Shown piece after piece: positions 1-64,000 of a DNA stretch of 64,000 bases. The position numbers and the translations under genes were made by a program. The DNA is taken from assembly GCA_963737065.1 (NCBI GenBank), contig CAVTRC010000001.1, forward strand, positions 2,433,064 to 2,497,063, read 5' to 3'. The notes under the pieces were generated by a model. That model saw nothing but the letters and a program-made list of their open reading frames with translations, did no database searches and was not told where the DNA came from. Origin of the DNA: Candidatus Eremiobacteria bacterium. GTDB taxonomy: Bacteria > Vulcanimicrobiota > Vulcanimicrobiia > Vulcanimicrobiales > Vulcanimicrobiaceae. Numbering within the stretch: the stretch's first letter is position 1; every line of letters starts with the position of its first letter.

Positions 1-102
1 GGTTCCGTCCTCGACTTTTATCAGCCACACCTCGCCGCCGTCGGCCGCAATTCCGGGTCGCACTTTGTCGAGCGCTGCGTTGACGCGCTCTTCAACCGTC
101 AA
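1..102 (-). CDS. NifU/NfuA-like Fe-S cluster carrier domain protein (5' part; runs off window)
   Basis: Manual translation from TTG at 102 with AGGAG SD: MTVEERVNAALDKVRPGIAADGGEVWLIKVEDG, matching the NifU C-terminal domain 'VRPxLxxDGGDV' pattern. Confidence 0.8.
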   Translation of the reverse strand, partial: MTVEERVNAALDKVRPGIAADGGEVWLIKVEDGT

Positions 103-103
103 A

Positions 104-1030
104 TTATTGCTCCTGACCGTAGCCCTTCATGAGATCGTGCATGCGCGACGCTATGTCGAGCGCGCTGTCCCACGTGCGCTGCCACATGTTTCGTCCGAAG
201 ATCAGACCCGTGCAGCCGGCTTCCATTGCGGCGCGCGCCTTTTGGATCGTTGCGTCGTCACCCATCTTGCTGCCGCCGGAGACCAGCACGAGCGTACGTC
301 CCGCCGACTTGACGACTTTTTGCAGCCCTTCGACATCATTGTACTCGAGCGTATTATAGGGCTTCGGCAGCGCCGACGCTTTCTCAGACTCCCACTTCGG
401 TTCGTTCAGTTTCACGATGTCGCATCCGATTTCGCAGGCGACGCGCGCCGCGTAGTCCACGGCGTAGAGCGAATCGATTCCGCCCTTCGCTTTGATCGCC
501 GCGCCGCGCGGATACGCCCAGATTACGAGGGGCATTCCATAGCGTTCGCATTCGCGACGCACGTCGTTTGCCTGCGCGATGTCAAGGTCTTGCGCCGGGC
601 TTCCGACGTAGAGCGTATATCCGACGGCATCCGCACCGAGACGCACGGCATCTTCCACCGACGACGTTAGCGGGCTGAACGCGTCGTCGTCGTTCGGGAC
701 GTTCGTTTTCCCGTTGATCTTCAAGAGCAGCGGAACGCGCCCGGCGTACTGCTTCTGATACTTTTCCGCAAGGCCGACGTGAAGCGCGATGCCGGAAAAA
801 TTGCCCTCGACCGCGAGGCGATAGATCCAGTCGGTATCGATCGAATCGGGGTTGTCGAAAAAGTCGACCGGCCCGTGTTCGAGGCCTTGGTCGATAGGCA
901 GCATCATCAGCGTACCGTTGGCCGGTCCGTGTTCGTACATCAACCGGTGCAAACGCGTGCGTTTGCCGATCGAGAGGTTCATCTGATCGAACGTCGGACG
1001 CCGCACCGCGGCGGTCAATGTCGTGCTCAT
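104..1030 (-). CDS. Class I fructose-bisphosphate aldolase (DhnA/FbaB type)
   Basis: DQGLEHGP, DAVGYTLYVGS, MPLVIWAYPRG, GCDIVK, GRNMWQR motifs; ATG at 1030 with GAGGT SD. Confidence 0.9.
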   Translation of the reverse strand: MSTTLTAAVRRPTFDQMNLSIGKRTRLHRLMYEHGPANGTLMMLPIDQGLEHGPVDFFDNPDSIDTDWIYRLAVEGNFSGIALHVGLAEKYQKQYAGRVPLLLKINGKTNVPNDDDAFSPLTSSVEDAVRLGADAVGYTLYVGSPAQDLDIAQANDVRRECERYGMPLVIWAYPRGAAIKAKGGIDSLYAVDYAARVACEIGCDIVKLNEPKWESEKASALPKPYNTLEYNDVEGLQKVVKSAGRTLVLVSGGSKMGDDATIQKARAAMEAGCTGLIFGRNMWQRTWDSALDIASRMHDLMKGYGQEQ

Positions 1031-1082
1031 GACCTCGCGGCTTCGGCCAGGACCAGGGCCGTGCCTGTATAAACTCGGGCGC

Positions 1083-1979
1083 GTGAGCGCTACGCCAAAC
1101 GTTGGATTCATCGGCTTGGGTGCGATGGGCGAGCCGATGGCTATGTCGCTCCTGCGCGCCGGTTTTCCAGTCACAGCAGCGGCACATCGCCGGAAAGAGC
1201 CGCTCGAACGCTTGGCGTCCGCCGGCGCCGCTACAGCAGCGGATCCCGCCGCGGTCGCGGCCGCAAGTAACGTCGTCATTCTCTGCGTGCCCGATGCACC
1301 GGACGTCGAGGAGTCGCTCTTCGGTGAACGCGGCGTCGTGCACGGCCTGCGCGATGATTGCGTCGTGATCGATATGTCGACGATCTCGCCGATCGCTTCA
1401 AAAACATTTTCGCAACGGTTACGCGAGCGCGGCGTGCATTTCGTCGATGCACCGGTGAGCGGCGGACCGGCGCGTGCGAAGGAAGGGACGTTGACGATCA
1501 TGGCCGGCGCGGAACACCCGGTGTTCGAGCGAGTCGAACCGGTATTGCGCGCAATGGGTACTCCGTATTATCTCGGCGGCGTCGGCATGGGTGAAACGGT
1601 CAAGCTCGTGAACCAAATCATCATCGCGAGCGTGATGATCGCCAACGCCGAAGCGTTGGTGTTCGCACGGAAAGCGGGAGCGAATCTGGAGTCGGTCCGA
1701 AAAGTTATCGCGACCGCGACGGGATCGAACTACGTTCTAGACCAATGGCTACCAAAGACCTGGTTTGCCGGGAGCTTCGAAGGCGGCTTCGCTATGGATC
1801 TGCTGCGCAAAGACGTGGCAGCCGCGCTCGATGCAGCGCGCGCAATGGGCTATGCGATGCCGGCAACGGGCCTTGCCTATCAACTCTATACCGCTCGATC
1901 GGCAGAAGGAGATGGCGCACTGGATTACAGTGCGATCGCCAAATCGTATGAACGGATCGCTGGAGACGAAGTCCTCTAG
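1083..1979 (+). CDS. NAD(P)-dependent beta-hydroxyacid dehydrogenase (3-hydroxyisobutyrate dehydrogenase/tartronate semialdehyde reductase family)
   Basis: GFIGLGAMG Rossmann motif, DAPVSGG, KLVNQ, KDV. Confidence 0.9.
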   Translation: MSATPNVGFIGLGAMGEPMAMSLLRAGFPVTAAAHRRKEPLERLASAGAATAADPAAVAAASNVVILCVPDAPDVEESLFGERGVVHGLRDDCVVIDMSTISPIASKTFSQRLRERGVHFVDAPVSGGPARAKEGTLTIMAGAEHPVFERVEPVLRAMGTPYYLGGVGMGETVKLVNQIIIASVMIANAEALVFARKAGANLESVRKVIATATGSNYVLDQWLPKTWFAGSFEGGFAMDLLRKDVAAALDAARAMGYAMPATGLAYQLYTARSAEGDGALDYSAIAKSYERIAGDEVL

Positions 1980-2688
1980 GGGCACGTTCGTCAAAAGCCC
2001 GGACTTCAACAAGAAGATCCTGGTTGTTGACGACGAGTCGGCAATTCTACAAACGCTGCGCTTCAACTTAGAGCGCAGCGGTTACACCGTCGTGACGGCA
2101 AGCGACGGACGCAGTGCGGTCGCGATGGCCCAGCGCGAATCGCCCGACTTGATCGTGCTCGACATCATGCTGCCCGTACTTGACGGTGTCGAAGCGTGCA
2201 AGGAGATCCGGAAGTTCAGCTCGGTCCCGATCATCATGTTGACGGCGAAGGATCAGGAGATCGACAAAGTGCTCGCACTCGAGCTCGGCGCCGACGACTA
2301 CGTCACAAAGCCGTTCGCACTTCACGAGTTCCTCGCGCGGGTCAAGGCACGGCTGCGCCGTCAGGCGCCGATTCAAGGCGGTCACGAAGAAGCGATCTCG
2401 CTCGGCGATATCGTGCTCGATCCGTCGCGCCAGCAGCTGACGGTACGCGGCAAAGGCGTGTCGCTCGCGCCGAAAGAGTTCGCATTGCTGCGCGTGCTGA
2501 TGGAGAACAACGGCCGCGTCGTGACGCGTCAAACGCTTCTTGACAAAGTCTGGGGCTACGACTTCGAAGGCGAGCAGCAAACCGTCAGCGTGCACATTCG
2601 GTGGCTGCGCGAAAAGATCGAACAGGACTCGCGCAACCCGCGACACATCATCACCGTGCGCTCACGCGGATACATGTTCAAGGCGTAG
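1948..2688 (+). CDS. OmpR/PhoB-family response regulator (probable PhoB/PhoP)
   Basis: ILVVDDE, LDIMLP, GADDYVTKPF, winged-helix VHIRWLREKIE...TVRSRGY; context with pstB; start uncertain. Confidence 0.9.
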   Translation: MNGSLETKSSRGTFVKSPDFNKKILVVDDESAILQTLRFNLERSGYTVVTASDGRSAVAMAQRESPDLIVLDIMLPVLDGVEACKEIRKFSSVPIIMLTAKDQEIDKVLALELGADDYVTKPFALHEFLARVKARLRRQAPIQGGHEEAISLGDIVLDPSRQQLTVRGKGVSLAPKEFALLRVLMENNGRVVTRQTLLDKVWGYDFEGEQQTVSVHIRWLREKIEQDSRNPRHIITVRSRGYMFKA

Positions 2689-2704
2689 GGCGGAGCGTCG
2701 CCAC

Positions 2705-3886
2705 GTGGTTGACACGGCCTCGGTCATCGGACTCCTCATCGTTGCGGCGGCGCTTGGAAGCGTCGCCGGTTTCTTATATGGACGCCTCCGTAACGCCGGC
2801 GATACCGCGCTTGCCGTCGAACAGACGGCGCCGCAAGAAGCGCCCGGTTCCGACAACGACTTCGCGCGCCTCGTGCGCGCGCTACCCCTCGGAGTCGTGT
2901 TCGTCGATGCGAGGGCGCGGGTTCGCTTCGCGAATCCGGCGGCCGGAATCATCTTCGGCTTCGATCCTGAGCGCGCGATCGGTGGTCACGTGATTGCGTC
3001 GATTCCAAACGTCGAATTGGAGCGGCGCATCGCCGACGCGCTGCGCGGCGAAGCGTCGGTTGCACCGATGACGTTCTCCACAGCCGAGCGGCGCAGCACC
3101 TACGGGCTTTACGTATATCCGTTGAGCGATCACGACCGCACGCACGGCGTCGTCGTCTTTGCGGACGATCAAACCGAAATCGCGCGTCTCGAACGTGCGC
3201 GTAAAGAATTCCTCACCAACGTTTCGCACGAGTTGCGCACGCCGCTGTCGTCGATCAAGCTCATGTTGGAAACGGTGGTCGAGTCACCGGACGATGAAGC
3301 CGCCGACATTTTTTTGCCGCAAGTGCTCGGACAAGTAGACCGCCTTGCCGCACTCGTCGGACAACTTCTCGAACAGGCACGCGCCGAATCCGGACAGCTC
3401 AAGCTAAATTTGCGCGACGTCGAGCTGGAAGACGTCGCGCGTCAGATCGTTGCGACGTTCGAACCGCAAGCATCGCACAAGGGCGTTCGTTTGCAGTTGC
3501 ACGCGATGCGGCCCGTTCGGGTGGAGGCTGACCCGGATCGCCTCGCGCAAGTCTGCGTTAACGTGATCGACAACGCGCTGCGCCATACGCCGAGCGGCGG
3601 CAGCGTTACGGTCGAGCTCGACGCGAGCGGAAACGATGCGATCATGCGCGTTCGCGACACGGGCGTCGGAATACCATACCGCGATCTGCCGCACATCTTC
3701 GAGCGCTTCTACGTCGTGGATCGCTCGCGTACGCGCGAAAGCGGCGGCGCCGGCCTCGGACTCGCAATCGTCAAAGGCATTGTCGAGGCGCACGGCGGAA
3801 CGGTCTCGGCCGAATCGATGCTCGGTTCGGGAACGGTCTTCACGATTCGATTACCGATCATGCGAACGGTCCCACGTAAAGCGTAA
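2705..3886 (+). CDS. PhoR-like sensor histidine kinase (TM, PAS, HisKA, HATPase)
   Basis: NVSHELRTPL H-box, NVIDNALRHT N-box, DTGVGI, FERFY, GGAGLGLAI. Confidence 0.9.
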   Translation: MVDTASVIGLLIVAAALGSVAGFLYGRLRNAGDTALAVEQTAPQEAPGSDNDFARLVRALPLGVVFVDARARVRFANPAAGIIFGFDPERAIGGHVIASIPNVELERRIADALRGEASVAPMTFSTAERRSTYGLYVYPLSDHDRTHGVVVFADDQTEIARLERARKEFLTNVSHELRTPLSSIKLMLETVVESPDDEAADIFLPQVLGQVDRLAALVGQLLEQARAESGQLKLNLRDVELEDVARQIVATFEPQASHKGVRLQLHAMRPVRVEADPDRLAQVCVNVIDNALRHTPSGGSVTVELDASGNDAIMRVRDTGVGIPYRDLPHIFERFYVVDRSRTRESGGAGLGLAIVKGIVEAHGGTVSAESMLGSGTVFTIRLPIMRTVPRKA

Positions 3887-3917
3887 CGACGAATATTGTT
3901 TGTTGAGCCCACGTATA

Positions 3918-3944
3918 CCTTAATACGCCTTAATCTGTAGTTAT
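3918..3944 (+). promoter_or_regulatory. Candidate Pho-box-like direct repeats upstream of pstB
   Basis: TTAA at 3920 and 3930, TTAT at 3941; shares CGCCTTAATCT with the porin upstream region. Confidence 0.5.
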
Positions 3945-4004
3945 GTTTGCGCGCGGAGGATACCGTAGGAGCTGCACCGCCTCGCGGGAACTCATACGGC
4001 GCCG

Positions 4005-4796
4005 ATGATCGTTACGAATCGCGACGAAACGAGTGCCCCTGCGGCAACGAAACTCGAAACCAAAGATCTGCAGGTGTACTACGGCAAGTTTCATGCAATC
4101 AAAAATGCCGACTTGAGCGTCGGCGAGCATAGCGTCATGGCGCTGATCGGTCCATCAGGTTGCGGGAAGTCGACGTTTCTGCGTGCGCTCAATCGCATGC
4201 ACGACCTTACGCCGGATGCGCGCGTGGAAGGCCACGTGCTCTTGGATGGAACGGACATCTACGCAAACGATATCGACCCCGTCACGATCCGGCATCGAAT
4301 CGGCATGGTGTTTCAGCGGCCGAATCCTTTCCCGAAGACGATCTACGAAAACGTCGTGTACGGCCCGAAGATTCACGGAGTGCGCAACCGCAAGACGCTG
4401 ATGGAGATCTGCGAGCGCAGTCTGCGCGGTGCGGCGTTGTGGGATGAAGTGAAGGATCGGCTCGATCGCAGCGCGATCGATTTGTCGGGGGGCCAGCAGC
4501 AACGCCTGTGCATTGCGCGGTGCCTTGCCGTCGATCCAGAAGTCATTCTCATGGACGAACCTGCCTCCGCGCTCGATCCGATTGCCACGAGCAAGATCGA
4601 AGACTTGATCGACGAACTGAAAAAGGCGTACACCGTTGTAATCGTCACGCATTCGATGCAGCAGGCCGCGCGCATCAGCGATTTCACGACGTTCTTTCTG
4701 ATGGGCGAATTGATCGAATCGGCGCCGACGAAGGCAATCTTCACGACGCCGCACGACAAGCGGACCGAGGACTACATAACCGGCCGATACGGCTAG
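4005..4796 (+). CDS. pstB: Phosphate ABC transporter ATP-binding protein
   Basis: [50 protein letters not shown]. Confidence 0.95.
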
Positions 4797-4884
4797 GGCG
4801 TCCTTGCGCTAGCAACGAAGCGCTATCCCGGTACATAAAAGCGGCAAAAATAGGGGCAAATGCGCGTGGAATTGAGAACGTCAA

Positions 4885-4914
4885 CTTAAGACGATGTTAA
4901 ATGCGCCTTAATCT
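4885..4914 (+). promoter_or_regulatory. Candidate Pho-box-like direct repeats (11-bp period) upstream of porin
   Basis: TTAA at 4886, 4897, 4908 (exact 11-bp spacing). Confidence 0.55.
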
Positions 4915-4974
4915 ACTGACGGTAGCATTGGGCCGAGACCTCCTGACCCCGTTTTCGTAAGGAGATTCTTTTAC

Positions 4975-6573
4975 GTGTTTACCAAACTCGCGCGCATCGG
5001 CGTAGTCCTCGCGGCGATCGTTTTGGCGGGCACTTCATTTGCGCTGGCGGAAACAACGGCAACACCAGCGTCGACGAAGGTTGCGCAGGCATCCCCTGAG
5101 CCCAGCTCCTCGCCGAATCCGTTCAGCTATCGCGGCTACGTTCGTGCGTTTGACTTTACGCGCCAAAACGCATATGGCGGTCACTCAGCGGTGAACCAGC
5201 AATCGTTCAACGCGGCGATCAGCCTCCACGGTGATTATCAATTCCTCGGCAGCGGCTTCGATATCGGTGCTTCGTACCTTTACGCGAACCCGCTGAGCAA
5301 CTGCGTATCGGCGGTTTCGCACCTCTCGCCGCCGTGCGGCGCGAACAAGGCTCCGGACTTGAACCCGGACGACACGCTTCCGGGCTACGAACTCAATACG
5401 CTCTATGAAGCGTACGCGCAATTCAAAGCGACGAATTTCACGATTAAGGCCGGCCAAATGGTGCCGCCCGCCGATCTCGTGTGGACGCCGGCCGGTGATT
5501 CGCGCCTCAAACCGTCCGCATATCGCGGCGGATACGCGACGTTCGCTGTGAACAGCGAGTTCTCGCTCGAGGTCGGTGACTGGTACCAATGGGAAGCGCG
5601 CAATCTTTCCGACTTCAATAACTACACGCTGCTTACCGACAATCCGGCGTTCCCATATCCGGGTGCGGTCGGTCTTTCGGGGCTCTATTTCGATCCGGCG
5701 AGAGCGGGACTTTCGAATGGCGGCGTGTATTTCGGCCGCATCGGTTATACCGGCCCGAAGAGCGCTCCGCTGACCGCGGGTGTTTCGTTTTACGGTTTCA
5801 ACCAAATCGCGAATGCGGTATGGGTCGATGCCCGGTATGCGTTGCCAGTCGCTGCCAAGTTGAAACCGTACCTTGCGTTCCAGTTCGGAAATGAAACGAA
5901 TCCCAGTAGCGGTTTTCTCGGGAAGATCGCTTCAACGGTCGTCGGTTTGCAAGGCGGCGTCAACGTCGTTCCAAACGTGCAGCTCGTCGTCGCCGGGGAC
6001 TACCTTCCGACGAAGACCGACACGCTCTCCGCTGCACAAATGGCATCGGGCGGTGTTATCTGCAATGCCACGCACACCGTGGCGCTCGCGCCCGGCGCGA
6101 AACCGAATCACGTGAATTTCCCGTATTTCCTTCCGACCGGCGGTACGGGCAACTGCGCGCCGAACGCGGACGGTTCCACGAACATCTACTACGGTGGATG
6201 GGCGTCGCCATACACCGACTCGTTTGCCGCCGACGCGTTCTTCACGACGGAAATGACGCAGGGCATGGTCGATCGTCGCAGTCCCGGGACGTCGGCGAAA
6301 GCGCAGCTCACGTACACGTCGAGCGATAAGCGTCTCGTCGCATTCGTCAACCACGGCTGGTACGATTACAACAACGGCGCATACGACAACGGGACGCAAG
6401 AAACGGACTTCGACGCAACGTATTTCTTCAATCACGTTCCGAAGTCGGGCCCGTACAAGGGCTTCTCGTTCCGCTACCGTTACGGTGAGCGCGACTCGTC
6501 GCCGACCTTCAAGGGCGGTTCGCCGGTTGGACTGTTCAAGTACAACCGATTCCAGGCGGAGTACGACTTCTAG
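4975..6573 (+). CDS. Putative outer-membrane beta-barrel porin
   Basis: Signal peptide, aromatic/Gly-rich alternating strands, C-terminal RFQAEYDF beta-signal; AAGGAG SD. Confidence 0.7.
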   Translation: MFTKLARIGVVLAAIVLAGTSFALAETTATPASTKVAQASPEPSSSPNPFSYRGYVRAFDFTRQNAYGGHSAVNQQSFNAAISLHGDYQFLGSGFDIGASYLYANPLSNCVSAVSHLSPPCGANKAPDLNPDDTLPGYELNTLYEAYAQFKATNFTIKAGQMVPPADLVWTPAGDSRLKPSAYRGGYATFAVNSEFSLEVGDWYQWEARNLSDFNNYTLLTDNPAFPYPGAVGLSGLYFDPARAGLSNGGVYFGRIGYTGPKSAPLTAGVSFYGFNQIANAVWVDARYALPVAAKLKPYLAFQFGNETNPSSGFLGKIASTVVGLQGGVNVVPNVQLVVAGDYLPTKTDTLSAAQMASGGVICNATHTVALAPGAKPNHVNFPYFLPTGGTGNCAPNADGSTNIYYGGWASPYTDSFAADAFFTTEMTQGMVDRRSPGTSAKAQLTYTSSDKRLVAFVNHGWYDYNNGAYDNGTQETDFDATYFFNHVPKSGPYKGFSFRYRYGERDSSPTFKGGSPVGLFKYNRFQAEYDF

Positions 6574-6595
6574 TACTTGCTGATCGCAAAGCAAC

Positions 6596-6634
6596 AAAAG
6601 GGGCCCGCGTCATCATAAAAGGCGCGGGCTCTTT
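6596..6634 (+). terminator. Rho-independent terminator-like hairpin
   Basis: GGGCCCGCGTC / GGCGCGGGCTC stem flanked by A- and T-runs. Confidence 0.6.
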
Positions 6635-6658
6635 CGCGTGCAATAGTTTGTCCCCGAC

Positions 6659-7717
6659 ATGCCATCGACGATGAAAGCGCTCTCAAAGCTCGCTCCGGAG
6701 CCCGGCTTCGTGTTGCACGACGTTGCGGTTCCGCAGATCGGCGCGACCGACGTGTTGATCCGTGTAGAAAAAGCCGGCGTATGCGGCACCGACGCGCACA
6801 TTTACGGTTGGGACAATTGGGCGCAGCATCGCGTGCATCCGCCGCTCGTGATCGGTCATGAATTCATGGGAACCGTTGAAGACGTCGGCGCGGCCGTTCG
6901 CTCGGTGAAGCGGGGCGACCGCGTTTCGGCGGAGGGACACATCGCCGACCTTACGTGCGTGCTTTGCCGCACGGGCCAAGCGCACATCTGCGAACATGTA
7001 AAGATCATCGGGGTCGATCGCGACGGCGCGTTCGCCGAGTACATTGCGATGCCCGAATACAATGTGTGGAAGCTGGATCGCGCGATCTCAGATGAGTTTG
7101 CGGCCGTCTTCGATCCGCTCGGAAACGCCGTGCACACCGTCATGACGGCGGGCGTAAGCACGAAGAGCGTCGTCATAACGGGCGTCGGCTCGATCGGACT
7201 GATGGCGATTCCCGTAGCGCGCGCGGCGGGCGCGGCGACGGTGTATGCGATCGACGTGAATCCCGCGAAGTTACAGCTCGCAAAGCGTCTGGGTGCCGAT
7301 GAAACGTTTGACGCGCGCGCGCCGGGGCTCGTCGATGAAATCAAAGCGCGAACCAACGGCGACGGCGTCGAAGTGCTGCTCGAGATGTCGGGCAGCGGTT
7401 CGGCGATCGATATGGGTTTGCAAATGGTTCGCAACGGCGGGACCGCCGCGCTGCTCGGTATTCCCAGTGATTCGGTCAATATCAACCTCGCGGAGGGCAT
7501 CATCTTCAAGGGATTGACCGTGCTCGGCATCAACGGTCGCAAGATGTTCGAAACGTGGTATCAGACGCAAGCGCTCGTCAAGAGCGGACGCGTGGATTTG
7601 CGGCCGATCATCACGCACGTCTTGCCGTTTGCACAATTCGATCGCGCGTTCGAACTGATGCGCAGCGGCGAAGCGGCGAAAATCGTTCTCGACCTCAAGG
7701 GAGATTTGGCGAAGTGA
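6659..7717 (+). CDS. tdh: L-threonine 3-dehydrogenase
   Basis: CGTDAHIY, GHEFMG, SAEGHI, DPLGNAVHT, GINGRKMFETWY; adjacent kbl. Confidence 0.95.
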   Translation: MPSTMKALSKLAPEPGFVLHDVAVPQIGATDVLIRVEKAGVCGTDAHIYGWDNWAQHRVHPPLVIGHEFMGTVEDVGAAVRSVKRGDRVSAEGHIADLTCVLCRTGQAHICEHVKIIGVDRDGAFAEYIAMPEYNVWKLDRAISDEFAAVFDPLGNAVHTVMTAGVSTKSVVITGVGSIGLMAIPVARAAGAATVYAIDVNPAKLQLAKRLGADETFDARAPGLVDEIKARTNGDGVEVLLEMSGSGSAIDMGLQMVRNGGTAALLGIPSDSVNINLAEGIIFKGLTVLGINGRKMFETWYQTQALVKSGRVDLRPIITHVLPFAQFDRAFELMRSGEAAKIVLDLKGDLAK

Positions 7718-8907
7718 ATGCGACGTTCAAATCGCAACTCCAGTCCGAACTCGACGGCTTGAAACAAGCCGGCACGTACAAACATTTGCGTCACCTGACG
7801 ACGCCGATGGCGCCCGAAGTCCATATGGAAGAAGCGGGTGACGTGATCGTGCTCTCGAGCAACAATTACCTCGGCCTCTCAGACAACGCGGATGTCATCG
7901 AGGCGGGCATCGAAGGGCTACGCAAGTACGGCGCCGGCACGGCGTCCGTTCGGTTTATCTGTGGAACGTTCGACATCCACCGGACGCTCGAAGAGCGCAT
8001 TGCGAAGTTCCTTGCGACGGAAGCGTCGCTGAGCTACGTTGCGTGCTGGAATGCGAACACGGGGCTCTTCGCTACCATTTGCGGCGAAGGATCCGCGATT
8101 ATCTCCGACGAGCTCAATCACGCATCGATCATCGACGGCGTGCGCCTCGCAAGTAAAGCGAAGCGCGCGGTCTATAAGCACGGCGATATGGCGGATCTCG
8201 AAGCAAAGCTCAAAGAGTTGCAAGCCCTCTCGCCGATCCTCGTGGTGACGGACGGCGTCTTCTCGATGGAAGGCTCGATTGCGAAGCTTCCGGAGATCGT
8301 TGCATTGTGCAAACAATACAATGCCGTGAGCGTCGTCGACGATTCGCACGGTACCGGCGTCATGGGAAAGACCGGACGCGGCACGATCGAGCACTTCGGC
8401 CTCGAAGGACAGGTCGACATCATCACGGGCACGCTCGGCAAAGCGCTCGGTGGAGCCGCCGGCGGTTTTGTCGCGGGAAGCTCTGCGCTGATCGATATGC
8501 TGATCCAACGTTCTCGGCCGCAGCTTTTCTCGAACGCATTGCCCGCGACCGTCGCATGCAGTTCGCTCGCCGCGATCGACTATGTTGACGCTCACCCGGA
8601 TCTCGTTCAGCGACTGCGCGACAACGTTGCCTATTTCCGCGACGGCCTGACGCGCTTAGGATTCAAGCCGCTCGATGGGCCGAGTGCGATCGTGCCGATC
8701 ATCGTCGGCGAAACGGCATTTGCGATCGCGATGAGCGACAAGCTGCTCGAACACGGCGTTTTTGTGACGGGTTTCGGCTTCCCCGTTGTGCCGGAAGGCA
8801 CGGCTCGCATTCGCACGCAACTTTCTGCCGCATTAACGAAAGCGGAGATGGATCGCGCGCTTGCCGCATTCGAGTCGGTGGGGAAAGAGGTCGGTCTACT
8901 GAAATAG
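7714..8907 (+). CDS. kbl: Glycine C-acetyltransferase (2-amino-3-ketobutyrate CoA ligase)
   Basis: SNNYLGL, ASVRFICGT, SDELNHASIIDG, DDSHG, TLGKALGG; GTGA overlap with tdh. Confidence 0.95.
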   Translation: MNATFKSQLQSELDGLKQAGTYKHLRHLTTPMAPEVHMEEAGDVIVLSSNNYLGLSDNADVIEAGIEGLRKYGAGTASVRFICGTFDIHRTLEERIAKFLATEASLSYVACWNANTGLFATICGEGSAIISDELNHASIIDGVRLASKAKRAVYKHGDMADLEAKLKELQALSPILVVTDGVFSMEGSIAKLPEIVALCKQYNAVSVVDDSHGTGVMGKTGRGTIEHFGLEGQVDIITGTLGKALGGAAGGFVAGSSALIDMLIQRSRPQLFSNALPATVACSSLAAIDYVDAHPDLVQRLRDNVAYFRDGLTRLGFKPLDGPSAIVPIIVGETAFAIAMSDKLLEHGVFVTGFGFPVVPEGTARIRTQLSAALTKAEMDRALAAFESVGKEVGLLK

Positions 8908-8911
8908 CCGC

Positions 8912-9496
8912 ATGGCGAAATTGTATTTCCGGTACTCGGCGATGAACGCGGGAAAATCGACCGCACTTATCCAGGTCGCGCATAACTATGAAGAAAACGG
9001 TCGCCGCGTCGCACTCTACACGGCGGCCATCGATCACCGTTTCGGCGCCGGGGTGATCGCGTCGCGCATCGGCCCACGACGTGACGCGCGAACGTTTGAT
9101 GCTTCGCTCGACTTCTTCGACGAAATGTCAAAGATGCGCGACATTTCATGCGTCTTGGTCGACGAGTCGCAGTTCATGACGCCCGATCAAGTGCGTGAGG
9201 TTCATCGCGGCGCACATCTGCTCGATATTCCGGTAATCTGTTATGGGATCCGAACCGACTTTCTCGGCGACCCGTTCCCCGGCTCGATCTATCTGTCGGC
9301 GCTCGCGGACAGTATCGAAGAATTGAAGAACGTTTGTTCCTGTGGCCGCAAAGCAACGATGAATCCGCGCTTCGATCGCGGTGGCCGCCGAATTCGTTCC
9401 GGCGAGCAAGTCGCGATCGAAGGTAACGTCGAGTATCGTCCGATGTGCGCTCGCTGTTTTTACGATGACGATGGAGGAGCGAACAATGCGCCCTGA
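8912..9496 (+). CDS. tdk: Thymidine kinase
   Basis: YSAMNAGKST, VDESQF, YGIRTDF, CSCGRKA, C-terminal CARC. Confidence 0.95.
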   Translation: MAKLYFRYSAMNAGKSTALIQVAHNYEENGRRVALYTAAIDHRFGAGVIASRIGPRRDARTFDASLDFFDEMSKMRDISCVLVDESQFMTPDQVREVHRGAHLLDIPVICYGIRTDFLGDPFPGSIYLSALADSIEELKNVCSCGRKATMNPRFDRGGRRIRSGEQVAIEGNVEYRPMCARCFYDDDGGANNAP

Positions 9497-9875
9497 TGTG
9501 ATCGAGGTATCGGGAATTTCCAACGTATTGCGGGACGCGAAGGTACCGATTTCCGCTGCAATCCGGGCCAACGGCTTCGTCTTCGTTTCCGGCACGCCGC
9601 CGATCGACGTCGAACGCGGCGGGTTCGTCAAGGGTGACATCACCGTACAAGTCACGCAGTGCTTGCTCAACGTGCGCTACGTCCTCGAAGAAGCGGGCAC
9701 GTCGCTCGAAAAGATCTGCATGGTTCGCGTGTACGCGAAGTCGGAGCACTACAAGGCGATCAATGAGGTCTATGCAACGTTCTTCCCGTCGGAGCCGCCG
9801 GCGCGTACGTTCGTTCCCGTGGGCGATTGGCCGTTCGATTTCGACGTGGAAATCGATTGTGTCGCGCTCGCGTAG
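9486..9875 (+). CDS. RidA/YjgF family protein
   Basis: NEVYATFF, PPARTFV, VEIDCVA. Confidence 0.9.
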   Translation: MRPDVIEVSGISNVLRDAKVPISAAIRANGFVFVSGTPPIDVERGGFVKGDITVQVTQCLLNVRYVLEEAGTSLEKICMVRVYAKSEHYKAINEVYATFFPSEPPARTFVPVGDWPFDFDVEIDCVALA

Positions 9876-9896
9876 ACATACGGGATACCCCTCGCC

Positions 9897-11753
9897 TTAG
9901 CAGCGACCGCCGCTATCTTGCGTAACCGTCCCGGCCCTCGCGCTAACCGTCTTGTTCCAACAGTAGCCCGTGCTGCTGTGCACGGTGTACCGCTGTGTCG
10001 TTGCGCCATTCGATGGCGCGTACGTGCCGTTCGCGAAGAAGTTCAACGTATCCGTCGCGTTCACGACGTTCGACGATTCGAGAAAGAATGGTGCACCAAA
10101 TCCGGCATTGTGACGAGCGACAACCTTCGTTTTCCCTTGTGTGACCTTCGTCGTTTGCGTCGCGCTGCCGTCCGGGTTGGCGACGTAGTCGTAGACCACG
10201 GTGAGCGGCCAGTCTCGCAGCTGCGTTTCCGTCGATAGGCCGTTGTGTCCGAAGCCGTTCGCGCTTTCACCAGACCGTGGTTGATGTGTCGTCGTTTCCG
10301 AGAAGATCTTCGTATCTTGTGCAATGTTCTGATCAAAAAGCGTCCCGGCCGTATTCACATCGATGTTCTGCTTGTTGTCGAAGCTGATTGTTTGATGGAC
10401 GTCGGTTTCGATGCGCCCGGTCGATGTATTGACGTAGCCGTCGATATCGACGATATGCGTCGAACGCACGTCGATTGTTCCGGTCGCAACGCCTTGCGCG
10501 CTTGTTTTCACGTTTTCGATCACGGCCGGTACGGGCTGAAGCGCCGTTCCGTTTCTGATGATGCCTCCGGTCACTTGCTTCGAGCCGTGATCGAGATAGA
10601 CGAGCAACGCACCGTTCGTGGCAAAGTAATTTCCGTTGTTGAACACCGTCACGTCGATCGTATGCGGCTGGCCGTTGCTCAAGATGCCGGCGAACGGTGT
10701 GAGGTTCACGCGATACGGATGGAAGTTAAGCGTCTCGACTCCCGGGATTGGGCGCCACAGATACGGATCGATCCCGCCCGTATAAATCCACGGATACACG
10801 GGCACAACGCCGGCCGCCTGTCCGTCGATCGCGACGTCGCCTTCCCGGAATGCCGTGTTGCCGCAGTTGAACAATGCAGCTGCGAGATCGTTCGGAAAAC
10901 ACGTGTACCAGAATTCGTCACCGCCTTGCGACTGAAGATATACGTCGAGATATGCTGCCCGCACGTTAGGTTGTAGCGTGTACGTTGCCGTCAGCGGCTG
11001 CGATGGCGTCGAAAGGTATTGATTATCGCCAAGCGGACCGCCCGAAAGCGGATACACCGCGTCCGGAACGTCGGGCACCGGATAGTGTCGCGATGCGGGG
11101 TAGAATTCGAGCTTTGCACTCGCAGAGACAATGCCGGTATACGTGCTGTTGACGGTATTACCGAGAACCGTTTCGCCCTGAGACGCAGTTTCGAAGATCG
11201 GAGTCAGATCGGTGACGTCTTTCTCGACGTGCCAGGACGGTCCAAGAGTGCTCGACGGTTCGGCGGTCGTGCCAAAATACACGTTGGTTCCCGCGATCCA
11301 GATTGAACCCGTGCGATCGTACTGGCGTCCCGCCGTAACGGCAAAGTCGGCGTCCAGCACGATCTTCGCCCACGGCCCGCGGCACGACGGTGAGTAGTTG
11401 AACGTCTTAGGCGTGTAATCGCTGAATTGAACGTCTGAAAACAACGGCACGATGCACGGCGTTTCGTCAGGCCGTCTGACCGGCGGATTGGCGGTCGTTA
11501 CATTCGACGGATGCGAATAATCTTGTGCGCGAACGCGTGCCGACGTATCCGTCGTTTCACCCGCGGCTAGCCGCCGCGCGGTGCTGCGTATCGACGCTTT
11601 GTCATGAAACGATGGAGCCGTCGCGCCGTTGGCGCGCGATGATGATTGCGGAGACATACCGGCGCCGGCGCAACCGGCAAGCGACGTAACGAGAAGCATC
11701 GAGACGGCGAATCGCTCGCGTCTATGGCTTAGTTGATCCACTGCACCCTCCAC
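9897..11753 (-). CDS. Peptide-N4-(N-acetyl-beta-glucosaminyl)asparagine amidase A (PNGase A)-like lipoprotein
   Basis: Lipobox LAGC; GRQYDRT, GTTAEP, DEFWY, FRE, PVYPWIYTGGIDPYLWRPIPG, VNLTPFAG typical of the PNGaseA family; start uncertain. Confidence 0.8.
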   Translation of the reverse strand: MEGAVDQLSHRRERFAVSMLLVTSLAGCAGAGMSPQSSSRANGATAPSFHDKASIRSTARRLAAGETTDTSARVRAQDYSHPSNVTTANPPVRRPDETPCIVPLFSDVQFSDYTPKTFNYSPSCRGPWAKIVLDADFAVTAGRQYDRTGSIWIAGTNVYFGTTAEPSSTLGPSWHVEKDVTDLTPIFETASQGETVLGNTVNSTYTGIVSASAKLEFYPASRHYPVPDVPDAVYPLSGGPLGDNQYLSTPSQPLTATYTLQPNVRAAYLDVYLQSQGGDEFWYTCFPNDLAAALFNCGNTAFREGDVAIDGQAAGVVPVYPWIYTGGIDPYLWRPIPGVETLNFHPYRVNLTPFAGILSNGQPHTIDVTVFNNGNYFATNGALLVYLDHGSKQVTGGIIRNGTALQPVPAVIENVKTSAQGVATGTIDVRSTHIVDIDGYVNTSTGRIETDVHQTISFDNKQNIDVNTAGTLFDQNIAQDTKIFSETTTHQPRSGESANGFGHNGLSTETQLRDWPLTVVYDYVANPDGSATQTTKVTQGKTKVVARHNAGFGAPFFLESSNVVNATDTLNFFANGTYAPSNGATTQRYTVHSSTGYCWNKTVSARAGTVTQDSGGRC

Positions 11754-11797
11754 GGTAGATAACAGGCTGCAGCGCTTCTAGGCGATTGCGCGCTTCA

Positions 11798-12979
11798 CTA
11801 GGCAGCAGCCCGCTTGCAAAGTGATCCCAGCAGCCTATACGCGACCGACACACGATCTGCGATCGGATAGTTTTCGTTCGCGAGCAGCGCGATGCCGCAA
11901 CGCCGTTCCGGAATGAACGCGACATATGCGCCGAAGCCGTTCGTCGAGCCCGTTTTGTTGATCCACATGTCCGCGCGCGGCTTTTCCGGCGGCGTTAACG
12001 CGGTCACGCGGTTCGGATTGAACATCATCGTCGCAGAATTGCCGTTCAAAAGCGTCTTCAGGGTCACCGGCAGCGTGTATTGCTCCCAGATCAGATCTTG
12101 CGTAAACGGACCTGCTGCAAAGTAGGCAGTGTGCGTGTTGGAAATTGCTCTCTGGAGCTTGCGGTCAATGCTGACAAGGTTCATATTTGCTTCGATGAAG
12201 CGCGTCATATCCGAAGCAGTCGTTCTGATTCCGTATGCTTGCTCCCATAACACGCCCGGCGTCATGCGGATCGGCGAGCCGCGCCGGTAGCCTTCGGCGT
12301 AGTTCCCGCTCTCGGAACGCGGCACGTTGATATACGTATGATGCATCCGGAGCGCGGAAAACAACCGCTGTTGCATCACGCCGTCGAAGCTCGCACCTAG
12401 ACTCTTTGCAGCGATCAGTCCCAACACCCCGATGCTAATGTTCGAGTACGTCCGATAGGTCCGCGGCGCATACAAGGGACGCCATTGCTTCAGATACGTC
12501 ATCAACCCGTCGACGCTGTGCACGTCGTCCGGAACCTGAAGCGGTAATCCTCCGGACGTGTGCGTCGCGAGGTTCAGTAGCGTGACGTTGCCGAACGGGC
12601 GGCCTGTCAGCGACGGCAAATATTTGCTCGTGCCATCCGCCAATGCCATCCGTCCGTCGCTCTGCGCGAGCGAGGCGAGTGTGGCGGTGAACGTCTTGCT
12701 GATCGATCCAAGTTCGAACAGCGTATCGTTCGTGACGGGCGCGTTCGTCTCAATGGAAGCCACGCCGTAGTTTAAAACGTACGGCTTGCCATCGATGACT
12801 AGCCCGACGCTCATCCCCGGAATTGCGTCCTTCGACATAACGGGCCCGACGGCGGCATCAACGACAGCCTTCACTCGCTGGAAGTCCGAGTCGTCGCCTC
12901 TCACGGTTCCCGTCGCGCTCAACACGCCGGCGCAAACAACCGCGGTGGCAAAAACGCGCTCGCCAATGTAACGGTTCAC
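11798..12979 (-). CDS. ampC: Class C beta-lactamase
   Basis: FELGSISKTF (SxxK), YSN, INKTGSTNGFGAYVAFIP, THTSGGLPLQVP. Confidence 0.9.
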   Translation of the reverse strand: MNRYIGERVFATAVVCAGVLSATGTVRGDDSDFQRVKAVVDAAVGPVMSKDAIPGMSVGLVIDGKPYVLNYGVASIETNAPVTNDTLFELGSISKTFTATLASLAQSDGRMALADGTSKYLPSLTGRPFGNVTLLNLATHTSGGLPLQVPDDVHSVDGLMTYLKQWRPLYAPRTYRTYSNISIGVLGLIAAKSLGASFDGVMQQRLFSALRMHHTYINVPRSESGNYAEGYRRGSPIRMTPGVLWEQAYGIRTTASDMTRFIEANMNLVSIDRKLQRAISNTHTAYFAAGPFTQDLIWEQYTLPVTLKTLLNGNSATMMFNPNRVTALTPPEKPRADMWINKTGSTNGFGAYVAFIPERRCGIALLANENYPIADRVSVAYRLLGSLCKRAAA

Positions 12980-13280
12980 ACGCGCCTCTTCCAACGGGGC
13001 TGTTGGAAGTCTTCTTACCGCGCGACAGTTTTCGATTTGTGAACTGAACCGATCCGGTTACCGGCGCAAATCCACGTTTGAGCTAAAGTGTGTTGCCATT
13101 CCGTCGGGTCGAACCGAATCAAGAGCGGTGCACTTAATAGCGATATGGCGAGTTCGAAACACAAGACCGACGCACCTTCACCGACCGCTGCGAATGAAAG
13201 CGTACGCTATCCGCGCGCGGTAAGCGACCCGAGAGTTTTCAGACATCGATTTTTCAATTGTCTGTTGTCGGCTGCAAGCG

Positions 13281-13319
13281 AAAAGAAACAGGTCCGGAAT
13301 TTTTGATTTCCGGACCTGT
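13281..13319 (-). terminator. Rho-independent terminator after tRNA-fMet
   Basis: 12-bp perfect stem ACAGGTCCGGAA/TTCCGGACCTGT followed by TTCTTTT on the minus strand. Confidence 0.8.
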
Positions 13320-13323
13320 ACAC

Positions 13324-13398
<75 letters not shown>

Positions 13399-13455
13399 GT
13401 GCGACTGACCGAGTTACGGCGGGTTCCACCGCATTCCCTCCGAACGTCGGCGGAT

Positions 13456-14493
13456 ATGCACGACGTCGATACGGCAATCGAAAGTCTACCAAAGATCCAT
13501 CTGCATTGCCACCTCGAAGGGACGCTGCGCGCAGAGACGTTTGTCGAGCTTACTCGCAGATACGGGATGTCGACGCGGTACCGGCCCGGCAGCGACATGC
13601 CGGGCCCGAGCGACCCAAGCGAGGTATATCGCTTCAAGAGTTTCCAAGAGTTTCTCTTGACGTTCGCTGCCGTCAGCCGAGCGCTTGCGACGCCGGATGA
13701 TTACGCGCGGCTCGCCCGTGAATTCGTTCGCGATGCGGTCTTGCAGAACGTCGTCTACGGAGAACTGTTCATCTCGCCATCGGTGTGGTCGTATTTCAAC
13801 CCGGCGCTCGACGTACCGGCGACGATTCGCTCCATCGTTGCAGAGCTCAACGCGCTGCAGGCTGCATCGTTTTCGCTCATCGTTGATGTGACGCGCAACT
13901 TTGGTGCGGAGTCCGCGATGCGCACGGCGCGCATTGCCGCCGGTCTTGCGGGTGAAGGCGTCATCGGCATCGGGCTGGGCGGCGACGAAGCGCGTTATCC
14001 GGCGCCGCTTTTCAAGGACGTCTTCGCGTTCGCGCGCGCACACGGCTTGAACGTTGTGGCGCACGCGGGTGAAGCGGCGGGGGCACAAAGCGTGCGCGAT
14101 GCGGTTGAAGTCCTCGGCGCACAACGCATCGGGCACGGTATCCGCGCGCTCGAAGATGCGCGCGTAATCGACCTGCTGCGTGAGCGCGAGATTCCACTTG
14201 AAATTTGTCCGACATCGAATTTTCTCACCGGCGTTGCGTCGCGCGAACGCCGGCATCCGGTAGCGGAACTCGACGCGGCCGGGATTATCGTCACAATCGA
14301 CGCCGACGATCCGACGCTTTTCGGAACGTCGATCACGCACGAGTATGCGTTCGTCGCGCAAGAGGTTGGAATCGATGCGCTGCGGCGGTTCGTCCATCAG
14401 GCCGTCGACGCGTCGTTCTTGGACGGTATCGCGAAGCAAGCGCTGCACGGGCGAATCGGCCCGGAAACCGTGCCGCCGCTCGCGAAGTCTTAG
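13456..14493 (+). CDS. add: Adenosine deaminase
   Basis: HLHCHLEG, AHAGE, RIGHG, CPTSN, DDP. Confidence 0.9.
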   Translation: MHDVDTAIESLPKIHLHCHLEGTLRAETFVELTRRYGMSTRYRPGSDMPGPSDPSEVYRFKSFQEFLLTFAAVSRALATPDDYARLAREFVRDAVLQNVVYGELFISPSVWSYFNPALDVPATIRSIVAELNALQAASFSLIVDVTRNFGAESAMRTARIAAGLAGEGVIGIGLGGDEARYPAPLFKDVFAFARAHGLNVVAHAGEAAGAQSVRDAVEVLGAQRIGHGIRALEDARVIDLLREREIPLEICPTSNFLTGVASRERRHPVAELDAAGIIVTIDADDPTLFGTSITHEYAFVAQEVGIDALRRFVHQAVDASFLDGIAKQALHGRIGPETVPPLAKS

Positions 14494-14499
14494 AGACAC

Positions 14500-15168
14500 A
14501 TGTCGGGACACAGCCATTTCGCCGAATCCATCGAGGAATATCTCGAGGCCGTCTACCGATTGGAACGCGAAGGGCCCGGCGTTACAACCTCTGGTCTTGC
14601 TTCGTCGCTCGGCGTTGCACCGGCGTCGGTTTCCGGGATGCTCAAGAAGCTCGCGAAGGACGGATACGTGCAGCAAGTCGGGCGCGGCGAAGTGAAGCTG
14701 ACGCGAAAAGGGCTTGAAGTCGGAGTCCGCGTGCTGCGGCGTCACCGGCTCGCGGAGCGGTTACTGACCGATGTGCTCGGCATGCCGTGGGACGAGGTGC
14801 ACACTGAAGCTTGTATGCTCGAGCATGCCATCTCCGATCGTGTTGAAGCGCAACTGATGAAATTGCTCGAGGATCCGAATAGGTGTCCGCATGGGCAACC
14901 GATTCCACCTCGCGACTTGAGCGATCCGCCCGCGTTCGGTGAACCGCTCGCGCAACTGCCTGAAGGCACTCATGCGCGCATCGAAAGCGTTACCGAAGAG
15001 CTCCCCGAGATTTTGCGTTATCTCGCGGACATTGGCATACGGCCGGGCGTCGAAGTCGCCGTCGAACACAAAGCTCCGCTTAGTGGTCCGGTCACGATCC
15101 GCGTCAACGGCTCCGCGCACGCGATTTCGCTCGAACTTGCGCGAATGGTCACGGTTCGAATCGCGTGA
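14500..15168 (+). CDS. DtxR/MntR-family metal-dependent transcriptional regulator with FeoA domain
   Basis: EEYLEAVY, RRHRLAERLL, EACMLEH, CPHGQPIP, C-terminal FeoA-like region. Confidence 0.9.
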   Translation: MSGHSHFAESIEEYLEAVYRLEREGPGVTTSGLASSLGVAPASVSGMLKKLAKDGYVQQVGRGEVKLTRKGLEVGVRVLRRHRLAERLLTDVLGMPWDEVHTEACMLEHAISDRVEAQLMKLLEDPNRCPHGQPIPPRDLSDPPAFGEPLAQLPEGTHARIESVTEELPEILRYLADIGIRPGVEVAVEHKAPLSGPVTIRVNGSAHAISLELARMVTVRIA

Positions 15169-15827
15169 TCACACGATTTCTCATCTTCGTCAACGTCGTC
15201 GCCTTCTTGTGGGAAGCTTCGATCGCCGGTCCAGGTGCGTTCGCAATGCTCGGGAGCGAGTCGATGCTGCCGGTTCTCGATCGTGCGGCGCTGCGGCCGA
15301 ATGACGTACTGATTCATCACGAATGGTGGAGAATCGTCACGTCGGCGTTTTTGCACGGCGGATTGGTCCACATCTTCGTCAATATGATTTCGCTATGGTC
15401 GCTCGGGCGCTTCATTGAATACATTGCGGGCGGCACGCGCATGGTGGCAATCTACGCGGTGTCGCTCGTGGCTTCCGGGCTCGGCGTAGTGTTCTTGACG
15501 TCTCCGGCGTTCCGAGACGTTCCGACGCTCGGTGCAAGCGGAGCGATCTTCGGGCTCTTCGGCGCACTCTTCGCGATCGGTCTAAAACTCGGACGTCCGG
15601 GTATGCAACTCGTGCGCGACAACATCGGCATCCTGATTCTCAATTTAATTATCACGTTCACGGTGCCCGCGATCTCGTGGCAGGCGCACGTGAGCGGACT
15701 GCTCACGGGATTCATCGTAACGCTGCTGATTTATTATCCGCCGCGCCGCGTTGCGCCGGCCGTCGTCGATGCCAAAACCGGCGACGCGTACGAAACCGAA
15801 TATCAGGCACCGCAGCAGCACCAATGA
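15165..15827 (+). CDS. Rhomboid family intramembrane serine protease
   Basis: WWRIVTSAFLHGG..HIFVNM, GASGAIFG, AHVSG. Confidence 0.9.
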   Translation: MITRFLIFVNVVAFLWEASIAGPGAFAMLGSESMLPVLDRAALRPNDVLIHHEWWRIVTSAFLHGGLVHIFVNMISLWSLGRFIEYIAGGTRMVAIYAVSLVASGLGVVFLTSPAFRDVPTLGASGAIFGLFGALFAIGLKLGRPGMQLVRDNIGILILNLIITFTVPAISWQAHVSGLLTGFIVTLLIYYPPRRVAPAVVDAKTGDAYETEYQAPQQHQ

Positions 15828-17725
15828 CGTCGACGACGATCGAGCACGTCTTCTCCGCGGACGGTCCGCTCGCGCGTGCGTTGCCCGGCTTTGAAGCGCG
15901 GCTGGGTCAAGTGCAGATGGCGCAGCTCGTCGAGCGTGGGATTCTCGAAGGAATGCACACGATCGTCGAAGCGGGAACCGGGGTCGGCAAATCGCTTGCG
16001 TACCTGGTTCCCGCCGTGCGAAGCGGCAAGAAGGTCGTGCTCTCGACGGGGACGATCGCACTCCAAGAGCAACTCGTGCGCAAAGATTTGCCGCTCGTCG
16101 AACGCGCGCTCGGCGTGCCGATGCGCGTTACGCTGCTCAAAGGGCGCAATCACTACCTCTGCAAGCTGAAATACGAACGGATGCGCGCCGATCGTTTGGT
16201 GCCGCCGTCGCGCGGCATGCAAGAGATGTGGGCATGGGCATCGCGTACGGTTACCGGCGATCGCGCCGAGCTGAGTTTCGTGCCGACCGGCGATGAATGG
16301 GAACAGCTCGACGCGGACGCCGACGATTGCACCGGTGAGTTCTGCGAGCACTTTCGCGACTGCTTTTTCTTCAAGAAGCGCGATGAAGCGAAATACGCCG
16401 ATATCGTGGTCGTCAACCACGCGCTGTTCTTTTTGGATCTTGCGGTCGGCGGAGGATTGATTCCGCCATACGACGTTGCGATTCTCGACGAGGCGCACCA
16501 ATGCGAACGATGGGCGACCGGTGCGCTGACCGCCACGCTTTCACGCGCGACCATCGGACGCATGCTGCGCAAACTCCACCGCGCGTACACCGTTCCCGGC
16601 CATTTCGACGGCGAGTTTGATGAAGGGATTCGCGGGCTCGAGTCGGCGCTTGCGACCGTTCCGGGCGAACGGTATCCGCTCTCGGCGAATGATTCTGCGT
16701 GGCCGGCACTCGAAGACGTTCGTACGACGCTCTACAAGCTCGAGAACTGGCTTTACGCCAACTGGCATTCCGCGCTAAAGAAGAAGCCGGAGAACGATGC
16801 GGAAGCCGAGCGCCGGCGCGATCTCGCAATGCGATCGATTCTCGCGCACCAAGCGGCGATCGATCGAGCCCAGATGCCGAGCGATGAAGCGATTGCGTGG
16901 GTGGAGCGTTCCGATGCGGACGGACGGTTCGAAGTCAATAGCGCGCCGTTCGACGTTGCGGAATTTCTGCGCGCGACGCTCTTTACGCGCACGCAAAGCG
17001 TGGTGCTTACGAGCGCGACGATCTCCGTGAATCAATCGTCGTTCGAGTTTCTCAAACGCTCGCTCGGCATCGAGGATGCGCAAGAACTGGTCGCGCCGTC
17101 GCCGTTCGACTATGCGAAGCAGGCGCGGCTTTTCATCGCGCCGCCGCAACTCAATCCCAAGGCGATCGACTTCTCTCGCCGTGCGGCGCCGATCGTCGAG
17201 GAGTGCTTGGACCGCACGCGCGGCCGCGCATTTGTCCTCTTCACCTCTTACGCGCGTCTTCGCGAAGTCTATGCGCTCGTGCGGGAACGCGTGCCGTTTC
17301 CGATCAGACTGCAAGGTGAACTCCCGCGCGCGCAATTGCTGCACTGGTTCCGCACGACGCCGAATGCCGTGCTTTTCGCGACGGGAACGTTTTGGGAAGG
17401 TATCGATGTCGCCGGCGAGGCGCTCTCGTGCGTCGTGATCGACCGTTTGCCCTTTCCATCGCCGGCCGATCCGCTTGTCGCGGCGCGCGTGCGCGCATTG
17501 GAAGCGCGTGGACGAGACGGATTCGAACATTACATGATTCCAGCGGCAATCGTACGTTTGAAGCAGGGCTTCGGGCGGCTCATCCGGAGCATGAGCGACA
17601 AAGGTGTCGTCGCATTGCTCGACGGCCGCGCCGCGTCGACGCGCTATGGAGCCACGATCCTTTCGTCGCTGCCACCCGCGACGCGAATAACGCACCTCGA
17701 CGAGCTAACGGAATTTTTCGCTTGA
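15824..17725 (+). CDS. DinG/YoaA-family ATP-dependent DNA helicase
   Basis: EAGTGVGKS, KGRNHYLC, DEAH, TSAT, FWEGID, KQGFGRLIR. Confidence 0.9.
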   Translation: MTSTTIEHVFSADGPLARALPGFEARLGQVQMAQLVERGILEGMHTIVEAGTGVGKSLAYLVPAVRSGKKVVLSTGTIALQEQLVRKDLPLVERALGVPMRVTLLKGRNHYLCKLKYERMRADRLVPPSRGMQEMWAWASRTVTGDRAELSFVPTGDEWEQLDADADDCTGEFCEHFRDCFFFKKRDEAKYADIVVVNHALFFLDLAVGGGLIPPYDVAILDEAHQCERWATGALTATLSRATIGRMLRKLHRAYTVPGHFDGEFDEGIRGLESALATVPGERYPLSANDSAWPALEDVRTTLYKLENWLYANWHSALKKKPENDAEAERRRDLAMRSILAHQAAIDRAQMPSDEAIAWVERSDADGRFEVNSAPFDVAEFLRATLFTRTQSVVLTSATISVNQSSFEFLKRSLGIEDAQELVAPSPFDYAKQARLFIAPPQLNPKAIDFSRRAAPIVEECLDRTRGRAFVLFTSYARLREVYALVRERVPFPIRLQGELPRAQLLHWFRTTPNAVLFATGTFWEGIDVAGEALSCVVIDRLPFPSPADPLVAARVRALEARGRDGFEHYMIPAAIVRLKQGFGRLIRSMSDKGVVALLDGRAASTRYGATILSSLPPATRITHLDELTEFFA

Positions 17726-18741
17726 TCAGGCGCTCACTATCGGCTTTCGTTCTCGCCGCGTGGATGCCCGCACAGGCGTTGGCATGGGGATTTACGGGAC
17801 ATACGTACATCAACCGCGTTGCCGCGGAGCACTTTCCGGCCGAGTTGCCGGCGTTCGTACGTACAAAGCCGGCGGTCGATGAAATCACGATGCTCGGACC
17901 GGAAGAGGATCGCCTCAAAGGCGCCGGTGGATCGTGGGACGACGACAGCGACCCGGGACACTTTGTCGACATCGACGATTCCCTTACGATCTTCGGCATC
18001 GTAAGGCTCGACGCGCTTCCGAACGACATGAACGCATACGCGCACGCGCTCGCGAAGGCGCACACCGATCCCTATACCGCCGGGTACCTGCCGTACACGA
18101 TCATCGATGGCTGGGAACAAATGCGCAAGGATTTTGCGATTTGGCGTGTCGACGACTACATGGCCCTGCATGCAACGACCGCGGACGCGCGTGCGCGCTT
18201 CTCGGCAGACCGTTCGCTGCGCGAGACGCTCACGTTGCGTGACATCGGCGTTTGGGGGCACTTCATCGGCGACGGCGCGCAGCCGCTTCACGTAACCGTC
18301 CATTTCAACGGCTGGGGCAATCATCCGAATCCGAAAGGCTACCCGACCTCGCCTCAGACGCACGCGATGTTCGAGAGCGATTTTGTGGACGCGCACGTTA
18401 CGATCGACGACGTGCGCACGTATGTCGGCGGCTATACGCCGGTCGATCCGCACGCGTTTGTGTCCCAACCGGCAATCGCATCCGTCGTCGGTCATTATTT
18501 AATCGCGAGCGCGCAGGCTGTCCCCACCCTTTACGAGATCGACAAAGCAGGCGGCTTTGCGCACGCGACGCCCCGAGCGATCGGCTTCACGGCGGCGCAA
18601 CTCGGGCGCGGCGCGTCGATGATGCGTGACCTCGTCGCGCTCGCCTGGGAGGATAGCTTGAATGCAAGTGTCGGATATCCTGAACTTCCCGTTCGCGACA
18701 TTCTCTCCGGAAAGGTGGTACCGTCGAATGCGCACCCTTAA
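17722..18741 (+). CDS. Secreted S1/P1 nuclease family protein
   Basis: Signal peptide then mature WGFTGH, HFIGDGAQPLH, HAMFE. Confidence 0.8.
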   Translation: MIRRSLSAFVLAAWMPAQALAWGFTGHTYINRVAAEHFPAELPAFVRTKPAVDEITMLGPEEDRLKGAGGSWDDDSDPGHFVDIDDSLTIFGIVRLDALPNDMNAYAHALAKAHTDPYTAGYLPYTIIDGWEQMRKDFAIWRVDDYMALHATTADARARFSADRSLRETLTLRDIGVWGHFIGDGAQPLHVTVHFNGWGNHPNPKGYPTSPQTHAMFESDFVDAHVTIDDVRTYVGGYTPVDPHAFVSQPAIASVVGHYLIASAQAVPTLYEIDKAGGFAHATPRAIGFTAAQLGRGASMMRDLVALAWEDSLNASVGYPELPVRDILSGKVVPSNAHP

Positions 18742-18958
18742 GACCCTCGCCCTCGCGTTGTTACTCGGAACGACGTTTAGCGCGGCCGTCGACGCGAAGT
18801 CCTCGATGCCGGCGTGCAAAGGCGCAACCGTCTACGCGGTTCCCGCGCAGAAGATCTACTACGAAAAGGGCGAGACCAAGTATGGTCACGTCAAAGGCGG
18901 CACGTACATGTGTCAGGCCGCCGCTAACGGCAAAGGCTACAAGCACGCCACACCGTAG
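18728..18958 (+). CDS. Small secreted protein with a Cys pair
   Basis: Signal peptide; C...YYEKGETKYG...GTYMCQAAANGKGY. Confidence 0.7.
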   Translation: MRTLKTLALALLLGTTFSAAVDAKSSMPACKGATVYAVPAQKIYYEKGETKYGHVKGGTYMCQAAANGKGYKHATP

Positions 18959-18988
18959 CCGCATCATCGAAGTTGCGGGTTATCACTT

Positions 18989-19032
18989 CGGGTCGGTGCA
19001 TGCGTAAAGCTCGCTGCGCCGGCCCGTTTTTT
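18989..19032 (+). terminator. Rho-independent terminator
   Basis: CGGGTCGGTGCA / TGCGCCGGCCCG stem followed by T6. Confidence 0.7.
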
Positions 19033-19063
19033 CGCGGTGTTGCGAACAAACGCCGTCGCAAGG

Positions 19064-20104
19064 ATGCCGGGGCTCACAAGCGCAACGAGAGCGGCCGTGG
19101 AACTCGGCCGCAGCTTCGAGCGCGAAATTCGCGAACAACCCGATGTTTGGGAACGCGTCGCGTGCACCGATGCGCCCGCTCGGCTCGCAGAGGCGATCGA
19201 TGACGACGTCATCTTCGTCGGAAGCGGCAGTTCGCTCTTCGCAGGCCAACTCGGCGCGATCGCCTTGCGGCGACGCGGAATCACCGCGCAGGCCTTAGCG
19301 GCTAGCGAAGCGCGCGGCGACAACCGCGCGTACCACGAGCGCATCGTCGTCGCCGTTTCGCAAAGCGGCCGCTCGACCGACGTGCTCAATGCGCTCGACG
19401 CATTGCAGCCGAGCCGTATCATCGCGCTCACGAACACCGTCGATTCGCCGCTCGGTGCGCGCGCGGACGTGATCGTCGACGTCGGTGCCGGGAGAGAAGT
19501 AGCCATCCCCGCGACGAAAAGCGTCTCGGCCACGATCGCGATCCTTCTTTCGGCAGCGACGCTGCTTGGCGGCGAACCTTCACGCGACGCTCAAACGCTC
19601 GTTGATACCGCGCACACGATCCGCGCCTGGCTGGATGATCCCGCGGCGACGAAAACGGTGAAGCTCGCCGCGGAAGTCATTGCCAGGCAGCGTGACGTCA
19701 TGGTTCTCGGCACGGATTACGGCGCGCCGATAGCGCGTGAAGCGGCCTTAAAGTTCAAAGAAGCAACGTATCTGCACGCGGAAGGATTCGAGGCGGGCGA
19801 GTTCCGACACGGGAGCGCCGCAATGGTAGACGCAACGAGCGTTATCATCGGCCTCATCGACGATGATGCGCTGCGCGTGATCGCGCCTCCGCTTCGCGAA
19901 ATTGCATCGGCCGGCGCAGTGCGCTTTGCAATCGGTACGACGACCATCGACGGCATCGATCGTCTCGGTCCGCTCGTGAGTGATCCGTTCAATACGCTCG
20001 CGTGGCTGGTCACGGTCCAACTTCTCGCGCTCTATACCGCGCGGGCGCGCGGGATCGACAGCGATGCACCGCGCCGATTGACGAAGGCGGTGATCACCGA
20101 ATGA
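19064..20104 (+). CDS. Double SIS-domain protein (GlmS isomerase-domain-like sugar-phosphate deaminase/isomerase)
   Basis: EIREQP, GSGSS, SQSGRS, ATKS, EAALKFKE, EFRHG, DAPRRLTKAV. Confidence 0.85.
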   Translation: MPGLTSATRAAVELGRSFEREIREQPDVWERVACTDAPARLAEAIDDDVIFVGSGSSLFAGQLGAIALRRRGITAQALAASEARGDNRAYHERIVVAVSQSGRSTDVLNALDALQPSRIIALTNTVDSPLGARADVIVDVGAGREVAIPATKSVSATIAILLSAATLLGGEPSRDAQTLVDTAHTIRAWLDDPAATKTVKLAAEVIARQRDVMVLGTDYGAPIAREAALKFKEATYLHAEGFEAGEFRHGSAAMVDATSVIIGLIDDDALRVIAPPLREIASAGAVRFAIGTTTIDGIDRLGPLVSDPFNTLAWLVTVQLLALYTARARGIDSDAPRRLTKAVITE

Positions 20105-21480
20105 ACGCGCAGCGGCGCACGCTCTCGTTGTGGGACTTGATTTTTTACGGCATCGTCCTGATCCAGCCCATCGCGCCCGTCCCGCTCTACGGCGTCGCGC
20201 AGCAGCTCTCGAACGGCCACTTCGCAACGATCATCTTGATCGCGATGTTCGCGATGATGATTACCGCGGTGAGTTACGGCCGTATGGCGGCGGTCTATCC
20301 GTCCGCCGGATCGGCATACACGTACGTCGGCCGCGGCTTGAACGCGCATCTCGGATTCCTCGTCGGTTGGGCGATGTTCATGGACTACTTGCTCCAGCCG
20401 CTGATCAACACGGTGTGGATTTCGGACGCGATGACGTCGAGGTACGTGCAGCAGATTCCGTGGGCGCTATGGGCGCTCGCTATCGCGTTGATCGTTACGC
20501 TGCTCAATCTTCGCGGCATCAAGGCATCCGCGCGTGCAAATCGCGGTTTACTGATCGTGATGGTCGTCGTTATCGCGGCGTTCGTCGTCTTTGCCGTTCG
20601 GTATCTTTTTGCGGCCGGGGGCGCGGCCGCGTTACTTTCGACAAAGCCGTTCTACGATCCGAAGACCTTCGATTGGCAGCGCATTTGGGGCGCGACGTCC
20701 TTCGCCGCGCTGACCTACATCGGATTCGACGGCATCACGACGCTTGCCGAAGATGCAAAGAATCCCAAACGAAATATTTTGCTTGCGACCGTACTCGTTT
20801 GCGCGTTCACGGGAGTCTTCAGCGGATTCCTCGCATACATCGGGTCGCTCGTGTGGCCCGATTGGCATGCGTTCAAGGATCTCACAACGGCGTTCATGGA
20901 CATCGCAAGCCGCGTGGGCGGACCGTGGCTCTTCAATGCGATGGGGATCATCTTGATCGTCGCTGCATTCGGCAGCGCGCTGACCGGCGGGCTCGGCGCG
21001 GCGAAGCTTCTCTTCGGGATGGGCCGGGACAATGTGCTGCCCCGGCGCATCTTCGGACATCTGCACGCACGCGCGACGACGCCTACGTACAACCTCGTTA
21101 TCATCGGCGTCCTGACGTTCATCGGCGCTATCTGTCTCCATCGCTATGGAAATGCTTACGAACACGCCGGGGAGATGCTGAATTTCGGCGCATTCCTCGC
21201 GTTCATGGGCGTCAATGTGGCGACGTTTTGGCAGTTCACGTTCCACCCCCAGCCGGGTTACAAACGCAATCCGCTGCTCGACAGTGCGTTACCGCTCGCG
21301 GGCTTCATTTTTTGCGCCGCAATTTGGTGGAATTTGAATCCACTGGCGAAGATCGTCGGAGGCGCATGGATCGCGATCGGTTTCGCGTATCTCACGATCG
21401 TCACGCGCGGTTTCCGCATTGCCCCGGTCGCGCTCGACTTCAGCGAACCGCTCGGCGAGTCTCGCGCAACCGAGGCGTGA
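20101..21480 (+). CDS. APC family amino acid/amine permease
   Basis: About 12 hydrophobic segments; PSAGSAYTY, YIGFDGITTLAE, MGRD. Confidence 0.9.
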   Translation: MNAQRRTLSLWDLIFYGIVLIQPIAPVPLYGVAQQLSNGHFATIILIAMFAMMITAVSYGRMAAVYPSAGSAYTYVGRGLNAHLGFLVGWAMFMDYLLQPLINTVWISDAMTSRYVQQIPWALWALAIALIVTLLNLRGIKASARANRGLLIVMVVVIAAFVVFAVRYLFAAGGAAALLSTKPFYDPKTFDWQRIWGATSFAALTYIGFDGITTLAEDAKNPKRNILLATVLVCAFTGVFSGFLAYIGSLVWPDWHAFKDLTTAFMDIASRVGGPWLFNAMGIILIVAAFGSALTGGLGAAKLLFGMGRDNVLPRRIFGHLHARATTPTYNLVIIGVLTFIGAICLHRYGNAYEHAGEMLNFGAFLAFMGVNVATFWQFTFHPQPGYKRNPLLDSALPLAGFIFCAAIWWNLNPLAKIVGGAWIAIGFAYLTIVTRGFRIAPVALDFSEPLGESRATEA

Positions 21481-21487
21481 CTTTTGA

Positions 21488-21856
21488 TTACTGCGAGAGC
21501 AGGCGGTTGAAGAAACCGCGATAGCGCTGCAGCGTTACCCGAAGCGCTTCCGTATCGGCGGTGCCTCCGCTATTCCATTGTGATTCGAGCCCTTCGCGTT
21601 CGCGACGGAACGTGTCGGTCAATTCATCGACGAGCGTGCGAACCAGCGACTGCGCGTCTTGCACCGCACGGCGAGGATCGTCGACGAATTCGGCCTGGAC
21701 GTCGTTCCACCGGCCGCGCAAGTGATCCATGCGATCCTCCGGAAGAAACCCGCCTTCCCGTTCCACCGGCGTTTGCGTTATTTCCCCGCGTTCCGTTTGC
21801 GGCGTGTCCGTAGTCGCTTCGGTGTCGGTTCGTTTGTCGTTGACGCGTTCGTTCAT
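21488..21856 (-). CDS. Hypothetical protein (WxxVQxxFVDxP...LRxxxxxYR domain)
   Basis: Coherent ORF with SD; paralogous motif to neighbouring 21873-22415. Confidence 0.75.
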   Translation of the reverse strand: MNERVNDKRTDTEATTDTPQTERGEITQTPVEREGGFLPEDRMDHLRGRWNDVQAEFVDDPRRAVQDAQSLVRTLVDELTDTFRREREGLESQWNSGGTADTEALRVTLQRYRGFFNRLLSQ

Positions 21857-21872
21857 GTTGAACCTTTCGTTG

Positions 21873-22415
21873 TTATTGGACGAGATCGTCGAAGAGCGAG
21901 CGGTACTGTACCATTGCTTGGCGGAGGTCTTCCGTCGTGACTTCGCCGGTTTCGCTGCGATGCGTGATGTCGTGCGCCGTTCGGTAATTTTGCAGGACGT
22001 TCGGGTGATCCGCAGATAGATCGGCGACCGTTTGATCGAAGTTGTCTACCTGGTATCCGCGATCGCGCATTACGTTTGCGATCAACCGATCCGCCTTGAC
22101 GAGCGCCGTTTTCGGTTCATCCACGAATCGGGTCTGAACCGTGCGCCATTCCTCGGTGTAACGCGCCTTCGCGCCGGCAGGCAACTCCTCGATATGCATC
22201 CGTTTGACGCGTTCTTGACGGCGTGCGAGTTCGCGCTCCGCTGCCTCGCGGCTGCCTCCCGATTCGCGCACCGTTCTTTCGTATTCCGGACCGAAACGGT
22301 CTTGCAGAGACTTCGAGCGGTTGCGCCGCGCGAGCGCCATTGCTGCGATGATGATGACCGCTACGACGATGATTGCGATGATAATGACGGCGGTCGAGTT
22401 GGTCGATGCTGGCAT
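21873..22415 (-). CDS. Hypothetical membrane-anchored protein
   Basis: N-terminal TM helix, RFGPEYERTV, WRTVQTRFVDEP, TEDLRQAMVQYR. Confidence 0.8.
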   Translation of the reverse strand: MPASTNSTAVIIIAIIVVAVIIIAAMALARRNRSKSLQDRFGPEYERTVRESGGSREAAERELARRQERVKRMHIEELPAGAKARYTEEWRTVQTRFVDEPKTALVKADRLIANVMRDRGYQVDNFDQTVADLSADHPNVLQNYRTAHDITHRSETGEVTTEDLRQAMVQYRSLFDDLVQ

Positions 22416-22481
22416 AACTCTCTCCGTTCGAAATGAGATATGCTCCTCGTACCCGCAGTATGCTCGATAAGCAAACGGGCT

Positions 22482-24446
22482 TTAGTCTTCTTGCGTCACC
22501 TCGACCTTGGCCCGCTCTTGCAATTCGTGGACGATCGCGGAGTCGGCGAGCGTGGTCGTGTCGCCGAGCGTGCGTCCCTCCGCGATGTCTCGCAGCAAGC
22601 GGCGCATGATTTTGCCGCTGCGCGTCTTCGGCAGCTCTTGCGTGAACGTAATGTATTTTGGCCGCGTGAACTTCCCGAGCTTCTGGGCCACGTGGTCGCG
22701 CAATTCATCGGCGAATTGCGCCGTTCCGGTGTTCCCGGCTTTCAGCGAGACGAAGGCATAGACCGCTTGTCCCGTCATTTCGTCGAGCTTTGCGCACACC
22801 GCCGCTTCGGCGACCTTCGGATGATCGACGAGCGCGCTCTCGATTTCCGCCGACGAGATGCGATGACCGCTTACGTTCATGACGTCGTCGATGCGGCCCA
22901 TGAACCAGAAATTGCCTTCTTCATCGCGCCGGCATCCGTCGCCGGCGAGAAACTTCCCGGGGAATTTCGACCAATACGTTTCGATGTAGCGTCGATCGTC
23001 ACCCCAAATGCCGCGCGTCATTCCCGGCCACGGACGCGTGATGACGGCGTATCCGCCGCCGCCGAGCGGAACCGACTCGCCTTTATCATCGACGATATCA
23101 GCCGCAATGCCGGGGAGCGGAAACGTCGCAGAGCCGGGCAGCAGCGTCGTCACACCGGGCAACGGCGCGATCATGATGCCGCCGGTTTCCGTCATCCACC
23201 ACGTGTCGACGACGGGCGTTCGATTACCGCCGATCCATTCGCGATACCACATCCACGCTTCGGGATTGATCGGTTCACCGACCGAACCTAACACACGCAG
23301 CGAGGAAAGGTCATGCTTTGCGGGATACTCGGTTCCCCATTTCATGAACGTGCGAATTGCGGTCGGCGCGGTGTAGAGAATCGTGACGTTATAGCGCTCG
23401 ACGATCGCCCACAAGCGGTCCTTATCAGGAAAATCGGGCGTGCCTTCGTACATAACGCTCGTCGCGCCGTTCGCAAGCGGACCGTACACGATATACGAAT
23501 GTCCGGTAACCCAGCCGACGTCGGCCGCGCACCAATAGACGTCGGTGTCTTCTTTTAAATCGAAGACGAGCTTGTGCGTCATCGCCGCATGCGTCAGATA
23601 GCCGCCCGTCGTATGTTTGATGCCCTTCGGTTTCGCAGTCGTACCGCTCGTATAGAGAAGGAAGAGCAAATCTTCCGCGTTCATCGCTTCCGGTTCGCAC
23701 GTCGAGGGCGCTCCCGCGATCACTTCGCTCCACCACAGGTCGCGCGTGTCGTGCATGAACACCTCGTCGCCGACGCGCTCCGCGACGATGCAGTGTTTGA
23801 TCGACGGGGTACTCTCCATCGCGATATCGCAATTGCGTTTGAGCGGAATCTTCTTGCCGCGACGCCAGCCGTAATCCGCGGTAATGAGCGCAATGCATTG
23901 CGAGTCATTGACGCGATCGATGATCGAGTCGGGCGAGAATCCGCCGAAAATCACGGAATGCGCTGCGCCGATACGTGCGCACGCGAGCATCGCGATGGGC
24001 AACTCGGGTATCATCGGCATATAGATCGCGACGCGGTCGCCTTTCTTGATGCCGAGCGTACGCAACCCGTTAGCGAATTGACACACGCGTTCGAGTAACT
24101 GCGCGTACGTGATCGTCCATCGGTCGCCCGGTTCGCCTTCATAGTAATATGCTATTTTGTCGCCGTTGCCCGCGCGCACGTGACGGTCCAAACAATTGAC
24201 CGAGACGTTCAGTTCACCGTCGCCGAACCATCGCGCAAAGGGTTCGGTCCACTCGAGCACTTCAGTGAACGGCTTGCTCCACTCCAACGTGCGCGCCCAC
24301 GTTGCCCAAAACGCAAGATAGTCGCGTTCGGCCTCTTCATAGATCTGCGGCTGCGCATTTGCTTGCGCGGTAAATTCGGGCGACGGCGGAAATCGGCGGC
24401 TCTCTTTGGAGAGCGCTTCAATCGTTTGCGAGACTTGCGTGCTCAT
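22482..24446 (-). CDS. acs: Acetyl-CoA synthetase
   Basis: LYTSGTTAKPKG, SVGEPINPEAW, DTWWMTETGG, PKTRSGKIMRRLLR. Confidence 0.95.
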   Translation of the reverse strand: MSTQVSQTIEALSKESRRFPPSPEFTAQANAQPQIYEEAERDYLAFWATWARTLEWSKPFTEVLEWTEPFARWFGDGELNVSVNCLDRHVRAGNGDKIAYYYEGEPGDRWTITYAQLLERVCQFANGLRTLGIKKGDRVAIYMPMIPELPIAMLACARIGAAHSVIFGGFSPDSIIDRVNDSQCIALITADYGWRRGKKIPLKRNCDIAMESTPSIKHCIVAERVGDEVFMHDTRDLWWSEVIAGAPSTCEPEAMNAEDLLFLLYTSGTTAKPKGIKHTTGGYLTHAAMTHKLVFDLKEDTDVYWCAADVGWVTGHSYIVYGPLANGATSVMYEGTPDFPDKDRLWAIVERYNVTILYTAPTAIRTFMKWGTEYPAKHDLSSLRVLGSVGEPINPEAWMWYREWIGGNRTPVVDTWWMTETGGIMIAPLPGVTTLLPGSATFPLPGIAADIVDDKGESVPLGGGGYAVITRPWPGMTRGIWGDDRRYIETYWSKFPGKFLAGDGCRRDEEGNFWFMGRIDDVMNVSGHRISSAEIESALVDHPKVAEAAVCAKLDEMTGQAVYAFVSLKAGNTGTAQFADELRDHVAQKLGKFTRPKYITFTQELPKTRSGKIMRRLLRDIAEGRTLGDTTTLADSAIVHELQERAKVEVTQED

Positions 24447-24497
24447 AGACCTCGTTTCACCGGGGACGCAGCGGAACGCCTGCCGAAAACGTCGCAC

Positions 24498-24998
24498 ATG
24501 CTGGCCGCCCTCACCCTTGCAGCAGTCACCGGAACCGGTCTCGCCACCATTCACTTCAACACCGCTACGCCCGACTTCACCATTCCAAATGCAAAGGGCG
24601 GCGAGAAGCTTTCCGACTTGCGCGGCAAGCCCGTCGTTCTCAACTTTTGGGCCTCGTGGTGTCATCCATGCACCGACGAATTGAAAGACTTCGTGCGCGC
24701 GCGCCGCATGTACGGAGACAAGATCAACGTCGTTACGATTTCGAATGAACCTCACGATGTTGCGGCGAGCTATCTGCGGCTGTGGAACATCGACTTGCCG
24801 CTCGTCGAAGATCTCGACTCGAAGATTTCGGCGGCTTACTCGGTTCCCCCGATTCCGGTTACGATCGTCCTCGACCGCAGTGGCCTCGTGACCCACGTCT
24901 CCGTGGGTGAGCTCGATTGGACGGAGCTCCACGAAGCAATAGACGAAGTCTTAGCACCGGAAAAGATTGGCAGTCCCAGCGGCGGAGTGCTAAGATAG
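24498..24998 (+). CDS. TlpA-family thiol-disulfide oxidoreductase
   Basis: LNFWASWCHPC. Confidence 0.85.
   Translation: MLAALTLAAVTGTGLATIHFNTATPDFTIPNAKGGEKLSDLRGKPVVLNFWASWCHPCTDELKDFVRARRMYGDKINVVTISNEPHDVAASYLRLWNIDLPLVEDLDSKISAAYSVPPIPVTIVLDRSGLVTHVSVGELDWTELHEAIDEVLAPEKIGSPSGGVLR
24967..24993 (+). promoter_or_regulatory. CIRCE element (HrcA operator)
   Basis: TTGGCAGTC-N9-GAGTGCTAA versus consensus TTAGCACTC-N9-GAGTGCTAA, 11 bp upstream of hrcA ATG. Confidence 0.85.
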
Positions 24999-25004
24999 GA
25001 GGCT

Positions 25005-26045
25005 ATGAGGGGCGAAGGCGGACTGGACAAGCGTAAGGCCTACATCCTGGCTACGGTCGTGTACGAATATATCGCCACGGCAGAACCGGTCGGTTCGAAC
25101 ACCCTCACTCAGAAGTACAACCTCGGCGTCAGTTCCGCGACCGTTCGCAATGAGATGGCGGAATTGGAGGCCGGCGGTTACCTCGTCCAGCCGCATACGT
25201 CGGCCGGCCGCATTCCCTCCGATGCCGGGTATCGCACCTACGTCGATGACCTCATGGCGCCCGAACAGCTCGGCGTGGACGATCGGCGGCGTATCCGGGA
25301 CGATTTACGCGAAGCCAGCCGCGAGCTCGACGAAATCATCGAGCAAGCGAGTCGCCTTCTCGGCCGCTTGTCCAACAACTTAGCGTTCATCACGAAGCCG
25401 CAACTCGACACGCAAAGTTTCAAACACGTACAGCTTATCTGGCTCTCGCCGCACACGGGCGTCGCCATCGTCGTTACGTCGCTCGGCGTCGCGGCGCAAA
25501 CATTGTTCGAGCTTGCGACCGGCATCGATGCCGACTCGCTCACGCGTCTTTCGAACGCGCTCAACTCGCGCTTGAGCAACCGGCTGTTGCGCGAAATCAC
25601 CGACAACGATATTGCAGCGACCGTTTCCGAATTGGGACTCAACGACGATCTGCGCGGCGCGCTTACATCCGCGTTGCATAGCGCGCGTTCCAATGAATCC
25701 TCCGGCGTTGCGACGGCCGGCGCGCAGAACTTGCTCGATCAGCCGGAATTCCACGATCTGCGCAAAGTGCGTTCGATTTTGCGCATGGTGGAAGAGCAGA
25801 AAACACTCTACGATCTCGTCGCCGATGCAATCGGCAGCGAGTCGCCGAGCGTGAAGATCGGTGCGGAGCTCGGCGTCGACGAGATGGCGGATCTCTCCGT
25901 TGTTACGGTGCCCTACCGCTTCGGTGAACGTGCGATCGGTATGCTTTCGATCCTCGGTCCGCGCCGTATGCCGTACGCCAGGTTACTCGCGCTCGCGTCG
26001 GGAACTGCCGAGACGCTCTCCGAGCGCCTCTCCGACGTCAAGTAA
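25005..26045 (+). CDS. hrcA: Heat-inducible transcription repressor
   Basis: YIATAEPVGS, SSATVRNEM, QPHTSAGRIPSDAGYRTYVD, GPRRMPY. Confidence 0.95.
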   Translation: MRGEGGLDKRKAYILATVVYEYIATAEPVGSNTLTQKYNLGVSSATVRNEMAELEAGGYLVQPHTSAGRIPSDAGYRTYVDDLMAPEQLGVDDRRRIRDDLREASRELDEIIEQASRLLGRLSNNLAFITKPQLDTQSFKHVQLIWLSPHTGVAIVVTSLGVAAQTLFELATGIDADSLTRLSNALNSRLSNRLLREITDNDIAATVSELGLNDDLRGALTSALHSARSNESSGVATAGAQNLLDQPEFHDLRKVRSILRMVEEQKTLYDLVADAIGSESPSVKIGAELGVDEMADLSVVTVPYRFGERAIGMLSILGPRRMPYARLLALASGTAETLSERLSDVK

Positions 26046-26063
26046 GGTTATCGCCAGTTTCCG

Positions 26064-27191
26064 ATGCCCACGAAGGATTACTACGAACTGCTCGGCGTCG
26101 CGCGCGGCGCATCGCCGGACGAAATCAAACGCGCGTATCGCACGCTCGCGCGCACGCATCATCCCGACGTCGCCGAAGACAAGGCGCGAGCCGAGCATCG
26201 TTTTAAAGAGATCAACGAAGCCTATGAAGTGCTGTCGGATCCGCAGAAACGCGCGCAATACGATCGGTTCGGAACGGTCAGCGGAGCGCAGGGCGGCGAT
26301 TTCGGATTCGGCGGGTTCGGTCCCGCCGGGTTCGGCGACATCTTCGACATGTTTTTCGGCGACATGCGCGGCGGAGGAGCGCAGCAAGCGCGGCGCAGCG
26401 GGCCGCAACGCGGATCGGACCTGCGCTACGATTTGGAGATCGCGCTCGACGAAGCGTTCGCCGGAGCCACAAAAGAGATTCACTTCTCGCATCTCGCACA
26501 GTGCGAAACGTGCAAAGGTTCCGGCGCGCAGCCCGGTTCGCTCATCGTCGCGTGCGACCGTTGCGCGGGTTCGGGCGTCATGCGAACGGTGCGCCAGACA
26601 CCGCTCGGTCAATTCGTCACGCAAACGACGTGCACGCAGTGCGGCGGTGAAGGGATGATCATCGCGCACCCGTGCACGACGTGCAACGGACGCGGACGCC
26701 ACGAAGTCGAACGAAAACTCACCGTAAAGGTGCCTCCCGGCGTTGACGACGGTTCGCGCATTCGCATCGCGAGCAACGGTGAGGCCGGCATTCGCGGCGG
26801 CCCGGCCGGCGATCTCTACGTGTATCTCAGCATTGCGCCGCATCCGCTATTCAAGCGCGACGGCCTCGATACGTACGTCGACATCCCACTAAGTTATTCG
26901 CAAGCCGCACTCGGCGCGACGATCGAGATTCCGTCGCTCGAAGGGCAGTTGCCGCTCGCGATTCCCGCCGGCACGCAGACCGGCACGACACTACGTTTAC
27001 GCGGACGCGGCATGCCGAGCGTTCGCGGTTCGCAGCGCGGCGATCATCATATCACCGTGCACGTCGTTATCCCGACGAAGCTGAACAAACGTCAGCGCGA
27101 CCTGCTCGAAGAGTATGCGCGCGCCGGCGGTGATGCGATCGAAGAGAAAAGCTTCTTCGATCGCGTCAAAGACGCATTCAAGCCGGATTAG
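26064..27191 (+). CDS. dnaJ: Chaperone DnaJ
   Basis: J-domain HPD, G/F region, four CxxCxGxG repeats. Confidence 0.95.
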
Positions 27192-27202
27192 AGACTGCCG
27201 CA

Positions 27203-27937
27203 GTGAGTGCGCGCCGCTTCTTCGTAGAGAACACGCACGGCGCAGGCGAACGGGTCGTCATCGCGGATGCCGACGCGCATAAGATTCGCGACGTGCTGCG
27301 CTTACGCGCGGGCGACAGCTTAGAAGTCGTCGATTCGTCGGGACAAGTTTTCGACGCGATGCTGCACAGTGTCGACGGCGGGGTTGTTGCGGAGTTGCGC
27401 GAGATGATCCCGGCGCGCGATGATGCATTCCGCGTGCACATCGACGTCGCACAGGGAGTTCCGAAAGCGCAAAAGATGGACTTCGTCGTCGAAAAACTCT
27501 CGGAACTCGGCGTCGCGTCGCTCTTTCCGCTGGCCTCGGAACGCGCGGTTGTACGCGAGCCGGCAGACGGCAAACTCGAACGCTGGCGGCGCTTGGCGAA
27601 AACGGCCGCACAGCAGAGCGGGAGACGCGCGATCCTCGCCGTGAACGACCCGATTGATTTCGACGATTTGCTCGGCCGCTTTGCGCGCTACGACGCCGTG
27701 CTGTTTCCGTGGGAAGTCGCGTCGGGTCCACATACCATGCGCGACGTTCTCCCGGCCGTAGTGGAACGCGCACGACGCGTGCTCGTCGTTATCGGTCCGG
27801 AAGGCGGATTTTCGCATGCTGAGGCGGACCGGGCGCGCGATGCGGGTGCGCATGTGATTTCACTTGGGCGTCGGATTCTGCGGACGGAAACTGCAGCGCT
27901 TGTGGTTGTCGCGATACTGCAGTATCTCAGCGAGTAG
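27203..27937 (+). CDS. rsmE: 16S rRNA m3U1498 methyltransferase
   Basis: VLRL, EKLSELG, IGPEGGFS, LGRRILRTETA. Confidence 0.95.
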   Translation: MSARRFFVENTHGAGERVVIADADAHKIRDVLRLRAGDSLEVVDSSGQVFDAMLHSVDGGVVAELREMIPARDDAFRVHIDVAQGVPKAQKMDFVVEKLSELGVASLFPLASERAVVREPADGKLERWRRLAKTAAQQSGRRAILAVNDPIDFDDLLGRFARYDAVLFPWEVASGPHTMRDVLPAVVERARRVLVVIGPEGGFSHAEADRARDAGAHVISLGRRILRTETAALVVVAILQYLSE

Positions 27938-27961
27938 GCGTCGTATATCGAGCGGTCGATC

Positions 27962-28678
27962 ATGAATAGTTTTCCGTTCTCGATCGTTATTCCGACGTAC
28001 AACGAAGCCGGCGGCATCGAACGGCTTCTGCGCGCGGTCGATGACGTGTTCGAGGCGAACGGTCTCGACGGTGAGATCATCGTCGTCGACGACAACTCGC
28101 CCGACGGAACGGGCGCAATCGTCGACGGCCTTTCTTCGCAATTACCGGTGCGCTGTCTGCACCGACCTGGTAAACTCGGGCTCTCGAGCGGCGTGATCGA
28201 CGGATGGGAATACGCACGACCCGAATCGGTTGCGCTTGGCGCAATGGACGCCGACTTTAGCCATGACATCAAGATTCTGCCGAAGATGGTCGCTGCGCTC
28301 GCGACCGGACAGTACGGCCTCGCGATCGGAAGCCGTTACGTAAAGGGCGGCGGCATTACGAATTGGCCCGCCAAACGGATCGTTACCTCGAAGGTGGCGT
28401 GCTGGCTCGCGCGGCCGCTCACGAATGTAAAAGATATTACGAGCGGATACTTCTTGGTCAAACGCGACGCTTTGAAGGGCGTGCATCTCGATCCGATCGG
28501 ATTCAAGATCGGATTGGAGGTCGTCGCGAAGGCGCACTACGGCCGCGCGATCGAGATTCCGTACGTGTTCACCGATCGCATCGTCGGTGAATCGAAACTC
28601 AATCAAAAAGAAATCTTCAACTATCTCAAACAGCTGCGCAAGCTTTACACCGCGCGGCTGTTTCCTGGAAAGGCGTAA
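27962..28678 (+). CDS. Polyprenol-monophosphomannose synthase-like GT2 glycosyltransferase
   Basis: IPTYNE, VDDNSPDGT, MDADFSHD, GSRYVKGG, GESKL. Confidence 0.85.
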   Translation: MNSFPFSIVIPTYNEAGGIERLLRAVDDVFEANGLDGEIIVVDDNSPDGTGAIVDGLSSQLPVRCLHRPGKLGLSSGVIDGWEYARPESVALGAMDADFSHDIKILPKMVAALATGQYGLAIGSRYVKGGGITNWPAKRIVTSKVACWLARPLTNVKDITSGYFLVKRDALKGVHLDPIGFKIGLEVVAKAHYGRAIEIPYVFTDRIVGESKLNQKEIFNYLKQLRKLYTARLFPGKA

Positions 28679-28683
28679 CGCGC

Positions 28684-29556
28684 ATGCCGATGCCGGATTG
28701 GCTGCGTAGCCGCCGCGGCAAAGCCGCCGACACGCGCGATGCGGCGCTGTGGACGAAGTGTCCAGAATGCGGCGAGGTCCTCTACCGCCGCGAACTTTCC
28801 GCGAATCTCGACGTTTGCACCAAGTGCTCGCATCACTTCCGCATGCACGCCTACGATCGCATCAACATGCTCATCGACGGCGACTTCACCGAGATCGGAA
28901 CGGCTGTGCAAGCCGGCGATCCGCTCGAATGGGTCGATAAGAAAACGTATCCGGTGAAGATTGCCGGCGACAAAGAAAAGAGCGGGTTGAGCGAAGGTGT
29001 CGTGTGCGGCATCGGCACGATGGACGGTTTCGAGGTCGCGCTCGGCGTGATGGATTTTCATTTCCGCGGAGGCACGATGGGAACGGTCGTCGGCGAGCGC
29101 ATCACGATGCTGCTCGAAGAAGCGCGGCGCCGGCATCTTCCGTGCATCGTCTTCACCGCGTCGGGTGGCGCGCGGATGGAAGAAGGCATGTTCGCGTTGA
29201 TGCAGATGGCGAAGACCACCGCGGCCGTTACGCGCTTGATGGACGAGGGAAATTTTTTCGTCACCGTGTTGACCGATCCGACAACCGGCGGCGTGTCCGC
29301 GTCGTTTGCGTTTGAATCGGACGTCGTCGTCGCGGAGCCCAAAGCGATGATCGGCTTTGCCGGGCGGCGCGTCATCGAGCAAACGATCCGGCAGAAACTT
29401 CCCGATCAGTTCCAGACCGCGGAATTTTTGCTCGAGAAGGGCGCGATCGATATGGTCGTCGATCGTCACGAATTGAAGAATACGCTCATTCGATTGCTGC
29501 AGTACACCGCGCAGAAGAACGTCAGCGCCCTTCGAGAGCCTCAGGACAAGCTGTGA
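28684..29556 (+). CDS. accD: Acetyl-CoA carboxylase carboxyltransferase beta subunit
   Basis: WTKCPEC Zn finger, SGGARMEEG, DPTTGGVSASFA, GFAGRRVIEQT. Confidence 0.95.
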   Translation: MPMPDWLRSRRGKAADTRDAALWTKCPECGEVLYRRELSANLDVCTKCSHHFRMHAYDRINMLIDGDFTEIGTAVQAGDPLEWVDKKTYPVKIAGDKEKSGLSEGVVCGIGTMDGFEVALGVMDFHFRGGTMGTVVGERITMLLEEARRRHLPCIVFTASGGARMEEGMFALMQMAKTTAAVTRLMDEGNFFVTVLTDPTTGGVSASFAFESDVVVAEPKAMIGFAGRRVIEQTIRQKLPDQFQTAEFLLEKGAIDMVVDRHELKNTLIRLLQYTAQKNVSALREPQDKL

Positions 29557-30536
29557 ACAATTCGATCGTCGAGCGCGAGAAAGACTTGCTCGTTCTCGAG
29601 CGCCGCATCTCGGAATTGCGCAGCGCGAACGTGAGCCAGCCCGTCGACATGTCGGCGGAGATTGCGGCACTCCAGCAAAAATACGAAGAGCTGCAGCGCG
29701 AGATCTTCGGCCATCTCTCGCCATGGCAGAAAGTGCACATGGCACGCCATCCGAGTCGCCCGACGTCGCTGGACTATATTTCCCAGCTGGACCGCTTCGA
29801 CGAACTGCACGGCGATCGGATGTTCCGCGACGATCCGGCAATCGTGGCGGGCTTCGGTCTATTGCACGGCCGGCCGATCATGGCGATGGGGCAACAGCGT
29901 GGGCGCGATACGAAAGAAAATTTGCGCCGCAACTTCGGCATGGTGACGCCGGAAGGATACCGCAAGGTGCAGCGCCTCGCACATACCGCCTCACGTCTCG
30001 GCGTGCCGGTCGTGACGTTCATCGACACGAAAGGTGCCGACCCGGGCATTACGTCTGAAGAGCGCGCGCAATCCGAGGCGATCGCAAAGTGTCTGTATGA
30101 ATTCACCGAGGCGCGCGTCCCGGTCGTCGCAACGGTCATCGGCGAAGGCGGATCCGGCGGTGCGCTTGCACTTGGGATTGCCGATCACGTAATCATGCTC
30201 GAACACTCGGTGTACAGCGTTGCGTCGCCGGAAGGCTGCGCCGCGATTCTGTGGGGCGATGCGACAAAAGCGGAAGAAGCCGCCGCGCGGTTGAAACTAA
30301 CCGCTGCGGATCTGCAGGCATTCGGGATCATCGACGAGATCGTTCCGGAACCGCTCGGAGGTGCGCACCGCGAACCGGCGAGCGTCGTGTCGACGGTTCT
30401 CGAATCCGTATCCACGGCTTTGCAGCGTTTCGGCGCGATGTCGACCGATGCGCTGCGTGAGGCACGCTATCAGAAATATCGGCGAATAGGCGCATGGGAA
30501 GCCGAGCGCCTCGAAGTGATCGGAAGCAGCCGGTGA
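29553..30536 (+). CDS. accA: Acetyl-CoA carboxylase carboxyltransferase alpha subunit
   Basis: ARHPSRP, ELHGDR, RNFGM, GEGGSGGALA, SPEGCAAILW. Confidence 0.95.
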   Translation: MNNSIVEREKDLLVLERRISELRSANVSQPVDMSAEIAALQQKYEELQREIFGHLSPWQKVHMARHPSRPTSLDYISQLDRFDELHGDRMFRDDPAIVAGFGLLHGRPIMAMGQQRGRDTKENLRRNFGMVTPEGYRKVQRLAHTASRLGVPVVTFIDTKGADPGITSEERAQSEAIAKCLYEFTEARVPVVATVIGEGGSGGALALGIADHVIMLEHSVYSVASPEGCAAILWGDATKAEEAAARLKLTAADLQAFGIIDEIVPEPLGGAHREPASVVSTVLESVSTALQRFGAMSTDALREARYQKYRRIGAWEAERLEVIGSSR

Positions 30537-30853
30537 AGCGACCGACGCGCACACCGCTGATTGTTCGTCTCGTCGGTCGCGTGAGCGCTACGATTGTCGC
30601 GTTCGTCGTCTTTGGTCTCGTCGGAGTCCAGTTCGCGCGCGTCATCGATCAGAACATCGCGCTCGCGCAGGATGTCTCGTCCACGCAACACGACATCAGC
30701 GCTCTGCAAGCGCGCAAGCGGTGGCAACTCCACGAATTGCAGCGCCTCTCCGATCCCGAAGGTGCGGTTCCCGACATTCACGATCGGTTGCGCCTGGTGC
30801 GTCACAATGAAGCGATCATCTTCGTAAGTCCCTCTCCCTCGTCCGCTCCGTGA
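30533..30853 (+). CDS. FtsB/DivIC-like septum formation initiator
   Basis: Single TM helix, coiled coil, LSDP...RLRLVRHNE. Confidence 0.7.
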   Translation: MKRPTRTPLIVRLVGRVSATIVAFVVFGLVGVQFARVIDQNIALAQDVSSTQHDISALQARKRWQLHELQRLSDPEGAVPDIHDRLRLVRHNEAIIFVSPSPSSAP

Positions 30854-31215
30854 ACGATCGCATCTTCGGGCTCGTGATCAACGTGAACGCGTACGGTGCC
30901 ACCGTACGTTTGCAATCGGGTGAATTAGCCAGCGCGCCGGCCGGCGACGTCGAGGCGCATCGGACGCAATACGAGAGGAGCATCTCGGGACGCAAGGCGA
31001 TTGCCTTCGTCAAACATCCCGGCGGCCGCCGTCCGATGGTGACCGTTGCTCCGCAAATCGAAGAGCCGCAGCTCGACGAGCAGATCGCCGAGTATTTCAA
31101 GAGTACGCAAGAGTGGGAGGCCGATGAAGAAGGGCGTCCCGCGCACGAACGGCACTTCTTGCGGAAAAAGAAGCGCGCCGCGCTTTTTGAATCGAAGCAT
31201 AGCAACGAGCGGTAG
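30850..31215 (+). CDS. Degenerate S1-domain protein (YabR-like)
   Basis: GLVINVNAYGATVRL resembles the S1 N-terminus; follows a divIC-like gene. Confidence 0.55.
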   Translation: MNDRIFGLVINVNAYGATVRLQSGELASAPAGDVEAHRTQYERSISGRKAIAFVKHPGGRRPMVTVAPQIEEPQLDEQIAEYFKSTQEWEADEEGRPAHERHFLRKKKRAALFESKHSNER

Positions 31216-31229
31216 CGAAGGACGCGCGC

Positions 31230-32172
31230 GTGAAGCACTGGGCGATCGTTTCGATCGGCACAAATTCGACGCGTGCGCTGGTTGCCGACATGCAGCCGGA
31301 GAATCCGCGCATCGAACTTTCGCGCTCGATTGGAACGCGCATCGGCGAAGGATTGCACGAACACGGCCGGCTCGGCGAAGAGCCGATGCGGCGGACGCTC
31401 GACGCCATTCGGGATCATTTCCGCGCGGTGCGCGGACGTTACATTCGGCTCTATGCAATAGCGACGAGCGCGCTGCGCCGCGCCGATAACGCCGACGTCT
31501 TTGCGAACGCGGTTCACGGCTTGCTCGGCGTACCGCTGCGTGTTTTGAGCGGAGATGAAGAAGCCGCGTGCGTCCTATCGCGGCGCCATCACCGTCTTCG
31601 GAGAACGTCATCGTGAAAAAGTCGGCGTGATCGACACCGGCGGAGGAAGCACGGAGTACGCGGTCGGCGCGGAAACTGCGCCCGAGTGCACCATGTCGTG
31701 CGAAATCGGCGCGGTCCGATTGACCGAAGTCGTGCCGGAACTCGCCGGCGGCGATTCATCCGTTGACTCGGATAGTATTGAACGCGCGCGGAACATCGCG
31801 CGTAACGCACTTGCGCCGATCGCCGAGCTTCGCAGTGTCGACCGGCTCGCGTTCGTCGGCGGTTCTGCAACGACCGCAGCGCAAGTGGCATTCGGGAAGA
31901 AGTTCAAGATGGATCGCGCGGAGATGACGCGCGCCGATTTTCAACGCGTGCTCGATCGGCTGTGCGCAATGACGTATACTCAGCGCCGCGCAATCCCCGG
32001 CATGAAGTCCCACCGCGCGGATATTCTGCCCGCAGGAATCATCGTATTGGAAACCGCGCTCGACATTCTGGGCCACGATCGGGCGGTCACCACGACGGCC
32101 GATCTCCTCGTAGGTTACTTGCTTCAGCAACGAGACCGCGCGCCGATCGCAACGCGCGCCATTCCGCGCTAG
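31230..32172 (+). pseudogene. Ppx/GppA phosphatase, frameshifted near 31564 (true lesion or assembly error)
   Basis: IGTNSTR, ATSALRRADN, LSGDEEA in one frame; SYRGA, IDTGGGSTE, GAVRLTE, RADILPAG in another; removing one C restores EEARASYRGA. Confidence 0.8.
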
Positions 32173-32216
32173 CTCTTCCGGCAGGACGCCCATGGCGCGG
32201 TCCCGCAGACGTTGTC

Positions 32217-32459
32217 ATGGACGACAAGACGATACAGCAGCACATCGAGGAGCTCGTCAACGAGGAACACCATCTGTTGCAACACGGCGATAGTCATACG
32301 TTGACGGAAGACGACCGCAACCGACTCGAGACCGTGCAGGTGCAGCTCGATCGCTACTACGATCTCTTGCGACAGCGGCGCGCGCGTCGCGATGCGGGAC
32401 AAGATCCGGACATCGCGCACATGCGTTCCGCCGAAACGGTCGAACACTACGAGCAGTAG
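32217..32459 (+). CDS. DUF2630-like small protein
   Basis: IEELVNEEH...QLDRYYDLLRQRRARRDAG...VEHYEQ. Confidence 0.8.
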   Translation: MDDKTIQQHIEELVNEEHHLLQHGDSHTLTEDDRNRLETVQVQLDRYYDLLRQRRARRDAGQDPDIAHMRSAETVEHYEQ

Positions 32460-32496
32460 AGGTGTAGCGTTTCCGAGCACACGAAGTGACGAAAAC

Positions 32497-32854
32497 GGGA
32501 CGGTGGTGGAACTGGCAGACACAGCAGACTTGAGGTAACTCCTTGAGCCGTACGTTGGGAAACCGCGTGCGGGATGCGCTCAAACTCGGCGAACTCTAAC
32601 GGTCATCCTGAGCTTGTCGAAGGAAGGCACGACAACGCCGAGCCAAGCTCCAAGCTGCTGCGAAGCAGATTGGGGAAGGTGTAGAGACTGGATGGGCGCG
32701 GCCTAACGGCGATGTTACAACGATCGTCTACGGCCATGGCACAGTCCGGACCAACAAATTGGTTCGCGCGGGCGCGAACCGAGTAGCGAAAGCTATAGTG
32801 GTGCGAAAATTTGCCGCTCGAAAGAGCATGCGGGTTCGATTCCCGCCCGTCCCA
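32497..32854 (+). tRNA. tRNA-Leu(UAA), exons 32497-32531 and 32806-32854, CCA not encoded
   Basis: Acceptor GGGACGG/CCGTCCC+A; spliced anticodon arm GCAGA-CTT^AAAA-TTTGC; long variable arm GCTC-GAAA-GAGC; T arm GCGGG-TTCGATT-CCCGC. Confidence 0.92.
32532..32805 (+). ncRNA. Group I self-splicing intron (IC3-like), 274 nt, no ORF
   Basis: P1 CUU/GAG with U.G at splice site, P2 GAAA loop, P3 GCGCTCA/TGGGCGC, P4 CTCGGCG/CGCCGAG, R element GTGTAGAGACTG and S element CAGTCC (P7), P9 hairpins, terminal G. Confidence 0.9.
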
Positions 32855-32995
32855 TTATCATCACGAGCTCTTATGCTTGCATCCGCCCATGTACGCGGGA
32901 CAGTTCTTCCCTTTGCGACCGGCGGCGGCGTGTCGACTGCAACCGATCCGCTTCCACTGATGACGCTGGCGAAGATCAGACCCGCCGCGGCAACA

Positions 32996-33355
32996 CTATC
33001 GGGCTTGATCGCGAGCGCTTGCGCGCGCTCGCGGGCTTGTAGCGCGCCGGCGCTGCCACGCGAGCTCCAGCGCGTCTGTTACCGCGGTTTTCGTCGCGTG
33101 TTTGAGTACGACGGCCGTGCTGCCGTTTTCGCCCCACTTGCCTTTCGCCGGTGCGAATGCTTTCGGGTAGTTTTGCAGCATGACGTGCTGCTCTTCGGGT
33201 GAAAGCACGACGACGCCGTAGGAGTCGTCGGGGTAGCCCAGTGTGGCGAAGATTTTTCCGTTCACGCGAAAATCCGGATGTCCGCCGTGGTCGCGTTCTT
33301 CCGCACCGTCGAACGCGAGCGCCAGTTCACGAAACTGCTGCTGCGTTAGCGGCAT
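32996..33355 (-). CDS. MmcQ/YjbR-family protein
   Basis: FRELALAF, HPDFRVNGKIFATL, WGENGST. Confidence 0.8.
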   Translation of the reverse strand: MPLTQQQFRELALAFDGAEERDHGGHPDFRVNGKIFATLGYPDDSYGVVVLSPEEQHVMLQNYPKAFAPAKGKWGENGSTAVVLKHATKTAVTDALELAWQRRRATSPRARASARDQAR

Positions 33356-33975
33356 GAATCTCTCATAAACGATGCGAGCACCGACGCGTCGTCCGTCCCG
33401 AGCGCGTCGAGTGAAGCGGCGACGTTGTCGATGTTCTCGCGCGGGTGGTTTTGATTGAGTTTGAACGTCCCGATCAGGCTCTCGACGCGCATCTCCAGGC
33501 CGACGATTGCCTTCATTTGCGATTCCAAATAATCGGCCGGTGCATCGTCGACGGACCACGTTCCCCCGACGCGCGCTTCTTGCGATTCCGTCAAACGGCG
33601 GGTAAATGCATAGAGCCATTGTTCGTCGTGAATGAAGCGAACGGAACCGCGCGCTTCGATCGCAACGTAATCATAGGTAGGAACGGTGCGCGGGTTGGTG
33701 GGTTTCGACGGATACCACGTCGGTGAAATATACTGCTGCGCGATAAGGAATGCCGCGAGTGCCGTGGACGGCTCATGTTTCCACTGATCGTTGGCCCGTG
33801 CGATGTGGCCTTCCAACAATAGCGAGTCGCCTTCGGTGCGAGCGAGCATCGGCAGATGCGTCAACGAAAGGTCGCCGTCGTGAGCAGTCACCAACATCGC
33901 TAACGGATGCGATGCGATGAGCGTCAAGAGCGGTGCGCGATCGTCTACGCGGAAGTACGGTGGACGGTAGGTCAT
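33346..33975 (-). CDS. FMN-binding negative transcriptional regulator (PaiB-like)
   Basis: YRPPYF, GHIARAN, YISPTWY, VPTYDY, KLNQN. Confidence 0.85.
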   Translation of the reverse strand: MTYRPPYFRVDDRAPLLTLIASHPLAMLVTAHDGDLSLTHLPMLARTEGDSLLLEGHIARANDQWKHEPSTALAAFLIAQQYISPTWYPSKPTNPRTVPTYDYVAIEARGSVRFIHDEQWLYAFTRRLTESQEARVGGTWSVDDAPADYLESQMKAIVGLEMRVESLIGTFKLNQNHPRENIDNVAASLDALGTDDASVLASFMRDSCR

Positions 33976-34003
33976 AATCCTCGCAATATGCAACCGACGC
34001 GCA

Positions 34004-35074
34004 ATGAGCCTGCTTTTCTCGCCGATCGCGCTGCGCGGCGTCGAGTTCGACAATCGCATCGTCGTCTCGCCGATGTGCCAGTACTCGTCGGAGAACGGCA
34101 ACGCGAACGACTGGCACGTCGTTAACCTGGGCCACTACGCGGTTTCCGGTCCGGCACTCGTGTTCTTCGAAGCGACGGCGGTAAGCCCGCAAGGACGGAT
34201 CACCGACCGCGATCTCGGGCTCTATTCCGATGAGAATCAAGAAGCGATGGCGCGCGTCGTCGCATTTATACGCCGGTGGACGCACTCGAAAATCGGCGTG
34301 CAACTCGCGCACGCTGGAAGAAAGGGGTCGACGCTGCCGCCCTGGGAGGGTGGCGCGGCCGCGCCGCCGGAGCGGTCGTACGAGACATTCGCTCCGTCTG
34401 GGATTCCATATACATCCGATTGGCGCACCCCGGCGGCGCTCGATGAAGCCGGATTACGCGGCGTGCGTGACGACTTCGTGCGCGCGGCGAAGCGCTGCGT
34501 CGAACTCGGCATCGACGTGATCGAGTTGCATTGCGCTCACGGGTACCTGGGCCATCAATTTCTCTCGCCGCTTTCGAATCATCGCACGGATCGATACGGC
34601 GGCTCGCTTCAAAACCGTATGCGTTTTCCGATCGAGCTTTTTGATGCGGTGCGCGCCGTGTGGCCGGCAGATAAGCCGCTCGGCGTACGCATTTCCGCGA
34701 CCGATTGGGCCGACGGCGGCTGGGATATCGAACAATCGATTGCATTCGTCGGTGAACTAAAAAAGCGAGGATGCGATTTTGCCGACGTGTCGAGTGGCGG
34801 TCTCGTGCCGCAGCAGAAAATTACCGTCGGTCCCGGCTATCAGGTTTCATTTGCCGCACAGGTAAAACACGCGACCGGCATCCCCACGATGGCGGTCGGC
34901 ATGATCACGGACCCCCGGCAAGCCGAAACGATTCTCGGTAGCGGTCAGGCCGATTTCATCGAACTTGCGCGCGGCTTCATCCGCGATCCGAACTGGACGT
35001 GGGATGCGGCGGATGTGCTCGGCGCGCAGGCGTTTGTTCCGAACCAATATCAGCGCGGACGAAACCGCCACTAG
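34004..35074 (+). CDS. NADH:flavin oxidoreductase / old yellow enzyme (YqjM-like)
   Basis: NRIVVSPMCQYS, QLAHAGRK, HCAHGYL, RTDRYGGS. Confidence 0.92.
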   Translation: MSLLFSPIALRGVEFDNRIVVSPMCQYSSENGNANDWHVVNLGHYAVSGPALVFFEATAVSPQGRITDRDLGLYSDENQEAMARVVAFIRRWTHSKIGVQLAHAGRKGSTLPPWEGGAAAPPERSYETFAPSGIPYTSDWRTPAALDEAGLRGVRDDFVRAAKRCVELGIDVIELHCAHGYLGHQFLSPLSNHRTDRYGGSLQNRMRFPIELFDAVRAVWPADKPLGVRISATDWADGGWDIEQSIAFVGELKKRGCDFADVSSGGLVPQQKITVGPGYQVSFAAQVKHATGIPTMAVGMITDPRQAETILGSGQADFIELARGFIRDPNWTWDAADVLGAQAFVPNQYQRGRNRH

Positions 35075-35348
35075 CCGCATCTCTAGTAAAGAATCCGGAC
35101 ACGGCGAGAACCGTTAGCAACCCAATTAAAACGGCGATCGGCGACGCGATCGCCGTAGCGATCGCAACTTCGCGCTGCTTGTCACGCAAGATAGAACGAT
35201 CCGCGCGTTCCGTCGCCGCAGGGGCCGACGTGACGATCGGAGGCATTGCCGAAAGCGTTTTGCCAAGCCATGCGCCACTGACGAAACACGCGATCACGAA
35301 CAGGGCAGCGATGAGCCAGAGTAGCGCCGGTAATCGAACGCCGTTCAC
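34977..35348 (-). CDS. Hypothetical two-TM membrane protein
   Basis: GTG start overlapping upstream stop with GAGGAG SD; two hydrophobic segments; 3' end overlaps the OYE gene. Confidence 0.55.
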   Translation of the reverse strand: MNGVRLPALLWLIAALFVIACFVSGAWLGKTLSAMPPIVTSAPAATERADRSILRDKQREVAIATAIASPIAVLIGLLTVLAVSGFFTRDAASGGFVRADIGSEQTPARRAHPPHPTSSSDRG

Positions 35349-35530
35349 TCCTCGCCGACTTTCGCGAGCAGCGCGTCGATTACGCACGTCCAGCGACCAT
35401 CGTCGTGCGAGCGCGAACGTCGTAATGTGGTCACCGTGCCTTTGCGATAGTTCTCGAGCGCGACGACGTGTTGACGGCGTGTGCCAAGCGCCGCAAAATC
35501 CGCGGCGCGAAGCCATTGCTTCGAAACCAT
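35345..35530 (-). CDS. Hypothetical 61-aa protein (possible gene remnant)
   Basis: AGGAG SD 6 nt before ATG; SD pairs with upstream leader codons. Confidence 0.5.
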   Translation of the reverse strand: MVSKQWLRAADFAALGTRRQHVVALENYRKGTVTTLRRSRSHDDGRWTCVIDALLAKVGEE

Positions 35531-35537
35531 ATGGGAC

Positions 35538-35584
35538 TCCTACGCGTAAGAGGTGTTGGTTTGTTTCGCCTAAGAAGCGTAGGA
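35538..35584 (-). promoter_or_regulatory. Anti-SD/SD hairpin coupling the RAPP leader to the downstream gene
   Basis: mRNA UCCUACGC (35584-35577) is complementary to GCGUAGGA (35545-35538). Confidence 0.65.
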
Positions 35585-36211
35585 AGGCGGCGCGCGTCCG
35601 CCCGCGGTGCAGAGCTCGGGTGCGACTTGTTTGCGCGGAACGATCCGCAAACGCGGTACGATGGCCGTCGCGATGTCGTCGCGTGTAAGCAGCGCGCGAA
35701 TGGTTTTCACGACGCGCAACGTCGCCCATGCTAGTTCGTGCATCACCGCAGCTGCGGCGAAGAACGTAACGATACACGTCACCAGGTGAACTCCGAGCGC
35801 GACCGCCACCGGCGCGCCCAGCCAGATCATTCCGCCGAGTGCGTGTCCTGCGACGATGGTTTGTTCGCACGTCTCCATTGCATAGAGGATGAAGAGTTGC
35901 GCGGCGAACGTCGCGGGCAACAACAGCGATGATCGTGAACGCAGCGCGCTGTCCCAACGACGCAAACGGTCTTTCATCATGTCGCCGTCGCCGTCGAAAT
36001 GCGCGCGAATCCGTAAGGCGACGTGGATTGCAACCGCGATGAGACCCACGCTGAGCGCAGGCAGTACGTCGAGATTGCTGTGATCGGTGTAGTGACCGCG
36101 CCCGAACACGCCGGCATTCGAGGCGGCTTCAAGCAACGGGTCTGCGACGGCGGCCGCGATCACGGCGACAGCGAGCGAAAACCACAACCGAACGGAGCAA
36201 ACGAAGGACAC
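35570..36211 (-). CDS. Multi-pass membrane protein ending in RAPP (putative ribosome-arrest leader)
   Basis: About 4 hydrophobic segments, GVFGRGHYTDH, C-terminal GGRAPPSYAS. Confidence 0.75.
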   Translation of the reverse strand: MSFVCSVRLWFSLAVAVIAAAVADPLLEAASNAGVFGRGHYTDHSNLDVLPALSVGLIAVAIHVALRIRAHFDGDGDMMKDRLRRWDSALRSRSSLLLPATFAAQLFILYAMETCEQTIVAGHALGGMIWLGAPVAVALGVHLVTCIVTFFAAAAVMHELAWATLRVVKTIRALLTRDDIATAIVPRLRIVPRKQVAPELCTAGGRAPPSYAS

Positions 36212-36297
36212 GGCCTTGTCCCCTTAAGCGATGCGGGAGCGAGGTCCTTGAACGTCGCGCAGCGGTCCGTAACAAAGGCGTAGAAGAAGAGCGACCG

Positions 36298-38181
36298 ATG
36301 CGCACGTTTTTCTTTACGGCCGCGACGGTATTGCTTGCGTTCATCACGGTGTGCGTGCCCGCACGCGCACAAGAGCCGTCACCGTCGCCAAGCCCTTCAC
36401 CCGGTTTTTCGACGTCGATGAGCGGCTCGAACGAATTCATCGATCAAGCCGCGAGCGGGCCCGGAATCACACCACCCGAAGCGCAGCCGTTTGCGGCAGG
36501 GCTGCCGCTTTCGCCGATGTCGCCGTACGATTGGTTTTCAAGCGCGCCGCTCACGCCGGGAATCGCGGGCGTCGGACAATACGAACTGACCGCGACCGAT
36601 CGCACGCGAAGGTTTACGGCGCAAGCGACGGTCGGATTGACGCTGATCGGCGGGGATGCAACCGCCGCGGCGTATTGGGGCGAACCGTTATTCGGTGACG
36701 CGAGCCCGCATTGGAATCATCTCTTCAATCCGCACATCGTCTTTCCGCAGAAGCCGGGAACCAACGACCTGATCGCCGGCGCGCTCGCGCTGCCGCTCGC
36801 AGCATCGGTTGCGCAAAACAACGGCGCGTGGCAAATTCGCGGCGGCTACTTGGATCTCGCGCAAACCGATCGCTTCGTATTCTCTCCGCCGGCCGTAACG
36901 AACGCGCTGCCGTCCACCGGCATACAGACCGCAGAGACGCTTGGACCGGGAATGCCGAGTCTCGAGACGTGGAACGCGCCACCGGTCTCGATGCAACTGC
37001 TCGGCGGGGATGCGCTCGTCAAGGTTCACTCGGCCGCGATCGAATTGACCGACGCGCTGCTGCCCTCGCTGCAGCAGACGGGTGTGCGGCTGCTCAACGG
37101 ATCGATCGTGATCGATCGCGGCGACTACGGGCGCTTCTCGGCGCAAATCTTGCACATCGACACGACCGGTGCGCCGATCGTTACGACGACATATTTCGGC
37201 GTCGATCGAACGTTGTACCCCGGGCCGCAAGGCCGTCTGTTTACCACCGTGCTCGCTAATCAACGACAAACACTTGCCGGCGTGAGCGCATTGGTTCATC
37301 CGGTCAAGGGGTACGACGCGCTCGTCGAATTCGGACGTGGATGGTACGATGCGCAGCCGGTCGCACAGCCGGGAACGAACGCGCCCGGCGAGTACATTCA
37401 TCTCGCGTTGACGCGTCGCTGGAACGCGACCGACGACGTCGGAATCGACTACTACCGCTTCGATCCGCGGTATGCGTCGATCGTCTTACCGTACGGGATT
37501 CCGGAGAACGTTTGGTCCGTGGCCTGGTCGTGGCCGGGACAGTGGCTGAAGTCAAATTATCAATCGGTCGACGATACGATCGTCGGGATCAACCGCGCCG
37601 GATTTCGCGCGCACGCCGATGTCCGGCGCGGAAAACTCGAACTGCACGCCGGCGCGTACGTTTGGCGGCAACTCGCGCCGTTCGACGCTCTAAACGCGGT
37701 CCAGGAAGGCTGGGCCGACGGATATTTTCTCCCGCAGACGGACGGTAACGGTACGCTCGGATGGCAGCGTCAAATCGCCATGTACGCCGCGTGGCATTTT
37801 CATCGCGACGACATCGTCGCGGACGGCGTGTGGGATCGTTCGTATCGGCCGATTCTGGGCGACGCGGCGGATTTGGTGAGCATGAATTATCCCGAAATCG
37901 TTCTGTCGATCCAGCATCATTGGAGTAAGAGGGCGATCGGCGTCATCGGGTACGGGCGATACTCGGCGAACGGGATGTGGGCGACGACGCCGGTACTCGG
38001 TATCTACGGCGCCGCATTCGTCGGCGCACAATTGGATTTCGGACGCCAGCAATTGCTCGTCCAGCTGCGACGTCAGGCTCTTACCGGTCTCCCGTCACAA
38101 CCCGGCGGTCCACCGCCCACGATGCGCGCGACCAGTGTGCTCGTCGACCAGCATTTCTCGACCGGCCCGCAGCCAAGGTGA
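36298..38181 (+). CDS. Hypothetical secreted/outer-membrane protein
   Basis: Signal peptide (ARA), PSPSPSPSP linker, Trp/Tyr/Gly-rich putative beta-strands. Confidence 0.7.
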   Translation: MRTFFFTAATVLLAFITVCVPARAQEPSPSPSPSPGFSTSMSGSNEFIDQAASGPGITPPEAQPFAAGLPLSPMSPYDWFSSAPLTPGIAGVGQYELTATDRTRRFTAQATVGLTLIGGDATAAAYWGEPLFGDASPHWNHLFNPHIVFPQKPGTNDLIAGALALPLAASVAQNNGAWQIRGGYLDLAQTDRFVFSPPAVTNALPSTGIQTAETLGPGMPSLETWNAPPVSMQLLGGDALVKVHSAAIELTDALLPSLQQTGVRLLNGSIVIDRGDYGRFSAQILHIDTTGAPIVTTTYFGVDRTLYPGPQGRLFTTVLANQRQTLAGVSALVHPVKGYDALVEFGRGWYDAQPVAQPGTNAPGEYIHLALTRRWNATDDVGIDYYRFDPRYASIVLPYGIPENVWSVAWSWPGQWLKSNYQSVDDTIVGINRAGFRAHADVRRGKLELHAGAYVWRQLAPFDALNAVQEGWADGYFLPQTDGNGTLGWQRQIAMYAAWHFHRDDIVADGVWDRSYRPILGDAADLVSMNYPEIVLSIQHHWSKRAIGVIGYGRYSANGMWATTPVLGIYGAAFVGAQLDFGRQQLLVQLRRQALTGLPSQPGGPPPTMRATSVLVDQHFSTGPQPR

Positions 38182-38191
38182 ACGCGGAAAA

Positions 38192-38207
38192 CTGATAAAA
38201 TTATCAG
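38192..38207. promoter_or_regulatory. Perfect inverted repeat CTGATAA-AA-TTATCAG, candidate operator of etfBA
   Basis: 7-2-7 AT-rich palindrome about 70 bp upstream of etfB. Confidence 0.55.
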
Positions 38208-38277
38208 AGGACAACCAGCCCGCCCGTCATAACTTGGGCGGGTTCTCCCCAAGTACTCGAGGAGGTCATTACTCCAC

Positions 38278-39066
38278 GTGAAGATCGTGGTCACGGTCAA
38301 ACTTGTGCCCGACCCGAACGCTGAAAAGCGTATCGACGCGGGCACAAAGCGTTTGGTTCGCACGGGTGTTGAAACCGTGTTGAATCCGTATGACGAGTAC
38401 GCGCTCGAAGCGGCGCTGCAACTCAAAGAAAAAGTGGGTGCCGACACGTCGGTCACGGTCTTTTCGATGGCTCCCGAGTCGCTCAAAGAGACGCTGCGCA
38501 AAGCGCTCGCGATGGGTGCCGATGATGCCGTGCTGCTCAGCGATGCGGCGCTCGAAGGCAGCGACGTATGGGCCACGTCGTATGCCATCGCGCATGCGCT
38601 CAAGAAGATCGGGTTCGATTTGCTGATCGTCGGTGGACTCTCCGACGACGGTTCGACCGGAGCAACGCCCGGCGCGATCGCGGAGTATCTGCAGACGCCG
38701 CTGGTCACGAACGTTCGCAAAGCGGAGATCGCGGAGGGCAAATTACGTCTCGAGCGTGAGACCGACACCGGCTATCAAGACGTGATCGCGCCGTTGCCGT
38801 CGGTCATCACAACCGCGCTGACGTTCGGCGAACCGCGCTACGCGTCGCTCAAAGGCATCATGGGCGCAAAGAAAAAGACGATTGCGTCGCTGACCGTCGC
38901 CGATCTCGAGCTCGATCACGCCGTCGGCGCTGGTGGTGCGAAGACGGAGCTTCTCGATGCACAGCCGCCGGCAGTGCGCGGTAAAGGACAGGTGCTCGAA
39001 GCGGCTGACGGCGCCGCGGGTGCGCAAGCTATTTTCGACCTACTCAAAGAGCGGAAACTCGTTTGA
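38278..39066 (+). CDS. etfB: Electron transfer flavoprotein beta subunit
   Basis: VKLVPD, NPYDEYALEAAL, ALAMGAD, EPRYASLKGIMGAKKK. Confidence 0.95.
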   Translation: MKIVVTVKLVPDPNAEKRIDAGTKRLVRTGVETVLNPYDEYALEAALQLKEKVGADTSVTVFSMAPESLKETLRKALAMGADDAVLLSDAALEGSDVWATSYAIAHALKKIGFDLLIVGGLSDDGSTGATPGAIAEYLQTPLVTNVRKAEIAEGKLRLERETDTGYQDVIAPLPSVITTALTFGEPRYASLKGIMGAKKKTIASLTVADLELDHAVGAGGAKTELLDAQPPAVRGKGQVLEAADGAAGAQAIFDLLKERKLV

Positions 39067-40043
39067 TGCAACACGTGCTCGTTTACGTTCAGCATAAAGG
39101 CGGACAGTCGCCCAAGGTGACGTTCGAAATGGCGACGCAAGCGCGTGAGCTGGCTGATTCGCTTGGCGGTAAAGCGCACGCGATTGTCGTCGGCACCGGA
39201 GCGACGCAACTTGCCGAGCAGTTGAAGGTGTATCCGCTCGACGTCATTTACGTCAACGACGATCCCGACGTGGATAGGTTCTTGCTGGATCCCGTCGTCG
39301 ATTACATCGACGCCGCGGCGCGCGCCATCGGTCCCTCACTCGTATTGATTCCCAATACGCTCACCGGAAAAGACGTTGCAGGCCGCGTCATGGCGCGTTT
39401 GAACGCCGGTATGTGCGCCGATGCGACGGATTTCAAGATCGAAGGCGGACGTGTCGAAGCGATCATGCCGAAGATGGGCGGCGCGGCGATAACGACGTGC
39501 GCGCTCGAATCAGGCGACTACGGCGTGGTAACGGTCCGTCCCAACGCGTTTGCAGCGCAGACGACCGGCACGAGTGCAACCGTGCAACCGATCGAGAAAC
39601 CGCCCGGCAAGAGCTACGCGGTGACGGTCGAGAACGACGTCGAAGAAGGCACCGGTGAGCTTGCATTAGAGGAAGCGCCCGTGGTGGTCGCCGGCGGCCG
39701 GGGCCTCGGCGGCCCCGAACCGTTTGAAAGCCTGTTGAAGCCGCTCGCGAAAGCGCTCGGCGGCGCGGTAGGCGCGTCGCGCGCGGCAGCGGATGCGGGA
39801 TGGGTGCCGTACAGCTTGCAGATCGGTCAGACCGGAAAAACGGTGAGTCCGAACCTCTACATCGCCGTCGGGATCTCGGGTGCGATACAACATAAGGTCG
39901 GCATGCGTTCTTCAGGTACGATCGTTGCGATCAATAAGGATGGCCAATCGCCGATCGCGGAATTTTCGGACCTCACGGTCGTGGGCGATGCCTTCGCGAT
40001 CGTGCCCGAGCTCACGAAACTCGTCGCGGCCTCCAAATCTTAA
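39066..40043 (+). CDS. etfA: Electron transfer flavoprotein alpha subunit
   Basis: VAGGRGLG, GASRAAADAGW, QIGQTGKTV, GISGAIQH. Confidence 0.95.
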   Translation: MQHVLVYVQHKGGQSPKVTFEMATQARELADSLGGKAHAIVVGTGATQLAEQLKVYPLDVIYVNDDPDVDRFLLDPVVDYIDAAARAIGPSLVLIPNTLTGKDVAGRVMARLNAGMCADATDFKIEGGRVEAIMPKMGGAAITTCALESGDYGVVTVRPNAFAAQTTGTSATVQPIEKPPGKSYAVTVENDVEEGTGELALEEAPVVVAGGRGLGGPEPFESLLKPLAKALGGAVGASRAAADAGWVPYSLQIGQTGKTVSPNLYIAVGISGAIQHKVGMRSSGTIVAINKDGQSPIAEFSDLTVVGDAFAIVPELTKLVAASKS

Positions 40044-40067
40044 AATTCATCAGGAAGTTAGTGTAAC

Positions 40068-41579
40068 TTGAAACGTTTCGCAGTTCTGCTACTGATCGCC
40101 GTCGCGTTTATCGCCGCGGCTATCGGCACGACGCCGAAAGCCCAAGCGGGCCTCTTCGGCGCCGGCAAATCGGCGGCATCGCCGAGCCCGTCACCATCGC
40201 CGTCCGCAATTCCGACGGCGACGCCCGAGCCGCCCGACGTCGCGATTCCGCGCCTTGAAGCGAAGCTGAAGACGAATCCCAACGATCAGCAGACGATGAC
40301 GGAGCTTGCGGGACAACTTCTCGGCATCAATCGTCCGGATCTGTCGATTCAACTCACGCAGCGGCTGCTGCAGATGGGCGACAAGACCGCGCAAGTCTAT
40401 TATCTCGACGGCTACGCGCAACAAGATCTCGGCCGTATGGAGCCTGCAACCGCCGATCTCGAACAAGCGGAGAATCTGGATCCGAGCAATCCCGGAGTGC
40501 TCCAACAATTGACGGTGCTCTATTTGCGCGCGAACCGGTTCACGGATGCGGAGCGAATCGCGAATCGCGCGATCGTGCTCAATAAGGGGGACGCGCAGTC
40601 GGTCACGACGCTCGGGTCGGTCTACGCCGCTGAGGGGAAGTACGACGACGCGCGCGCGCAGTTTGAAAAAGCGTCGGCGATGGATCCGAAGAACACCGCG
40701 CCGCTCTTCCAAATCGCGTCGACGTACGCATCGCAAGACAACATTCCGCTCGCGCTCGATTGGGTGGCGAAAGTGCTCGCAATCGACCCGAAGAACATTC
40801 AAGCGCTCGTATTCAAAGCGGATCTTTATGCCCGTCAGCACGATGACGCGAAGGCATCCGCCGCCTACGACGATGCGATCGTTGCCGCGGCGAGTGACGA
40901 CGAGCGCGGTGCCATCATCGTTCGCAAGGCAACCTATTTCGCCGGCCAGCACAAAGACTCGCAGGCGCAAGCCGTCTATCAGCAAGGCATCGCGCAGTAT
41001 CCAAAGGTCGCCGACCTGCACACGAGCTTCGGCCAGTACTGGGCGTCGCAAAAGAACTATGGCAACGCGCAGCGCGAATGGCAGGCAGCACTCGCGATCA
41101 ACAAAAATGACGGCCAAGCGCTCTTGTATCTCGGGCAGCTCTCGATGCAACAAGGTAAGATGTCGGATGCCGTAGCGTATTTGAAGCATCTCTCCGACAT
41201 CGATCCCGATCCTCGGACGTTTGCGATGCTCGGTCAGGCGTACTCGTTCTTGCACGACTACAGCAAATCGAAAGATGCATGCGCGAAGAGCTTCTCCATG
41301 CAAAAGGATCCATCGACGCTCGGGTGCATCGCCGGCGCGGACTTCGAATTGAAGAACTACAAGGAAGCATCGCAGATCTTCGACGTGCTCGATAAGAACG
41401 CCAAGGGTTTTCTCGATCAAAATCCGCAGCTGCTCTGGGTTGCGGGTAAAAGCTACACGCAGAACCACGAGAGACAGAAGGCGCTCGCCGCATACAAGCG
41501 CTTATTGCCGCTGATGAAAAAAGGCACCAAAGACTACAAAGAAATCGAATCGCAAATCGCAATGCTCAGCAAGAAGTAA
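40068..41579 (+). CDS. Secreted tetratricopeptide repeat protein
   Basis: Signal peptide, SPSPSPSP linker, multiple TPR-like repeats (LG..Y...G....A...F.KA...DP). Confidence 0.85.
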   Translation: MKRFAVLLLIAVAFIAAAIGTTPKAQAGLFGAGKSAASPSPSPSPSAIPTATPEPPDVAIPRLEAKLKTNPNDQQTMTELAGQLLGINRPDLSIQLTQRLLQMGDKTAQVYYLDGYAQQDLGRMEPATADLEQAENLDPSNPGVLQQLTVLYLRANRFTDAERIANRAIVLNKGDAQSVTTLGSVYAAEGKYDDARAQFEKASAMDPKNTAPLFQIASTYASQDNIPLALDWVAKVLAIDPKNIQALVFKADLYARQHDDAKASAAYDDAIVAAASDDERGAIIVRKATYFAGQHKDSQAQAVYQQGIAQYPKVADLHTSFGQYWASQKNYGNAQREWQAALAINKNDGQALLYLGQLSMQQGKMSDAVAYLKHLSDIDPDPRTFAMLGQAYSFLHDYSKSKDACAKSFSMQKDPSTLGCIAGADFELKNYKEASQIFDVLDKNAKGFLDQNPQLLWVAGKSYTQNHERQKALAAYKRLLPLMKKGTKDYKEIESQIAMLSKK

Positions 41580-42597
41580 CGCACAAACGCTAGTCGTAAC
41601 CGACGCGCTCTGCGGCGACCACCTCCGCAATGTCGGGCATCCCGAATCGCCCGGCCGCGTTGAGGTGGTCGCTGCGCGTTTAGCGGCACGGGGATTGCTC
41701 GACGAACGCGTCGCGGCGCGTGATGCGAGCGATGACGAACTGCTGCGAGTCCATTCGCCGCAGTATTTGGAACTCGTGAAACGCGAAACCGGTGCCCTTG
41801 CGGAAGCGCGGTATCTCTCCACCGGTGACGTCGTCGTCGACCAGCATTCGCTTGCAGCGGCTCGGCGAGCCGCGGGCGGTGCGATTGTCGCTATTGAAAC
41901 GGCCGCGCAGATGAAGCGCCCGGTATTCGCGCTCGTGCGCCCTCCCGGTCATCACGCGGAGCAGCGTCGCGGCATGGGCTTCTGCCTGTTCAATAATGCA
42001 GCGATCGCGGCCCGTGCGTTTCGAGCAGCGCACGGCGGTAATGTGCTCATCGTCGACTTCGACTATCACCACGGAAACGGAACGCAAGACGCGTCCGGCG
42101 CAGGCGTCTCCTACATTTCGACGCACGCATCACCCGCGTATCCCGGAACGGGATACGAAATCGAATCGCTCGATGGCGACGCACTCGTCAACGTTCCACT
42201 TCCCGCGGCGGGCATCGCGACCGAAGCATTCATCGCGGTGTGGGAAGAGTTGTTGCGCCGGACGGCGGCCGCGATACGTCCGCATGCGATCGTCGTGAGC
42301 GCCGGCTTCGATTATGTCGCCGGAGATCCGGTCGGTGATTTGGGCGTCGACGTCGACGCGGCGAAAATGTTAGCGCGCGCCATCAACCGTACTGCGGCGC
42401 AATTTTGCAACGGCGCCGTCGCGTACGTTTTGGAAGGCGGCTACGACATCGATGCACTGACGGAGTCGATCGCGCAAGTACTTACGAGCGAACGCGACGT
42501 CGGGCCGAACAGCGCCGACGGCGGCGCGATTCCGGCGCGCGTGCGCGAACGGCTCGTGCGCCTCGCGGATATCGCGAGCGCGTTCCGCCAACAGTGA
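41578..42597 (+). CDS. Histone deacetylase family protein (start codon not evident)
   Basis: HPESPGR, RPPGHHA, GFCLFNN, DFDYHHGNGTQ, SAGFD, LEGGY; frame open from 41518 without ATG/GTG/TTG until 41665. Confidence 0.85.
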   Translation, partial: NAQTLVVTDALCGDHLRNVGHPESPGRVEVVAARLAARGLLDERVAARDASDDELLRVHSPQYLELVKRETGALAEARYLSTGDVVVDQHSLAAARRAAGGAIVAIETAAQMKRPVFALVRPPGHHAEQRRGMGFCLFNNAAIAARAFRAAHGGNVLIVDFDYHHGNGTQDASGAGVSYISTHASPAYPGTGYEIESLDGDALVNVPLPAAGIATEAFIAVWEELLRRTAAAIRPHAIVVSAGFDYVAGDPVGDLGVDVDAAKMLARAINRTAAQFCNGAVAYVLEGGYDIDALTESIAQVLTSERDVGPNSADGGAIPARVRERLVRLADIASAFRQQ

Positions 42598-42598
42598 C

Positions 42599-43624
42599 CT
42601 ACGGCACGACGGATGCTGCGATTTTTTCCAGTTCCGGTAAGCTGAGTTCTCCGACGAGCGTGAAATGCAGACCGGATTCCGACCACGCGAGCAGCGTCGT
42701 CGATCCGTCCTCGGTGTACTTGGCGTCGCGGTCCTCCACTTTCGTGTTCGTCGCGCGAAAGTTCTCGAAGCCGATATCAGCGGCGCCCTGGTTCTGAAAG
42801 AGGGAGACGGTCCGCACGCCGTCCGAGTAGAGTAAGTGCAGCGTGCGCACGCCTTTGATATCGATGACGTCGCCTTCGACCGGCGTGAACCCCTCCGGCA
42901 GATACTTAGGTCCGTGAGCCGAGAATCCAGCCGCAGCAATCACGTGTTCAAGGTCGCTCGACGGCAGCCCGCGCGACGGTCCATCGACATGCTGCATCCC
43001 CTTGGGCACCTCGAACATGCCCGACGGAATTTGCTGCACGTAGCGAATGTTTTCGAAGCGCTCTTGCGTCGAGAGCGCGCCGTTGGCCGCGTAGATCTCC
43101 TTTTCCAGCACGAGATTCGTTTGTGCGTCGGTCTTAATCCGCATCGTGATCTGGCCCGTGTATTTGTTGGTCAGCAACACAACGTGCACGCGCCGTCCCT
43201 CGACGGTGTCATCGGGTGCGAACGTGGCGTTGTAATTCGAATTGAGCACCGCGAAATTGTCGTCTTCGGCGACTTGATCGTCGATCGCGTCATCTTGAGC
43301 GACCACCACTTTGTTGCGCTTCACGTCAATCGAGTACGTGGTCTCACCGCGCGAGATAACCGAATCGCCGTAGTAGCTCTGCGGCGCGAGATACCACCGG
43401 CGCGTTAAATCCGGCGCACGGTGTTCGATGCGGTACACGGCGGCGGCCGTCTTCTGCGTTCCGAAGCGCAGGACTTGGACCTCGCCGACATACGAGAGGG
43501 TTTTCGGCGCTTCGATCGCCGCGCGTAACAGCACGGTTGCCGAGGCGCTCGGCGCATGAACCGGTGCGGCGGCGATCAACGCCGCGGCAAGAGGAACGAG
43601 TGCGCCGCTAGCGCATTTCTGCAA
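42599..43624 (-). CDS. MucB/RseB-like periplasmic sigma-E regulatory protein
   Basis: Signal peptide; LHLLYSDGVRTVSLF, TLVGEL...LEKIAAS; follows sigma/anti-sigma; start uncertain. Confidence 0.75.
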   Translation of the reverse strand: MQKCASGALVPLAAALIAAAPVHAPSASATVLLRAAIEAPKTLSYVGEVQVLRFGTQKTAAAVYRIEHRAPDLTRRWYLAPQSYYGDSVISRGETTYSIDVKRNKVVVAQDDAIDDQVAEDDNFAVLNSNYNATFAPDDTVEGRRVHVVLLTNKYTGQITMRIKTDAQTNLVLEKEIYAANGALSTQERFENIRYVQQIPSGMFEVPKGMQHVDGPSRGLPSSDLEHVIAAAGFSAHGPKYLPEGFTPVEGDVIDIKGVRTLHLLYSDGVRTVSLFQNQGAADIGFENFRATNTKVEDRDAKYTEDGSTTLLAWSESGLHFTLVGELSLPELEKIAASVVP

Positions 43625-44135
43625 CGGCGCTCGCTCCCGTCGATGCGATCCAGTGCTGATCGCCCGGCGATTCGTCGTTTCGCAGCGATGCGGGTTCGAC
43701 CGCACTCTCACCGAACGGCATCGTGCTGTTGAGCGAGGCGTGGTCGCGCAGATAATACGCGGCGTCGATCGTAATCATCGGTGCGGCGTGATGGGTCGCG
43801 GTGTACCCGAAGAACGCGCCGGCAAGTACGACCGCCGCAATCGGAACGGCGATCGCGGGCCGGAAGAAGGCCGCGATGCGCTGTGCGAGCGGCGGCTGCG
43901 CCCGCCGTGCATCGACGGCATCCCAAATCCGCGTCACCATGCCGGGTGGCAGATCGCGTTCGGTTGCGCGCGCGTAGGCGCGCAACGATTCGGAGAGGCG
44001 CGCCTGCTCTTCGTACATTGCGGTGCACCGCGCGCACGATTTCAGATGCGCCAGCAGCGCTGCGTCCGCTTCAGGGCTCAGTTCGTGATGCAGGTAGTCA
44101 ATAAGCTGTTCTGTTGTTGTATGTTCGTTTGTCAT
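43608..44135 (-). CDS. Zinc-finger (HxxxCxxC) anti-sigma factor
   Basis: AHLKSCARC, single TM helix. Confidence 0.85.
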   Translation of the reverse strand: MTNEHTTTEQLIDYLHHELSPEADAALLAHLKSCARCTAMYEEQARLSESLRAYARATERDLPPGMVTRIWDAVDARRAQPPLAQRIAAFFRPAIAVPIAAVVLAGAFFGYTATHHAAPMITIDAAYYLRDHASLNSTMPFGESAVEPASLRNDESPGDQHWIASTGASAVAEMR

Positions 44136-44698
44136 GATGTTGCCGAGTAGTGCTCAACGAGTTTTCGTAGCTGTTGCCGGGCGCGATGTAGGCGCGAGCG
44201 GACCGTGCCGATCGAGCATCCGACGATCTCCGCGATTTCCTGGTAACTATATTCCTCGACGTCCGCGAGAACGACCACTTGGCGCTGATCGGGTGAAAGC
44301 GCTGCGAGCGCTCTCGACATCGTCTCGCTGAACTGCGACTCGACGAGGTCTTCGATCGGCTCCACTGCCAGGGGCCGGGCTCCCGCGTACTCTTGAGGCA
44401 CGTTGTCTTCGGGGATCTCTTCCTGATAACGGCCTTTTCGTCTCCGAAGTTCGTCCCGGTACAGATTTGTGACAATCCTGTATATCCACGAAACGAATGA
44501 GGTGCCCGGCTGAAAGCTGCGCCAGGCGCGGTACACGCGAATGAAGGCCTCTTGCGTCAGATCGCGGGCGTCGGCCTCATTGTGGGTGAGTCGGAGGGCG
44601 AAGTTGTACGTCGCCTTGCCGTGCTGTTCGATCGCCTTTTGAAGAAAGGCCGCCTGTTCGGGAGAGGGCGGATCGAACGGCTTGCGCGGTGCTGCCAT
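44132..44698 (-). CDS. ECF RNA polymerase sigma factor
   Basis: DARDLTQEAF, WIYRIVTN, SYQEIAEIVGCSIGTVRSRLHRAR. Confidence 0.92.
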   Translation of the reverse strand: MAAPRKPFDPPSPEQAAFLQKAIEQHGKATYNFALRLTHNEADARDLTQEAFIRVYRAWRSFQPGTSFVSWIYRIVTNLYRDELRRRKGRYQEEIPEDNVPQEYAGARPLAVEPIEDLVESQFSETMSRALAALSPDQRQVVVLADVEEYSYQEIAEIVGCSIGTVRSRLHRARQQLRKLVEHYSATS

Positions 44699-44754
44699 GG
44701 ACTGGCCCAGGATTTTCCCCGATTCTCAGGTCCGCCTGCTGCGCCGTCCGCCGA

Positions 44755-45300
44755 TTATTGCAGCGCGCTACGGATATCCGATGCAAGCGTCGTCACGCTG
44801 TCGTCTTGGTCGGCGATCATGCGCCGGCCGCCGTTCGCATCGATGAAGGTGACGACCGAGATATGCGCTTCGTCGTAATCGTAGTCGCCGTGTTTGCCGG
44901 GAATTTTCTGCGCCCAAATGTGATACGCGCGCTCGACGTCCGCAATCTGTGCCGGCGTGCCGGTCAACCCGACGATCGGTGCTCCCGGGAAGCGCTTCAC
45001 GAATGCGTTCAGAACCGGCGGCGTGTCGCGCTGCGGATCGACCGTGACGAACGCGATTTCGGCGTTGCCGCTCGTGCCGATCGCTTTTGCAAGCTTCGCA
45101 ACGGTCGTGGGACACGTGTCGGGGCAGTGCGTAAATCCGAAATACAGCGCGACGGCTTTGCCGCGCTGCGCCGATAGCGTCCACGGTGCGCCGTGTTGAT
45201 CGGTCAGCGTAAAATCAGGCGCCTTCGGATATTGTTGCGAACAGCCCGCACCGGCCAGCAGTGCGAGCGCCACGGCCGCCACTGCGAACACCACGCGCAT
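44755..45300 (-). CDS. SCO family copper-binding lipoprotein
   Basis: Lipobox AGC, YFGFTHCPDTCP, VTVDPQRDTP, conserved His (YDEAH). Confidence 0.9.
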   Translation of the reverse strand: MRVVFAVAAVALALLAGAGCSQQYPKAPDFTLTDQHGAPWTLSAQRGKAVALYFGFTHCPDTCPTTVAKLAKAIGTSGNAEIAFVTVDPQRDTPPVLNAFVKRFPGAPIVGLTGTPAQIADVERAYHIWAQKIPGKHGDYDYDEAHISVVTFIDANGGRRMIADQDDSVTTLASDIRSALQ

Positions 45301-45400
45301 AGATGTAGTGTACCGCACGGCCGAGCAACGTGACTCCACGGCTAAATACCGGGCATCGTACCAGGAGTTGGGTCGCGTGAGGCGCATCGCTCATGCGGAC

Positions 45401-45838
45401 ATGCCGCTCGCCGTTTTCTTGCTTCGCCTGATCCTCGGCGGTCTTTTATTGCTCACCGGTGCGTTGAAGGTCGGTCATGCACCGGAATTGGCCTCGGCGA
45501 TCGCCGGCTTTCGACTACTTCCGGCCGATGTCGTCGCGCCGCTGGCGCTGATGCTGCCGTTCTTCGAGTTGTTGCTCGGGCTGTATCTCGTCATTGGCCT
45601 CTTCACGCGCGTTGTCGGCTGGATCAGCGTCGTGCAATTCATCGTGTATGCGGCAGCCATCGCGTCGGCGGTGATACGCGGGATCCCGGCAAACTGCGGA
45701 TGCTTCGGACCGAACGATCGAACGACGGCCGATTGGCCGCACGTTGCGTTCGATCTGGTGCTCGCTCTCATCGCCTATGTCATCGCGCGGTTTGCGCCGG
45801 GCATACTCGCCGTCGATCGGAGATTTCAACGGACATGA
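45401..45838 (+). CDS. MauE/DoxX-family redox membrane protein
   Basis: TM helices, LPFFELLLG, NCGCFG. Confidence 0.85.
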   Translation: MPLAVFLLRLILGGLLLLTGALKVGHAPELASAIAGFRLLPADVVAPLALMLPFFELLLGLYLVIGLFTRVVGWISVVQFIVYAAAIASAVIRGIPANCGCFGPNDRTTADWPHVAFDLVLALIAYVIARFAPGILAVDRRFQRT

Positions 45839-46407
45839 ACCAACGGACCCTCGCCGTCGTTTCGATCGTCATTCTTGCGGTGCTCGTGATCGGCGGCGTG
45901 CTCTACGTCAAGCTGCGCCCATCACAGCAACTGCAGAACGCATCGGTCGCGCCGATCAACGCGACCGCCGAGATGGGGCAGAAAGCGCCGGAATTTCAAA
46001 CGCCGACGACGGCGGGCCCGTTCGATCTCGCCGCCACGCAGAAACCGGTGTTCCTCGAAATCTTCGCAACGTGGTGTCCGCACTGTCAGCGCGAGACCAC
46101 CGTGATCGATAAGCTCTATCAAAAGTATAAGGACCGCGTCGATTTTATCGCGGTCCCCGGAAGCGACACGGGAATGGACGGCACGAGCCCGGAGTCTCAG
46201 TACGACGTGCTCATGTTCGTGCAGCGCTTCCACACGCAGTATCCGATGGCGGCGTACGACCCGAACCTCTCCGTCGCGAAGCAATACTTGAAGGGCGGCT
46301 TTCCGACGCTCGCCATCATCGATAAAAACAAGACGATCACCTATTTGAACAGCGGCGAAGTACCGTTCAACGAACTCGACGCCGAGTTGGCGAAGGTTAC
46401 TCGTTAG
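45835..46407 (+). CDS. Membrane-anchored thioredoxin-like (TlpA) protein
   Basis: FATWCPHC, GFPT cis-Pro motif. Confidence 0.85.
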   Translation: MNQRTLAVVSIVILAVLVIGGVLYVKLRPSQQLQNASVAPINATAEMGQKAPEFQTPTTAGPFDLAATQKPVFLEIFATWCPHCQRETTVIDKLYQKYKDRVDFIAVPGSDTGMDGTSPESQYDVLMFVQRFHTQYPMAAYDPNLSVAKQYLKGGFPTLAIIDKNKTITYLNSGEVPFNELDAELAKVTR

Positions 46408-47146
46408 GCGGGAACGAGTAGTTCGGCGGCGGTACGACCGGTGTTCCCACTTCGAGCGCGATCTGCTGATGGGCTCTCAAGGGAATCATCCGCAGATCGC
46501 CGTCGTATCTCTGACCGTTCACGTATGCAGTAACCGGGCCTTTGAGTCCGGCGATGTCGTCACGAGTGAGCGGCTGTCCCCAGATGTCGAAGAGAATGCC
46601 GAGATTGTACTCCGACCCGCCCGGCGGTGCGAGCTGTGGCGCTTCGACGTGAATGATTCCCGTTGCATCGTGCGTGTGAATCCAGTAGAGGCACCCCTGC
46701 GGAGGAACCGCTGCGGCGCCGATGAGGCGCGGCACCTGCACCTGTTGTCCGCGATAGAAGATAGACAGATGTGAGTGCACGTGCAGCGTGACGTACTCTT
46801 GTCCCGCGCAGGTGATTCCATCGACCGGCTGGCCTTGTCCGCCGGATTTCGTGTCCGCGCCCGCTTTCGAGACGGCAATCATCGCCTTGCCGATCGCGGT
46901 GCCGTCTTCGAGCGGAATCGGCGTCGGACCGCCGCTTGCCGACGGCTCCGGTGAGGGCGTCGCATAGGCGGCATTCAACGCGTTGTTTTGCTGCCATCGC
47001 ATGATGCCGAAGCCCGCAACGATCAATACGACGACGACGGCGAGCGCGATGTAGATCGTCATCATCGGATCGCGCTTTTGCGGCGCGGCAGGACCGCCGG
47101 AGCGGTGTTGCTGACGGCGTTGCGAACGCGAAGAAGGTTGCGACAC
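46397..47146 (-). CDS. Hypothetical membrane-anchored protein with His cluster
   Basis: TM helix; HVHSHL, CLYWIHTHDATGIIHVE, FDIWGQPL. Confidence 0.8.
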   Translation of the reverse strand: MSQPSSRSQRRQQHRSGGPAAPQKRDPMMTIYIALAVVVVLIVAGFGIMRWQQNNALNAAYATPSPEPSASGGPTPIPLEDGTAIGKAMIAVSKAGADTKSGGQGQPVDGITCAGQEYVTLHVHSHLSIFYRGQQVQVPRLIGAAAVPPQGCLYWIHTHDATGIIHVEAPQLAPPGGSEYNLGILFDIWGQPLTRDDIAGLKGPVTAYVNGQRYDGDLRMIPLRAHQQIALEVGTPVVPPPNYSFPPNE

Positions 47147-47157
47147 GAAATACCTCG

Positions 47158-48186
47158 TTAAACGGAAATGGGCGTGAGGTCCTCACGGGCCGGATCGAGC
47201 GGATTGCCGGTGAGGAGATAGTTCAAAACGTAGTCGCTGACGGCTTCGGCGAGTGGCGTTATCGAGCGCATGTACCCGCTCTCGCGTATGCGCTCGACGG
47301 TCGCACTCGTACGATATTGATATTTCGGCCGCAGCGTTTCGGGCATGTCGATGAACTCGATGCGTTCGGGAACGCCCAAGGCTGCAAAGATCGGCCGCAC
47401 GAGTTCGAGCCACGTGTGCGGCGTGCCGCTTCCGATGTTGACGATACCGGTGAGCCGCGATTGCGCGACGTGCACGGTCATGTCGACGGCGTCCTTGACG
47501 TAGATGAAGTCACGCTGCTGTTCGCCGTCACCGAATTGCGGGCGATAGCTCTTGAAGAGACGCACGCTTCCACGATCGCGGATTTGATGAAACGCTTTGT
47601 AGACCACGCTGCGCATATCGGCTTTATGGTCTTCGTTCGGACCGAAAACGTTGAAGTATTTCAAGCCGACGATGCGATCTGCCATTCCGGTGCGTGCCGC
47701 GTAGAGATCAAAAAGCTGCTTCGAATAGGCGTACATGTTGAGCGGACGAAGCGTGCGCAGGTCGGCAGTATCGGAGAGGCCATCTTCGAGCGATCCGTAC
47801 GTTGCAGCCGATGAAGCGTACACGAAACGGGCATCGAGATCGACCGCCCAATGCGCGAGCGCTTTCGTGTACTCGTAGTTGTTGCGCATCAGAAAATCGG
47901 AGTTGGTTTCGGTCGTCGACGAACACGCGCCGAGATGAAAGGCGGTGCGCACGTTGCCGAAGTACGCCGGCCGTTCGGTCACGAGATCCAGAAAGTCGTC
48001 GGCGTCCACGTAATCGGCGAATCGCAGCGGGACGAGATGCTTCCATTTCTCCGACTCGTCCAAGCGGTCGACGACGATAATATCGTCGACGCCGCGGCGG
48101 TTGAGGAGCCAGACGAGGGCGCTGCCAATGAGGCCGGCGCCGCCGGTCACTACGACGGGACCGTCCGCAATATCATCATCATGCAT
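47158..48186 (-). CDS. rfaD: ADP-L-glycero-D-manno-heptose 6-epimerase
   Basis: VTGGAGLIGS, HLGACSSTTE, YASSAATYG, PLNMYAYSK, KYFNVFGPNEDHK. Confidence 0.92.
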   Translation of the reverse strand: MHDDDIADGPVVVTGGAGLIGSALVWLLNRRGVDDIIVVDRLDESEKWKHLVPLRFADYVDADDFLDLVTERPAYFGNVRTAFHLGACSSTTETNSDFLMRNNYEYTKALAHWAVDLDARFVYASSAATYGSLEDGLSDTADLRTLRPLNMYAYSKQLFDLYAARTGMADRIVGLKYFNVFGPNEDHKADMRSVVYKAFHQIRDRGSVRLFKSYRPQFGDGEQQRDFIYVKDAVDMTVHVAQSRLTGIVNIGSGTPHTWLELVRPIFAALGVPERIEFIDMPETLRPKYQYRTSATVERIRESGYMRSITPLAEAVSDYVLNYLLTGNPLDPAREDLTPISV

Positions 48187-48269
48187 AGGAGCGACCCCGG
48201 TATTCCCTCCTCGCGAACGCCGAGTCCTGGCAGGAGCGGCCGGGCGCACGTTTATGAATCACATTCACG

Positions 48270-50654
48270 CTAGAACGGTTGGGTGAAGCGTAACAGGAAC
48301 GTGCGACCGGTCGAAATTTGCGTCGTATTGAAGCCGTTCGCGATCTTGATGACGTACTGCGTGTTGAAGAGATTTTCGATATCCAAGTTTACTCCGATGG
48401 AGCGTTTCGTCGCGTCTTTTCCGAGCGCGAGATTAAGCGTCGTGTGCGACGGCAAACGGCCGTTGCCGTTTTCGAACTCAACCGGATACCCGGTTCCGTA
48501 ATCGGCTTCGAGCGTCGCAAACCACGTGCGGTCGCGTCCGATGCGATGGGTGTACGAGGCCGTTCCGGCGACCGTTTGATCGTGATCTTCCGGCTGCAGC
48601 AGCGCGGGCGACGTGATCGGTAAACCGCTCGTCGTAAGATCGCCGGTGCCGAAAAGGAACGTCGATCCGGACACGCCGCCCGCATACGAACCGGAAACCG
48701 TCGTCGTGAGGAACCACGAGTCGCCGTTGCTCGTCTGATTCTGAAGGCGCAACTCGACGCCCGTATCGTAACCGATCGCGTTGTTGAAGACCGCAAAGAG
48801 CGGTGTATTCAACAGTTGCGTGGTGTCGAGAACGTTCGTCGCCGACCGGCGGAAGGCGTTGATGTACCCGCGAAAGTTGCCGCCGAACGTGTGCGCGAGT
48901 CCGAGTTCGAAATACGCGTCTCGCTCCGGCTGCAACGTATAGGCGGGCTCGGTCGTGCAGCCGTTGAGAAGCACGCAATCTTCGCGAACGTCTTCCAATT
49001 GCGGAGCCGCGTACATGCGTCCATAGTATGCATGAGCGACGTTTCTGCCGCTGTCATCGGAGAGGTTGACGCCGATGCGTGGTTCCAGCATCCAGCCGCC
49101 GACGTACCCCGTCGAATGATCGAACCGGAGGCCGTAATTGAACGCGAGATTTTGATACGGCTGCCATTTGTCTTCCGCGTAGGCACCGAAGAGGGTACCG
49201 GCCTGGTTCTGCGCGGTGGAGACGGCGTAGAAGCCGGGAGCGGGCGGCGCCGGAGGCGGCGTTGACGGCGCCGGGTTGCAATCCGAGGTGTAGCAAGCAA
49301 ACGTCTGCGTCGCCGCAAAGTTCTCGCGGCTCACATCGACACCGGCCTTCCATGCATGGTGTTCGCTTGCGTGGAATTCGGAGATCCGCGCGCCGATGTA
49401 GTTCGCGCGGCGGTCTTGCTGCAATCCGATCTGATTGGCGAACTGCGGCGCGTCCGGCGTGCTCGAATCGCCGAACGCCGGATTCGGCGCAAGCGCCAGT
49501 ACGTCGTTGGTCAAGTCGCCTGCGTAGGCGATGCGCGTCGAGCGGACCCAAGGAATGAATTGGAAAACGCTGTTGCCGTCTTTCGATGTCGCCGTGTAAT
49601 TGACGTTGATGAACGAGTCGTACTCACGCTGAACGTCATCGGTGCCGGGAACGCTAAAGATCGGGTCGTTCGGGTCGTTGGAATCCGTGTTGATCGGAAT
49701 CTGGAATTGGTTGAGCTGATTGGAGAGATCGACGGCGACGGTCTGACGAGGCCCCATCTGCGCGACGTAGCGTACGAACTCGTCACCGAGCGAGTTGTTG
49801 TCGTGAATCGGCGTGTACGTCGGCGCGTCGAGCCCGCGAGCACTGCGTTGCGTATTGAGGCTCACGTAGAGCTCGCTCGCGCTGAAGCGTTCGAGTTCGT
49901 CGAGCGAGACCATCGACGTCGCGTAATTTCCCGCGCCCGCAGTCACTGACCCGTAACTGCCCGGCGGCTGATCGGACAAGCGAGTCGATACGAGATTGAC
50001 CACCGCGCCCATGCGCGTGCCGCCGTCTTCGGCGGGAAACGCACCGGTGTACACCTCCATCGAATCGAGCACCTTCGGGTCGATGATCTGCCCGAAGTTT
50101 GAACTGGTCGCGAGCGGCAGCGGTGCACCGTCGATCTCATACGTCAAGCCGTGGAAACCGTGCGCGACGGGCTCGTCGTACGAGAAGCGGACGATGCCCG
50201 GCATCGTTTCGATGAGGCGGTTGAGGTTGTCAAAGTGCGGCGAGGTGTTGATCTGCGACTTCGAGAGCGTATTCACGGAGACCGGACTACCGCCGGCACC
50301 GGCGTGTGCGGTGACCGTCGTATTCGCGATCTCCCTCAATTGATCGAGCGAGACATTGGCCGTAACGACGGCATCGCTTGTAACGGTCAGGTCGATCGTC
50401 CGGTCGGTAACGCCGGCTGCATGAACGGTCAGACGATACTGCCCGAACGGCACCTGCGAAAACCTGAAGTCGCCCGACGCGTCGGTCGCCGTCGTAAAGC
50501 GCGACCCTTCGCCGGTAAGCGTCGCGGTTGCACCAACCTGCGGTTTACCGCGCAGCGTCACCGTGCCGCGAACGAATCCGGTCGTTGCCGCCCATCCGGG
50601 CGAAGTACATATAAGGAAACACGCGGCAAGAGCGGCCGCGGACATTCGGGACAT
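48270..50654 (-). CDS. TonB-dependent receptor with N-terminal carboxypeptidase-regulatory-like domain
   Basis: Signal peptide, TTGFVRGTV N-domain, plug VYTGAFPAEDG...GAVVNLVS, ENLFN, C-terminal F. Confidence 0.85.
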   Translation of the reverse strand: MSRMSAAALAACFLICTSPGWAATTGFVRGTVTLRGKPQVGATATLTGEGSRFTTATDASGDFRFSQVPFGQYRLTVHAAGVTDRTIDLTVTSDAVVTANVSLDQLREIANTTVTAHAGAGGSPVSVNTLSKSQINTSPHFDNLNRLIETMPGIVRFSYDEPVAHGFHGLTYEIDGAPLPLATSSNFGQIIDPKVLDSMEVYTGAFPAEDGGTRMGAVVNLVSTRLSDQPPGSYGSVTAGAGNYATSMVSLDELERFSASELYVSLNTQRSARGLDAPTYTPIHDNNSLGDEFVRYVAQMGPRQTVAVDLSNQLNQFQIPINTDSNDPNDPIFSVPGTDDVQREYDSFINVNYTATSKDGNSVFQFIPWVRSTRIAYAGDLTNDVLALAPNPAFGDSSTPDAPQFANQIGLQQDRRANYIGARISEFHASEHHAWKAGVDVSRENFAATQTFACYTSDCNPAPSTPPPAPPAPGFYAVSTAQNQAGTLFGAYAEDKWQPYQNLAFNYGLRFDHSTGYVGGWMLEPRIGVNLSDDSGRNVAHAYYGRMYAAPQLEDVREDCVLLNGCTTEPAYTLQPERDAYFELGLAHTFGGNFRGYINAFRRSATNVLDTTQLLNTPLFAVFNNAIGYDTGVELRLQNQTSNGDSWFLTTTVSGSYAGGVSGSTFLFGTGDLTTSGLPITSPALLQPEDHDQTVAGTASYTHRIGRDRTWFATLEADYGTGYPVEFENGNGRLPSHTTLNLALGKDATKRSIGVNLDIENLFNTQYVIKIANGFNTTQISTGRTFLLRFTQPF

Positions 50655-50659
50655 GAAGA

Positions 50660-50714
50660 CTCCTCGGAACGTAACGTGCGTGTTGTTAAGCGGAAGTCAA
50701 CACGAGCCGAGGAG
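50660..50714 (-). promoter_or_regulatory. Anti-SD/SD hairpin coupling the RPPP leader to the TonB-dependent receptor
   Basis: mRNA CUCCUCGG (50714-50707) pairs with CCGAGGAG (50667-50660); inner stem CGUGUUG (50704-50698) / CAACACG (50685-50679). Confidence 0.7.
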
Positions 50715-51237
50715 GCGGACGCGTCACGATGCGCCGCGCGAGATGCGGCGTGACGATCGCCGGCGATGCATATCGCCGGACCACAAAGACCGTTCGAGGC
50801 GCGGTCGCGAGGCGGGAGATGGCGATCGCGCAGCACGCGAGCGCGCGTGCGGTGAGAACCGCGAGTCGCCGCAGCAAGATCGCTGCGGTCAGCATCACGA
50901 GCGAGATGATGAGGAATGAAGCCGGTCCGTGCGCGGGTTCGAGCGACTCGATGAAGGCGAACCAGACGCCGCCCGCCGCCGCTACGGCGCGAGCGCGCGG
51001 AATCCACGAACACAGCCGCGCGGCAAGGACGCTGCCTTGCGCGCAGTTTCCGCAACTGCCGAACGCCGCGACGATTGCCGCGACGAGAGCGCCGCCCGCG
51101 CCTGCGAAGGCGAAGATTGCGAGGGACTCATGATAGGCACCCGCCTCCATGTGGCCCTCGCCGAACCCGGCTGCGTGGGCAACCAGGGAGGCAAGCAGCC
51201 CTAGAATCAGGGCACCCGGCAACTGCCGGAGAGACAT
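50686..51237 (-). CDS. Multi-pass membrane protein with His motif, CxxC and C-terminal RPPP (putative ribosome-arrest leader)
   Basis: HAAGFGEGH...YHE, CGNC, about 4 hydrophobic segments, TRPPPRLVLTSA. Confidence 0.75.
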   Translation of the reverse strand: MSLRQLPGALILGLLASLVAHAAGFGEGHMEAGAYHESLAIFAFAGAGGALVAAIVAAFGSCGNCAQGSVLAARLCSWIPRARAVAAAGGVWFAFIESLEPAHGPASFLIISLVMLTAAILLRRLAVLTARALACCAIAISRLATAPRTVFVVRRYASPAIVTPHLARRIVTRPPPRLVLTSA

Positions 51238-51354
51238 CAGGGTTAGCTTTCTTGCGGGTCGCAGGTTTGGCCTTGAGCCCGCGTCGTATCCTTGGACCCC
51301 CAAGCCCTAGCCGAAGCCGCCGGACGTGGGAACGGAACCAGTGTAAGAGAGATC

Positions 51355-51906
51355 ATGAACAGCCGTCTACCCGTCGAAAACGCCGATACCGTGAGTCTGG
51401 TTTGCGCACTTCTCGTGCGTTTTCCGGAGTTGGCTTCGATTCGCTCGATGCCCGCGGATCGCACTGTGCGTCTGACCTTCGCGCTGAAGTCGCGACTGGA
51501 CAAACGCGCGCAATCGGCGCTGCGTGATGCGCTCGAAGATCATATCGCGGCGTACCTCACGATCGCCAAGGATGAAGCTGATACGGTGCGGATCGACTGC
51601 GAGAGCGACCGTTCCACGACGTTCGTCCACGTCACGCGCGACACGGCGAGCTTTTCTAAGGAAGAGCTCGAGATGCTCGTCGCGTTCTTCGGTTCCGAAT
51701 TCGCTGAGGCGCTCGTGCGCAATCCGCTTCCCGCCGACCATCTCGATGCCGACCCCGTCGCTCAAGACGAAGCGGCCCTCTACGCAATCGAAGCGCTGCG
51801 GGATCCGACGCAATCGAAGAGTTTGGTTGGCTTCCGCGAAGAAGCGCGAGTGCTCGTGTACTTTTTGAAGTCTCAACGGAAAGCGAAGGCTTCGTCGCGC
51901 CGATAA
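51355..51906 (+). CDS. Hypothetical protein
   Basis: Coherent ORF heading the ymdB-spoVS operon (VSLVCALLVRFPEL...LVGFREEARVLVY). Confidence 0.75.
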   Translation: MNSRLPVENADTVSLVCALLVRFPELASIRSMPADRTVRLTFALKSRLDKRAQSALRDALEDHIAAYLTIAKDEADTVRIDCESDRSTTFVHVTRDTASFSKEELEMLVAFFGSEFAEALVRNPLPADHLDADPVAQDEAALYAIEALRDPTQSKSLVGFREEARVLVYFLKSQRKAKASSRR

Positions 51907-52688
51907 ATCTGCTCCTCATCGGCGACGTCGTCGGCTCACCGGGGCGCGACACGCTCAAACGGTGCGTTCCCCTCATTCGTGAACAATACAGCGTCCAGGC
52001 GGTGATCGCGAACGGCGAAAACGCGGCGGCCGGTTTCGGGCTCACCGCGCAGACCGCCGAGGAAATGTTCGCCACCGGGATCGATTTCATCACGTCCGGC
52101 AATCATATTTTCGACAAGCGCGACTTCAAGGCGTATCTGGATACAAGCGACCGGGTCATACGGCCGGCGAACTATCCTCCAGCCGTACCCGGGCGCGGTC
52201 ACGGCACGTTCCGCGTGGACGGTGTGACGGTGGGTGTCGTGAACGTGATGGGACGAACGTTCATGCCGCCGGTCGACGATCCGTTTCGGGTGGTCGATGC
52301 GATTGTCGACGATCTACGCGCGCTCACGCCGATCGTGATCGTGGACGTGCACGCGGAAGCCACGTCCGAAAAAGTGGCACTCTCGCGATTCTTGGACGGG
52401 CGCACATCGGCGATTTATGGAACGCACACTCACGTTCAAACCGCCGATGAGCAGATTCTTCCGGGGGGAACTGCGTACATCACTGATGTAGGCATGACGG
52501 GACCGACAGAAGGCGTTATCGGCATGGAAGCGGACGCGGTCCTGGACCGCTTCTTGACGGGAGTGTCCGAACGGTTCAATGTTCAAAAGAGCGGAACGAG
52601 ACAATTCTGTGGTGCGGTCGTATCCATCGATCCGGCGACCGGCAAAGCGACCGATATTAAACGCATTTTCCTGCGAGGCATTGCCTGA
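51903..52688 (+). CDS. ymdB: YmdB/TIGR00282 metallophosphoesterase (probable ATA start)
   Basis: NLLLIGDVVGSPGR, NGENAAAGFG, TSGNH, HAEATSEK, GTHTHVQTAD, TDVGMTG. Confidence 0.88.
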   Translation: MNLLLIGDVVGSPGRDTLKRCVPLIREQYSVQAVIANGENAAAGFGLTAQTAEEMFATGIDFITSGNHIFDKRDFKAYLDTSDRVIRPANYPPAVPGRGHGTFRVDGVTVGVVNVMGRTFMPPVDDPFRVVDAIVDDLRALTPIVIVDVHAEATSEKVALSRFLDGRTSAIYGTHTHVQTADEQILPGGTAYITDVGMTGPTEGVIGMEADAVLDRFLTGVSERFNVQKSGTRQFCGAVVSIDPATGKATDIKRIFLRGIA

Positions 52689-52984
52689 TGACCAGCGCAG
52701 AAACACATGTTACGCCGGGCACGCTCAAAGTGTCGGCAAAAAGCAATCCGAACGCCGTCGCGGGTGCACTCGCAGCCGTCATGCGCGAGCGTGACGTCGC
52801 GGAAATTCAAGCCGTCGGCGCGGGCGCGATCAATCAAGCCGTCAAAGCCGTTGCGATCGCGCGCAGCTATCTGAAGGACAGCGCCATCGACGTCGTCTGC
52901 ATCCCGTCGTTTATCACCGTGGAAATTCACGATCACGAACGCACCGGGATCTCCCTTGCGGTAGAACGTCGCCGCGTCAGTTGA
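52688..52984 (+). CDS. spoVS: Stage V sporulation protein S family
   Basis: LKVSAKSNPNAVAGALA, QAVGAGAINQAVKAVAIAR. Confidence 0.92.
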   Translation: MTSAETHVTPGTLKVSAKSNPNAVAGALAAVMRERDVAEIQAVGAGAINQAVKAVAIARSYLKDSAIDVVCIPSFITVEIHDHERTGISLAVERRRVS

Positions 52985-53793
52985 TCGTCGATTTCCACAG
53001 TCATACGTACGAGAGCGACGGAACGCTCTCGCCGCAGGCCTTGGCCGATTTCATGGACGAGCGGGGTGTGGAAGTTTTCTCCATCAGCGATCACGACACG
53101 CTCGCCGCGTATGGGGAATTTGAAGCACGCAACGGCGCGCGCGTCGTGACGGGCATCGAAATCAATACGACGTATCGCGAGAACGAAGTGCACATCTTGG
53201 GGTATGCGCTGCGGCTCGATTCGCCGGACCTCAATTCGCTCGTCGAAGCGAACGTCGTCGCGCGGCGCGCGCGCGTCGAGCGAATGGTGACGCAATTGCG
53301 GCGCGCGGGATACGGCATTACGGTCGACGACGTGTTGCACGAATCGCAGAACGCAAAAGCGCTCGGGCGTCCGCACGTCGCAAAGGCGTTGATTCGTAAG
53401 GGAATGGCGCCCGATATCGAGTGGGCGTTTCGCAATTTGCTACGCGGCGGAAAAGCGGGATACGTTCCGTCGACGCACGTGACGCCGCAGCGCGCGATGG
53501 AAGCGATTCATGCGGACGGCGGCATTGCGGTGCTGGCGCATCCCGGTCGATTGAAAGACCGTTCGCTGATCGACGAGCTTGCAATGCAAGGTTTAGATGG
53601 ACTGGAAGTATTTTATCCCTTGCACGATGCGGACGACGTCTGCGTGTTTCGTGAGAGAGCGTCACGATACAAGCTGCTCATGAGCGGCGGCTCAGATTTC
53701 CACGATATCCGTTATCATGCGCGCGGCGTCGGCATTGCGGTGGACGGGGACGATATCAAACCGTTTCTCGATCGTGTGCTTTACGCCATATGA
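52981..53793 (+). CDS. PHP-domain phosphoesterase
   Basis: DFHSHT..SDG, SDHDT, HILGY, GRPHVA, AHPG, GGSDFH. Confidence 0.9.
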   Translation: MIVDFHSHTYESDGTLSPQALADFMDERGVEVFSISDHDTLAAYGEFEARNGARVVTGIEINTTYRENEVHILGYALRLDSPDLNSLVEANVVARRARVERMVTQLRRAGYGITVDDVLHESQNAKALGRPHVAKALIRKGMAPDIEWAFRNLLRGGKAGYVPSTHVTPQRAMEAIHADGGIAVLAHPGRLKDRSLIDELAMQGLDGLEVFYPLHDADDVCVFRERASRYKLLMSGGSDFHDIRYHARGVGIAVDGDDIKPFLDRVLYAI

Positions 53794-55743
53794 CGGGCGG
53801 CTGCGGAAAAGGCGCCTGATATGCGGGGAAGTGGACCGCTTGGTTGGTGGGCTTTCGCGCGTCGCCTTGAAAGGCTAGAATAGGGAACCGCCTCAATGGG
53901 CCAAGGGGGTATCGAGCTTGTTTGCTCGCTATATCAACTTTGTCGATACCGCAGCGAACGCCGCGTTTTTGTGGTCGCGACAGCGCGGAATTGTTCGCGC
54001 GAACGCGTCCGCGCGCACGTGGACCGACATCCTTCAAGCCGACTCGGTCGCTGCGGCAGCGAGTGAATGCGCGGACTCGCGCAAAGCGCGGCTTTATCTC
54101 GCGCCCGGCGTCTCGTTTCTTCTCGTCCCGCTGATCGACACGCGCGAGCGGGCGGACTACGTCATCGGCGTGTCCAGGGCGCAGCTGGCCGACGTGCCGC
54201 TGTTGCTCCACGACCTGCATGAAAATCTCCGCGACTTTTCGCAAACGATTCATCTGTTGCCGCAAGCCGTCTTAACGGCACGGCCAAACGGCGCGTTCGA
54301 CTTCGCGAGCCGGCGCTGGTACGAGATGACGGGTGTTGCTCCGGAAGAACTCGACGTCGGCAAATCGTTACGTGTTGCGGCGGGCCCGCATGCGCCGAAC
54401 TTCGAGCGCAACTGGGCGAGCGGCATCGCCGGCGGCGAGTTGTTCTCATTTGAAATCCTGCTGCGCACTACGCGGGGCACGCGTTGGTTCGATGTTCGCG
54501 CTGCACCCTCGTATGAAGGGTCGCACCTACGTAAATGGGTCGTCACGCTCGACGACGTTCATGAACGGATCGAGGCGCGCAATGAGGTTACGCGCACGCG
54601 CGCACGGTTTGCCGCGCTCGCGGAGATCGGCGCAATCGCGCTCGACTATAAGATCACCGACGACCGTTTGGTGGAACGCGCGCTTGGGTGCGCCGCATCG
54701 GCCCTCGATGGGATATGGTACGTAACCTTCACGATCGACGGACGGCGCCATGCGTACGTGTGGCCACCCTCGGCCACCATTCCAGCCGAGGCATTCGACG
54801 TTCCGGAGGAGTTGTCGGGCGTGGTTGCCGCGACGGCACCGTGGTTTGGTGAAGACCGTCGTCCGGTGTTGCGCGCTCCGCTCGATTTCGGCGAGCCGGG
54901 CGTTCATCAAATCGCCGTCGCCGGCGCTGCGGGAGCCCGAGCGTTCGACGAACTCGACGTCGCCTTCATTCGCGACGTATCCTGGCGCATCGCGAGCGCC
55001 TTGCGAAACTCGACCGCGTATCGTCGCGAGTCGCGCATTGCGCGTGTGCTGCAAACCGCGATGCTTCCCGTCGCTCTGCCGCACGCGCCCGGTATCTCGT
55101 TCGACGTCTCGTATACGGCGGCGGAGACCGAGGCGCTCATCGGGGGCGATTGGTATGACGCCTTCCAATTGCACGACGGCCGGCTGGCGTTTTCAATTGG
55201 TGACGTTGCGGGGCACGGTCTCGATGCCGCCGTCGTAATGGGCCACGTTCGCGAAAACGTGCGCACGCGTTCGCTGCGCGGCGCAACGCCGAGCGAAGTG
55301 CTCGATGAAACCAACGGTGTCGTTCTCGCGGGCGGCTATGGACTCATCACGGCGATCGTCGGATTCCTCGACCCTTCGACGCTGCTCGTCGAATACGCGT
55401 GCGCCGGACACGCGCCGCCGCTGCGTGTTGACGCGAGCGGTACCGTCGACCAGCTCGAACTCGGCGATGTGATTCTCGGTGCGGTACCCCGCGCGAAGTT
55501 TCGGACGCAGTCCTTGCGCTTGCGCGGTGACTGCGCGCTCGTGCTCTATACCGACGGGTTGGTAGAATTTGCGCGCGACGCGCGAGCGGCTGAGGCGCGC
55601 TTGCGCGGCGTGCTCTCGGCATGGGCGCGCGAGGGGTTCAGGGCCAAGGCCGGTGAACTCGTCGAGAGAGTGCTGCAGTCTTCGGTGGCAAACGACGACG
55701 CCGCGATGCTGATCGCACGCGTGCAACGAACGACGGCGCGCGG

Positions 55744-57765
<2,022 letters not shown>

Positions 57766-57769
57766 TACA

Positions 57770-58996
57770 GTGGCACAATACCGCAGACTCTTCACGTCGG
57801 AATCGGTAACCGAAGGTCACCCGGACAAGGTCGCCGATCAAATCTCCGATGCCGTGCTCGACGCGCTGCTCAAAGACGACCCGATGTCGCGCGTCGCCGT
57901 CGAAACGTTCGCGATCACGGGGCAGATCCACATCGCGGGCGAGGTGACGACGAAGACGTACATCGATATTCCGCGCATCGTTCGCGAAATGATCGCCGAC
58001 ATCGGCTACACGAAGTCTGCCGTCGGCTTCGATGCCGAGACCTGCGGCGTCAGCGTCTCGATCGACGAACAGTCGCCCGATATCGCGATGGGTGTCGATA
58101 AATCGCTCGAAGCCAAGGGCGGCAAAGACGACGAGTTCGAACGAACCGGCGCCGGCGACCAAGGCATGATGTTCGGCTACGCCTGCCGCGAAACGCCTGA
58201 ATTGATGCCGCTGCCGATCACGCTCGCCCACAATCTCACGCGTCATCTCGCCGCGATGCGCAAGAACGGCGACATTCCGTATCTTCGCCCGGACGGCAAA
58301 TCGCAAGTCACGGTCGAGTACGACGGCGACAAGCCGGTTCGCGTCGAGGCGGTCGTGATCTCGACGCAACACGAGCCGGACATCGCGCTCGAAGTCATTC
58401 GTCAGGAAGTCGGCGACAAGGTCATCGGGCACGTCATTCCGTCGGCGATGTTCGATGAAAAGACGCGCGTTTACGTCAACCCGACCGGACGGTTCGTCAT
58501 CGGCGGCCCGAAGGGTGACGCAGGATTGACCGGACGCAAGATCATCGCCGACACGTACGGCGGTATGGCGCGTCACGGCGGCGGCGCCTTTTCCGGCAAG
58601 GATCCGACGAAGGTCGACCGTTCGGCAGCATATGCCGCGCGCTGGGTTGCCAAGAACGTCGTTGCGGCGGGGCTCGCGGAACGCTGTGAAGTGCAAGTTG
58701 CGTATGCGATCGGCGTCGCGGAACCGATGAGCGTGCTGGTCGAAACGTTCGGCACCGCGAAGATTGGCGAAGACTTGATTGCAGAAGCAGTACTCGAAGT
58801 CTTCGATCTGCGGCCCGCGGCGATCATTCACTATCTCAACCTGCGCCGTCCGATTTACAAACAAACTGCGGCGTACGGGCACTTCGGCCGTCCCGACCTC
58901 GATCTGCCGTGGGAACGTCTCGACAAAGTCGACGCATTGCGCGCGGCGACGGGATTCACAGGCGAAGCGTTGCGCGTACCGAACTTCGCGAAGTAA
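57770..58996 (+). CDS. metK: S-adenosylmethionine synthetase
   Basis: [35 protein letters not shown]. Confidence 0.97.
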
Positions 58997-59551
58997 ATGA
59001 TCCTCACGAGCGCCGCTGTCGTCGTCGCGATTTCCACGACGCAACATGCTAACGTGCTGCGCGCGGGAACGGTTTTTAATGTCGTCGTGCAGACACGGAT
59101 CGATTCGACGACCGCGCAAATCGGCGACAAGATCGTGCTGATCGCGAACGATCCGTCGTATCCGACGTTGCGGGATGCAAAGATTACCGCGCACATCACA
59201 AGCGTGCACAATGCAACGAGCCAACGTCCCGCATCGATCGGGTTCCTCTTCGACAACATCACGTTCGGAAACGGTTTGAAAGAGCAGTTTCGCGGCTACG
59301 TCGACAACCCGCGCGTTACGCGCCGGACGCTGAGCACTCCGCAGCCGGCGTCGGCGATGGCAGTACAACCGAACCCGGCGTTCGCACCGAACCCGAACAC
59401 GATCGTGTGGAAGATGGATTTGGGAAAACCGAAGACGCCGACGCAACCGACGGGCGGTCACGGCTATTCGCGCGGTGCCGGAATTCCGATCCACGTCGCG
59501 GTCGGAACCGAGGCGAAACTCGAACTCGCGAGTAACTTAAAGACGCCGTAA
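58997..59551 (+). CDS. Hypothetical exported beta-rich protein
   Basis: GTVFNVVVQTRIDSTTAQIGD resembles the neighbouring 59686-60288 protein. Confidence 0.65.
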   Translation: MILTSAAVVVAISTTQHANVLRAGTVFNVVVQTRIDSTTAQIGDKIVLIANDPSYPTLRDAKITAHITSVHNATSQRPASIGFLFDNITFGNGLKEQFRGYVDNPRVTRRTLSTPQPASAMAVQPNPAFAPNPNTIVWKMDLGKPKTPTQPTGGHGYSRGAGIPIHVAVGTEAKLELASNLKTP

Positions 59552-59566
59552 CCACGCAGTAAGCAC

Positions 59567-59604
59567 AAAAAAAGAGAACCCCGCGGAACATCCGGCGGGG
59601 TTTG
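59567..59604. terminator. Terminator-like hairpin
   Basis: AACCCCGCGGA / TCCGGCGGGGTT stem (one bulge) with upstream A-run. Confidence 0.55.
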
Positions 59605-59685
59605 CTCGTTGTTCTGGTTGAACTAGAGGCGCAGACGGATTTGCGCGCTGCGCGAATCCATAGCCGCGCAAGAGAGAGGACCCGA

Positions 59686-60288
59686 ATGAGAATTCGAAAC
59701 GGCTTGTTGGCGCTCGCGATGCTCGCATCGTTCGTCGGTTCGACGATGATCGCGTCGGCGCAAGAGACGCTGACACTCTATCAAGGAGCACAGATCAACG
59801 GACGTCTGCGCACCACGCTCGACACGGGAACGGCGCACGTCGGCGACCGCTTCGTGATGGACGTCGTCCCGCCGTACCCAAGCGGAAACCCCGCGTTCCA
59901 GGGTGCGATCATTTCCGGTGAAGTCACCAGCGTCACGCGAGCCGGACAGGGAACGAAACCCGCGCTCGGTCTGCAGTTCGACTACTTGCGTCTTGCCGAC
60001 GGAAGCACCGTCGACATATCGGCGAGCATGACGCAGGATCAACGTAAACAGGAGACAGCGAACGGCGCGCACGCGGCGCTGACAACGATCGGCGGTATGC
60101 TGCTCGGCAACGCAATCGGAAAGACAATCTTCCACACAGGCGGCGGCGGCATCGTAGGTGCCGCGGGCGGTCTGCTCTACGGCATCAACAAGAAGACGAA
60201 TTTCCAGGTACAGCAAGGCTCGAACGTGCAAGTCACGCTGAACCAAACCGTAACGATTCGTCGCCAGAGCGGCGGCAGCGGCCAGTAG
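59686..60288 (+). CDS. Hypothetical secreted protein with glycine-zipper segment
   Basis: Signal peptide (ASA), GGMLLGNAIG...GAAGG; GAGGA SD. Confidence 0.8.
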   Translation: MRIRNGLLALAMLASFVGSTMIASAQETLTLYQGAQINGRLRTTLDTGTAHVGDRFVMDVVPPYPSGNPAFQGAIISGEVTSVTRAGQGTKPALGLQFDYLRLADGSTVDISASMTQDQRKQETANGAHAALTTIGGMLLGNAIGKTIFHTGGGGIVGAAGGLLYGINKKTNFQVQQGSNVQVTLNQTVTIRRQSGGSGQ

Positions 60289-60291
60289 TCG

Positions 60292-62019
60292 CTACCCGAC
60301 GAATGAGAGGCGGTCGGCATTCGTGCCGGCCGTCTCTTTTTGTGATCTGCCGGCGAAGTACGCGTTCATCGCGTACTGCGCGACCATGCGTTGCGTGTTG
60401 AAGAAGGAGCCGTTGAGCGCGATCGTGGAGCGCATCATCGCGACGTAGTCGTCCGGGCGGAGATAGAAGCGCGGAAGAATGTGCGTCTCAAGCTTGTCGT
60501 ACATGTCACCGTCGCGCAACGACCATCCGGTCACGCCCTCGACATGCCCTTCGATCCACCAGCCGTCGAGCGTTGAGAAGCTCGGCACGCCGTTCAGCGC
60601 GGCCTTCATGCCGCTCGTGCCCGATGCTTCCATCGGCGGCAGCGGCGTGTTCAGCCACAAGTCGACGCCCGCGGTCATCAGCGCACCGAGCGTCAAATCG
60701 TAGTTTTCGAGGTAGACGAATTTGAGCGCACCGCGCAGTCGTGCGGCTTCTTCGATAACACGCGCAATCTCGGCTTTGCCTGCCTCGTCTTTCGGATGCG
60801 CCTTCCCCGCGTAAATCAATTGAAACTCGCCGGCCTTCGCTGCGATCTCGCGTAGGCGCTTTGCATCTTCGAGGAACATGTGCGCGCGTTTGTACGTGGC
60901 GGCGCGGCGCGCGAACCCGATCGTGAACGCGTTCGGGTCGAAACGCACGCCGGTTCGCGCCTCGACTTCCGCGAGTAGCAATGCTTTCGCGGCCGCGTGT
61001 GCGTCACGAATCGCGTCGAGCGGAATGCCGACGGCGTAGCGCAAGTAATAATTGTCGCGTCGCCATTCGGGAATCTCGCGATCGTACAGGTCGGCGAACG
61101 CCCGTGACGTCCACGTTGCGGCGTGCACGCCATTGGTGATCGCGTGAATCGGGTAGCTGGGAAACATATCTCGCGATACGTCGCGATGCTTCATCGCAAC
61201 GCCGTTGATGTAGCGCGACCCTTGCAGCGCGAGGTACGTCATGTTCAACTGCCCGTCGTGCAGCCCATCGATCGAATCAATCAGATGAAGACGCCGTTCG
61301 CCGAGCACCTTGTGCACGAGGTCGACCATGAAACGGTCGTGTCCCGCCGGAACCGGCGTGTGTGTCGTGAAGACGCAGCAATCGCGCACCGCGGCGAGAT
61401 CGTGTTTATCGGCGGTGACCGGCTCGACATCGCGTTCGCGTAAGCGCTTCTCGAGCAACCCGACGACCAGCAGCGCCGCATGGCCCTCGTTGAGATGATA
61501 GCTGTCGATTGCGTTGTAGCCGAGCGCCTCGAGCATGCGTTCGCCCCCGAGGCCGAGCACCGCTTCTTGCGCGAGACGATACGCTGCGTCACCGCCGTAG
61601 AGACGATCGGTGAGCTTGCGATCGTCGGGATGATTCTCCGGCAGGTCCGTATCGAGCAGGTAGACCGGCAGCATTCCGCCCGTTACGCCGCGTATATCAT
61701 ACCGCCATGCGCCGATGCGAACGGGACGACCGTAGAGCGTAATGGTGACGACGGCATCGACACGCGCCGTACGCGTTGATGGTTGCCACGAATCTGCGCT
61801 TTCCGTTTGTTTTCCGGCGCTGTCGAGCGTTTGACGGAAATAGCCGTGACGATAAGCGAGGGAGACCGCCACCATGGGCAACTCCGCGTCGGCCGAAGAG
61901 CGCAAAAAATCGCCTGCGAGCACGCCGAGACCACCGCTATATGTGGGAATCGCCGGCTCCAGAGCGACTTCCATCGAAAGATAGGCAATGCGCGGATCCA
62001 CGCCTGCTTCATTGGCCAT
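60292..62019 (-). CDS. glgP: Alpha-glucan (glycogen) phosphorylase
   Basis: YSGGLGVLAGD, HLNEGH, FTTHTPVPAGHD, EASGTSGMKAALNG. Confidence 0.93.
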   Translation of the reverse strand: MANEAGVDPRIAYLSMEVALEPAIPTYSGGLGVLAGDFLRSSADAELPMVAVSLAYRHGYFRQTLDSAGKQTESADSWQPSTRTARVDAVVTITLYGRPVRIGAWRYDIRGVTGGMLPVYLLDTDLPENHPDDRKLTDRLYGGDAAYRLAQEAVLGLGGERMLEALGYNAIDSYHLNEGHAALLVVGLLEKRLRERDVEPVTADKHDLAAVRDCCVFTTHTPVPAGHDRFMVDLVHKVLGERRLHLIDSIDGLHDGQLNMTYLALQGSRYINGVAMKHRDVSRDMFPSYPIHAITNGVHAATWTSRAFADLYDREIPEWRRDNYYLRYAVGIPLDAIRDAHAAAKALLLAEVEARTGVRFDPNAFTIGFARRAATYKRAHMFLEDAKRLREIAAKAGEFQLIYAGKAHPKDEAGKAEIARVIEEAARLRGALKFVYLENYDLTLGALMTAGVDLWLNTPLPPMEASGTSGMKAALNGVPSFSTLDGWWIEGHVEGVTGWSLRDGDMYDKLETHILPRFYLRPDDYVAMMRSTIALNGSFFNTQRMVAQYAMNAYFAGRSQKETAGTNADRLSFVG

Positions 62020-62072
62020 AAAGCGCAAAAAACCAGTTCGCTTGAAAACCGTTGATTTGTTATAAAAACTTT

Positions 62073-62757
62073 ATGTTCGATGTAGAAGCACTGGAAACGT
62101 CGCTCGATGAGAAGGGATATTACCGCGCCGGGCGACTTCTCGATGATGCGGCGTGCCGTGACCTCATCGGCACGTACGATCAGGAAGAGCGATTTCGTAG
62201 CCGCGTCGTGATGGAGCGTCATAACTTCGGACGCGGCGAGTACAAATATTACGCGGATCCGCTTCCGCGATCCGTTCACCGCTTGCGTGCCGCTGCGTAC
62301 CCGCCGCTTGCAGCGATCGCAAACCGCTGGATGGATCGCATGAACATACGATTGCAATATCCCGACGCGCTCGATACGTTCCTTGCGCGTTGCGCGCAAG
62401 CCGGACAATCGCGTCCGACGCCGCTGATTCTCCGCTACGAATGCCGGCGGATACAACTGCTTGCATCAAGACCTCTACGGCGAACTCGCGTTTCCGCTGC
62501 AGATGGTCATCATGTTGAGTGACTCCGAGCGCGATTACGACGGCGGCGAGTTCGTGCTCGTCGAGCAGCGTCCCCGGATGCAGTCGAAGGCGAACGTCAT
62601 CCGCGCAACTCGCGGCGAAGCGATCGTGTTTTCAACCAACGAGCGCCCGGCTCGAGGCCGCTCGGGATACTACCGCGTGAAAATGCGCCACGGCGTCAGC
62701 GAAATCACGCGAGGCGAACGTTACGCGTTGGGAATCATCTTCCATAACGCGGCATAG
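62073..62757 (+). pseudogene. 2OG-Fe(II) oxygenase (DUF2086-like), frameshifted near 62440
   Basis: FGRGEYKY...RPTPLILRY then frame change to GGYNCLHQDLYGE...EQRPRMQS...RHGVS; one extra base in GAAT. Confidence 0.8.
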
Positions 62758-62767
62758 GAGATCAAAT

Positions 62768-63643
62768 ATGGTTGGGAATCCGTCGGCTGCCGCAGCCGGT
62801 CAGTTCACGGTCGGCGGCGACGTTGCGGTCAATCGTTTGGGGTTCGGCGCAATGCGCATTACGGGCCCCGGCGTCTGGGGCGATCCGAACGATCCGCAAG
62901 CCGCACGCGAAACGTTGCGAGCGCTGCGCGGGCTCGATATCAACTTCGTCGACACGGCAGACAGCTACGGTCCGTTCGTCAGCGAGAATCTCATTCGTGA
63001 AGAGTTGTATCCGTATGGCGGTATGCTGATCGCAACGAAGGGCGGATTTCTTCGAACCGGTCCCGAGGAGTGGACGATCGACGGGAAGCCGGAGTATCTG
63101 CGTCAATGCGTGTTGATGAGCTTGCGCCGTCTCCGCGTCGAACGCATCGATCTGTGGCAACTGCACCGCATCGACGATGATATTCCGCGCGACGAACAGT
63201 TCGGCGTCATCGCGGACATGCAAAAGGAAGGCTTGATTCGGCACGTCGGCTTGAGCGAAGTGAGCGTCGCCGATATCAAAGCTGCGCAAAAGCACTTTCC
63301 GGTTGTGACGGTGCAGAATCTCTACAATTTGGTGGAGCGGCGCAGCGAAGACGTGCTCGATTTCTGTGAAGCGGAGAACATCGGCTTCATTCCGTGGTAC
63401 CCGCTCGCTGCCGGCGATCTCGCCGAAGGCGATTCGCCGTTCGCGCAAATCGCAAAGCGCTTGAACATCACGCCGTCACAACTCGCACTCACCTGGATTC
63501 TCAAACGCTCGAATGTCATGCTACCGATTCCGGGCACCGGCAACCCGCAGCATCTGCGAGAGAACGTCGAGGCGGCGAGCATCACGCTCTCGGATGCGGA
63601 TTTCGCGTCCATCGACAAACAGGCAAAGCGGGGCTCCGGCTAG
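62768..63643 (+). CDS. Aldo/keto reductase
   Basis: [38 protein letters not shown]. Confidence 0.93.
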
Positions 63644-63654
63644 ACCGGCATAGC

Positions 63655-63683
63655 TTGACACTGCGCTAACCAACGAGTACAAG
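63655..63683 (+). promoter_or_regulatory. Sigma70-type promoter for tRNA-Asn
   Basis: TTGACA-N17-TACAAG. Confidence 0.55.
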
Positions 63684-63726
63684 GATGAAGGTCCCCGGCC
63701 GCCAATAAGGCCGGGTCCTTCCGCGT

Positions 63727-63802
63727 TCCGGATTAGCTCAGTTGGTAGAGCAGCTGACTGTTAATCAGCGGGTCGCTGGTTCGAGTCCAGCATCCGGAGC
63801 CA
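63727..63802 (+). tRNA. tRNA-Asn (GTT), CCA encoded
   Basis: TCCGGATTAGCTCAGTTGGTAGAGCAGCTGACTGTTAATCAGCGGGTCGCTGGTTCGAGTCCAGCATCCGGAGCCA. Confidence 0.97.
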
Positions 63803-63808
63803 AAAATG

Positions 63809-63846
63809 AAAGACCGCGCCGAATTAGGGGTGGTCTTTTAATTTAT
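63809..63846 (+). terminator. Terminator-like hairpin after tRNA-Asn
   Basis: AAAGACCGC / GTGGTCTTT stem followed by an AT-rich tail. Confidence 0.55.
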
Positions 63847-64000
63847 CGTTTCGCATCGTCGCGACGGAACCAGCGAAGCTGGCGCGCGCAGGAAGCGTGC
63901 GTAGATTTCCAGCGACAGATCTCGCGGCGGGAAATCCATTCGAGTCCAGTCGCCGTAATCGAGTGAATCTCGCCGGTTTACACAAAGCCGGAGCGCTTTT

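Follow-up and report, generated by a model that had tools for sequence, protein, structure and literature searches.

In SecM and MifM, a pulling force releases translation arrest and the SD of the downstream cistron is unmasked. Like VemP, ApdA and ApdP, these are short leaders that combine a C-terminal arrest sequence (RAGP/RAPP) with an N-terminal membrane or secretion signal; their N-terminal parts are poorly conserved and their downstream genes belong to the Sec or YidC machinery (PMC7897499, PMC10987492, PMC10951233). RAPP-type arrest peptides have been described as a wider class of proteins of less than 300 amino acids, with localisation signals, a C-terminal RAPP or RGPP and a downstream gene on the same strand (PMC12992588). 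RAPP and RGPP are presented there as the most robust motif cores, such peptides are put forward as regulators of numerous genes outside protein export, and the way in which arrest reaches the downstream gene is left open. In CruR of Bordetella pertussis, a signal-peptide protein of the DUF2946 family (PF11162) with a CXXC, RAPP lies 3-4 residues from the C terminus, at a distance from the periplasmic sensing element that is fixed within 1-2 residues; a TonB-dependent transporter is encoded downstream, and control operates through Rho-dependent termination over a 162-bp spacer (PMC9426467, Roy et al., mBio 2022). Another DUF2946 member, CutF of Rhodobacter capsulatus, is described with an EF-P-dependent PPP motif and controls a multicopper oxidase (Ozturk et al., bioRxiv 10.1101/2025.02.05.636593; PMC9973294).

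The window, i.e. the whole 64-kb stretch of DNA analysed here, encodes a 213-aa membrane protein whose tail carries RAPP (Table 1). Comparison of sequences makes it reasonably likely that this membrane protein works as a 'monitoring' or sensor protein with RAPP-type translation arrest and that its stall frees the SD of the next gene. It probably represents a new family inside the known RAPP-type class, with SD unmasking like that of SecM, MifM and CutF.

Table 1. Features of the two loci, in window coordinates
Position	Strand	Feature	Basis or remark
35570..36211	-	Putative arrest/sensor protein gene, C-terminal GGRAPPSYAS	213 aa, four-helix membrane protein
35585..35596	-	R-A-P-P codons CGC GCG CCG CCT, residues 206-209 of 213	sequence
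35570..35572	-	TAG stop, four codons past PP	sequence
35577..35585	-	Anti-SD arm TTCCTACGC: last base of Pro2 and Ser-Tyr-Ala codons, +6..+14 from Pro1	sequence, fold, pairing test
35537..35545	-	SD arm GCGTAGGAG, includes SD AGGAG 35541-35537	sequence, fold, pairing test
35345..35530	-	61-aa ORF: first ~15 codons as in relatives' LCP gene, remainder unrelated	comparison with relatives
34977..35348	-	Small 2-TM ORF, GTG start overlapping the stop of the 61-aa ORF (GTGA)	homology to relatives
50686..51303	-	Second 4-TM ORF, ends ...RRIVTRPPPRLVLTSA	non-homologous to the 213-aa protein
50714-50707	-	Anti-SD arm CTCCTCGG of the 50.7-kb locus	pairing with CCGAGGAG
50660..50667	-	SD arm CCGAGGAG, ahead of TonB-dependent-receptor-like gene 50654-48270	pairing with CTCCTCGG

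A membrane protein family and its C-terminal motif

The ORF at 36211-35570 starts with GTG and ends ...CTAGGRAPPSYAS. About four hydrophobic segments, a GVFGRGHYTDH stretch and the GGRAPPSYAS end had been attributed to it in the original prediction, and sequence and translation bear out all of these. Hydropathy gives four helices, which the AF2 model (mean pLDDT 81.7) places at residues 3-32, 49-70, 94-121 and 135-183; to the loop between TM2 and TM3 it adds a fifth, short helix at 76-92. Values drop below 50 at tail residues 184-198, and the cytoplasmic tail is disordered in the model. Pfam and NCBIfam profiles returned zero matches to the family, Rfam gave none at E <= 1 over 34900-36450, and for fold assignment the best Foldseek match of the AF2 model in the PDB reached only E = 0.37. 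Protein Atlas clusters bear the name 'hypothetical protein' only and come from Vulcanimicrobiota and Actinomycetota, which is a lead and not evidence.

Homologs were found in 31 of 61 relatives and in 511 representative clusters; the family, as yet unnamed, occurs in one class of the window's phylum (138 of 301 genomes). An alignment of 29 sequences shows E116, L131 and P134 to be invariant in the membrane domain, with Q105, M112, E113, Q117, W130 and H142 conserved in at least 90%. Among the conserved residues of TM1-TM3 are E, D, H, M and Q, whose predicted location is close to the periplasmic face. The N-terminal domain is far better conserved than in classical arrest leaders, which suggests that the protein may act in its own right. 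In the same alignment the 40 residues preceding the motif show no conservation, while P208 and P209 do not vary at all and at least 90% of the sequences have R206.

Across the family the tail motif is a nearly invariant G-x-R-A/G-P-P, usually four residues from the stop. Of 196 full-length members, 187 possess RAPP (159), RGPP (23), RSPP (4) or RPPP (1) at 1-12 residues ahead of the stop, four being the commonest distance (81/187), and in 182 of the 196 a RAPP or RGPP lies inside the last 16 residues. These variants fit the arrest-permissive set known from PMC12992588. The motif is missing in 9 of the 196, which counts against an arrest function. RAPP codons differ synonymously among loci, so that the conserved entity is the peptide; the residues behind PP show no amino-acid conservation across loci. 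For 177 of 183 members, the linker from the W of WLGxP to the R of RAPP is 76-80 residues long; its sequence is variable.

Long ORFs of the genome avoid RAPP (6 observed vs 21.3 expected, O/E 0.28), RGPP (3 vs 13.9, O/E 0.22) and RAGP (6 vs 32.5); AAPP is not avoided (27 vs 30.1). Long ORFs were used because spurious ORFs swamp a six-frame census in this genome of 61% GC: among ORFs of at least 60 aa, that census yielded 58 RAPP tails, only two of them with four TM helices.

Pairing between the post-RAPP codons and the downstream SD

The codons directly behind RAPP had been claimed to complement the SD of the next gene. The complementarity exists, and its position needed correction, as 35596-35585 are the R-A-P-P codons themselves; the true arm is TCCTACGC at 35584-35577 or, if one G-U pair is admitted, TTCCTACGC at 35585-35577. 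It faces GCGTAGGA(G) at 35545-35537, which includes the AGGAG SD (35541-35537), located 6 nt from ATG 35530, in agreement with the claimed overlap. The hairpin also appears, as anticipated, in both the MFE and the centroid folds of minus-strand 35515-35625. The stability of this whole stretch is ordinary (z = -0.16; 84 of 200 shuffles at least as stable) and counts against the main reading, but the value is uninformative because the helix comprises 9 bp in GC-rich sequence. When a 33-nt post-RAPP window was set against a 27-nt SD window, a helix of equal quality arose in 97 of 5000 shuffles of the window locus alone; among 684 non-cognate locus pairs the frequency is 2.05%. Taken alone, the helix of the window locus is suggestive only, and it owes its above-chance status to the comparison across loci. 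The idea that the hairpin is a transcription terminator was rejected, given a loop of ~31 nt and no U tract, and no terminator-like site was found on the minus strand between the two ORFs, which are 39 nt apart.

The comparison covers 27 curated loci, in which a gene on the same strand lies 31-117 nt behind the RAPP ORF, and 21 representatives left after removal of near-duplicates. In the latter, the helix between cognate anti-SD and SD scores 7.69, compared with 5.52 +/- 0.25 after permutation (0/20,000 permutations), a count that overstates independence because the loci are related. Downstream start codons were curated by eye with the sequences already seen; a test over the whole intergenic region, which drops this choice and keeps author-defined windows, gives 8.14 vs 6.28 +/- 0.24 (0/20,000 permutations), and its best helix falls at -20..+3 of the start codon in 20 of 27 loci. 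A score of at least 7.5 is attained by 18 of 27 cognate pairs vs 5.1% of the 684 non-cognate pairs. CCN Pro codons and the pyrimidine-rich codons that follow them are intrinsically SD-complementary and raise the background, which the permutation test controls solely across loci of the RAPP family. Pairing is kept by differing sequences in differing loci, and this covariation of anti-SD/SD pairs argues for SD unmasking. A lack of RAPP or of the hairpin in homologs, on which the original prediction had been ready to fall, was looked for and did not refute it: the motif is present in 187/196 and no permutation out of 20,000 equalled the cognate pairing.

In 22 of 27 loci the stretch that pairs is located +2..+20 from the first Pro codon, and in the remaining five within -6..+6; a Pro-Pro-arrested ribosome would cover most of it. 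Modelled SD accessibility rises from 0.29 in the free RNA to 0.40 with a ribosome on Pro-Pro (0.30 with a mock upstream ribosome), and from 0.24 to 0.41 at the window locus. The gain is modest and counts against the main reading; accessibility does not increase in 7 of 27 loci, being clearly lower in L005, L008, L012, L014, L024 and L030 and unchanged in L016.

Downstream genes and a second locus

A survey of the genes behind the homologs, proposed with the original prediction, identified LCP (LytR_cpsA_psr) genes in 19 loci and TonB-receptor-like genes in 3. The products match either PF03816 LCP or CarboxypepD_reg/Plug receptor-like proteins, with no Sec or YidC component among 26 scanned proteins. 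In the window the downstream target is the 61-aa ORF, which counts against the main reading. As only its first ~15 codons match the LCP gene, this ORF is an LCP-gene remnant left by a replacement of ~1.1 kb. Genomes G000 and G003 have lost the LCP gene, and in G001 it carries a frameshift. In relatives, the homolog of the 2-TM ORF comes behind the LCP gene; the homology is restricted to residues 1-91 and the 3' end of the ORF is uncertain. With the LCP gene cut down in this way, the putative switch would govern the 61-aa ORF and, via the GTGA overlap, the 2-TM protein.

The same geometry recurs at 50.7 kb, where CTCCTCGG (50714-50707) faces CCGAGGAG (50667-50660). The proteins of the two loci have no detectable homology; a paralogous origin of the two window ORFs (RAPP and RPPP) was considered and dropped, as BLASTP and hhalign found them similar nowhere but in the tail. 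The combination of R-P-P-P and an anti-SD has been reached by convergence in this second, non-homologous family. As to the argument that shared geometry speaks against chance, a single locus alone is suggestive only, and support comes from the comparison across loci.

Proposed mechanism, known systems and alternative explanations

Translation of the tail would halt while R-A-P is attached to the P-site tRNA and Pro-tRNA occupies the A site. The CruR toeprint reported in PMC12992588 serves as the model for this assignment, which predicts the P-site codon to be Pro1 (35590-35588) and the A-site codon to be Pro2 (35587-35585). Holding about -12..+15 nt around the P site, the arrested ribosome would keep the anti-SD unpaired, and the SD and ATG (35541-35528) would be freed for translation of the downstream cistron. 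If no stall occurred, termination would follow four codons on, the helix would re-form and initiation would be low. The fixed spacing of 76-80 residues between the WLGxP loop (periplasmic, before TM4) and RAPP would place TM4 just out of the ribosome at arrest. Insertion of TM4, or its packing against TM1-TM3, is the likely source of a pulling force that would set the duration of arrest. The regulated gene in relatives would usually encode an LCP enzyme and sometimes a TonB-dependent-receptor-like protein. The original proposal of stall-dependent translational coupling finds support of a comparative kind in these data, although its wording is better replaced by stall-dependent SD unmasking.

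With the class described in PMC12992588 the 213-aa protein shares RAPP near the stop, a length below 300 aa with TM helices (four, in the place of the localisation signal) and a same-strand downstream gene; TonB-dependent receptors among the downstream genes, conserved polar or His residues in the membrane domain and depletion of RAPP-like motifs in the proteome are further common traits. Pfam and NCBIfam profiles reveal no shared sequence family; four-TM RAPP proteins also exist in S. lividans. An LCP or LytR downstream gene goes unmentioned in the main text and 10 supplementary files of PMC12992588, and 'attenuator' and 'cell envelope-related' are absent from these 10 files; an LCP category may still exist in the source data. 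The position of RAPP, the fixed spacing to a periplasmic element and the TonB-dependent downstream genes (sub-branch L025-L027 and the 50.7-kb locus) recall CruR (PMC9426467), but the RAPP family has four TM helices, no PF11162 match at E <= 1 in 29 members and no conserved CXXC in the alignment. As in SD-unmasking leaders, a predicted helix sequesters the SD with one arm in the predicted footprint of the arrested ribosome, its thermodynamic effect being modest. Compared with SecM-type leaders, the family differs by the conserved polytopic domain ahead of the motif and by the LCP enzyme as target, the downstream genes being LCP or receptor-like instead of the Sec/YidC genes of monitoring substrates.

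A more elaborate version, which is possible but doubtful, regards the four-helix domain as a co-translational sensor of a ligand or envelope state that controls LCP ligase synthesis via nascent-chain force. E28, D43/H44, M112, E113, E116, Q117, H123 and H142 would together make up a site turned towards the periplasm, complete only once TM4 docks, and the 78-residue ruler would make docking coincide exactly with RAPP arrest. Occupancy of the site by a metal, a lipid-linked glycopolymer or an undecaprenyl-pyrophosphate species would then set the force and hence the synthesis of the LCP cell-envelope ligase. If true, a nascent-chain force sensor would here for the first time be seen to govern the attachment of glycopolymers to the cell wall, and a polytopic 'sensor-leader' class separate from single-signal arrest peptides would be defined. 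The stall-dependent SD unmasking proposed above would tie an arrest mechanism, in a phylum that is for the most part uncultured, to the LCP enzymes by which glycopolymers are joined to the cell wall. For asking how an arrest is passed on to the next gene, the RAPP family is in addition a clean natural data set: its members number in the hundreds, its ruler has a fixed length and its anti-SD/SD pairs covary.

Protection of the transcript from Rho-dependent termination or decay by the RAPP stall, as proposed for Bordetella CruR, would put the downstream genes under transcriptional control and make the anti-SD helix secondary. The CruR precedent (PMC9426467) and the modest change in modelled accessibility favour it, and Rho protection is compatible with SD unmasking. 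Cognate-specific complementarity at the SD region in 20/27 loci goes beyond what Rho antagonism alone would explain, and the intergenic regions are short, 31-117 nt among the curated loci and 39 nt at the window locus, in contrast to the 162 bp of CruR (PMC9426467), so that this explanation is unlikely. It is also improbable that G-x-RAPP serves the mature protein, as a docking motif for a partner or protease, with no stalling and with SD pairing as basal tuning or a by-product of the Pro codons. Strong conservation of the membrane domain does point to a function of the protein itself, and stalling at the motif could be relieved by EF-P or ABCF factors. Yet only RAPP, RGPP, RSPP and RPPP occur, which match the arrest-permissive set known from PMC12992588; the distance of the motif to the stop and to TM4 is fixed, and the tail around it is disordered. 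RAPP, RGPP and RAGP are depleted elsewhere in the genome, and the non-homologous family of the window has converged on R-P-P-P and an anti-SD.

The complementarity in the window could finally be fortuitous, or the relic of a module decaying and non-functional since the deletion of its LCP target. Here the single-locus chance of ~2%, the fold z of -0.16 and the state of the LCP gene in G000, G003 and G001 are in its favour. What makes it very improbable is that in both G000 and G003, which have their deletion in common, the RAPP gene is intact (79% aa identity) and the RAPP motif, a 9-10-bp helix and an open frame of 58/61 aa are retained, the frame closing precisely where GTGA overlaps the start of the 2-TM ORF. 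Retention of gene, helix and frame despite the shared deletion looks like continued selection, and a putative switch that outlasts its target, together with the presence of two families without common origin inside the same 64 kb, shows the module to be evolutionarily portable.

A conserved membrane protein family with a putative arrest tail

Judging from sequence comparison, the 213-aa ORF of the window is a real, conserved gene of a family without a name. Homologs were found in 31 of 61 related genomes, the window's own included (six-frame search). With a profile built from 29 members (A1), 138 of 301 genomes from the phylum score positive, and every one belongs to one of three families within one class; the remaining 18 families, represented by 69 genomes, gave nothing in the same search. 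Among 1.84 billion representatives, this profile retrieves 511 clusters at E <= 0.001, of which 181 reach E <= 1e-30, with source names that all read 'hypothetical protein'. Pfam gives no meaningful match, DUF2946 included, for the window protein or any of the 29 members, nor does NCBIfam for the family. By the tests run here, the family differs from DUF2946 and is not a Sec/YidC monitor.

The AF2 model on the alignment predicts a helical membrane domain with confidence (mean pLDDT 81.7), consisting of four TM helices (3-32, 49-70, 94-121 and 135-183), a short fifth helix (76-92) in the loop between TM2 and TM3, and a disordered tail (pLDDT below 50 for residues 184-198). Foldseek finds nothing similar in the PDB (best E 0.37). 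Residues E116, L131 and P134 are invariant in the 29-member alignment, while E28, D43, Q105, M112, E113, Q117, W130 and H142 are conserved in at least 90%; by the positive-inside rule, these residues would gather close to where TM1, TM3 and TM4 meet the periplasm. This periplasm-facing E/D/H/M cluster suggests a metal or other small ligand, and a lipid-linked precursor is also allowed because of the link to LCP (LytR_cpsA_psr) genes. At G017:C3:114973-117041 (L015), a full gene has two partial matches behind it on its own strand, covering query residues 8-67 and 97-209, seemingly a second copy in tandem that has been split.

As far as sequence can tell, the tail has the character of an arrest module and not of a folded domain. 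Among 196 members of 185-270 aa, 187 carry R[AGSP]PP within the last 16 residues (RAPP 159, RGPP 23, RSPP 4, RPPP 1), most commonly 4 residues from the C-terminal end, and nine lack it. P208 and P209 are invariant and R206 nearly so; the preceding ~40 residues are unconserved. Since the RAPP codons differ synonymously between loci (for example CGC GCG CCG CCT, CGT GCA CCG CCT and CGA GCG CCT CCG), selection acts on the peptide. The distance between the W of WLGxP, in the loop ahead of TM4, and the R of RAPP has a median of 78 residues and stays at 76-80 in 177 of 183 members. This linker, fixed in length and free in sequence, is similar to the constant spacing between sensor and RAPP that PMC9426467 describes in CruR.

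Arrest-type motifs are depleted from a proxy proteome of the window's genome (1,500 non-overlapping ORFs of at least 300 codons), as observed for RAPP (6 against 21.3 expected, O/E 0.28), RGPP (3 against 13.9, 0.22), RAGP (6 against 32.5, 0.18) and RSPP (3 against 10.8, 0.28), whereas the controls AAPP (27 against 30.1, 0.90) and GAPP (27 against 19.6, 1.38) are not; SAPP (1.31) is not depleted either. This agrees with the proteome-wide avoidance of translation-impeding RAPP-like motifs reported in PMC12992588. Most of the few RAPP and RGPP occurrences are found no more than 76 residues into a stop-to-stop frame, possibly ahead of the true start. A possible third RAPP-tailed ORF of the genome lies outside the window at G000:C1:391887-392321 (+): a frame of 144 codons that has a single hydrophobic segment and ends ...ALAQRRAPPIARQNNAA.

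Pairing between post-RAPP codons and the downstream SD

Features of the window discussed in the text
Feature	Coordinates	Strand	Details
213-aa RAPP ORF	36211-35570	-	GTG start; ends ...CTAGGRAPPSYAS, then stop
RAPP codons	35596-35585	-	CGC GCG CCG CCT
Anti-SD arm	35585-35577	-	TTCCTACGC; final T of CCT plus codons TCC TAC GCT
SD arm	35545-35537	-	GCGTAGGAG; includes SD AGGAG
61-aa ORF	35530-35345	-	ATG at 35530
Small 2-TM ORF	35348-~34977	-	start overlaps stop of 61-aa ORF (GTGA)
Oxidored_FMN gene	34004-35074	+	convergent
627-aa protein	36298-38181	+	divergently transcribed
50.7-kb ORF	51303-50686	-	RPPP tail
Plug/CarboxypepD_reg TonB-dependent receptor	50654-48270	-	

The original observation, that the codons following RAPP are complementary to the SD region of the next gene, is confirmed: the two arms pair with one G-U included, the SD lies 6 nt from the ATG, and RNAfold recovers the 9-bp helix in the MFE and centroid structures of a 111-nt stretch. 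Only the position 35596-35585 assigned to the complementary stretch is incorrect, being that of the RAPP codons; the rest of the description is exact. The 111-nt stretch is not stabler than its shuffles (z = -0.16), shuffling the post-RAPP window yields a helix of equal quality in 97 of 5000 cases, and 2.05% of 684 non-cognate pairs show one too. Taken alone, the window helix is only suggestive.

The comparison across loci lends support to the stall-dependent coupling originally proposed. Pairing was scored at 27 loci (26 homolog loci and the 50.7-kb locus) as the longest contiguous helix between P1-9..P1+24, P1 being the first base of the first Pro codon, and start-22..start+5; removal of six near-duplicates left 21 for permutation. 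Cognate pairs average 7.69 versus 5.52 +/- 0.25 for permuted ones, and 0 of 20,000 permutations reach the observed value, so that the pairing is, by this test, cognate-specific. Because the start codons had been curated by eye, the test was rerun with the whole intergenic region as partner (8.14 versus 6.28 +/- 0.24; 0/20,000), and in 20 of 27 loci the best helix is then placed between -20 and +3 relative to the start. The arms differ in sequence from locus to locus; in L005, of the same genus, a TCC-to-TTC change (Ser to Phe) keeps the helix via a G-U pair. Homologs thus retain both the motif (187/196) and the hairpin (cognate pairing over 21 loci).

Pairing arms at six further loci
Locus	Anti-SD arm	SD arm
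L010	CTCCGTCC	GGACGGAG
L022	ATACCTGTTCG	CGAACAGGTAT
L024	TCTGTCGA	TCGACAGG
L025	GCTCCTTCA	TGAAGGAGT
L017	GTTCCTCG	CGAGGAAC
L029	TCACGGTTCTTTA	TGGAGAACCGTGA

Counted from P1, the upstream arm occupies +2..+20 in 22 of the 27 loci; in the remaining five it falls inside -6..+6. A ribosome stalled with its P site on Pro1 would cover most of this stretch. In the partition function, the mean unpaired probability of the SD is 0.29 in free RNA, 0.40 with -12..+15 held open and 0.30 with a mock ribosome placed upstream; the Wilcoxon p of 0.001 for free versus stalled comes from 21 related loci and is overstated. The window locus goes from 0.24 to 0.41, and the modelled gain is modest overall and nil in several loci. 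At L029 (G042:C13), a distant member ending NRPPP, a 13-bp helix extends beyond the SD to the GTG start codon; its downstream protein has a CxxCH haem-binding-like motif and no Pfam match.

Downstream genes and loss of the LCP gene

The gene behind the RAPP ORF encodes an LCP enzyme (PF03816) with an N-terminal anchor at 19 loci, a CarboxypepD_reg/TonB-receptor-like protein at three (L025-L027) and a secreted protein without assignment at two (L029, L030); L028, an N-terminal fragment only, was left out, and L015 and L020 are not assignable. The LCP gene is missing in the window and in the related genome G003; in both, ~1.1 kb is replaced by ~168 nt at the DNA level. Of the LCP N terminus, only MVSKQWLRAA... 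is left in the 61-aa ORF, a remnant that is 45% identical to the 58-aa ORF of G003. In G001 (L004) the LCP gene is frameshifted; the RAPP gene and SD helix are intact in all three genomes (loci compared: the window's, L002, L003 and L004). Within the genus, LCP loss would be independent or progressive. The only PF03816 gene of the window's genome is located elsewhere; a radical-SAM gene precedes it, and it has no RAPP ORF. RAPP, helix and open frame are kept in both deletion genomes, which argues for continued use of a putative switch that persists without its usual target.

The small 2-TM ORF also lies behind the intact LCP gene of G005 and the frameshifted one of G001. Relatives match it over residues 1-91 only, which leaves its 3' end uncertain; its stop-to-stop frame would run into the 3' end of the Oxidored_FMN gene by ~98 nt (34977-35074). 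On the other side, the 627-aa protein has a signal-peptide-like N terminus and no Pfam or NCBIfam match, and may be an outer-membrane or secreted protein.

Proposed mechanism and related systems

The ribosome would arrest at the Pro-Pro of RAPP and cover the anti-SD arm, thereby opening the SD; with residue 208 at the peptidyl-transferase centre, TM4 would only just be out of the ribosome, and its insertion or docking could modulate the duration of arrest. This reading is fairly probable on the comparative evidence. CutF provides a precedent for an SD stem-loop (bioRxiv 10.1101/2025.02.05.636593), and in CruR toeprinting places RAPP codons three and four in the P and A sites (PMC12992588). The main alternative output is that known from CruR, in which the stall protects from Rho-dependent termination (PMC9426467), and it may coexist with SD unmasking.

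Arrest with SD unmasking would place the locus as a new family inside a recently described class, and not as a new principle. Fujiwara et al. (EMBO J 2025; PMC12992588) describe an enrichment of RAPP and RGPP towards the C-terminal ends of small proteins, secretory or membrane-bound, whose genes lie upstream of a diverse set: TonB-dependent receptors, YcnI, PCu(A)C, PepSY, DsbA, thioredoxin and ECF sigma factors; seven S. lividans examples are confirmed, four of them with four TM segments, and the route from arrest to downstream control is left open there. 'LytR', 'LCP' and 'CpsA' are absent from its main text, as are the terms sought from the 10 supplements covered, and our literature search found no paper joining RAPP arrest to LCP or LytR genes. 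What is notable is this LCP association, together with the explicit anti-SD covariation, the polytopic, sensor-like domain ahead of RAPP, the outlasting of a lost target gene and the presence of two unrelated RxPP modules in one window.

The second module, the 50.7-kb ORF, has no homology to the RAPP family beyond the tail. It heads its own family, present in 20 of 61 relatives (family f1 only) and usually preceding a signal-peptide protein, here the TonB-dependent receptor. In 15 of the 19 loci read, [FL][AS]-R-P-P-P stands 1-9 residues (mostly 3-9) before the stop.

What the first reader, a model, noticed from the sequence alone, without database searches (positions are those of the whole stretch)
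35570..51237. The two leaders may be distant paralogs of one undescribed sensor-leader family
Seen: both have an N-terminal TM followed by FGxGH (GVFGRGH vs AGFGEGH) with another His close by, a later TM followed by ExxE...H (METCEQTIVAGH vs IESLEPAH), a final TM, a basic Arg-rich linker, then RAPP/RPPP 4-7 residues from the stop. Inference: the His/Glu residues form a metal site in the nascent membrane protein, read out as pulling force on the arrest motif. A genome-wide set of such leaders could control several uptake genes.
Basis: inference. Interest (0 to 1): 0.7.

Follow-up and report, generated by a model that had tools for sequence, protein, structure and literature searches.

The report
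Four-helix ribosome-stalling leader family
The two genes are likely distant paralogs in an uncatalogued family of four-helix membrane leader proteins of Vulcanimicrobiota soil bacteria. They end in a ribosome-stalling-type motif whose codons can pair with the next gene's start signal, and likely act as metal-sensing switches, with a histidine version before copper-type genes and an aspartate version before cell-wall LCP genes.

Summary
Both ORFs are real and conserved. Of 362 multi-TM reading frames in this genome, only these two end in R-x-P-P. They show no direct BLAST similarity. Profiles built through divergent paralogs align them in register: HHalign 95%, E 2e-8; 60-88% without the tail. 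Their AlphaFold models have the same helix order. The shared FGxGH is coincidental. The real matches are D24=H21 and ExxE=ExxE, all on the predicted periplasmic face. Across 95 loci the motif codons pair with their own downstream ribosome-binding region better than recoded (84/95) or swapped (82/95) controls. His-type leaders precede a TonB-dependent receptor and CopC/CopD/YcnI, multicopper oxidase, NicO and TlpA genes. One Asp-type clade precedes LCP (32/58) or other receptors. One relative carries eight leaders; this genome has two, and leader A's LCP is deleted to a 61-codon stub. The kind is known (CruR, CutF, Streptomyces four-TM RAPP peptides). I found no family model for it, and no LCP target in print. 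Arrest and metal binding are untested, and I could not measure 3D convergence. The scan earlier noted a similar RPPP four-helix leader in another genome (e1-8134502).

The parts
35570..36211 (-). Leader A: 213-aa four-TM protein, Asp-type (D24, E28, D43, H44, Q105, E113, E116, H142), ending RAPP-SYAS
35585..35596 (-). RAPP codons of leader A
35577..35585 (-). Anti-SD of leader A (last Pro base plus the next codons)
35537..35545 (-). SD region paired by leader A's anti-SD; it can also form a local hairpin
35345..35530 (-). 61-codon in-frame relic of an LCP (LytR-CpsA-Psr) gene
   Evidence: first 15 aa 93% identical to the 373-aa LCP at the same place in G005; LCP by PF03816 and TIGR00350
34977..35348 (-). 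Small two-TM ORF overlapping the relic's stop (GTGA); it follows the intact LCP in G005
   Evidence: no Pfam match
50686..51237 (-). Leader B: 183-aa four-TM protein, His-type (H21, H29, H36, E97, E100, H103), ending RPPP-RLVLTSA
50710..50721 (-). RPPP codons of leader B
50707..50714 (-). Anti-SD of leader B (Pro-Pro-Arg codons)
50660..50667 (-). SD of the TonB-dependent receptor
48270..50654 (-). TonB-dependent receptor, 794 aa (carboxypeptidase-regulatory-like domain, plug, barrel); target of leader B
   Evidence: orthologue hits PF00593

Best explanation
Both ORFs are likely members of one family of four-helix membrane leader proteins that end in an R-x-P-P motif and likely work as ligand-gated ribosome-arrest switches for the gene behind them. 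Steps: (1) Shown by alignment: a family of TM1-TM4 bundles whose conserved His/Asp/Glu residues (end of TM1, loop 1, ExxE at the end of TM3, loop 3/TM4) lie on the predicted periplasmic face, with RxPP at a fixed distance. (2) Shown statistically: the motif codons and the next 4 codons pair with that locus's own ribosome-binding region. (3) Inferred from CruR, ApdA/P and the Streptomyces peptides: the ribosome stalls at RxPP with all four TMs already outside the tunnel, covers the anti-SD, and the next gene is translated. (4) Inferred: ligand binding closes the bundle, pulls on the chain through TM4, releases the stall and lets the anti-SD mask the SD. For His-type B the ligand is most likely copper. 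For Asp-type A it is most likely a hard divalent cation such as Mg2+, Mn2+ or Fe2+. In this genome A's LCP target is a relic, so that switch is probably decaying or only drives the coupled two-TM gene.
For: Homology: HHalign 89%, 92% over 171 columns with four His-type A members, 95.4% E 2e-8 over 178 columns (84 vs 116 rows, no B row among the 84). Without the tail 60-83% and 72-88%. Controls: reversed score 15.4 and 25 column shuffles at most 14.9 against 30.8; seven actinobacterial four-TM RxPP leaders give under 2% without tails. Same helix order in both models, pLDDT 78.8 and 90.5, and the same top fold neighbours. A-type and B-type leaders precede the same receptor cluster (7 A, 13 B), the same CopC-linked gene, TlpA and the cytochrome-c-type exported protein. 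Topology: N-terminus, loop 2 and tail basic; loops 1 and 3 acidic/His. Spacing E100-to-R 72-79 in 116 rows, E116-to-R 90-99 in 84 rows. RNA: mean duplex -14.7 kcal/mol against -11.3 recoded and -10.8 swapped; 84 and 82 of 95 loci better; third-position Pro codon CCT in 12 of 14 B loci against 6% background; compensating 11-bp helices of different sequence in L158, L140 and L143. Copper genes behind His-type leaders: CopC-CopD, DUF1775/YcnI, multicopper oxidases, SCO1, CtaA/CtaB/CoxII. RPPP is partly to nearly fully permissive for arrest in ApdA/ApdP (PMC12992588 section 7).
Against: No experiment: arrest, ligand and direction are untested. Direct BLASTP E 0.46; shallow HHalign 4.5%; 65 vs 149 rows gave only 43% local, and the tail-less core aligned off register at 3.6%. 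The A-superfamily HMMs do not find B in this genome. Segment-permuted B profiles reached 30.5 and 31.6 in 2 of 25 trials; these keep real segments. The His-to-Asp change is a single branch on a quick tree, so its link to targets is one event. One Asp-type locus has PCu(A)C behind its receptor (L236). For leader A itself pairing is not better than recoded (p 0.235), and the SD stays paired when the anti-SD is masked (0.02). Whole-region folding z-scores are -0.48, -0.09 and -1.29. Only 38 of 95 loci reach p of 0.05 or less against recoding, and loci are related.
Confidence: 0.6

Rival explanations
1. The leaders are arrest peptides but monitor membrane insertion, proton-motive force or outside pH rather than a metal. 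The His and acidic residues set how hard the TMs are to insert, as acidic residues do for MifM (recalled).
For: Nearly all targets are exported or membrane proteins. Asp-type targets (LCP, RND, WtpA/ModA-like binding protein) share no metal. Kdp genes lie behind two Asp-type loci: KdpA a few genes on in L156 and KdpD behind a broken leader in L028.
Against: 0 of 108 leaders precede sec or yidC genes (classes). Invariant H21, H29 and E97 in 116 rows, and copper operons behind His-type members, fit a specific ligand better.
Confidence: 0.2
2. A and B are separate families that converged on four TMs, ExxE and an RxPP tail.
For: the cross-HMM hits are mostly TM4 plus tail; B sits on a long branch of 1.64.
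Against: In-register tail-less alignment at 60-88% against under 2% for actinobacterial leaders of the same architecture; bridging His-type A members that end in RPPP and lead the same three targets as B.
Confidence: 0.12
3. The proteins are stable membrane components (metal permease, chaperone or accessory subunit), and the tail only couples translation constitutively.
For: Confident compact fold. Fold neighbours are type VII ABC (FtsX/MacB) membrane domains, Z 9.2 rmsd 5.1 over 162 residues and Z 8.8 rmsd 4.2 over 143.
Against: Those Z values are under the roughly 13 the tool calls unspecific for helical bundles. RxPP is the most invariant part of the family at fixed spacing, and RAPP-like motifs are depleted from ordinary proteins (PMC12992588 abstract). 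Targets are swapped freely behind the leader.
Confidence: 0.08

Closest known systems
CruR (Bp2923, DUF2946/PF11162) of Bordetella pertussis; PMC9426467, arrest shown in PMC12992588
   Same: C-terminal RAPP leader before a TonB-dependent transporter; fixed sensor-to-motif spacing; copper context
   Different: Exported peptide with CxxC, read out by Rho termination. Here: four TMs, His/Asp/Glu residues, no CxxC, no DUF2946 match, anti-SD in the motif codons.
CutF of Rhodobacter capsulatus; PMC9973294, bioRxiv 10.1101/2025.02.05.636593
   Same: Stalling leader sensing periplasmic metal; an RNA helix masks the downstream SD
   Different: Signal peptide plus CxxxC; stem-loop in the intergenic region; copper promotes the stall. 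Here the anti-SD lies in the coding tail.
Four-TM RAPP/RGPP arrest peptides of Streptomyces lividans (SLIV_18480, 27375, 33595, 33605); PMC12992588
   Same: Four TMs and C-terminal RxPP; SLIV_18480 has a predicted metal site and a metal-related target; arrest demonstrated
   Different: Predicted site is three His plus Met, not ExxE-based. Seven actinobacterial YcnI leaders align only weakly (29% with tail, under 2% without). I did not have the SLIV sequences themselves.
ApcA/ApdA/ApdP (and MifM, SecM; partly recalled)
   Same: RAPP-type arrest with force-coupled release
   Different: They precede sec/yidC genes; none of 108 leaders here does.

Membership tests
RAPP-type arrest leaders (class) | R-[AGPS]-P-P near the C-terminus of a small membrane or secreted protein | tested here: met
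   R in 83/84 and 116/116 rows, PP 84/84; tail mostly 3-8 residues
RAPP-type arrest leaders (class) | Same-strand downstream gene close behind | tested here: met
   motif-to-start 50-231 nt, median 83, in 95 loci
RAPP-type arrest leaders (class) | Arg-dependent ribosome arrest | not testable with these tools
   needs in vitro translation or toeprinting
DUF2946 / CruR / CutF | Match to PF11162 | tested here: not met
   no hit for either protein or among 52 and 116 members at E 0.1
DUF2946 / CruR / CutF | Conserved CxxC/CxxxC in an exported domain | tested here: not met
   no conserved Cys pair; four TMs
DUF2946 / CruR / CutF | Heads TBDT or copper operons | tested here: met
   for His-type members; mostly not for the LCP clade
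DUF2946 / CruR / CutF | Copper-dependent control of the next gene | not testable with these tools
   needs reporter assays
Actinobacterial four-TM YcnI leaders (SLIV_18480 type) | Four TMs plus RxPP | tested here: met
Actinobacterial four-TM YcnI leaders (SLIV_18480 type) | Profile homology | tested here: inconclusive
   7-row profile: 29% vs A superfamily (Q105 and H142 in register), 0.7% vs B; not shown that the 7 are SLIV_18480's family
Actinobacterial four-TM YcnI leaders (SLIV_18480 type) | His in TM3 (QxxxH) rather than ExxE | tested here: not met
   TM3 carries ExxE/D; the 7 actinobacterial rows carry QxxxH
Sec/YidC monitors (ApcA, ApdA, ApdP, MifM) | Downstream gene is sec or yidC | tested here: not met
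   0 of 108; 3 without a called downstream gene
Type VII ABC (FtsX/MacB) membrane domain | Shared fold | tested here: inconclusive
   top rows for both models, Z 9.2 and 8.8; no Pfam FtsX match

The most novel reading that the evidence does not exclude
A retunable, membrane-embedded metal-sensor module built into a nascent chain. One four-helix scaffold with a His version for copper/nickel and an Asp version for a hard cation or oxyanion has been duplicated up to eight times per genome. It would replace transcriptional metalloregulators across a bacterial class, and in its Asp form would put an LCP cell-envelope transferase under ribosome-arrest control.
Probability: 0.3. Interest if true: 0.75.

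Novelty: new variant of a known kind. Interest (0 to 1): 0.52.

Why it matters
The paper that described four-TM RAPP arrest peptides lists as open whether arrest regulates the downstream genes (PMC12992588, discussion passage). This family offers a natural ligand-swap series on one scaffold: H21 against D24, with different targets, a fixed linker and locus-specific anti-SD pairing. That makes 'which residues read which signal' directly testable. An arrest leader in front of LCP genes was not found in my searches, and it would link an outside ion signal to cell-envelope assembly.

Tried and rejected
FGxGH as the homologous motif: rejected. A genome-wide leader set in this genome: rejected; each profile finds only its own gene among 29,776 frames. 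BLASTP and shallow HHalign were uninformative. Pfam and NCBIfam: no family matched more than one member. Rfam on the window: two tRNAs only. Upstream sequences read by eye: no shared operator seen. Fold searches: no match clearly above the helical-bundle background. ESM Atlas: unnamed clusters only, some labelled Actinomycetota (0.97) or Planctomycetota (0.91); leads that I could not confirm. Phylum searches found members only in the window's class: A profile 84/201 and B profile 99/201 genomes, none in families f4-f21. A plasmid tblastn with a His-type member found nothing. The genome-contig scan gave 2 loci. No RNA holder was listed. The Streptomyces proteins themselves were not compared. 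Four supplementary files of PMC12992588 could not be read and its uORF list was cut when stored, so members of this family or LCP targets may stand in the unseen part.
Full report
1. Observation. Neither has a Pfam match. A single-protein search finds A in 29 of 61 and B in 18 of 61 genomes, counts that include this one; one B genome, G034, is unpublished and is left out of the counts below. Close relatives are titled Vulcanimicrobiota or Vulcanimicrobiaceae. Among 362 reading frames of at least 100 aa with three or more TM-like segments, exactly these two end in R[AGPS]PP and none ends in A[AGPS]PP. Among 124 frames with such an end, only these two show an 8-nt anti-SD/SD match.

2. Are they homologous? 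Directly, no signal: BLASTP E 0.46 and HHalign 4.5% for 28 vs 16 rows. With 65 vs 149 rows the match was 43% local and 76% global, and the tail-less core aligned off register. Weak hits of the A search then gave bridging members with His in place of D24, some ending in RPPP. Four of them align to 116 B rows at 92% over 171 columns. A 44-row A profile hit 84 of 201 phylum genomes, and I fetched 40 of its weaker hits. The resulting 84-row profile, with no B row, aligns to B at 95.4%, E 2e-8, 178 columns; the 40 divergent rows align to core A at 99.9%. Cutting the tail leaves 60-83% or 72-88%, in register. Reversed and column-shuffled controls score at most 15.4 against 30.8. Segment-permuted profiles reached 30.5 and 31.6 in 2 of 25 trials; they retain real segments. 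Seven actinobacterial four-TM RxPP leaders upstream of YcnI genes, found in 7 of the 10 plasmid loci scanned, give under 2% without tails, so architecture alone does not produce the A-B score. HMM cross-searches stay weak (best about 21-24 bits). The AlphaFold models (pLDDT 78.8 and 90.5) have the same order TM1, TM2, amphipathic helix, TM3, long TM4, and both rank FtsX/MacB-type membrane domains first, at non-specific Z. I put homology at about 0.85. The equivalences are D24=H21, E113=E97, E116=E100, R206=R173. FGxGH is a coincidence, since H40 is not conserved.

3. Anatomy. Basic residues lie in the N-terminus, loop 2 and the tail; acidic and His residues in loops 1 and 3. The conserved polar residues therefore face the periplasm and the RxPP tail is cytoplasmic (inference from the positive-inside rule). 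B has H21, H29 and E97 in 116/116 rows, E100 in 115, H103 in 101, H36 in 85. The A superfamily has D/H/N24 in 83/84, E/D28 in 69, E113 in 83, E/D116 in 83, H46 in 56, H142 in 48. ExxE-to-Arg spacing is 72-79 in B and 90-99 in A; the TM4 column-to-Arg spacing is 62-68 and 64-73. About 45-50 residues separate the hydrophobic end of TM4 from the motif, more than a tunnel length (recalled as 30-40 residues), so the bundle could be complete at the stall. I could not measure whether the residues converge.

4. RNA. I scored 95 of 108 loci; 8 had no called downstream start and 5 had an uncertain one. The 24 nt from the Arg codon pair with the region before the next start at -14.7 kcal/mol on average, against -11.3 after synonymous recoding and -10.8 with the start regions of other target classes. 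84 and 82 of 95 are better than those means, but only 38 and 27 reach p of 0.05 or less. Different loci use different helices, for example 11 bp in L158, L140 and L143. Predicted SD accessibility rises from 0.10 to 0.30 when a stalled ribosome is mimicked (85 of 95 rise). Leader B is strong (-20.3; 0 of 200 recodings as good). Leader A is not (-15.3, p 0.235), and its SD stays in a local hairpin. Whole-region folding is no better than shuffles. The loci are related, so these counts overstate independence.

5. Targets. For 108 leaders (classes from blast clusters with Pfam/NCBIfam labels; six labels set by hand): 58 are Asp-type (D, N or G at 24) and 50 His-type. Asp-type: LCP, LCP relic or LCP as second gene 32, receptor clusters 20, RND 1, small CxxC protein 2, other or unknown 3. 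His-type: the receptor orthologous to the window's 20 (13 B, 7 A), other receptor clusters 11, a lipoprotein-fused siderophore-type receptor 1, an unnamed 300-aa exported protein followed by CopC 5, TlpA 5, cytochrome-c-type exported protein 3 (followed by multicopper oxidase; in L164 also CtaA, a UbiA-family prenyltransferase and CoxII), DUF1007 plus NicO 2, other or unknown 3; LCP 0. A further set of B loci adds 7 before CopC-CopD-signal-peptidase fusions with DUF1775/YcnI, and one before a multicopper oxidase; these were picked as second copies, not at random. The B profile hits 99 of 201 genomes, 95 of 113 in the window's family. G202 holds eight distinct leader places, and five genomes have a B and a His-type A leader back to back. 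On a quick tree (SH-aLRT only; tail columns included) all Asp-type rows form one clade (93). B groups with His/RPPP leaders of family f3 that lead the same three targets (91; long branch). The ligand-target link is thus one evolutionary event. It has exceptions: PCu(A)C behind an Asp-led receptor (L236), and WtpA/ModA-like proteins behind two others.

6. This genome. Only two members are found, and 1 of 16 TBDT-like loci has a leader. B heads the receptor at 48270-50654; an SCO1 gene lies about 3 kb further on the same strand. Behind A the LCP is reduced to 61 codons in frame, followed by an overlapping two-TM ORF that follows the intact LCP in G005. G003 has a similar stub, and G001's copy is frameshifted. 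Another LCP exists elsewhere without a leader.

7. Mechanism. Most likely: stall at RxPP, anti-SD covered, target translated; ligand binding completes or tightens the bundle, force through TM4 releases the ribosome, and the SD is masked. The family, topology, spacing and pairing are computed here. The stall, the ligand and the direction are inferred. CutF shows that the opposite direction is possible. Copper for B has about 0.6; a specific metal for A about 0.4.

8. Known systems. PMC12992588 (seen: abstract, sections 7, 13, 14, passages, searches in ten supplements) reports RAPP/RGPP leaders before TBDT, YcnI, PCu(A)C and thioredoxin genes, arrest by seven S. lividans proteins of which four have TMs, a predicted three-His/Met site in SLIV_18480, and partial tolerance of RPPP. 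Its text has no 'LytR', 'RPPP' or 'Eremiobact', and the readable supplements have no LCP, LytR or Vulcanimicrob (one file cut, four unreadable). PMC9426467 (CruR) and PMC9973294 (CutF): passages seen. bioRxiv 2025.02.05.636593: abstract and outline. Other papers: search listings only. The system works like CruR/CutF but fails the DUF2946 membership tests, and homology to the actinobacterial four-TM leaders is inconclusive.

9. Verdict. A new variant of a known kind: an uncatalogued four-TM leader family with a His/Asp split and an LCP-linked clade. Interest 0.52.

Noticed in passing
window 35345-35530 and 34977-35348 (-); L147, L149, L150: LCP shrunk by in-frame deletions to about 60 codons in this genome and G003, keeping the stop/start overlap with a conserved small two-TM gene; frameshifted in G001, possibly sequencing error.
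   Followed up: yes
window 36298-38181 (+): 627-aa exported protein with a Pro/Ser-rich N-terminus, divergent from leader A, no Pfam or NCBIfam match; also present in G001. G002 has an Nramp-family gene in that position.
   Followed up: partly
window 46397-47146 (-): 249-aa membrane-anchored protein with conserved His motifs and no Pfam match; follows the epimerase behind the receptor in many relatives, near SCO1, MauE-type and TlpA genes.
   Followed up: partly
L197:4145-6157, L198, L199, L200, L201, L203, L212: CopC-CopD fused to a signal peptidase I domain (PF10502), led by B-type leaders, often back to back with a His-type A leader heading TlpA.
   Followed up: partly
L233:6309-7160, L244:6419-7243: WtpA/ModA-like binding protein directly behind an Asp-led receptor; hint that some Asp-type leaders may respond to an oxyanion.
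   Followed up: partly
L028 (G022:C65) and G178:C65: Only the first 45 or so residues of an Asp-type leader remain; in L028 the next gene is KdpD. L156 has kdpA a few genes behind its LCP.
   Followed up: partly
upstream of B leaders, L167-L196: A TAGAAA-like box 6-9 nt before the start codon and no SD suggest leaderless mRNAs (read by eye).
   Followed up: no
L204 (G207:C69): Two B leaders in one run: one before a cytochrome-c-type protein and multicopper oxidase, the second before the receptor.
   Followed up: no
G000 C2:291145-293218 (-): A TonB-dependent receptor split over two frames in this genome.
   Followed up: no
window 13325-13398 (-) and 63727-63799 (+): Two tRNA genes, the only Rfam matches.
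   Followed up: no

Follow-up and report, generated by a model that had tools for sequence, protein, structure and literature searches.

To our knowledge, the first metal-sensing arrest-peptide leaders with control over uptake or detoxification proteins were recognised in 2022, CruR and CutF being the examples. A survey in 2025 reportedly extended metal-linked arrest leaders to many RAPP and RGPP uORFs. CruR (DUF2946, PF11162) belongs to the cruR-bfrG(crtA)-bp2921 genes of Bordetella pertussis and has a conserved spacing between CxxC and RAPP (PMC9426467); arrest by its RAPP motif has been demonstrated in vitro (PMC12992588, section 14). CutF, the DUF2946-like leader of cutFOG in Rhodobacter capsulatus, works solely in cis (PMC9973294). 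Within the RxPP core the arginine is irreplaceable and x is Ala or Gly, with Ser, Asp and Pro tolerated in part; ApdP and ApdA changed from Ala to Pro, and hence carrying RPPP, retain full or partial arrest (PMC12992588, section 7). A fixed distance from a domain, together with closeness to the stop codon, is considered the signature of arrest peptides (PMC12992588, section 13). RxPP uORFs are enriched upstream of TonB-dependent receptors, and uORFs of TonB-related genes form an enriched class among the RAPP-type uORFs (PMC12992588). The survey extracted only RAPP, RGPP, AAPP and AGPP motifs (PMC12992588, section 24), and a family ending in RPPP would therefore be missed.

A putative leader gene of an undescribed family

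The window (the whole stretch of 64,000 nt that was analysed) contains, on the minus strand at 50686..51237 including the stop codon, a gene whose ORF and translation specify a polytopic membrane protein of 183 amino acids and of an unnamed family. The ATG is at 51237 and the TAA stop codon at 50688-50686, leaving an intergenic gap of 31 nt to the ATG of a receptor gene (50654). The original prediction had described this ORF, its HAAGFGEGH..YHE and CGNC stretches, its RPPP end and the 31-nt gap, and each of these was found in the sequence; the C-terminus reads TRPPPRLVLTSA. The GC3 of 0.77 is similar to that of the neighbouring genes. The protein has 36 relatives at E <= 0.01, and a profile search with the family yielded 213 cluster representatives at E <= 0.001; the records that bear names are from Eremiobacteraeota/Vulcanimicrobiota. 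The ORF is thus a real, conserved gene. We know of almost no experimental genetics in this phylum.

Searches of Pfam and NCBIfam gave no match for the leader protein at E <= 0.1, and by sequence the family appears to be previously undescribed. It had been suggested that the family could be distinct from DUF2946. The HMM comparison agrees: none of 34 leader-family members matched the DUF2946 (PF11162) models even at E <= 10. The family is thus not DUF2946 (CruR-CutF); CxxC is poorly conserved in it as well (see below). For the analyses below, 185 members were retrieved for motif counts, and 150 near-full-length sequences were used for column counts.

A conserved RxPP motif near the C-terminus

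The proposed arrest site is RPPP (R173-P174-P175-P176, encoded by CGT CCG CCT CCT; 50721-50710, minus strand), which lies in an extended motif, ARRIVTRPPP (50710..50739, minus strand), with the family consensus RRxF[AS]RPPP. Conservation of R[AGP]PP in homologues had been named as a check of the predicted stalling, and the outcome was positive: RPPP (157) or RAPP (12) occurs within the last 24 residues of 169 of the 185 members. The other 16 are partial matches, with the best profile match stopping at position 170 of 184 or earlier. R173 is present in 146, P174 in 136 (plus 10 with Ala), P175 in 147 and P176 in 148 of the 150 near-full-length sequences, which makes R[P/A]PP the most conserved feature of the family. 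Positions −4 (Arg, 111/139) and −2 (Phe, 86/139) before the motif are also conserved. Beyond the RRxF[AS]RPPP block, the tail varies in length and sequence across the family; 0–17 residues separate the motif from the C-terminus (mostly 3–8; 7 in the window protein). The distance between Glu97 and Arg173 is 76–78 residues in 116 of 138 sequences, even though the intervening sequence varies.

The family shares the R-x-P-P core of the RAPP-like class (x is Pro in 136 and Ala in 10 of 150), as well as the position of the motif near the C-terminus of a small TM protein with a same-strand gene downstream. As in the CruR-CutF family, an RxPP motif lies near the stop codon at a conserved distance from a candidate ligand motif, although it is a variant of RAPP and the ligand motif is a different one. 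EF-P normally relieves polyproline stalls. Given this relief, the pause at RPPP may be only a short one. It is conceivable that RPPP acts as a plain polyproline pause, timed by the activity of EF-P and reporting the translational or growth state without any ligand of the domain: RPPP is the strongest EF-P-dependent stall among the XPPP motifs in E. coli, as observed without EF-P (PMC4176338), and 157 of the 169 motif-bearing members have Pro and not Ala at motif position 2. We regard this as improbable, since the 12 RAPP members point to a RAPP-type mechanism, which is refractory to EF-P (PMC12992588), and the conserved spacing to the membrane domain and the conserved periplasmic His/Glu residues would be left unexplained.

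The membrane domain and candidate ligand residues

The AF2 model of the leader (pLDDT 90.9, pTM 0.78) shows four TM helices and an unstructured, Arg-rich tail. Helices were assigned to residues 3–25, 33–64, 68–76, 82–98 and 108–144, and the tail (145–183) is coil. The mean number of Lys plus Arg residues is 0.09 in loop 1, 2.71 in loop 2, 0.24 in loop 3 (Asp plus Glu, 1.24) and 7.69 in the tail; on the basis of these counts, both termini are predicted to be cytoplasmic and the His/Glu residues to be outside. The His cluster (codons His21-His36, AHAAGFGEGHMEAGAYH; 51130..51177, minus strand) would then extend from the periplasmic end of TM1 across loop 1 into the beginning of TM2. Its columns are strongly conserved (H21 in 144, G26 in 139, H29 in 146, G33 in 144 and H36 in 119 of 150 sequences). 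The ExxExxH motif (Glu97-His103, ESLEPAH; 50929..50949, minus strand) is placed at the predicted periplasmic end of TM3, with E97 conserved in 148, E100 in 147 and H103 in 138 of 150. His21, His29, Glu97, Glu100, His103 and possibly His36 are conserved candidate sensor residues, and the invariant residues on the predicted outer face suggest ligand binding.

The original prediction had pointed to both His residues and CxxC in the leader; the histidines are conserved, but the cysteines are not. CGNC (Cys62-Cys65; 51043..51054, minus strand) lies in the predicted cytoplasmic loop 2 and is lineage-specific. CxxC is present at this site in 5 of the 185 family proteins, closest relatives only, and anywhere in 11 of 185; most sequences have Ala at column 62, and 22 of 150 have Cys at column 65. 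CxxC can therefore not be the sensor motif of the family and was rejected as such.

A conserved and confidently folded membrane domain of 145 residues exceeds the needs of a leader, and it may have a function of its own. The leader protein could be stable and reside in the inner membrane as a working partner of the receptor, for instance as a metal- or haem-binding four-helix protein that acts on the imported substrate, with RPPP as a structural or docking motif of the cytoplasmic tail or as an incidental EF-P-dependent pause. The strong conservation of the domain and the invariant His/Glu residues, which are typical of a cofactor site, fit such a role. In the tail, however, only the RRxF[AS]RPPP block is strongly constrained, and the motif keeps both its spacing to the membrane domain and its closeness to the stop codon, as is characteristic of arrest peptides (PMC12992588). 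Overall, we consider a partner function on these terms rather unlikely, but it is compatible with a role as arrest leader, and the two are not mutually exclusive.

The downstream receptor

The gene proposed to be regulated (48270..50654, minus strand) encodes a TonB-dependent-receptor-like outer-membrane protein of 794 amino acids with an N-terminal CarboxypepD_reg domain. The Pfam matches to CarboxypepD_reg (PF13620, 46.5 bits) and Plug (PF07715, 29.7 bits; cut-off for Plug 23.9) were both above cut-off. PF00593 was not matched in the window receptor at E <= 0.1, and OMP_b-brl_3 was seen below cut-off. Weak matches were obtained to siderophore and CirA receptors, the CirA match spanning residues 480–634. 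The receptor has 711 homologues at E <= 1e-30, many of which contain PF00593 and have the name TonB-dependent receptor in their source records; the homologues at 81–87% identity carry both a precomputed PF00593 match and this name.

The nature of the downstream gene bears on the possibility that the leader monitors the capacity for membrane-protein insertion (Sec/YidC), as MifM or CliM do, and does not respond to a ligand. Several monitoring substrates are, like the leader, polytopic proteins with a C-terminal arrest-like motif (PMC10987492, PMC13183943). But the downstream gene encodes an outer-membrane receptor and no Sec or YidC component, and the invariant outer-face His/Glu residues suggest ligand binding, which together make this explanation very improbable.

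Pairing of the motif codons with the receptor Shine-Dalgarno region

The codons of Pro175-Pro176-Arg177 (CCT CCT CGG) contain CUCCUCGG (50707..50714, minus strand), an anti-Shine-Dalgarno (anti-SD) sequence that is the exact 8-nt complement of the receptor SD region CCGAGGAG (50660..50667, minus strand). The latter forms the 3' arm of an outer helix and includes the Shine-Dalgarno sequence GAGGAG, 5 nt before the receptor AUG. An inner hairpin of 7 bp (CGUGUUG, 50704-50698, with CAACACG, 50685-50679; 50679..50704, minus strand) has the leader stop codon in its loop. Both the 8-nt complement and the 7-bp stem had been predicted, and RNAfold of 50640-50730 (minus strand) gave the two helices in the minimum free energy (MFE) structure as well as the centroid, at −26.1 kcal/mol.

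By itself, the folding energy of the hairpin is unremarkable (z = −1.62; equalled by 17 of 200 shuffles). When the peptide was fixed and the codons were resampled synonymously, 249 of 3000 sequences folded as well as the native one, which is not significant; a perfect complement to the SD region of at least 8 nt arose in only 1 of 3000 and one of at least 7 nt in 9 of 3000. CCT, used twice in the anti-SD, is the rarest Pro codon of the genome: in 40 long ORFs from the window it makes up 5.1% of the 802 Pro codons, and none of the 40 Pro-Pro pairs in these ORFs is encoded as CCT-CCT. It is the codon choice of the anti-SD, and not the fold energy, that is beyond chance.

The anti-SD is located 1–8 nt into the codons of the proposed P and A sites. 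When the first 27 nt were occluded to mimic the stalled ribosome, the outer helix was lost in the window and in two related loci, L001 and L002. All three loci thus share with SD-sequestering leader switches of the SecM, MifM and CutF type an outer helix (8–9 bp) that a ribosome at the proposed stall site would open. If the leader were primarily a partner of the receptor, the hairpin might merely couple receptor translation to that of the leader, and by geometry any ribosome translating the last codons must melt the anti-SD arm. Against such simple coupling, the rare-codon anti-SD falls exactly on the PP codons.

Orthologous loci

Three loci, L001, L002 and L003, were fetched for comparison. 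L001 and L002 (81% and 76% identity) keep the arrangement of leader and receptor. The sequence CCTCCTCGG and the SD block are retained in both while neighbouring synonymous sites vary: the anti-SD is identical, codons 168, 170, 171, 173 and 174 vary, and overall only 59 of 126 same-residue codons are identical. The SD arm is likewise identical in the three closely related loci (window, L001 and L002), within an invariant block, TTCCGAGGAGTCT. All three fold as an outer anti-SD:SD helix with an inner hairpin around their own stop codon, the sequence of the inner hairpin differing among them. As position 177 (Arg, CGG here) is variable in the family, the 8-nt pairing as such cannot be shared by distant members.

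In L003, both flanking genes are present at 81–83% identity, the receptor is missing and the leader is reduced to a remnant of 21 residues. Leader and receptor thus appear to be gained or lost together, which would also be expected of a working partner of the receptor. Among the 36 leader matches, 6 (the window's own included) are on longest contigs equal in size to those of receptor matches; two of these pairs are distant (7,281 nt and 86,263 nt), with 44–48% identity for the leader and 54–55% for the receptor. The apparent SD complementarity and receptor synteny rest on the three close loci plus these coincidences of contig size.

A stalled ribosome could also have its effect at the level of transcription, where it would keep Rho from loading or block a terminator, instead of or besides unmasking the SD. 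CruR controls its TonB-dependent transporter in this way (PMC9426467), and a terminator-like GC hairpin with a U-rich tail is present in the first receptor codons (50640-50622), within a block of sequence that hardly differs among the three loci. On the other hand, leader and receptor gene are 31 nt apart (55 nt in L002), compared to 162 nt in CruR (PMC9426467), terminator-like sites are no more frequent than in shuffled sequences (1 found, 1.2 expected), and the anti-SD pairing would be without a role. We consider transcriptional control quite improbable.

A model for the switch

We propose, with moderate confidence, that the leader is an RxPP arrest-peptide leader that unmasks the receptor SD. 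This would most likely be a kind of switch already known from copper-regulated genes, built here from an undescribed family. The gene and its family, the invariance of the motif, its spacing from ExxE, the predicted topology and the rare-codon anti-SD pairing in three loci have been demonstrated; from these we infer that a ribosome stalls, that a ligand is sensed and in which direction the receptor is controlled. The stalling switch of the original prediction is in part supported: motif conservation, the rare codons of the anti-SD and the arrangement in orthologues speak for it, whereas CxxC as the sensor motif of the family is not supported.

In the model, the leader is a four-helix inner-membrane protein that is inserted co-translationally, and RRxF[AS]-R-P-P-P serves as an arrest sequence of the RAPP/polyproline type. 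In the resting mRNA, the Pro175-Pro176-Arg177 codons would pair with the receptor Shine-Dalgarno region, the small hairpin at the leader stop codon would help to keep the arms together, and the receptor would be poorly translated. The stalled ribosome would hold the Pro175 codon in the P site and the Pro176 codon in the A site, a placement taken by analogy from RAPP toeprints (PMC12992588, sections 7 and 14). With this ribosome covering both the anti-SD and the 5' arm of the inner hairpin, a new 30S subunit would be able to reach the SD, which lies over 30 nt downstream, and the receptor would be made. At the point of arrest the whole four-helix bundle should be outside the exit tunnel, because 31 residues separate the end of helix 4 (residue 144) from the P site. 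The His/Glu cluster at the periplasmic face would then fold or bind its ligand, most likely a metal ion, and the resulting pull on the nascent chain would end the arrest, allow the hairpin to re-form and switch uptake off.

The window may hold a second, diverged member of a wider undescribed superfamily. A candidate sensor-leader at 36211..35570 (minus strand) ends in GGRAPPSYAS, and UUCCUACGC pairs with the SD of a 61-aa ORF; the product aligns weakly to the leader family, with the motifs in the same order. Tentatively, the two could represent polytopic sensor-leaders in which a four-helix bundle with outer-face FGxGH and ExxE(..H) senses a periplasmic metal (iron(III) is a candidate by analogy with ExxE motifs) while attached to the ribosome, and in which the R[P/A]PP codons, or those directly after, double as the anti-SD of the next gene. 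Such a switch would be minimal, as stall site and RNA switch share the same nucleotides.

If the model is correct, stall codons themselves are able to act as anti-SD, and mining restricted by motif under-counts the class of arrest leaders. The locus would also be a tractable case for the release of a ribosome by folding or ligand binding of a polytopic domain, and offer a handle on the substrate imported by an abundant receptor family of the Eremiobacteraeota.

Comparison with known systems

To the known leaders the locus adds a sensor architecture, a folded four-helix membrane domain with predicted His/Glu ligands in place of a secreted CxxC domain, as well as an RPPP core motif and an especially compact RNA switch. 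CruR likewise is a leader ORF upstream of a TonB-dependent transporter, with an N-terminal export or membrane signal and a C-terminal RxPP near the stop codon whose spacing to a metal-ligand motif is conserved (PMC9426467), in parallel to the Glu97-Arg173 spacing described here. There is no sequence relationship between the two by the DUF2946 comparison (0/34 at E <= 10). CruR consists of a signal peptide and a soluble domain with CxxC and RAPP, whereas the leader family has four TM helices, His/Glu residues and mostly RPPP; and CruR uses Rho-dependent termination, compared to an SD-sequestering helix in the window.

The RAPP/RGPP peptides (ApdA, ApdP, the RQH family and the Streptomyces lividans set) share the invariant Arg and the PP at the P and A sites (PMC12992588), and they are small secreted or membrane proteins with the motif near the C-terminus and a same-strand gene downstream (PMC12992588; PMC10987492). 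The S. lividans set includes the His-rich SLIV_18480 with four TM segments, and some of the peptides resemble the leader by description in having four TM segments and conserved His, with a metal-related gene downstream (PMC12992588; PMC10987492). The surveyed TonB-related uORFs nearly all have signal peptides and not TM bundles (PMC12992588). The words LGLLAS and IESLEP, which are specific to the leader family, had no matches in the available part of the survey's RAPP uORF table.

CutF also has a proline-rich C-terminus and is an exported metal-sensing leader, and when the leader is translated, an anti-SD stem-loop that otherwise masks the downstream gene's SD opens (PMC9973294). Unlike the leader in the window, CutF is soluble, exported by Sec and equipped with CxxxC; it controls an oxidase that serves detoxification, and metal is proposed to make the pause longer, so that expression is ON with metal (PMC9973294). 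The leader in the window has a polytopic domain and an uptake receptor as its putative target, and its anti-SD is part of the proposed arrest codons themselves. In SecM-secA and MifM-yidC2, a leader-stalled ribosome likewise disrupts a helix that hides the downstream SD (PMC9973294). SecM and MifM monitor the export machinery that they regulate, whereas the target in the window is a receptor and the putative sensing domain resembles a ligand site.

Organization of the leader-receptor pair

The leader ORF runs on the minus strand from an ATG at 51237 to a TAA at 50688-50686 and encodes a predicted four-helix membrane protein of 183 aa with the C-terminal end ...ARRIVTRPPPRLVLTSA. After a gap of 31 nt it is followed on the same strand by a TonB-dependent-receptor-like gene, the receptor gene (ATG at 50654; 48270..50654), which encodes 794 aa. 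The RPPP codons of the leader, CGT CCG CCT CCT, occupy 50721-50710 (minus strand). Within leader codons 175-177 lies the stretch CUCCUCGG (50714-50707, minus strand; referred to as anti-SD), which is exactly complementary to CCGAGGAG (50667-50660, minus strand), the region that contains the GAGGAG Shine-Dalgarno (SD) sequence of the receptor. An inner stem can be formed on this strand between CGUGUUG (50704-50698) and CAACACG (50685-50679), with the stop codon of the leader in the loop. The original prediction had listed the ORF, the RPPP end, the 8-nt complement, the 7-bp stem and the 31-nt gap, and all of these are accurate. It had also anticipated the fold: RNAfold returned both helices, as a two-tier structure that is at once the minimum free energy (MFE) structure and the centroid, with an energy of −26.1 kcal/mol. 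By itself this energy is ordinary (z = −1.62; 17 of 200 shuffles fold equally well), and whether the hairpin is more than chance must be judged by other means. No known riboswitch or RNA family was detected at 50000-52000 (E ≤ 1), and no sigma-70-like promoter was found at 50400-51500.

The receptor has Pfam matches above the cut-off to CarboxypepD_reg (46.5 bits) and Plug (29.7 bits); a barrel model was not matched at E ≤ 0.1, and siderophore and CirA receptors were matched only weakly. Its homologues number 711 at E ≤ 1e-30, and most of the best 120 of these carry PF00593. Among the matches listed, the named homologues are annotated as TonB-dependent receptor or Fe-transport receptor and occur in Eremiobacteraeota, Baltobacteraceae and others.

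Codon choice in the anti-SD

The codon usage of the window was determined from 40 long ORFs. CCT is the rarest proline codon (5.1% of 802) and CGG accounts for 15.3% of the arginine codons; the pair CCT-CCT is used for none of the 40 Pro-Pro pairs. The last 20 residues of the leader were then kept fixed while synonymous codons were redrawn 3000 times from this codon usage. A perfect complement of 8 nt to the 13-nt SD region arose in 1 of the 3000 draws, and one of at least 7 nt in 9. An MFE as low as the native one was reached in 249/3000 draws, so that only the pairing measure is significant.

Conservation in related loci

Genome contigs were searched with a 14-sequence leader alignment, which returned three loci (L001, L002 and L003). 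The leaders of L001 and L002 are 81% and 76% identical to that of the window, and in both loci the gene order is the same: a divergent 204-aa gene, the leader and the receptor, the latter being 77% identical over its full length in L002. Both CCTCCTCGG and TTCCGAGGAGTCT are retained in L001 and L002, and codons 168, 170, 171, 173 (CGT/CGA/CGC) and 174 (CCG/CCA/CCA) vary among the three loci (window, L001, L002). As 59 of the 126 same-residue leader codons are identical in all three, the fact that the three anti-SD codons are the same in these orthologues is weak evidence when taken alone. The folds of all three loci contain the outer anti-SD:SD helix of 8–9 bp and an inner hairpin around the leader's own stop codon. 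The sequences of the inner hairpin differ (CGUGUUG/CAACACG, UUGCU/AGCAA and UUUGCGC/GCGCAAA), and in L002 it is located within a 25-nt insertion. When the first 27 nt, the stretch covered by a ribosome whose P site holds codon 175, were barred from pairing, the outer helix was abolished.

In L003, the flanking genes are 83% and 81% identical to those of the window. Positions 6001-6093 consist of leader codons 1–21, then 9 codons out of frame and a stop codon, and this remnant directly precedes a heptose epimerase gene; the entire receptor is missing together with the remaining leader sequence. In a wider proxy for co-location, 6 of 36 leader matches, the window's included, share the size of their longest contig with one of the best 120 of the 711 receptor matches (2,497,063, the window's own, 3,421,103, 365,956, 7,230, 7,281 and 86,263 nt), which indicates co-location at best and not adjacency. 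The 7,281- and 86,263-nt pairs are distant, with leaders 48% and 44% and receptors 55% and 54% identical. The divergent neighbour in the window (51292-51906, plus strand) encodes 204 aa, probably starting at an internal MNSRL, and is matched by neither Pfam nor NCBIfam; in L002 and L003 too it is found beside the leader site, with 83% identity in L003.

Two further blocks of conservation were observed in the three loci. The 23 nt 5′ of the leader ATG and the first ∼17 codons (51180-51260, minus strand) are unusually conserved in nucleotides, with 9 of the first 12 codons identical (compared with the overall 59/126); no strong SD is evident upstream of the leader. A block of ∼64 nt, from the SD to receptor codon 16, is almost invariant in the window, L001 and L002 and includes the rare codons CTT and ATA. 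Within it, at about 50612-50640 (minus strand; receptor codons 5-14), lies a GC hairpin, CGCGGC..GCCGCG, that resembles a terminator and ends in a U-rich tail. Control may be transcriptional, as in the DUF2946-type metal leader CruR, a reading with which the terminator-like hairpin at 50640-50622 in the conserved block agrees; however, a single terminator-like site is no more than shuffles give (1 found versus 1.2 expected).

The leader family and its C-terminal motif

The GC content of the leader by codon position (0.70/0.58/0.77) is in line with that of the neighbouring genes. A word-indexed search yielded 36 relatives at E ≤ 0.01 (178–219 aa, 36–100% identity), the sole organism name among them being Candidatus Eremiobacteraeota. 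A profile built from 34 relatives and searched against 1.84 billion cluster representatives gave 213 matches at E ≤ 0.001, 163 at E ≤ 1e-10 and 80 at E ≤ 1e-30. None of the family members tested has a Pfam match, and the window leader is also without an NCBIfam match; in the profile word-search the named relatives are only "hypothetical protein". The suggestion that the family is distinct from DUF2946 holds, as membership is rejected by 0 of 34 members matching at E ≤ 10. In the ESM Atlas the leader has unnamed clusters as neighbours, with Vulcanimicrobiota and Planctomycetota as the commonest phyla. DUF6412, the closest cluster that bears a name, was rejected, its score of 0.81 being of a level that is often chance. 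No relative of solved structure was found by sequence profile at E ≤ 10, and among the matches listed from a Foldseek search against the PDB 0 of 26 had E ≤ 0.001 (best TM 0.35).

Conservation per position was counted in 150 family sequences of 160–235 aa, chosen regardless of the motif. Glycines (G13, 140/150; G26, 139/150; G33, 144/150; G68, 141/150), a proline (P80, 148/150) and a set of His and Glu residues (H21, 144/150; H29, 146/150; H36, 119/150; E97, 148/150; E100, 147/150; H103, 138/150) are conserved in the membrane part, and R173 (146/150), P174 (136/150, plus 10 Ala), P175 (147/150) and P176 (148/150) at the C-terminal end. The original expectation of a conserved R[AGP]PP was borne out, since the last 24 residues contain RPPP in 157 and RAPP in 12 of 185 family proteins. 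In each of the 16 proteins that lack the motif, and in no other, the best profile match ends no later than position 170 of 184; these proteins are therefore fragments or broken gene calls. Upstream, the motif extends to RRxF[AS]RPPP (R at −4 in 111/139, F at −2 in 86/139 and A/S/T at −1 in 116/139); it is followed by 0–17 variable residues, mostly 3–8. The spacing between E97 and R173 is 76–78 residues in 116 of 138 sequences, despite the variable sequence of the tail. CxxC, by contrast with what had been proposed, is not a family feature: it is present at the window's site in 5 of 185 proteins, all close relatives.

Predicted fold and topology of the leader

An AlphaFold2 model of the leader, run with a 139-sequence alignment (pLDDT 90.9, pTM 0.78), has helices at 3-25, 33-64, 68-76, 82-98 and 108-144 and a tail (145-183) that is coil of lower confidence. 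The family mean of Lys plus Arg is 1.53 for the N-terminus, 0.09 for loop 1, 2.71 for loop 2, 0.24 for loop 3 and 7.69 for the tail, and by the positive-inside rule both termini are predicted to be cytoplasmic. With both ends cytoplasmic, H21, H29, H36, E97, E100 and H103 would all be at the periplasmic face. In other periplasmic sensors Fe(III) is a ligand of ExxE motifs, which makes iron a candidate here. A conserved A-H-A (residues 20-22; 51171-51179, minus strand), located at the end of helix 1, is reminiscent of an AxA signal-peptidase site; cleavage there would make helix 1 a signal peptide and exclude it from the bundle. Helix 1 is packed confidently in the model, and His21 is invariant.

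Proposed mechanism

The best-supported reading is that of an RxPP arrest-peptide leader combined with sequestration of the SD. With the ribosome on Pro175/Pro176, the anti-SD would be inside the ribosome and the SD free, so that the receptor would be translated. With Pro175 in the P site, roughly the last 30–35 leader residues would be within the exit tunnel; helix 4 ends at residue 144, and on arrival of the ribosome at the motif the whole bundle would just have left the tunnel. Once the arrest ends, termination would occur seven codons later and the helix would re-form. From the topology, the fixed spacing, the logic of uptake systems and the analogy to CruR (PMC9426467), we infer that release may be triggered by a periplasmic ligand at the putative His/Glu site and that the stalled state would be the ON state. 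The direction of control cannot be assumed, because for CutF, another DUF2946-type leader, the proposal is that metal lengthens the pause (PMC9973294).

By analogy, the literature supports a stall at the leader RPPP. The Ala-to-Pro (RPPP) variant of the RAPP-type arrest peptide ApdP gives almost wild-type arrest in B. subtilis (2.4 versus 1.9 units) and partial arrest in E. coli; in ApdA the same exchange gives intermediate arrest and the Arg is irreplaceable, and random-library screens yielded RxPP with x = G, A, S or P (PMC12992588). RPPP is also the strongest XPPP stall without EF-P and is under-represented in E. coli (PMC4176338), and the motif may instead be an EF-P-tuned pause. Two other readings concern the membrane domain: the leader may monitor insertion capacity, or the domain may function together with the receptor as its partner, in which case the hairpin would provide translational coupling only. 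The latter is compatible with the arrest-leader reading.

A second RAPP candidate in the window

A candidate of like design was observed at 35345-36211 (minus strand). It comprises a 213-aa multi-TM, His-rich ORF (36211..35570) without a Pfam match, ending in ..TAGGRAPPSYAS. Directly after RAPP, the codons provide UUCCUACGC, which forms a helix of 9 bp (including one G-U pair) with GCGUAGGAG, the SD sequence of an ORF encoding 61 aa (35530..35345, minus strand). The helix is part of the MFE structure (−27.7 kcal/mol, z = −1.08). The hhalign comparison of this protein (P0306) with the leader family (probability 4.2%, pairwise E 0.0099) gives a lead and does not amount to homology; the weak alignment places FGRGH with FGEGH, DGDMMKDRL with QGSVLAARL and METCE with IESLE. 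In the Atlas it lies close (score 0.97) to unnamed clusters from Vulcanimicrobiota and Actinomycetota.

Comparison with known systems

The principle of an arrest-leader switch is already established. CruR, described in 2022, has RAPP, CxxC, a TonB-dependent transporter and Rho (PMC9426467), and CutF, reported in 2023, combines a proline-rich end with a stem-loop that contains an anti-SD (PMC9973294). In a GTDB-wide survey of 2025 (PMC12992588), RAPP/RGPP uORFs were enriched 5′ of TonB-dependent receptors and copper genes, and four-TM His-rich arrest peptides of Streptomyces were included. That survey extracted RAPP, RGPP, AAPP and AGPP only and reported signal peptides in nearly all TonB-related uORFs; its main text does not contain the string RPPP, and leader-family words retrieved no family member from part of its RAPP uORF table. 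No earlier description of the leader family was found in the open-access literature searched, and we therefore regard the family as new and non-homologous, and the proposed switch as a distinct variant of an established type. It combines a polytopic, putatively His/Glu-based leader with RPPP and an anti-SD inside the proposed arrest codons.
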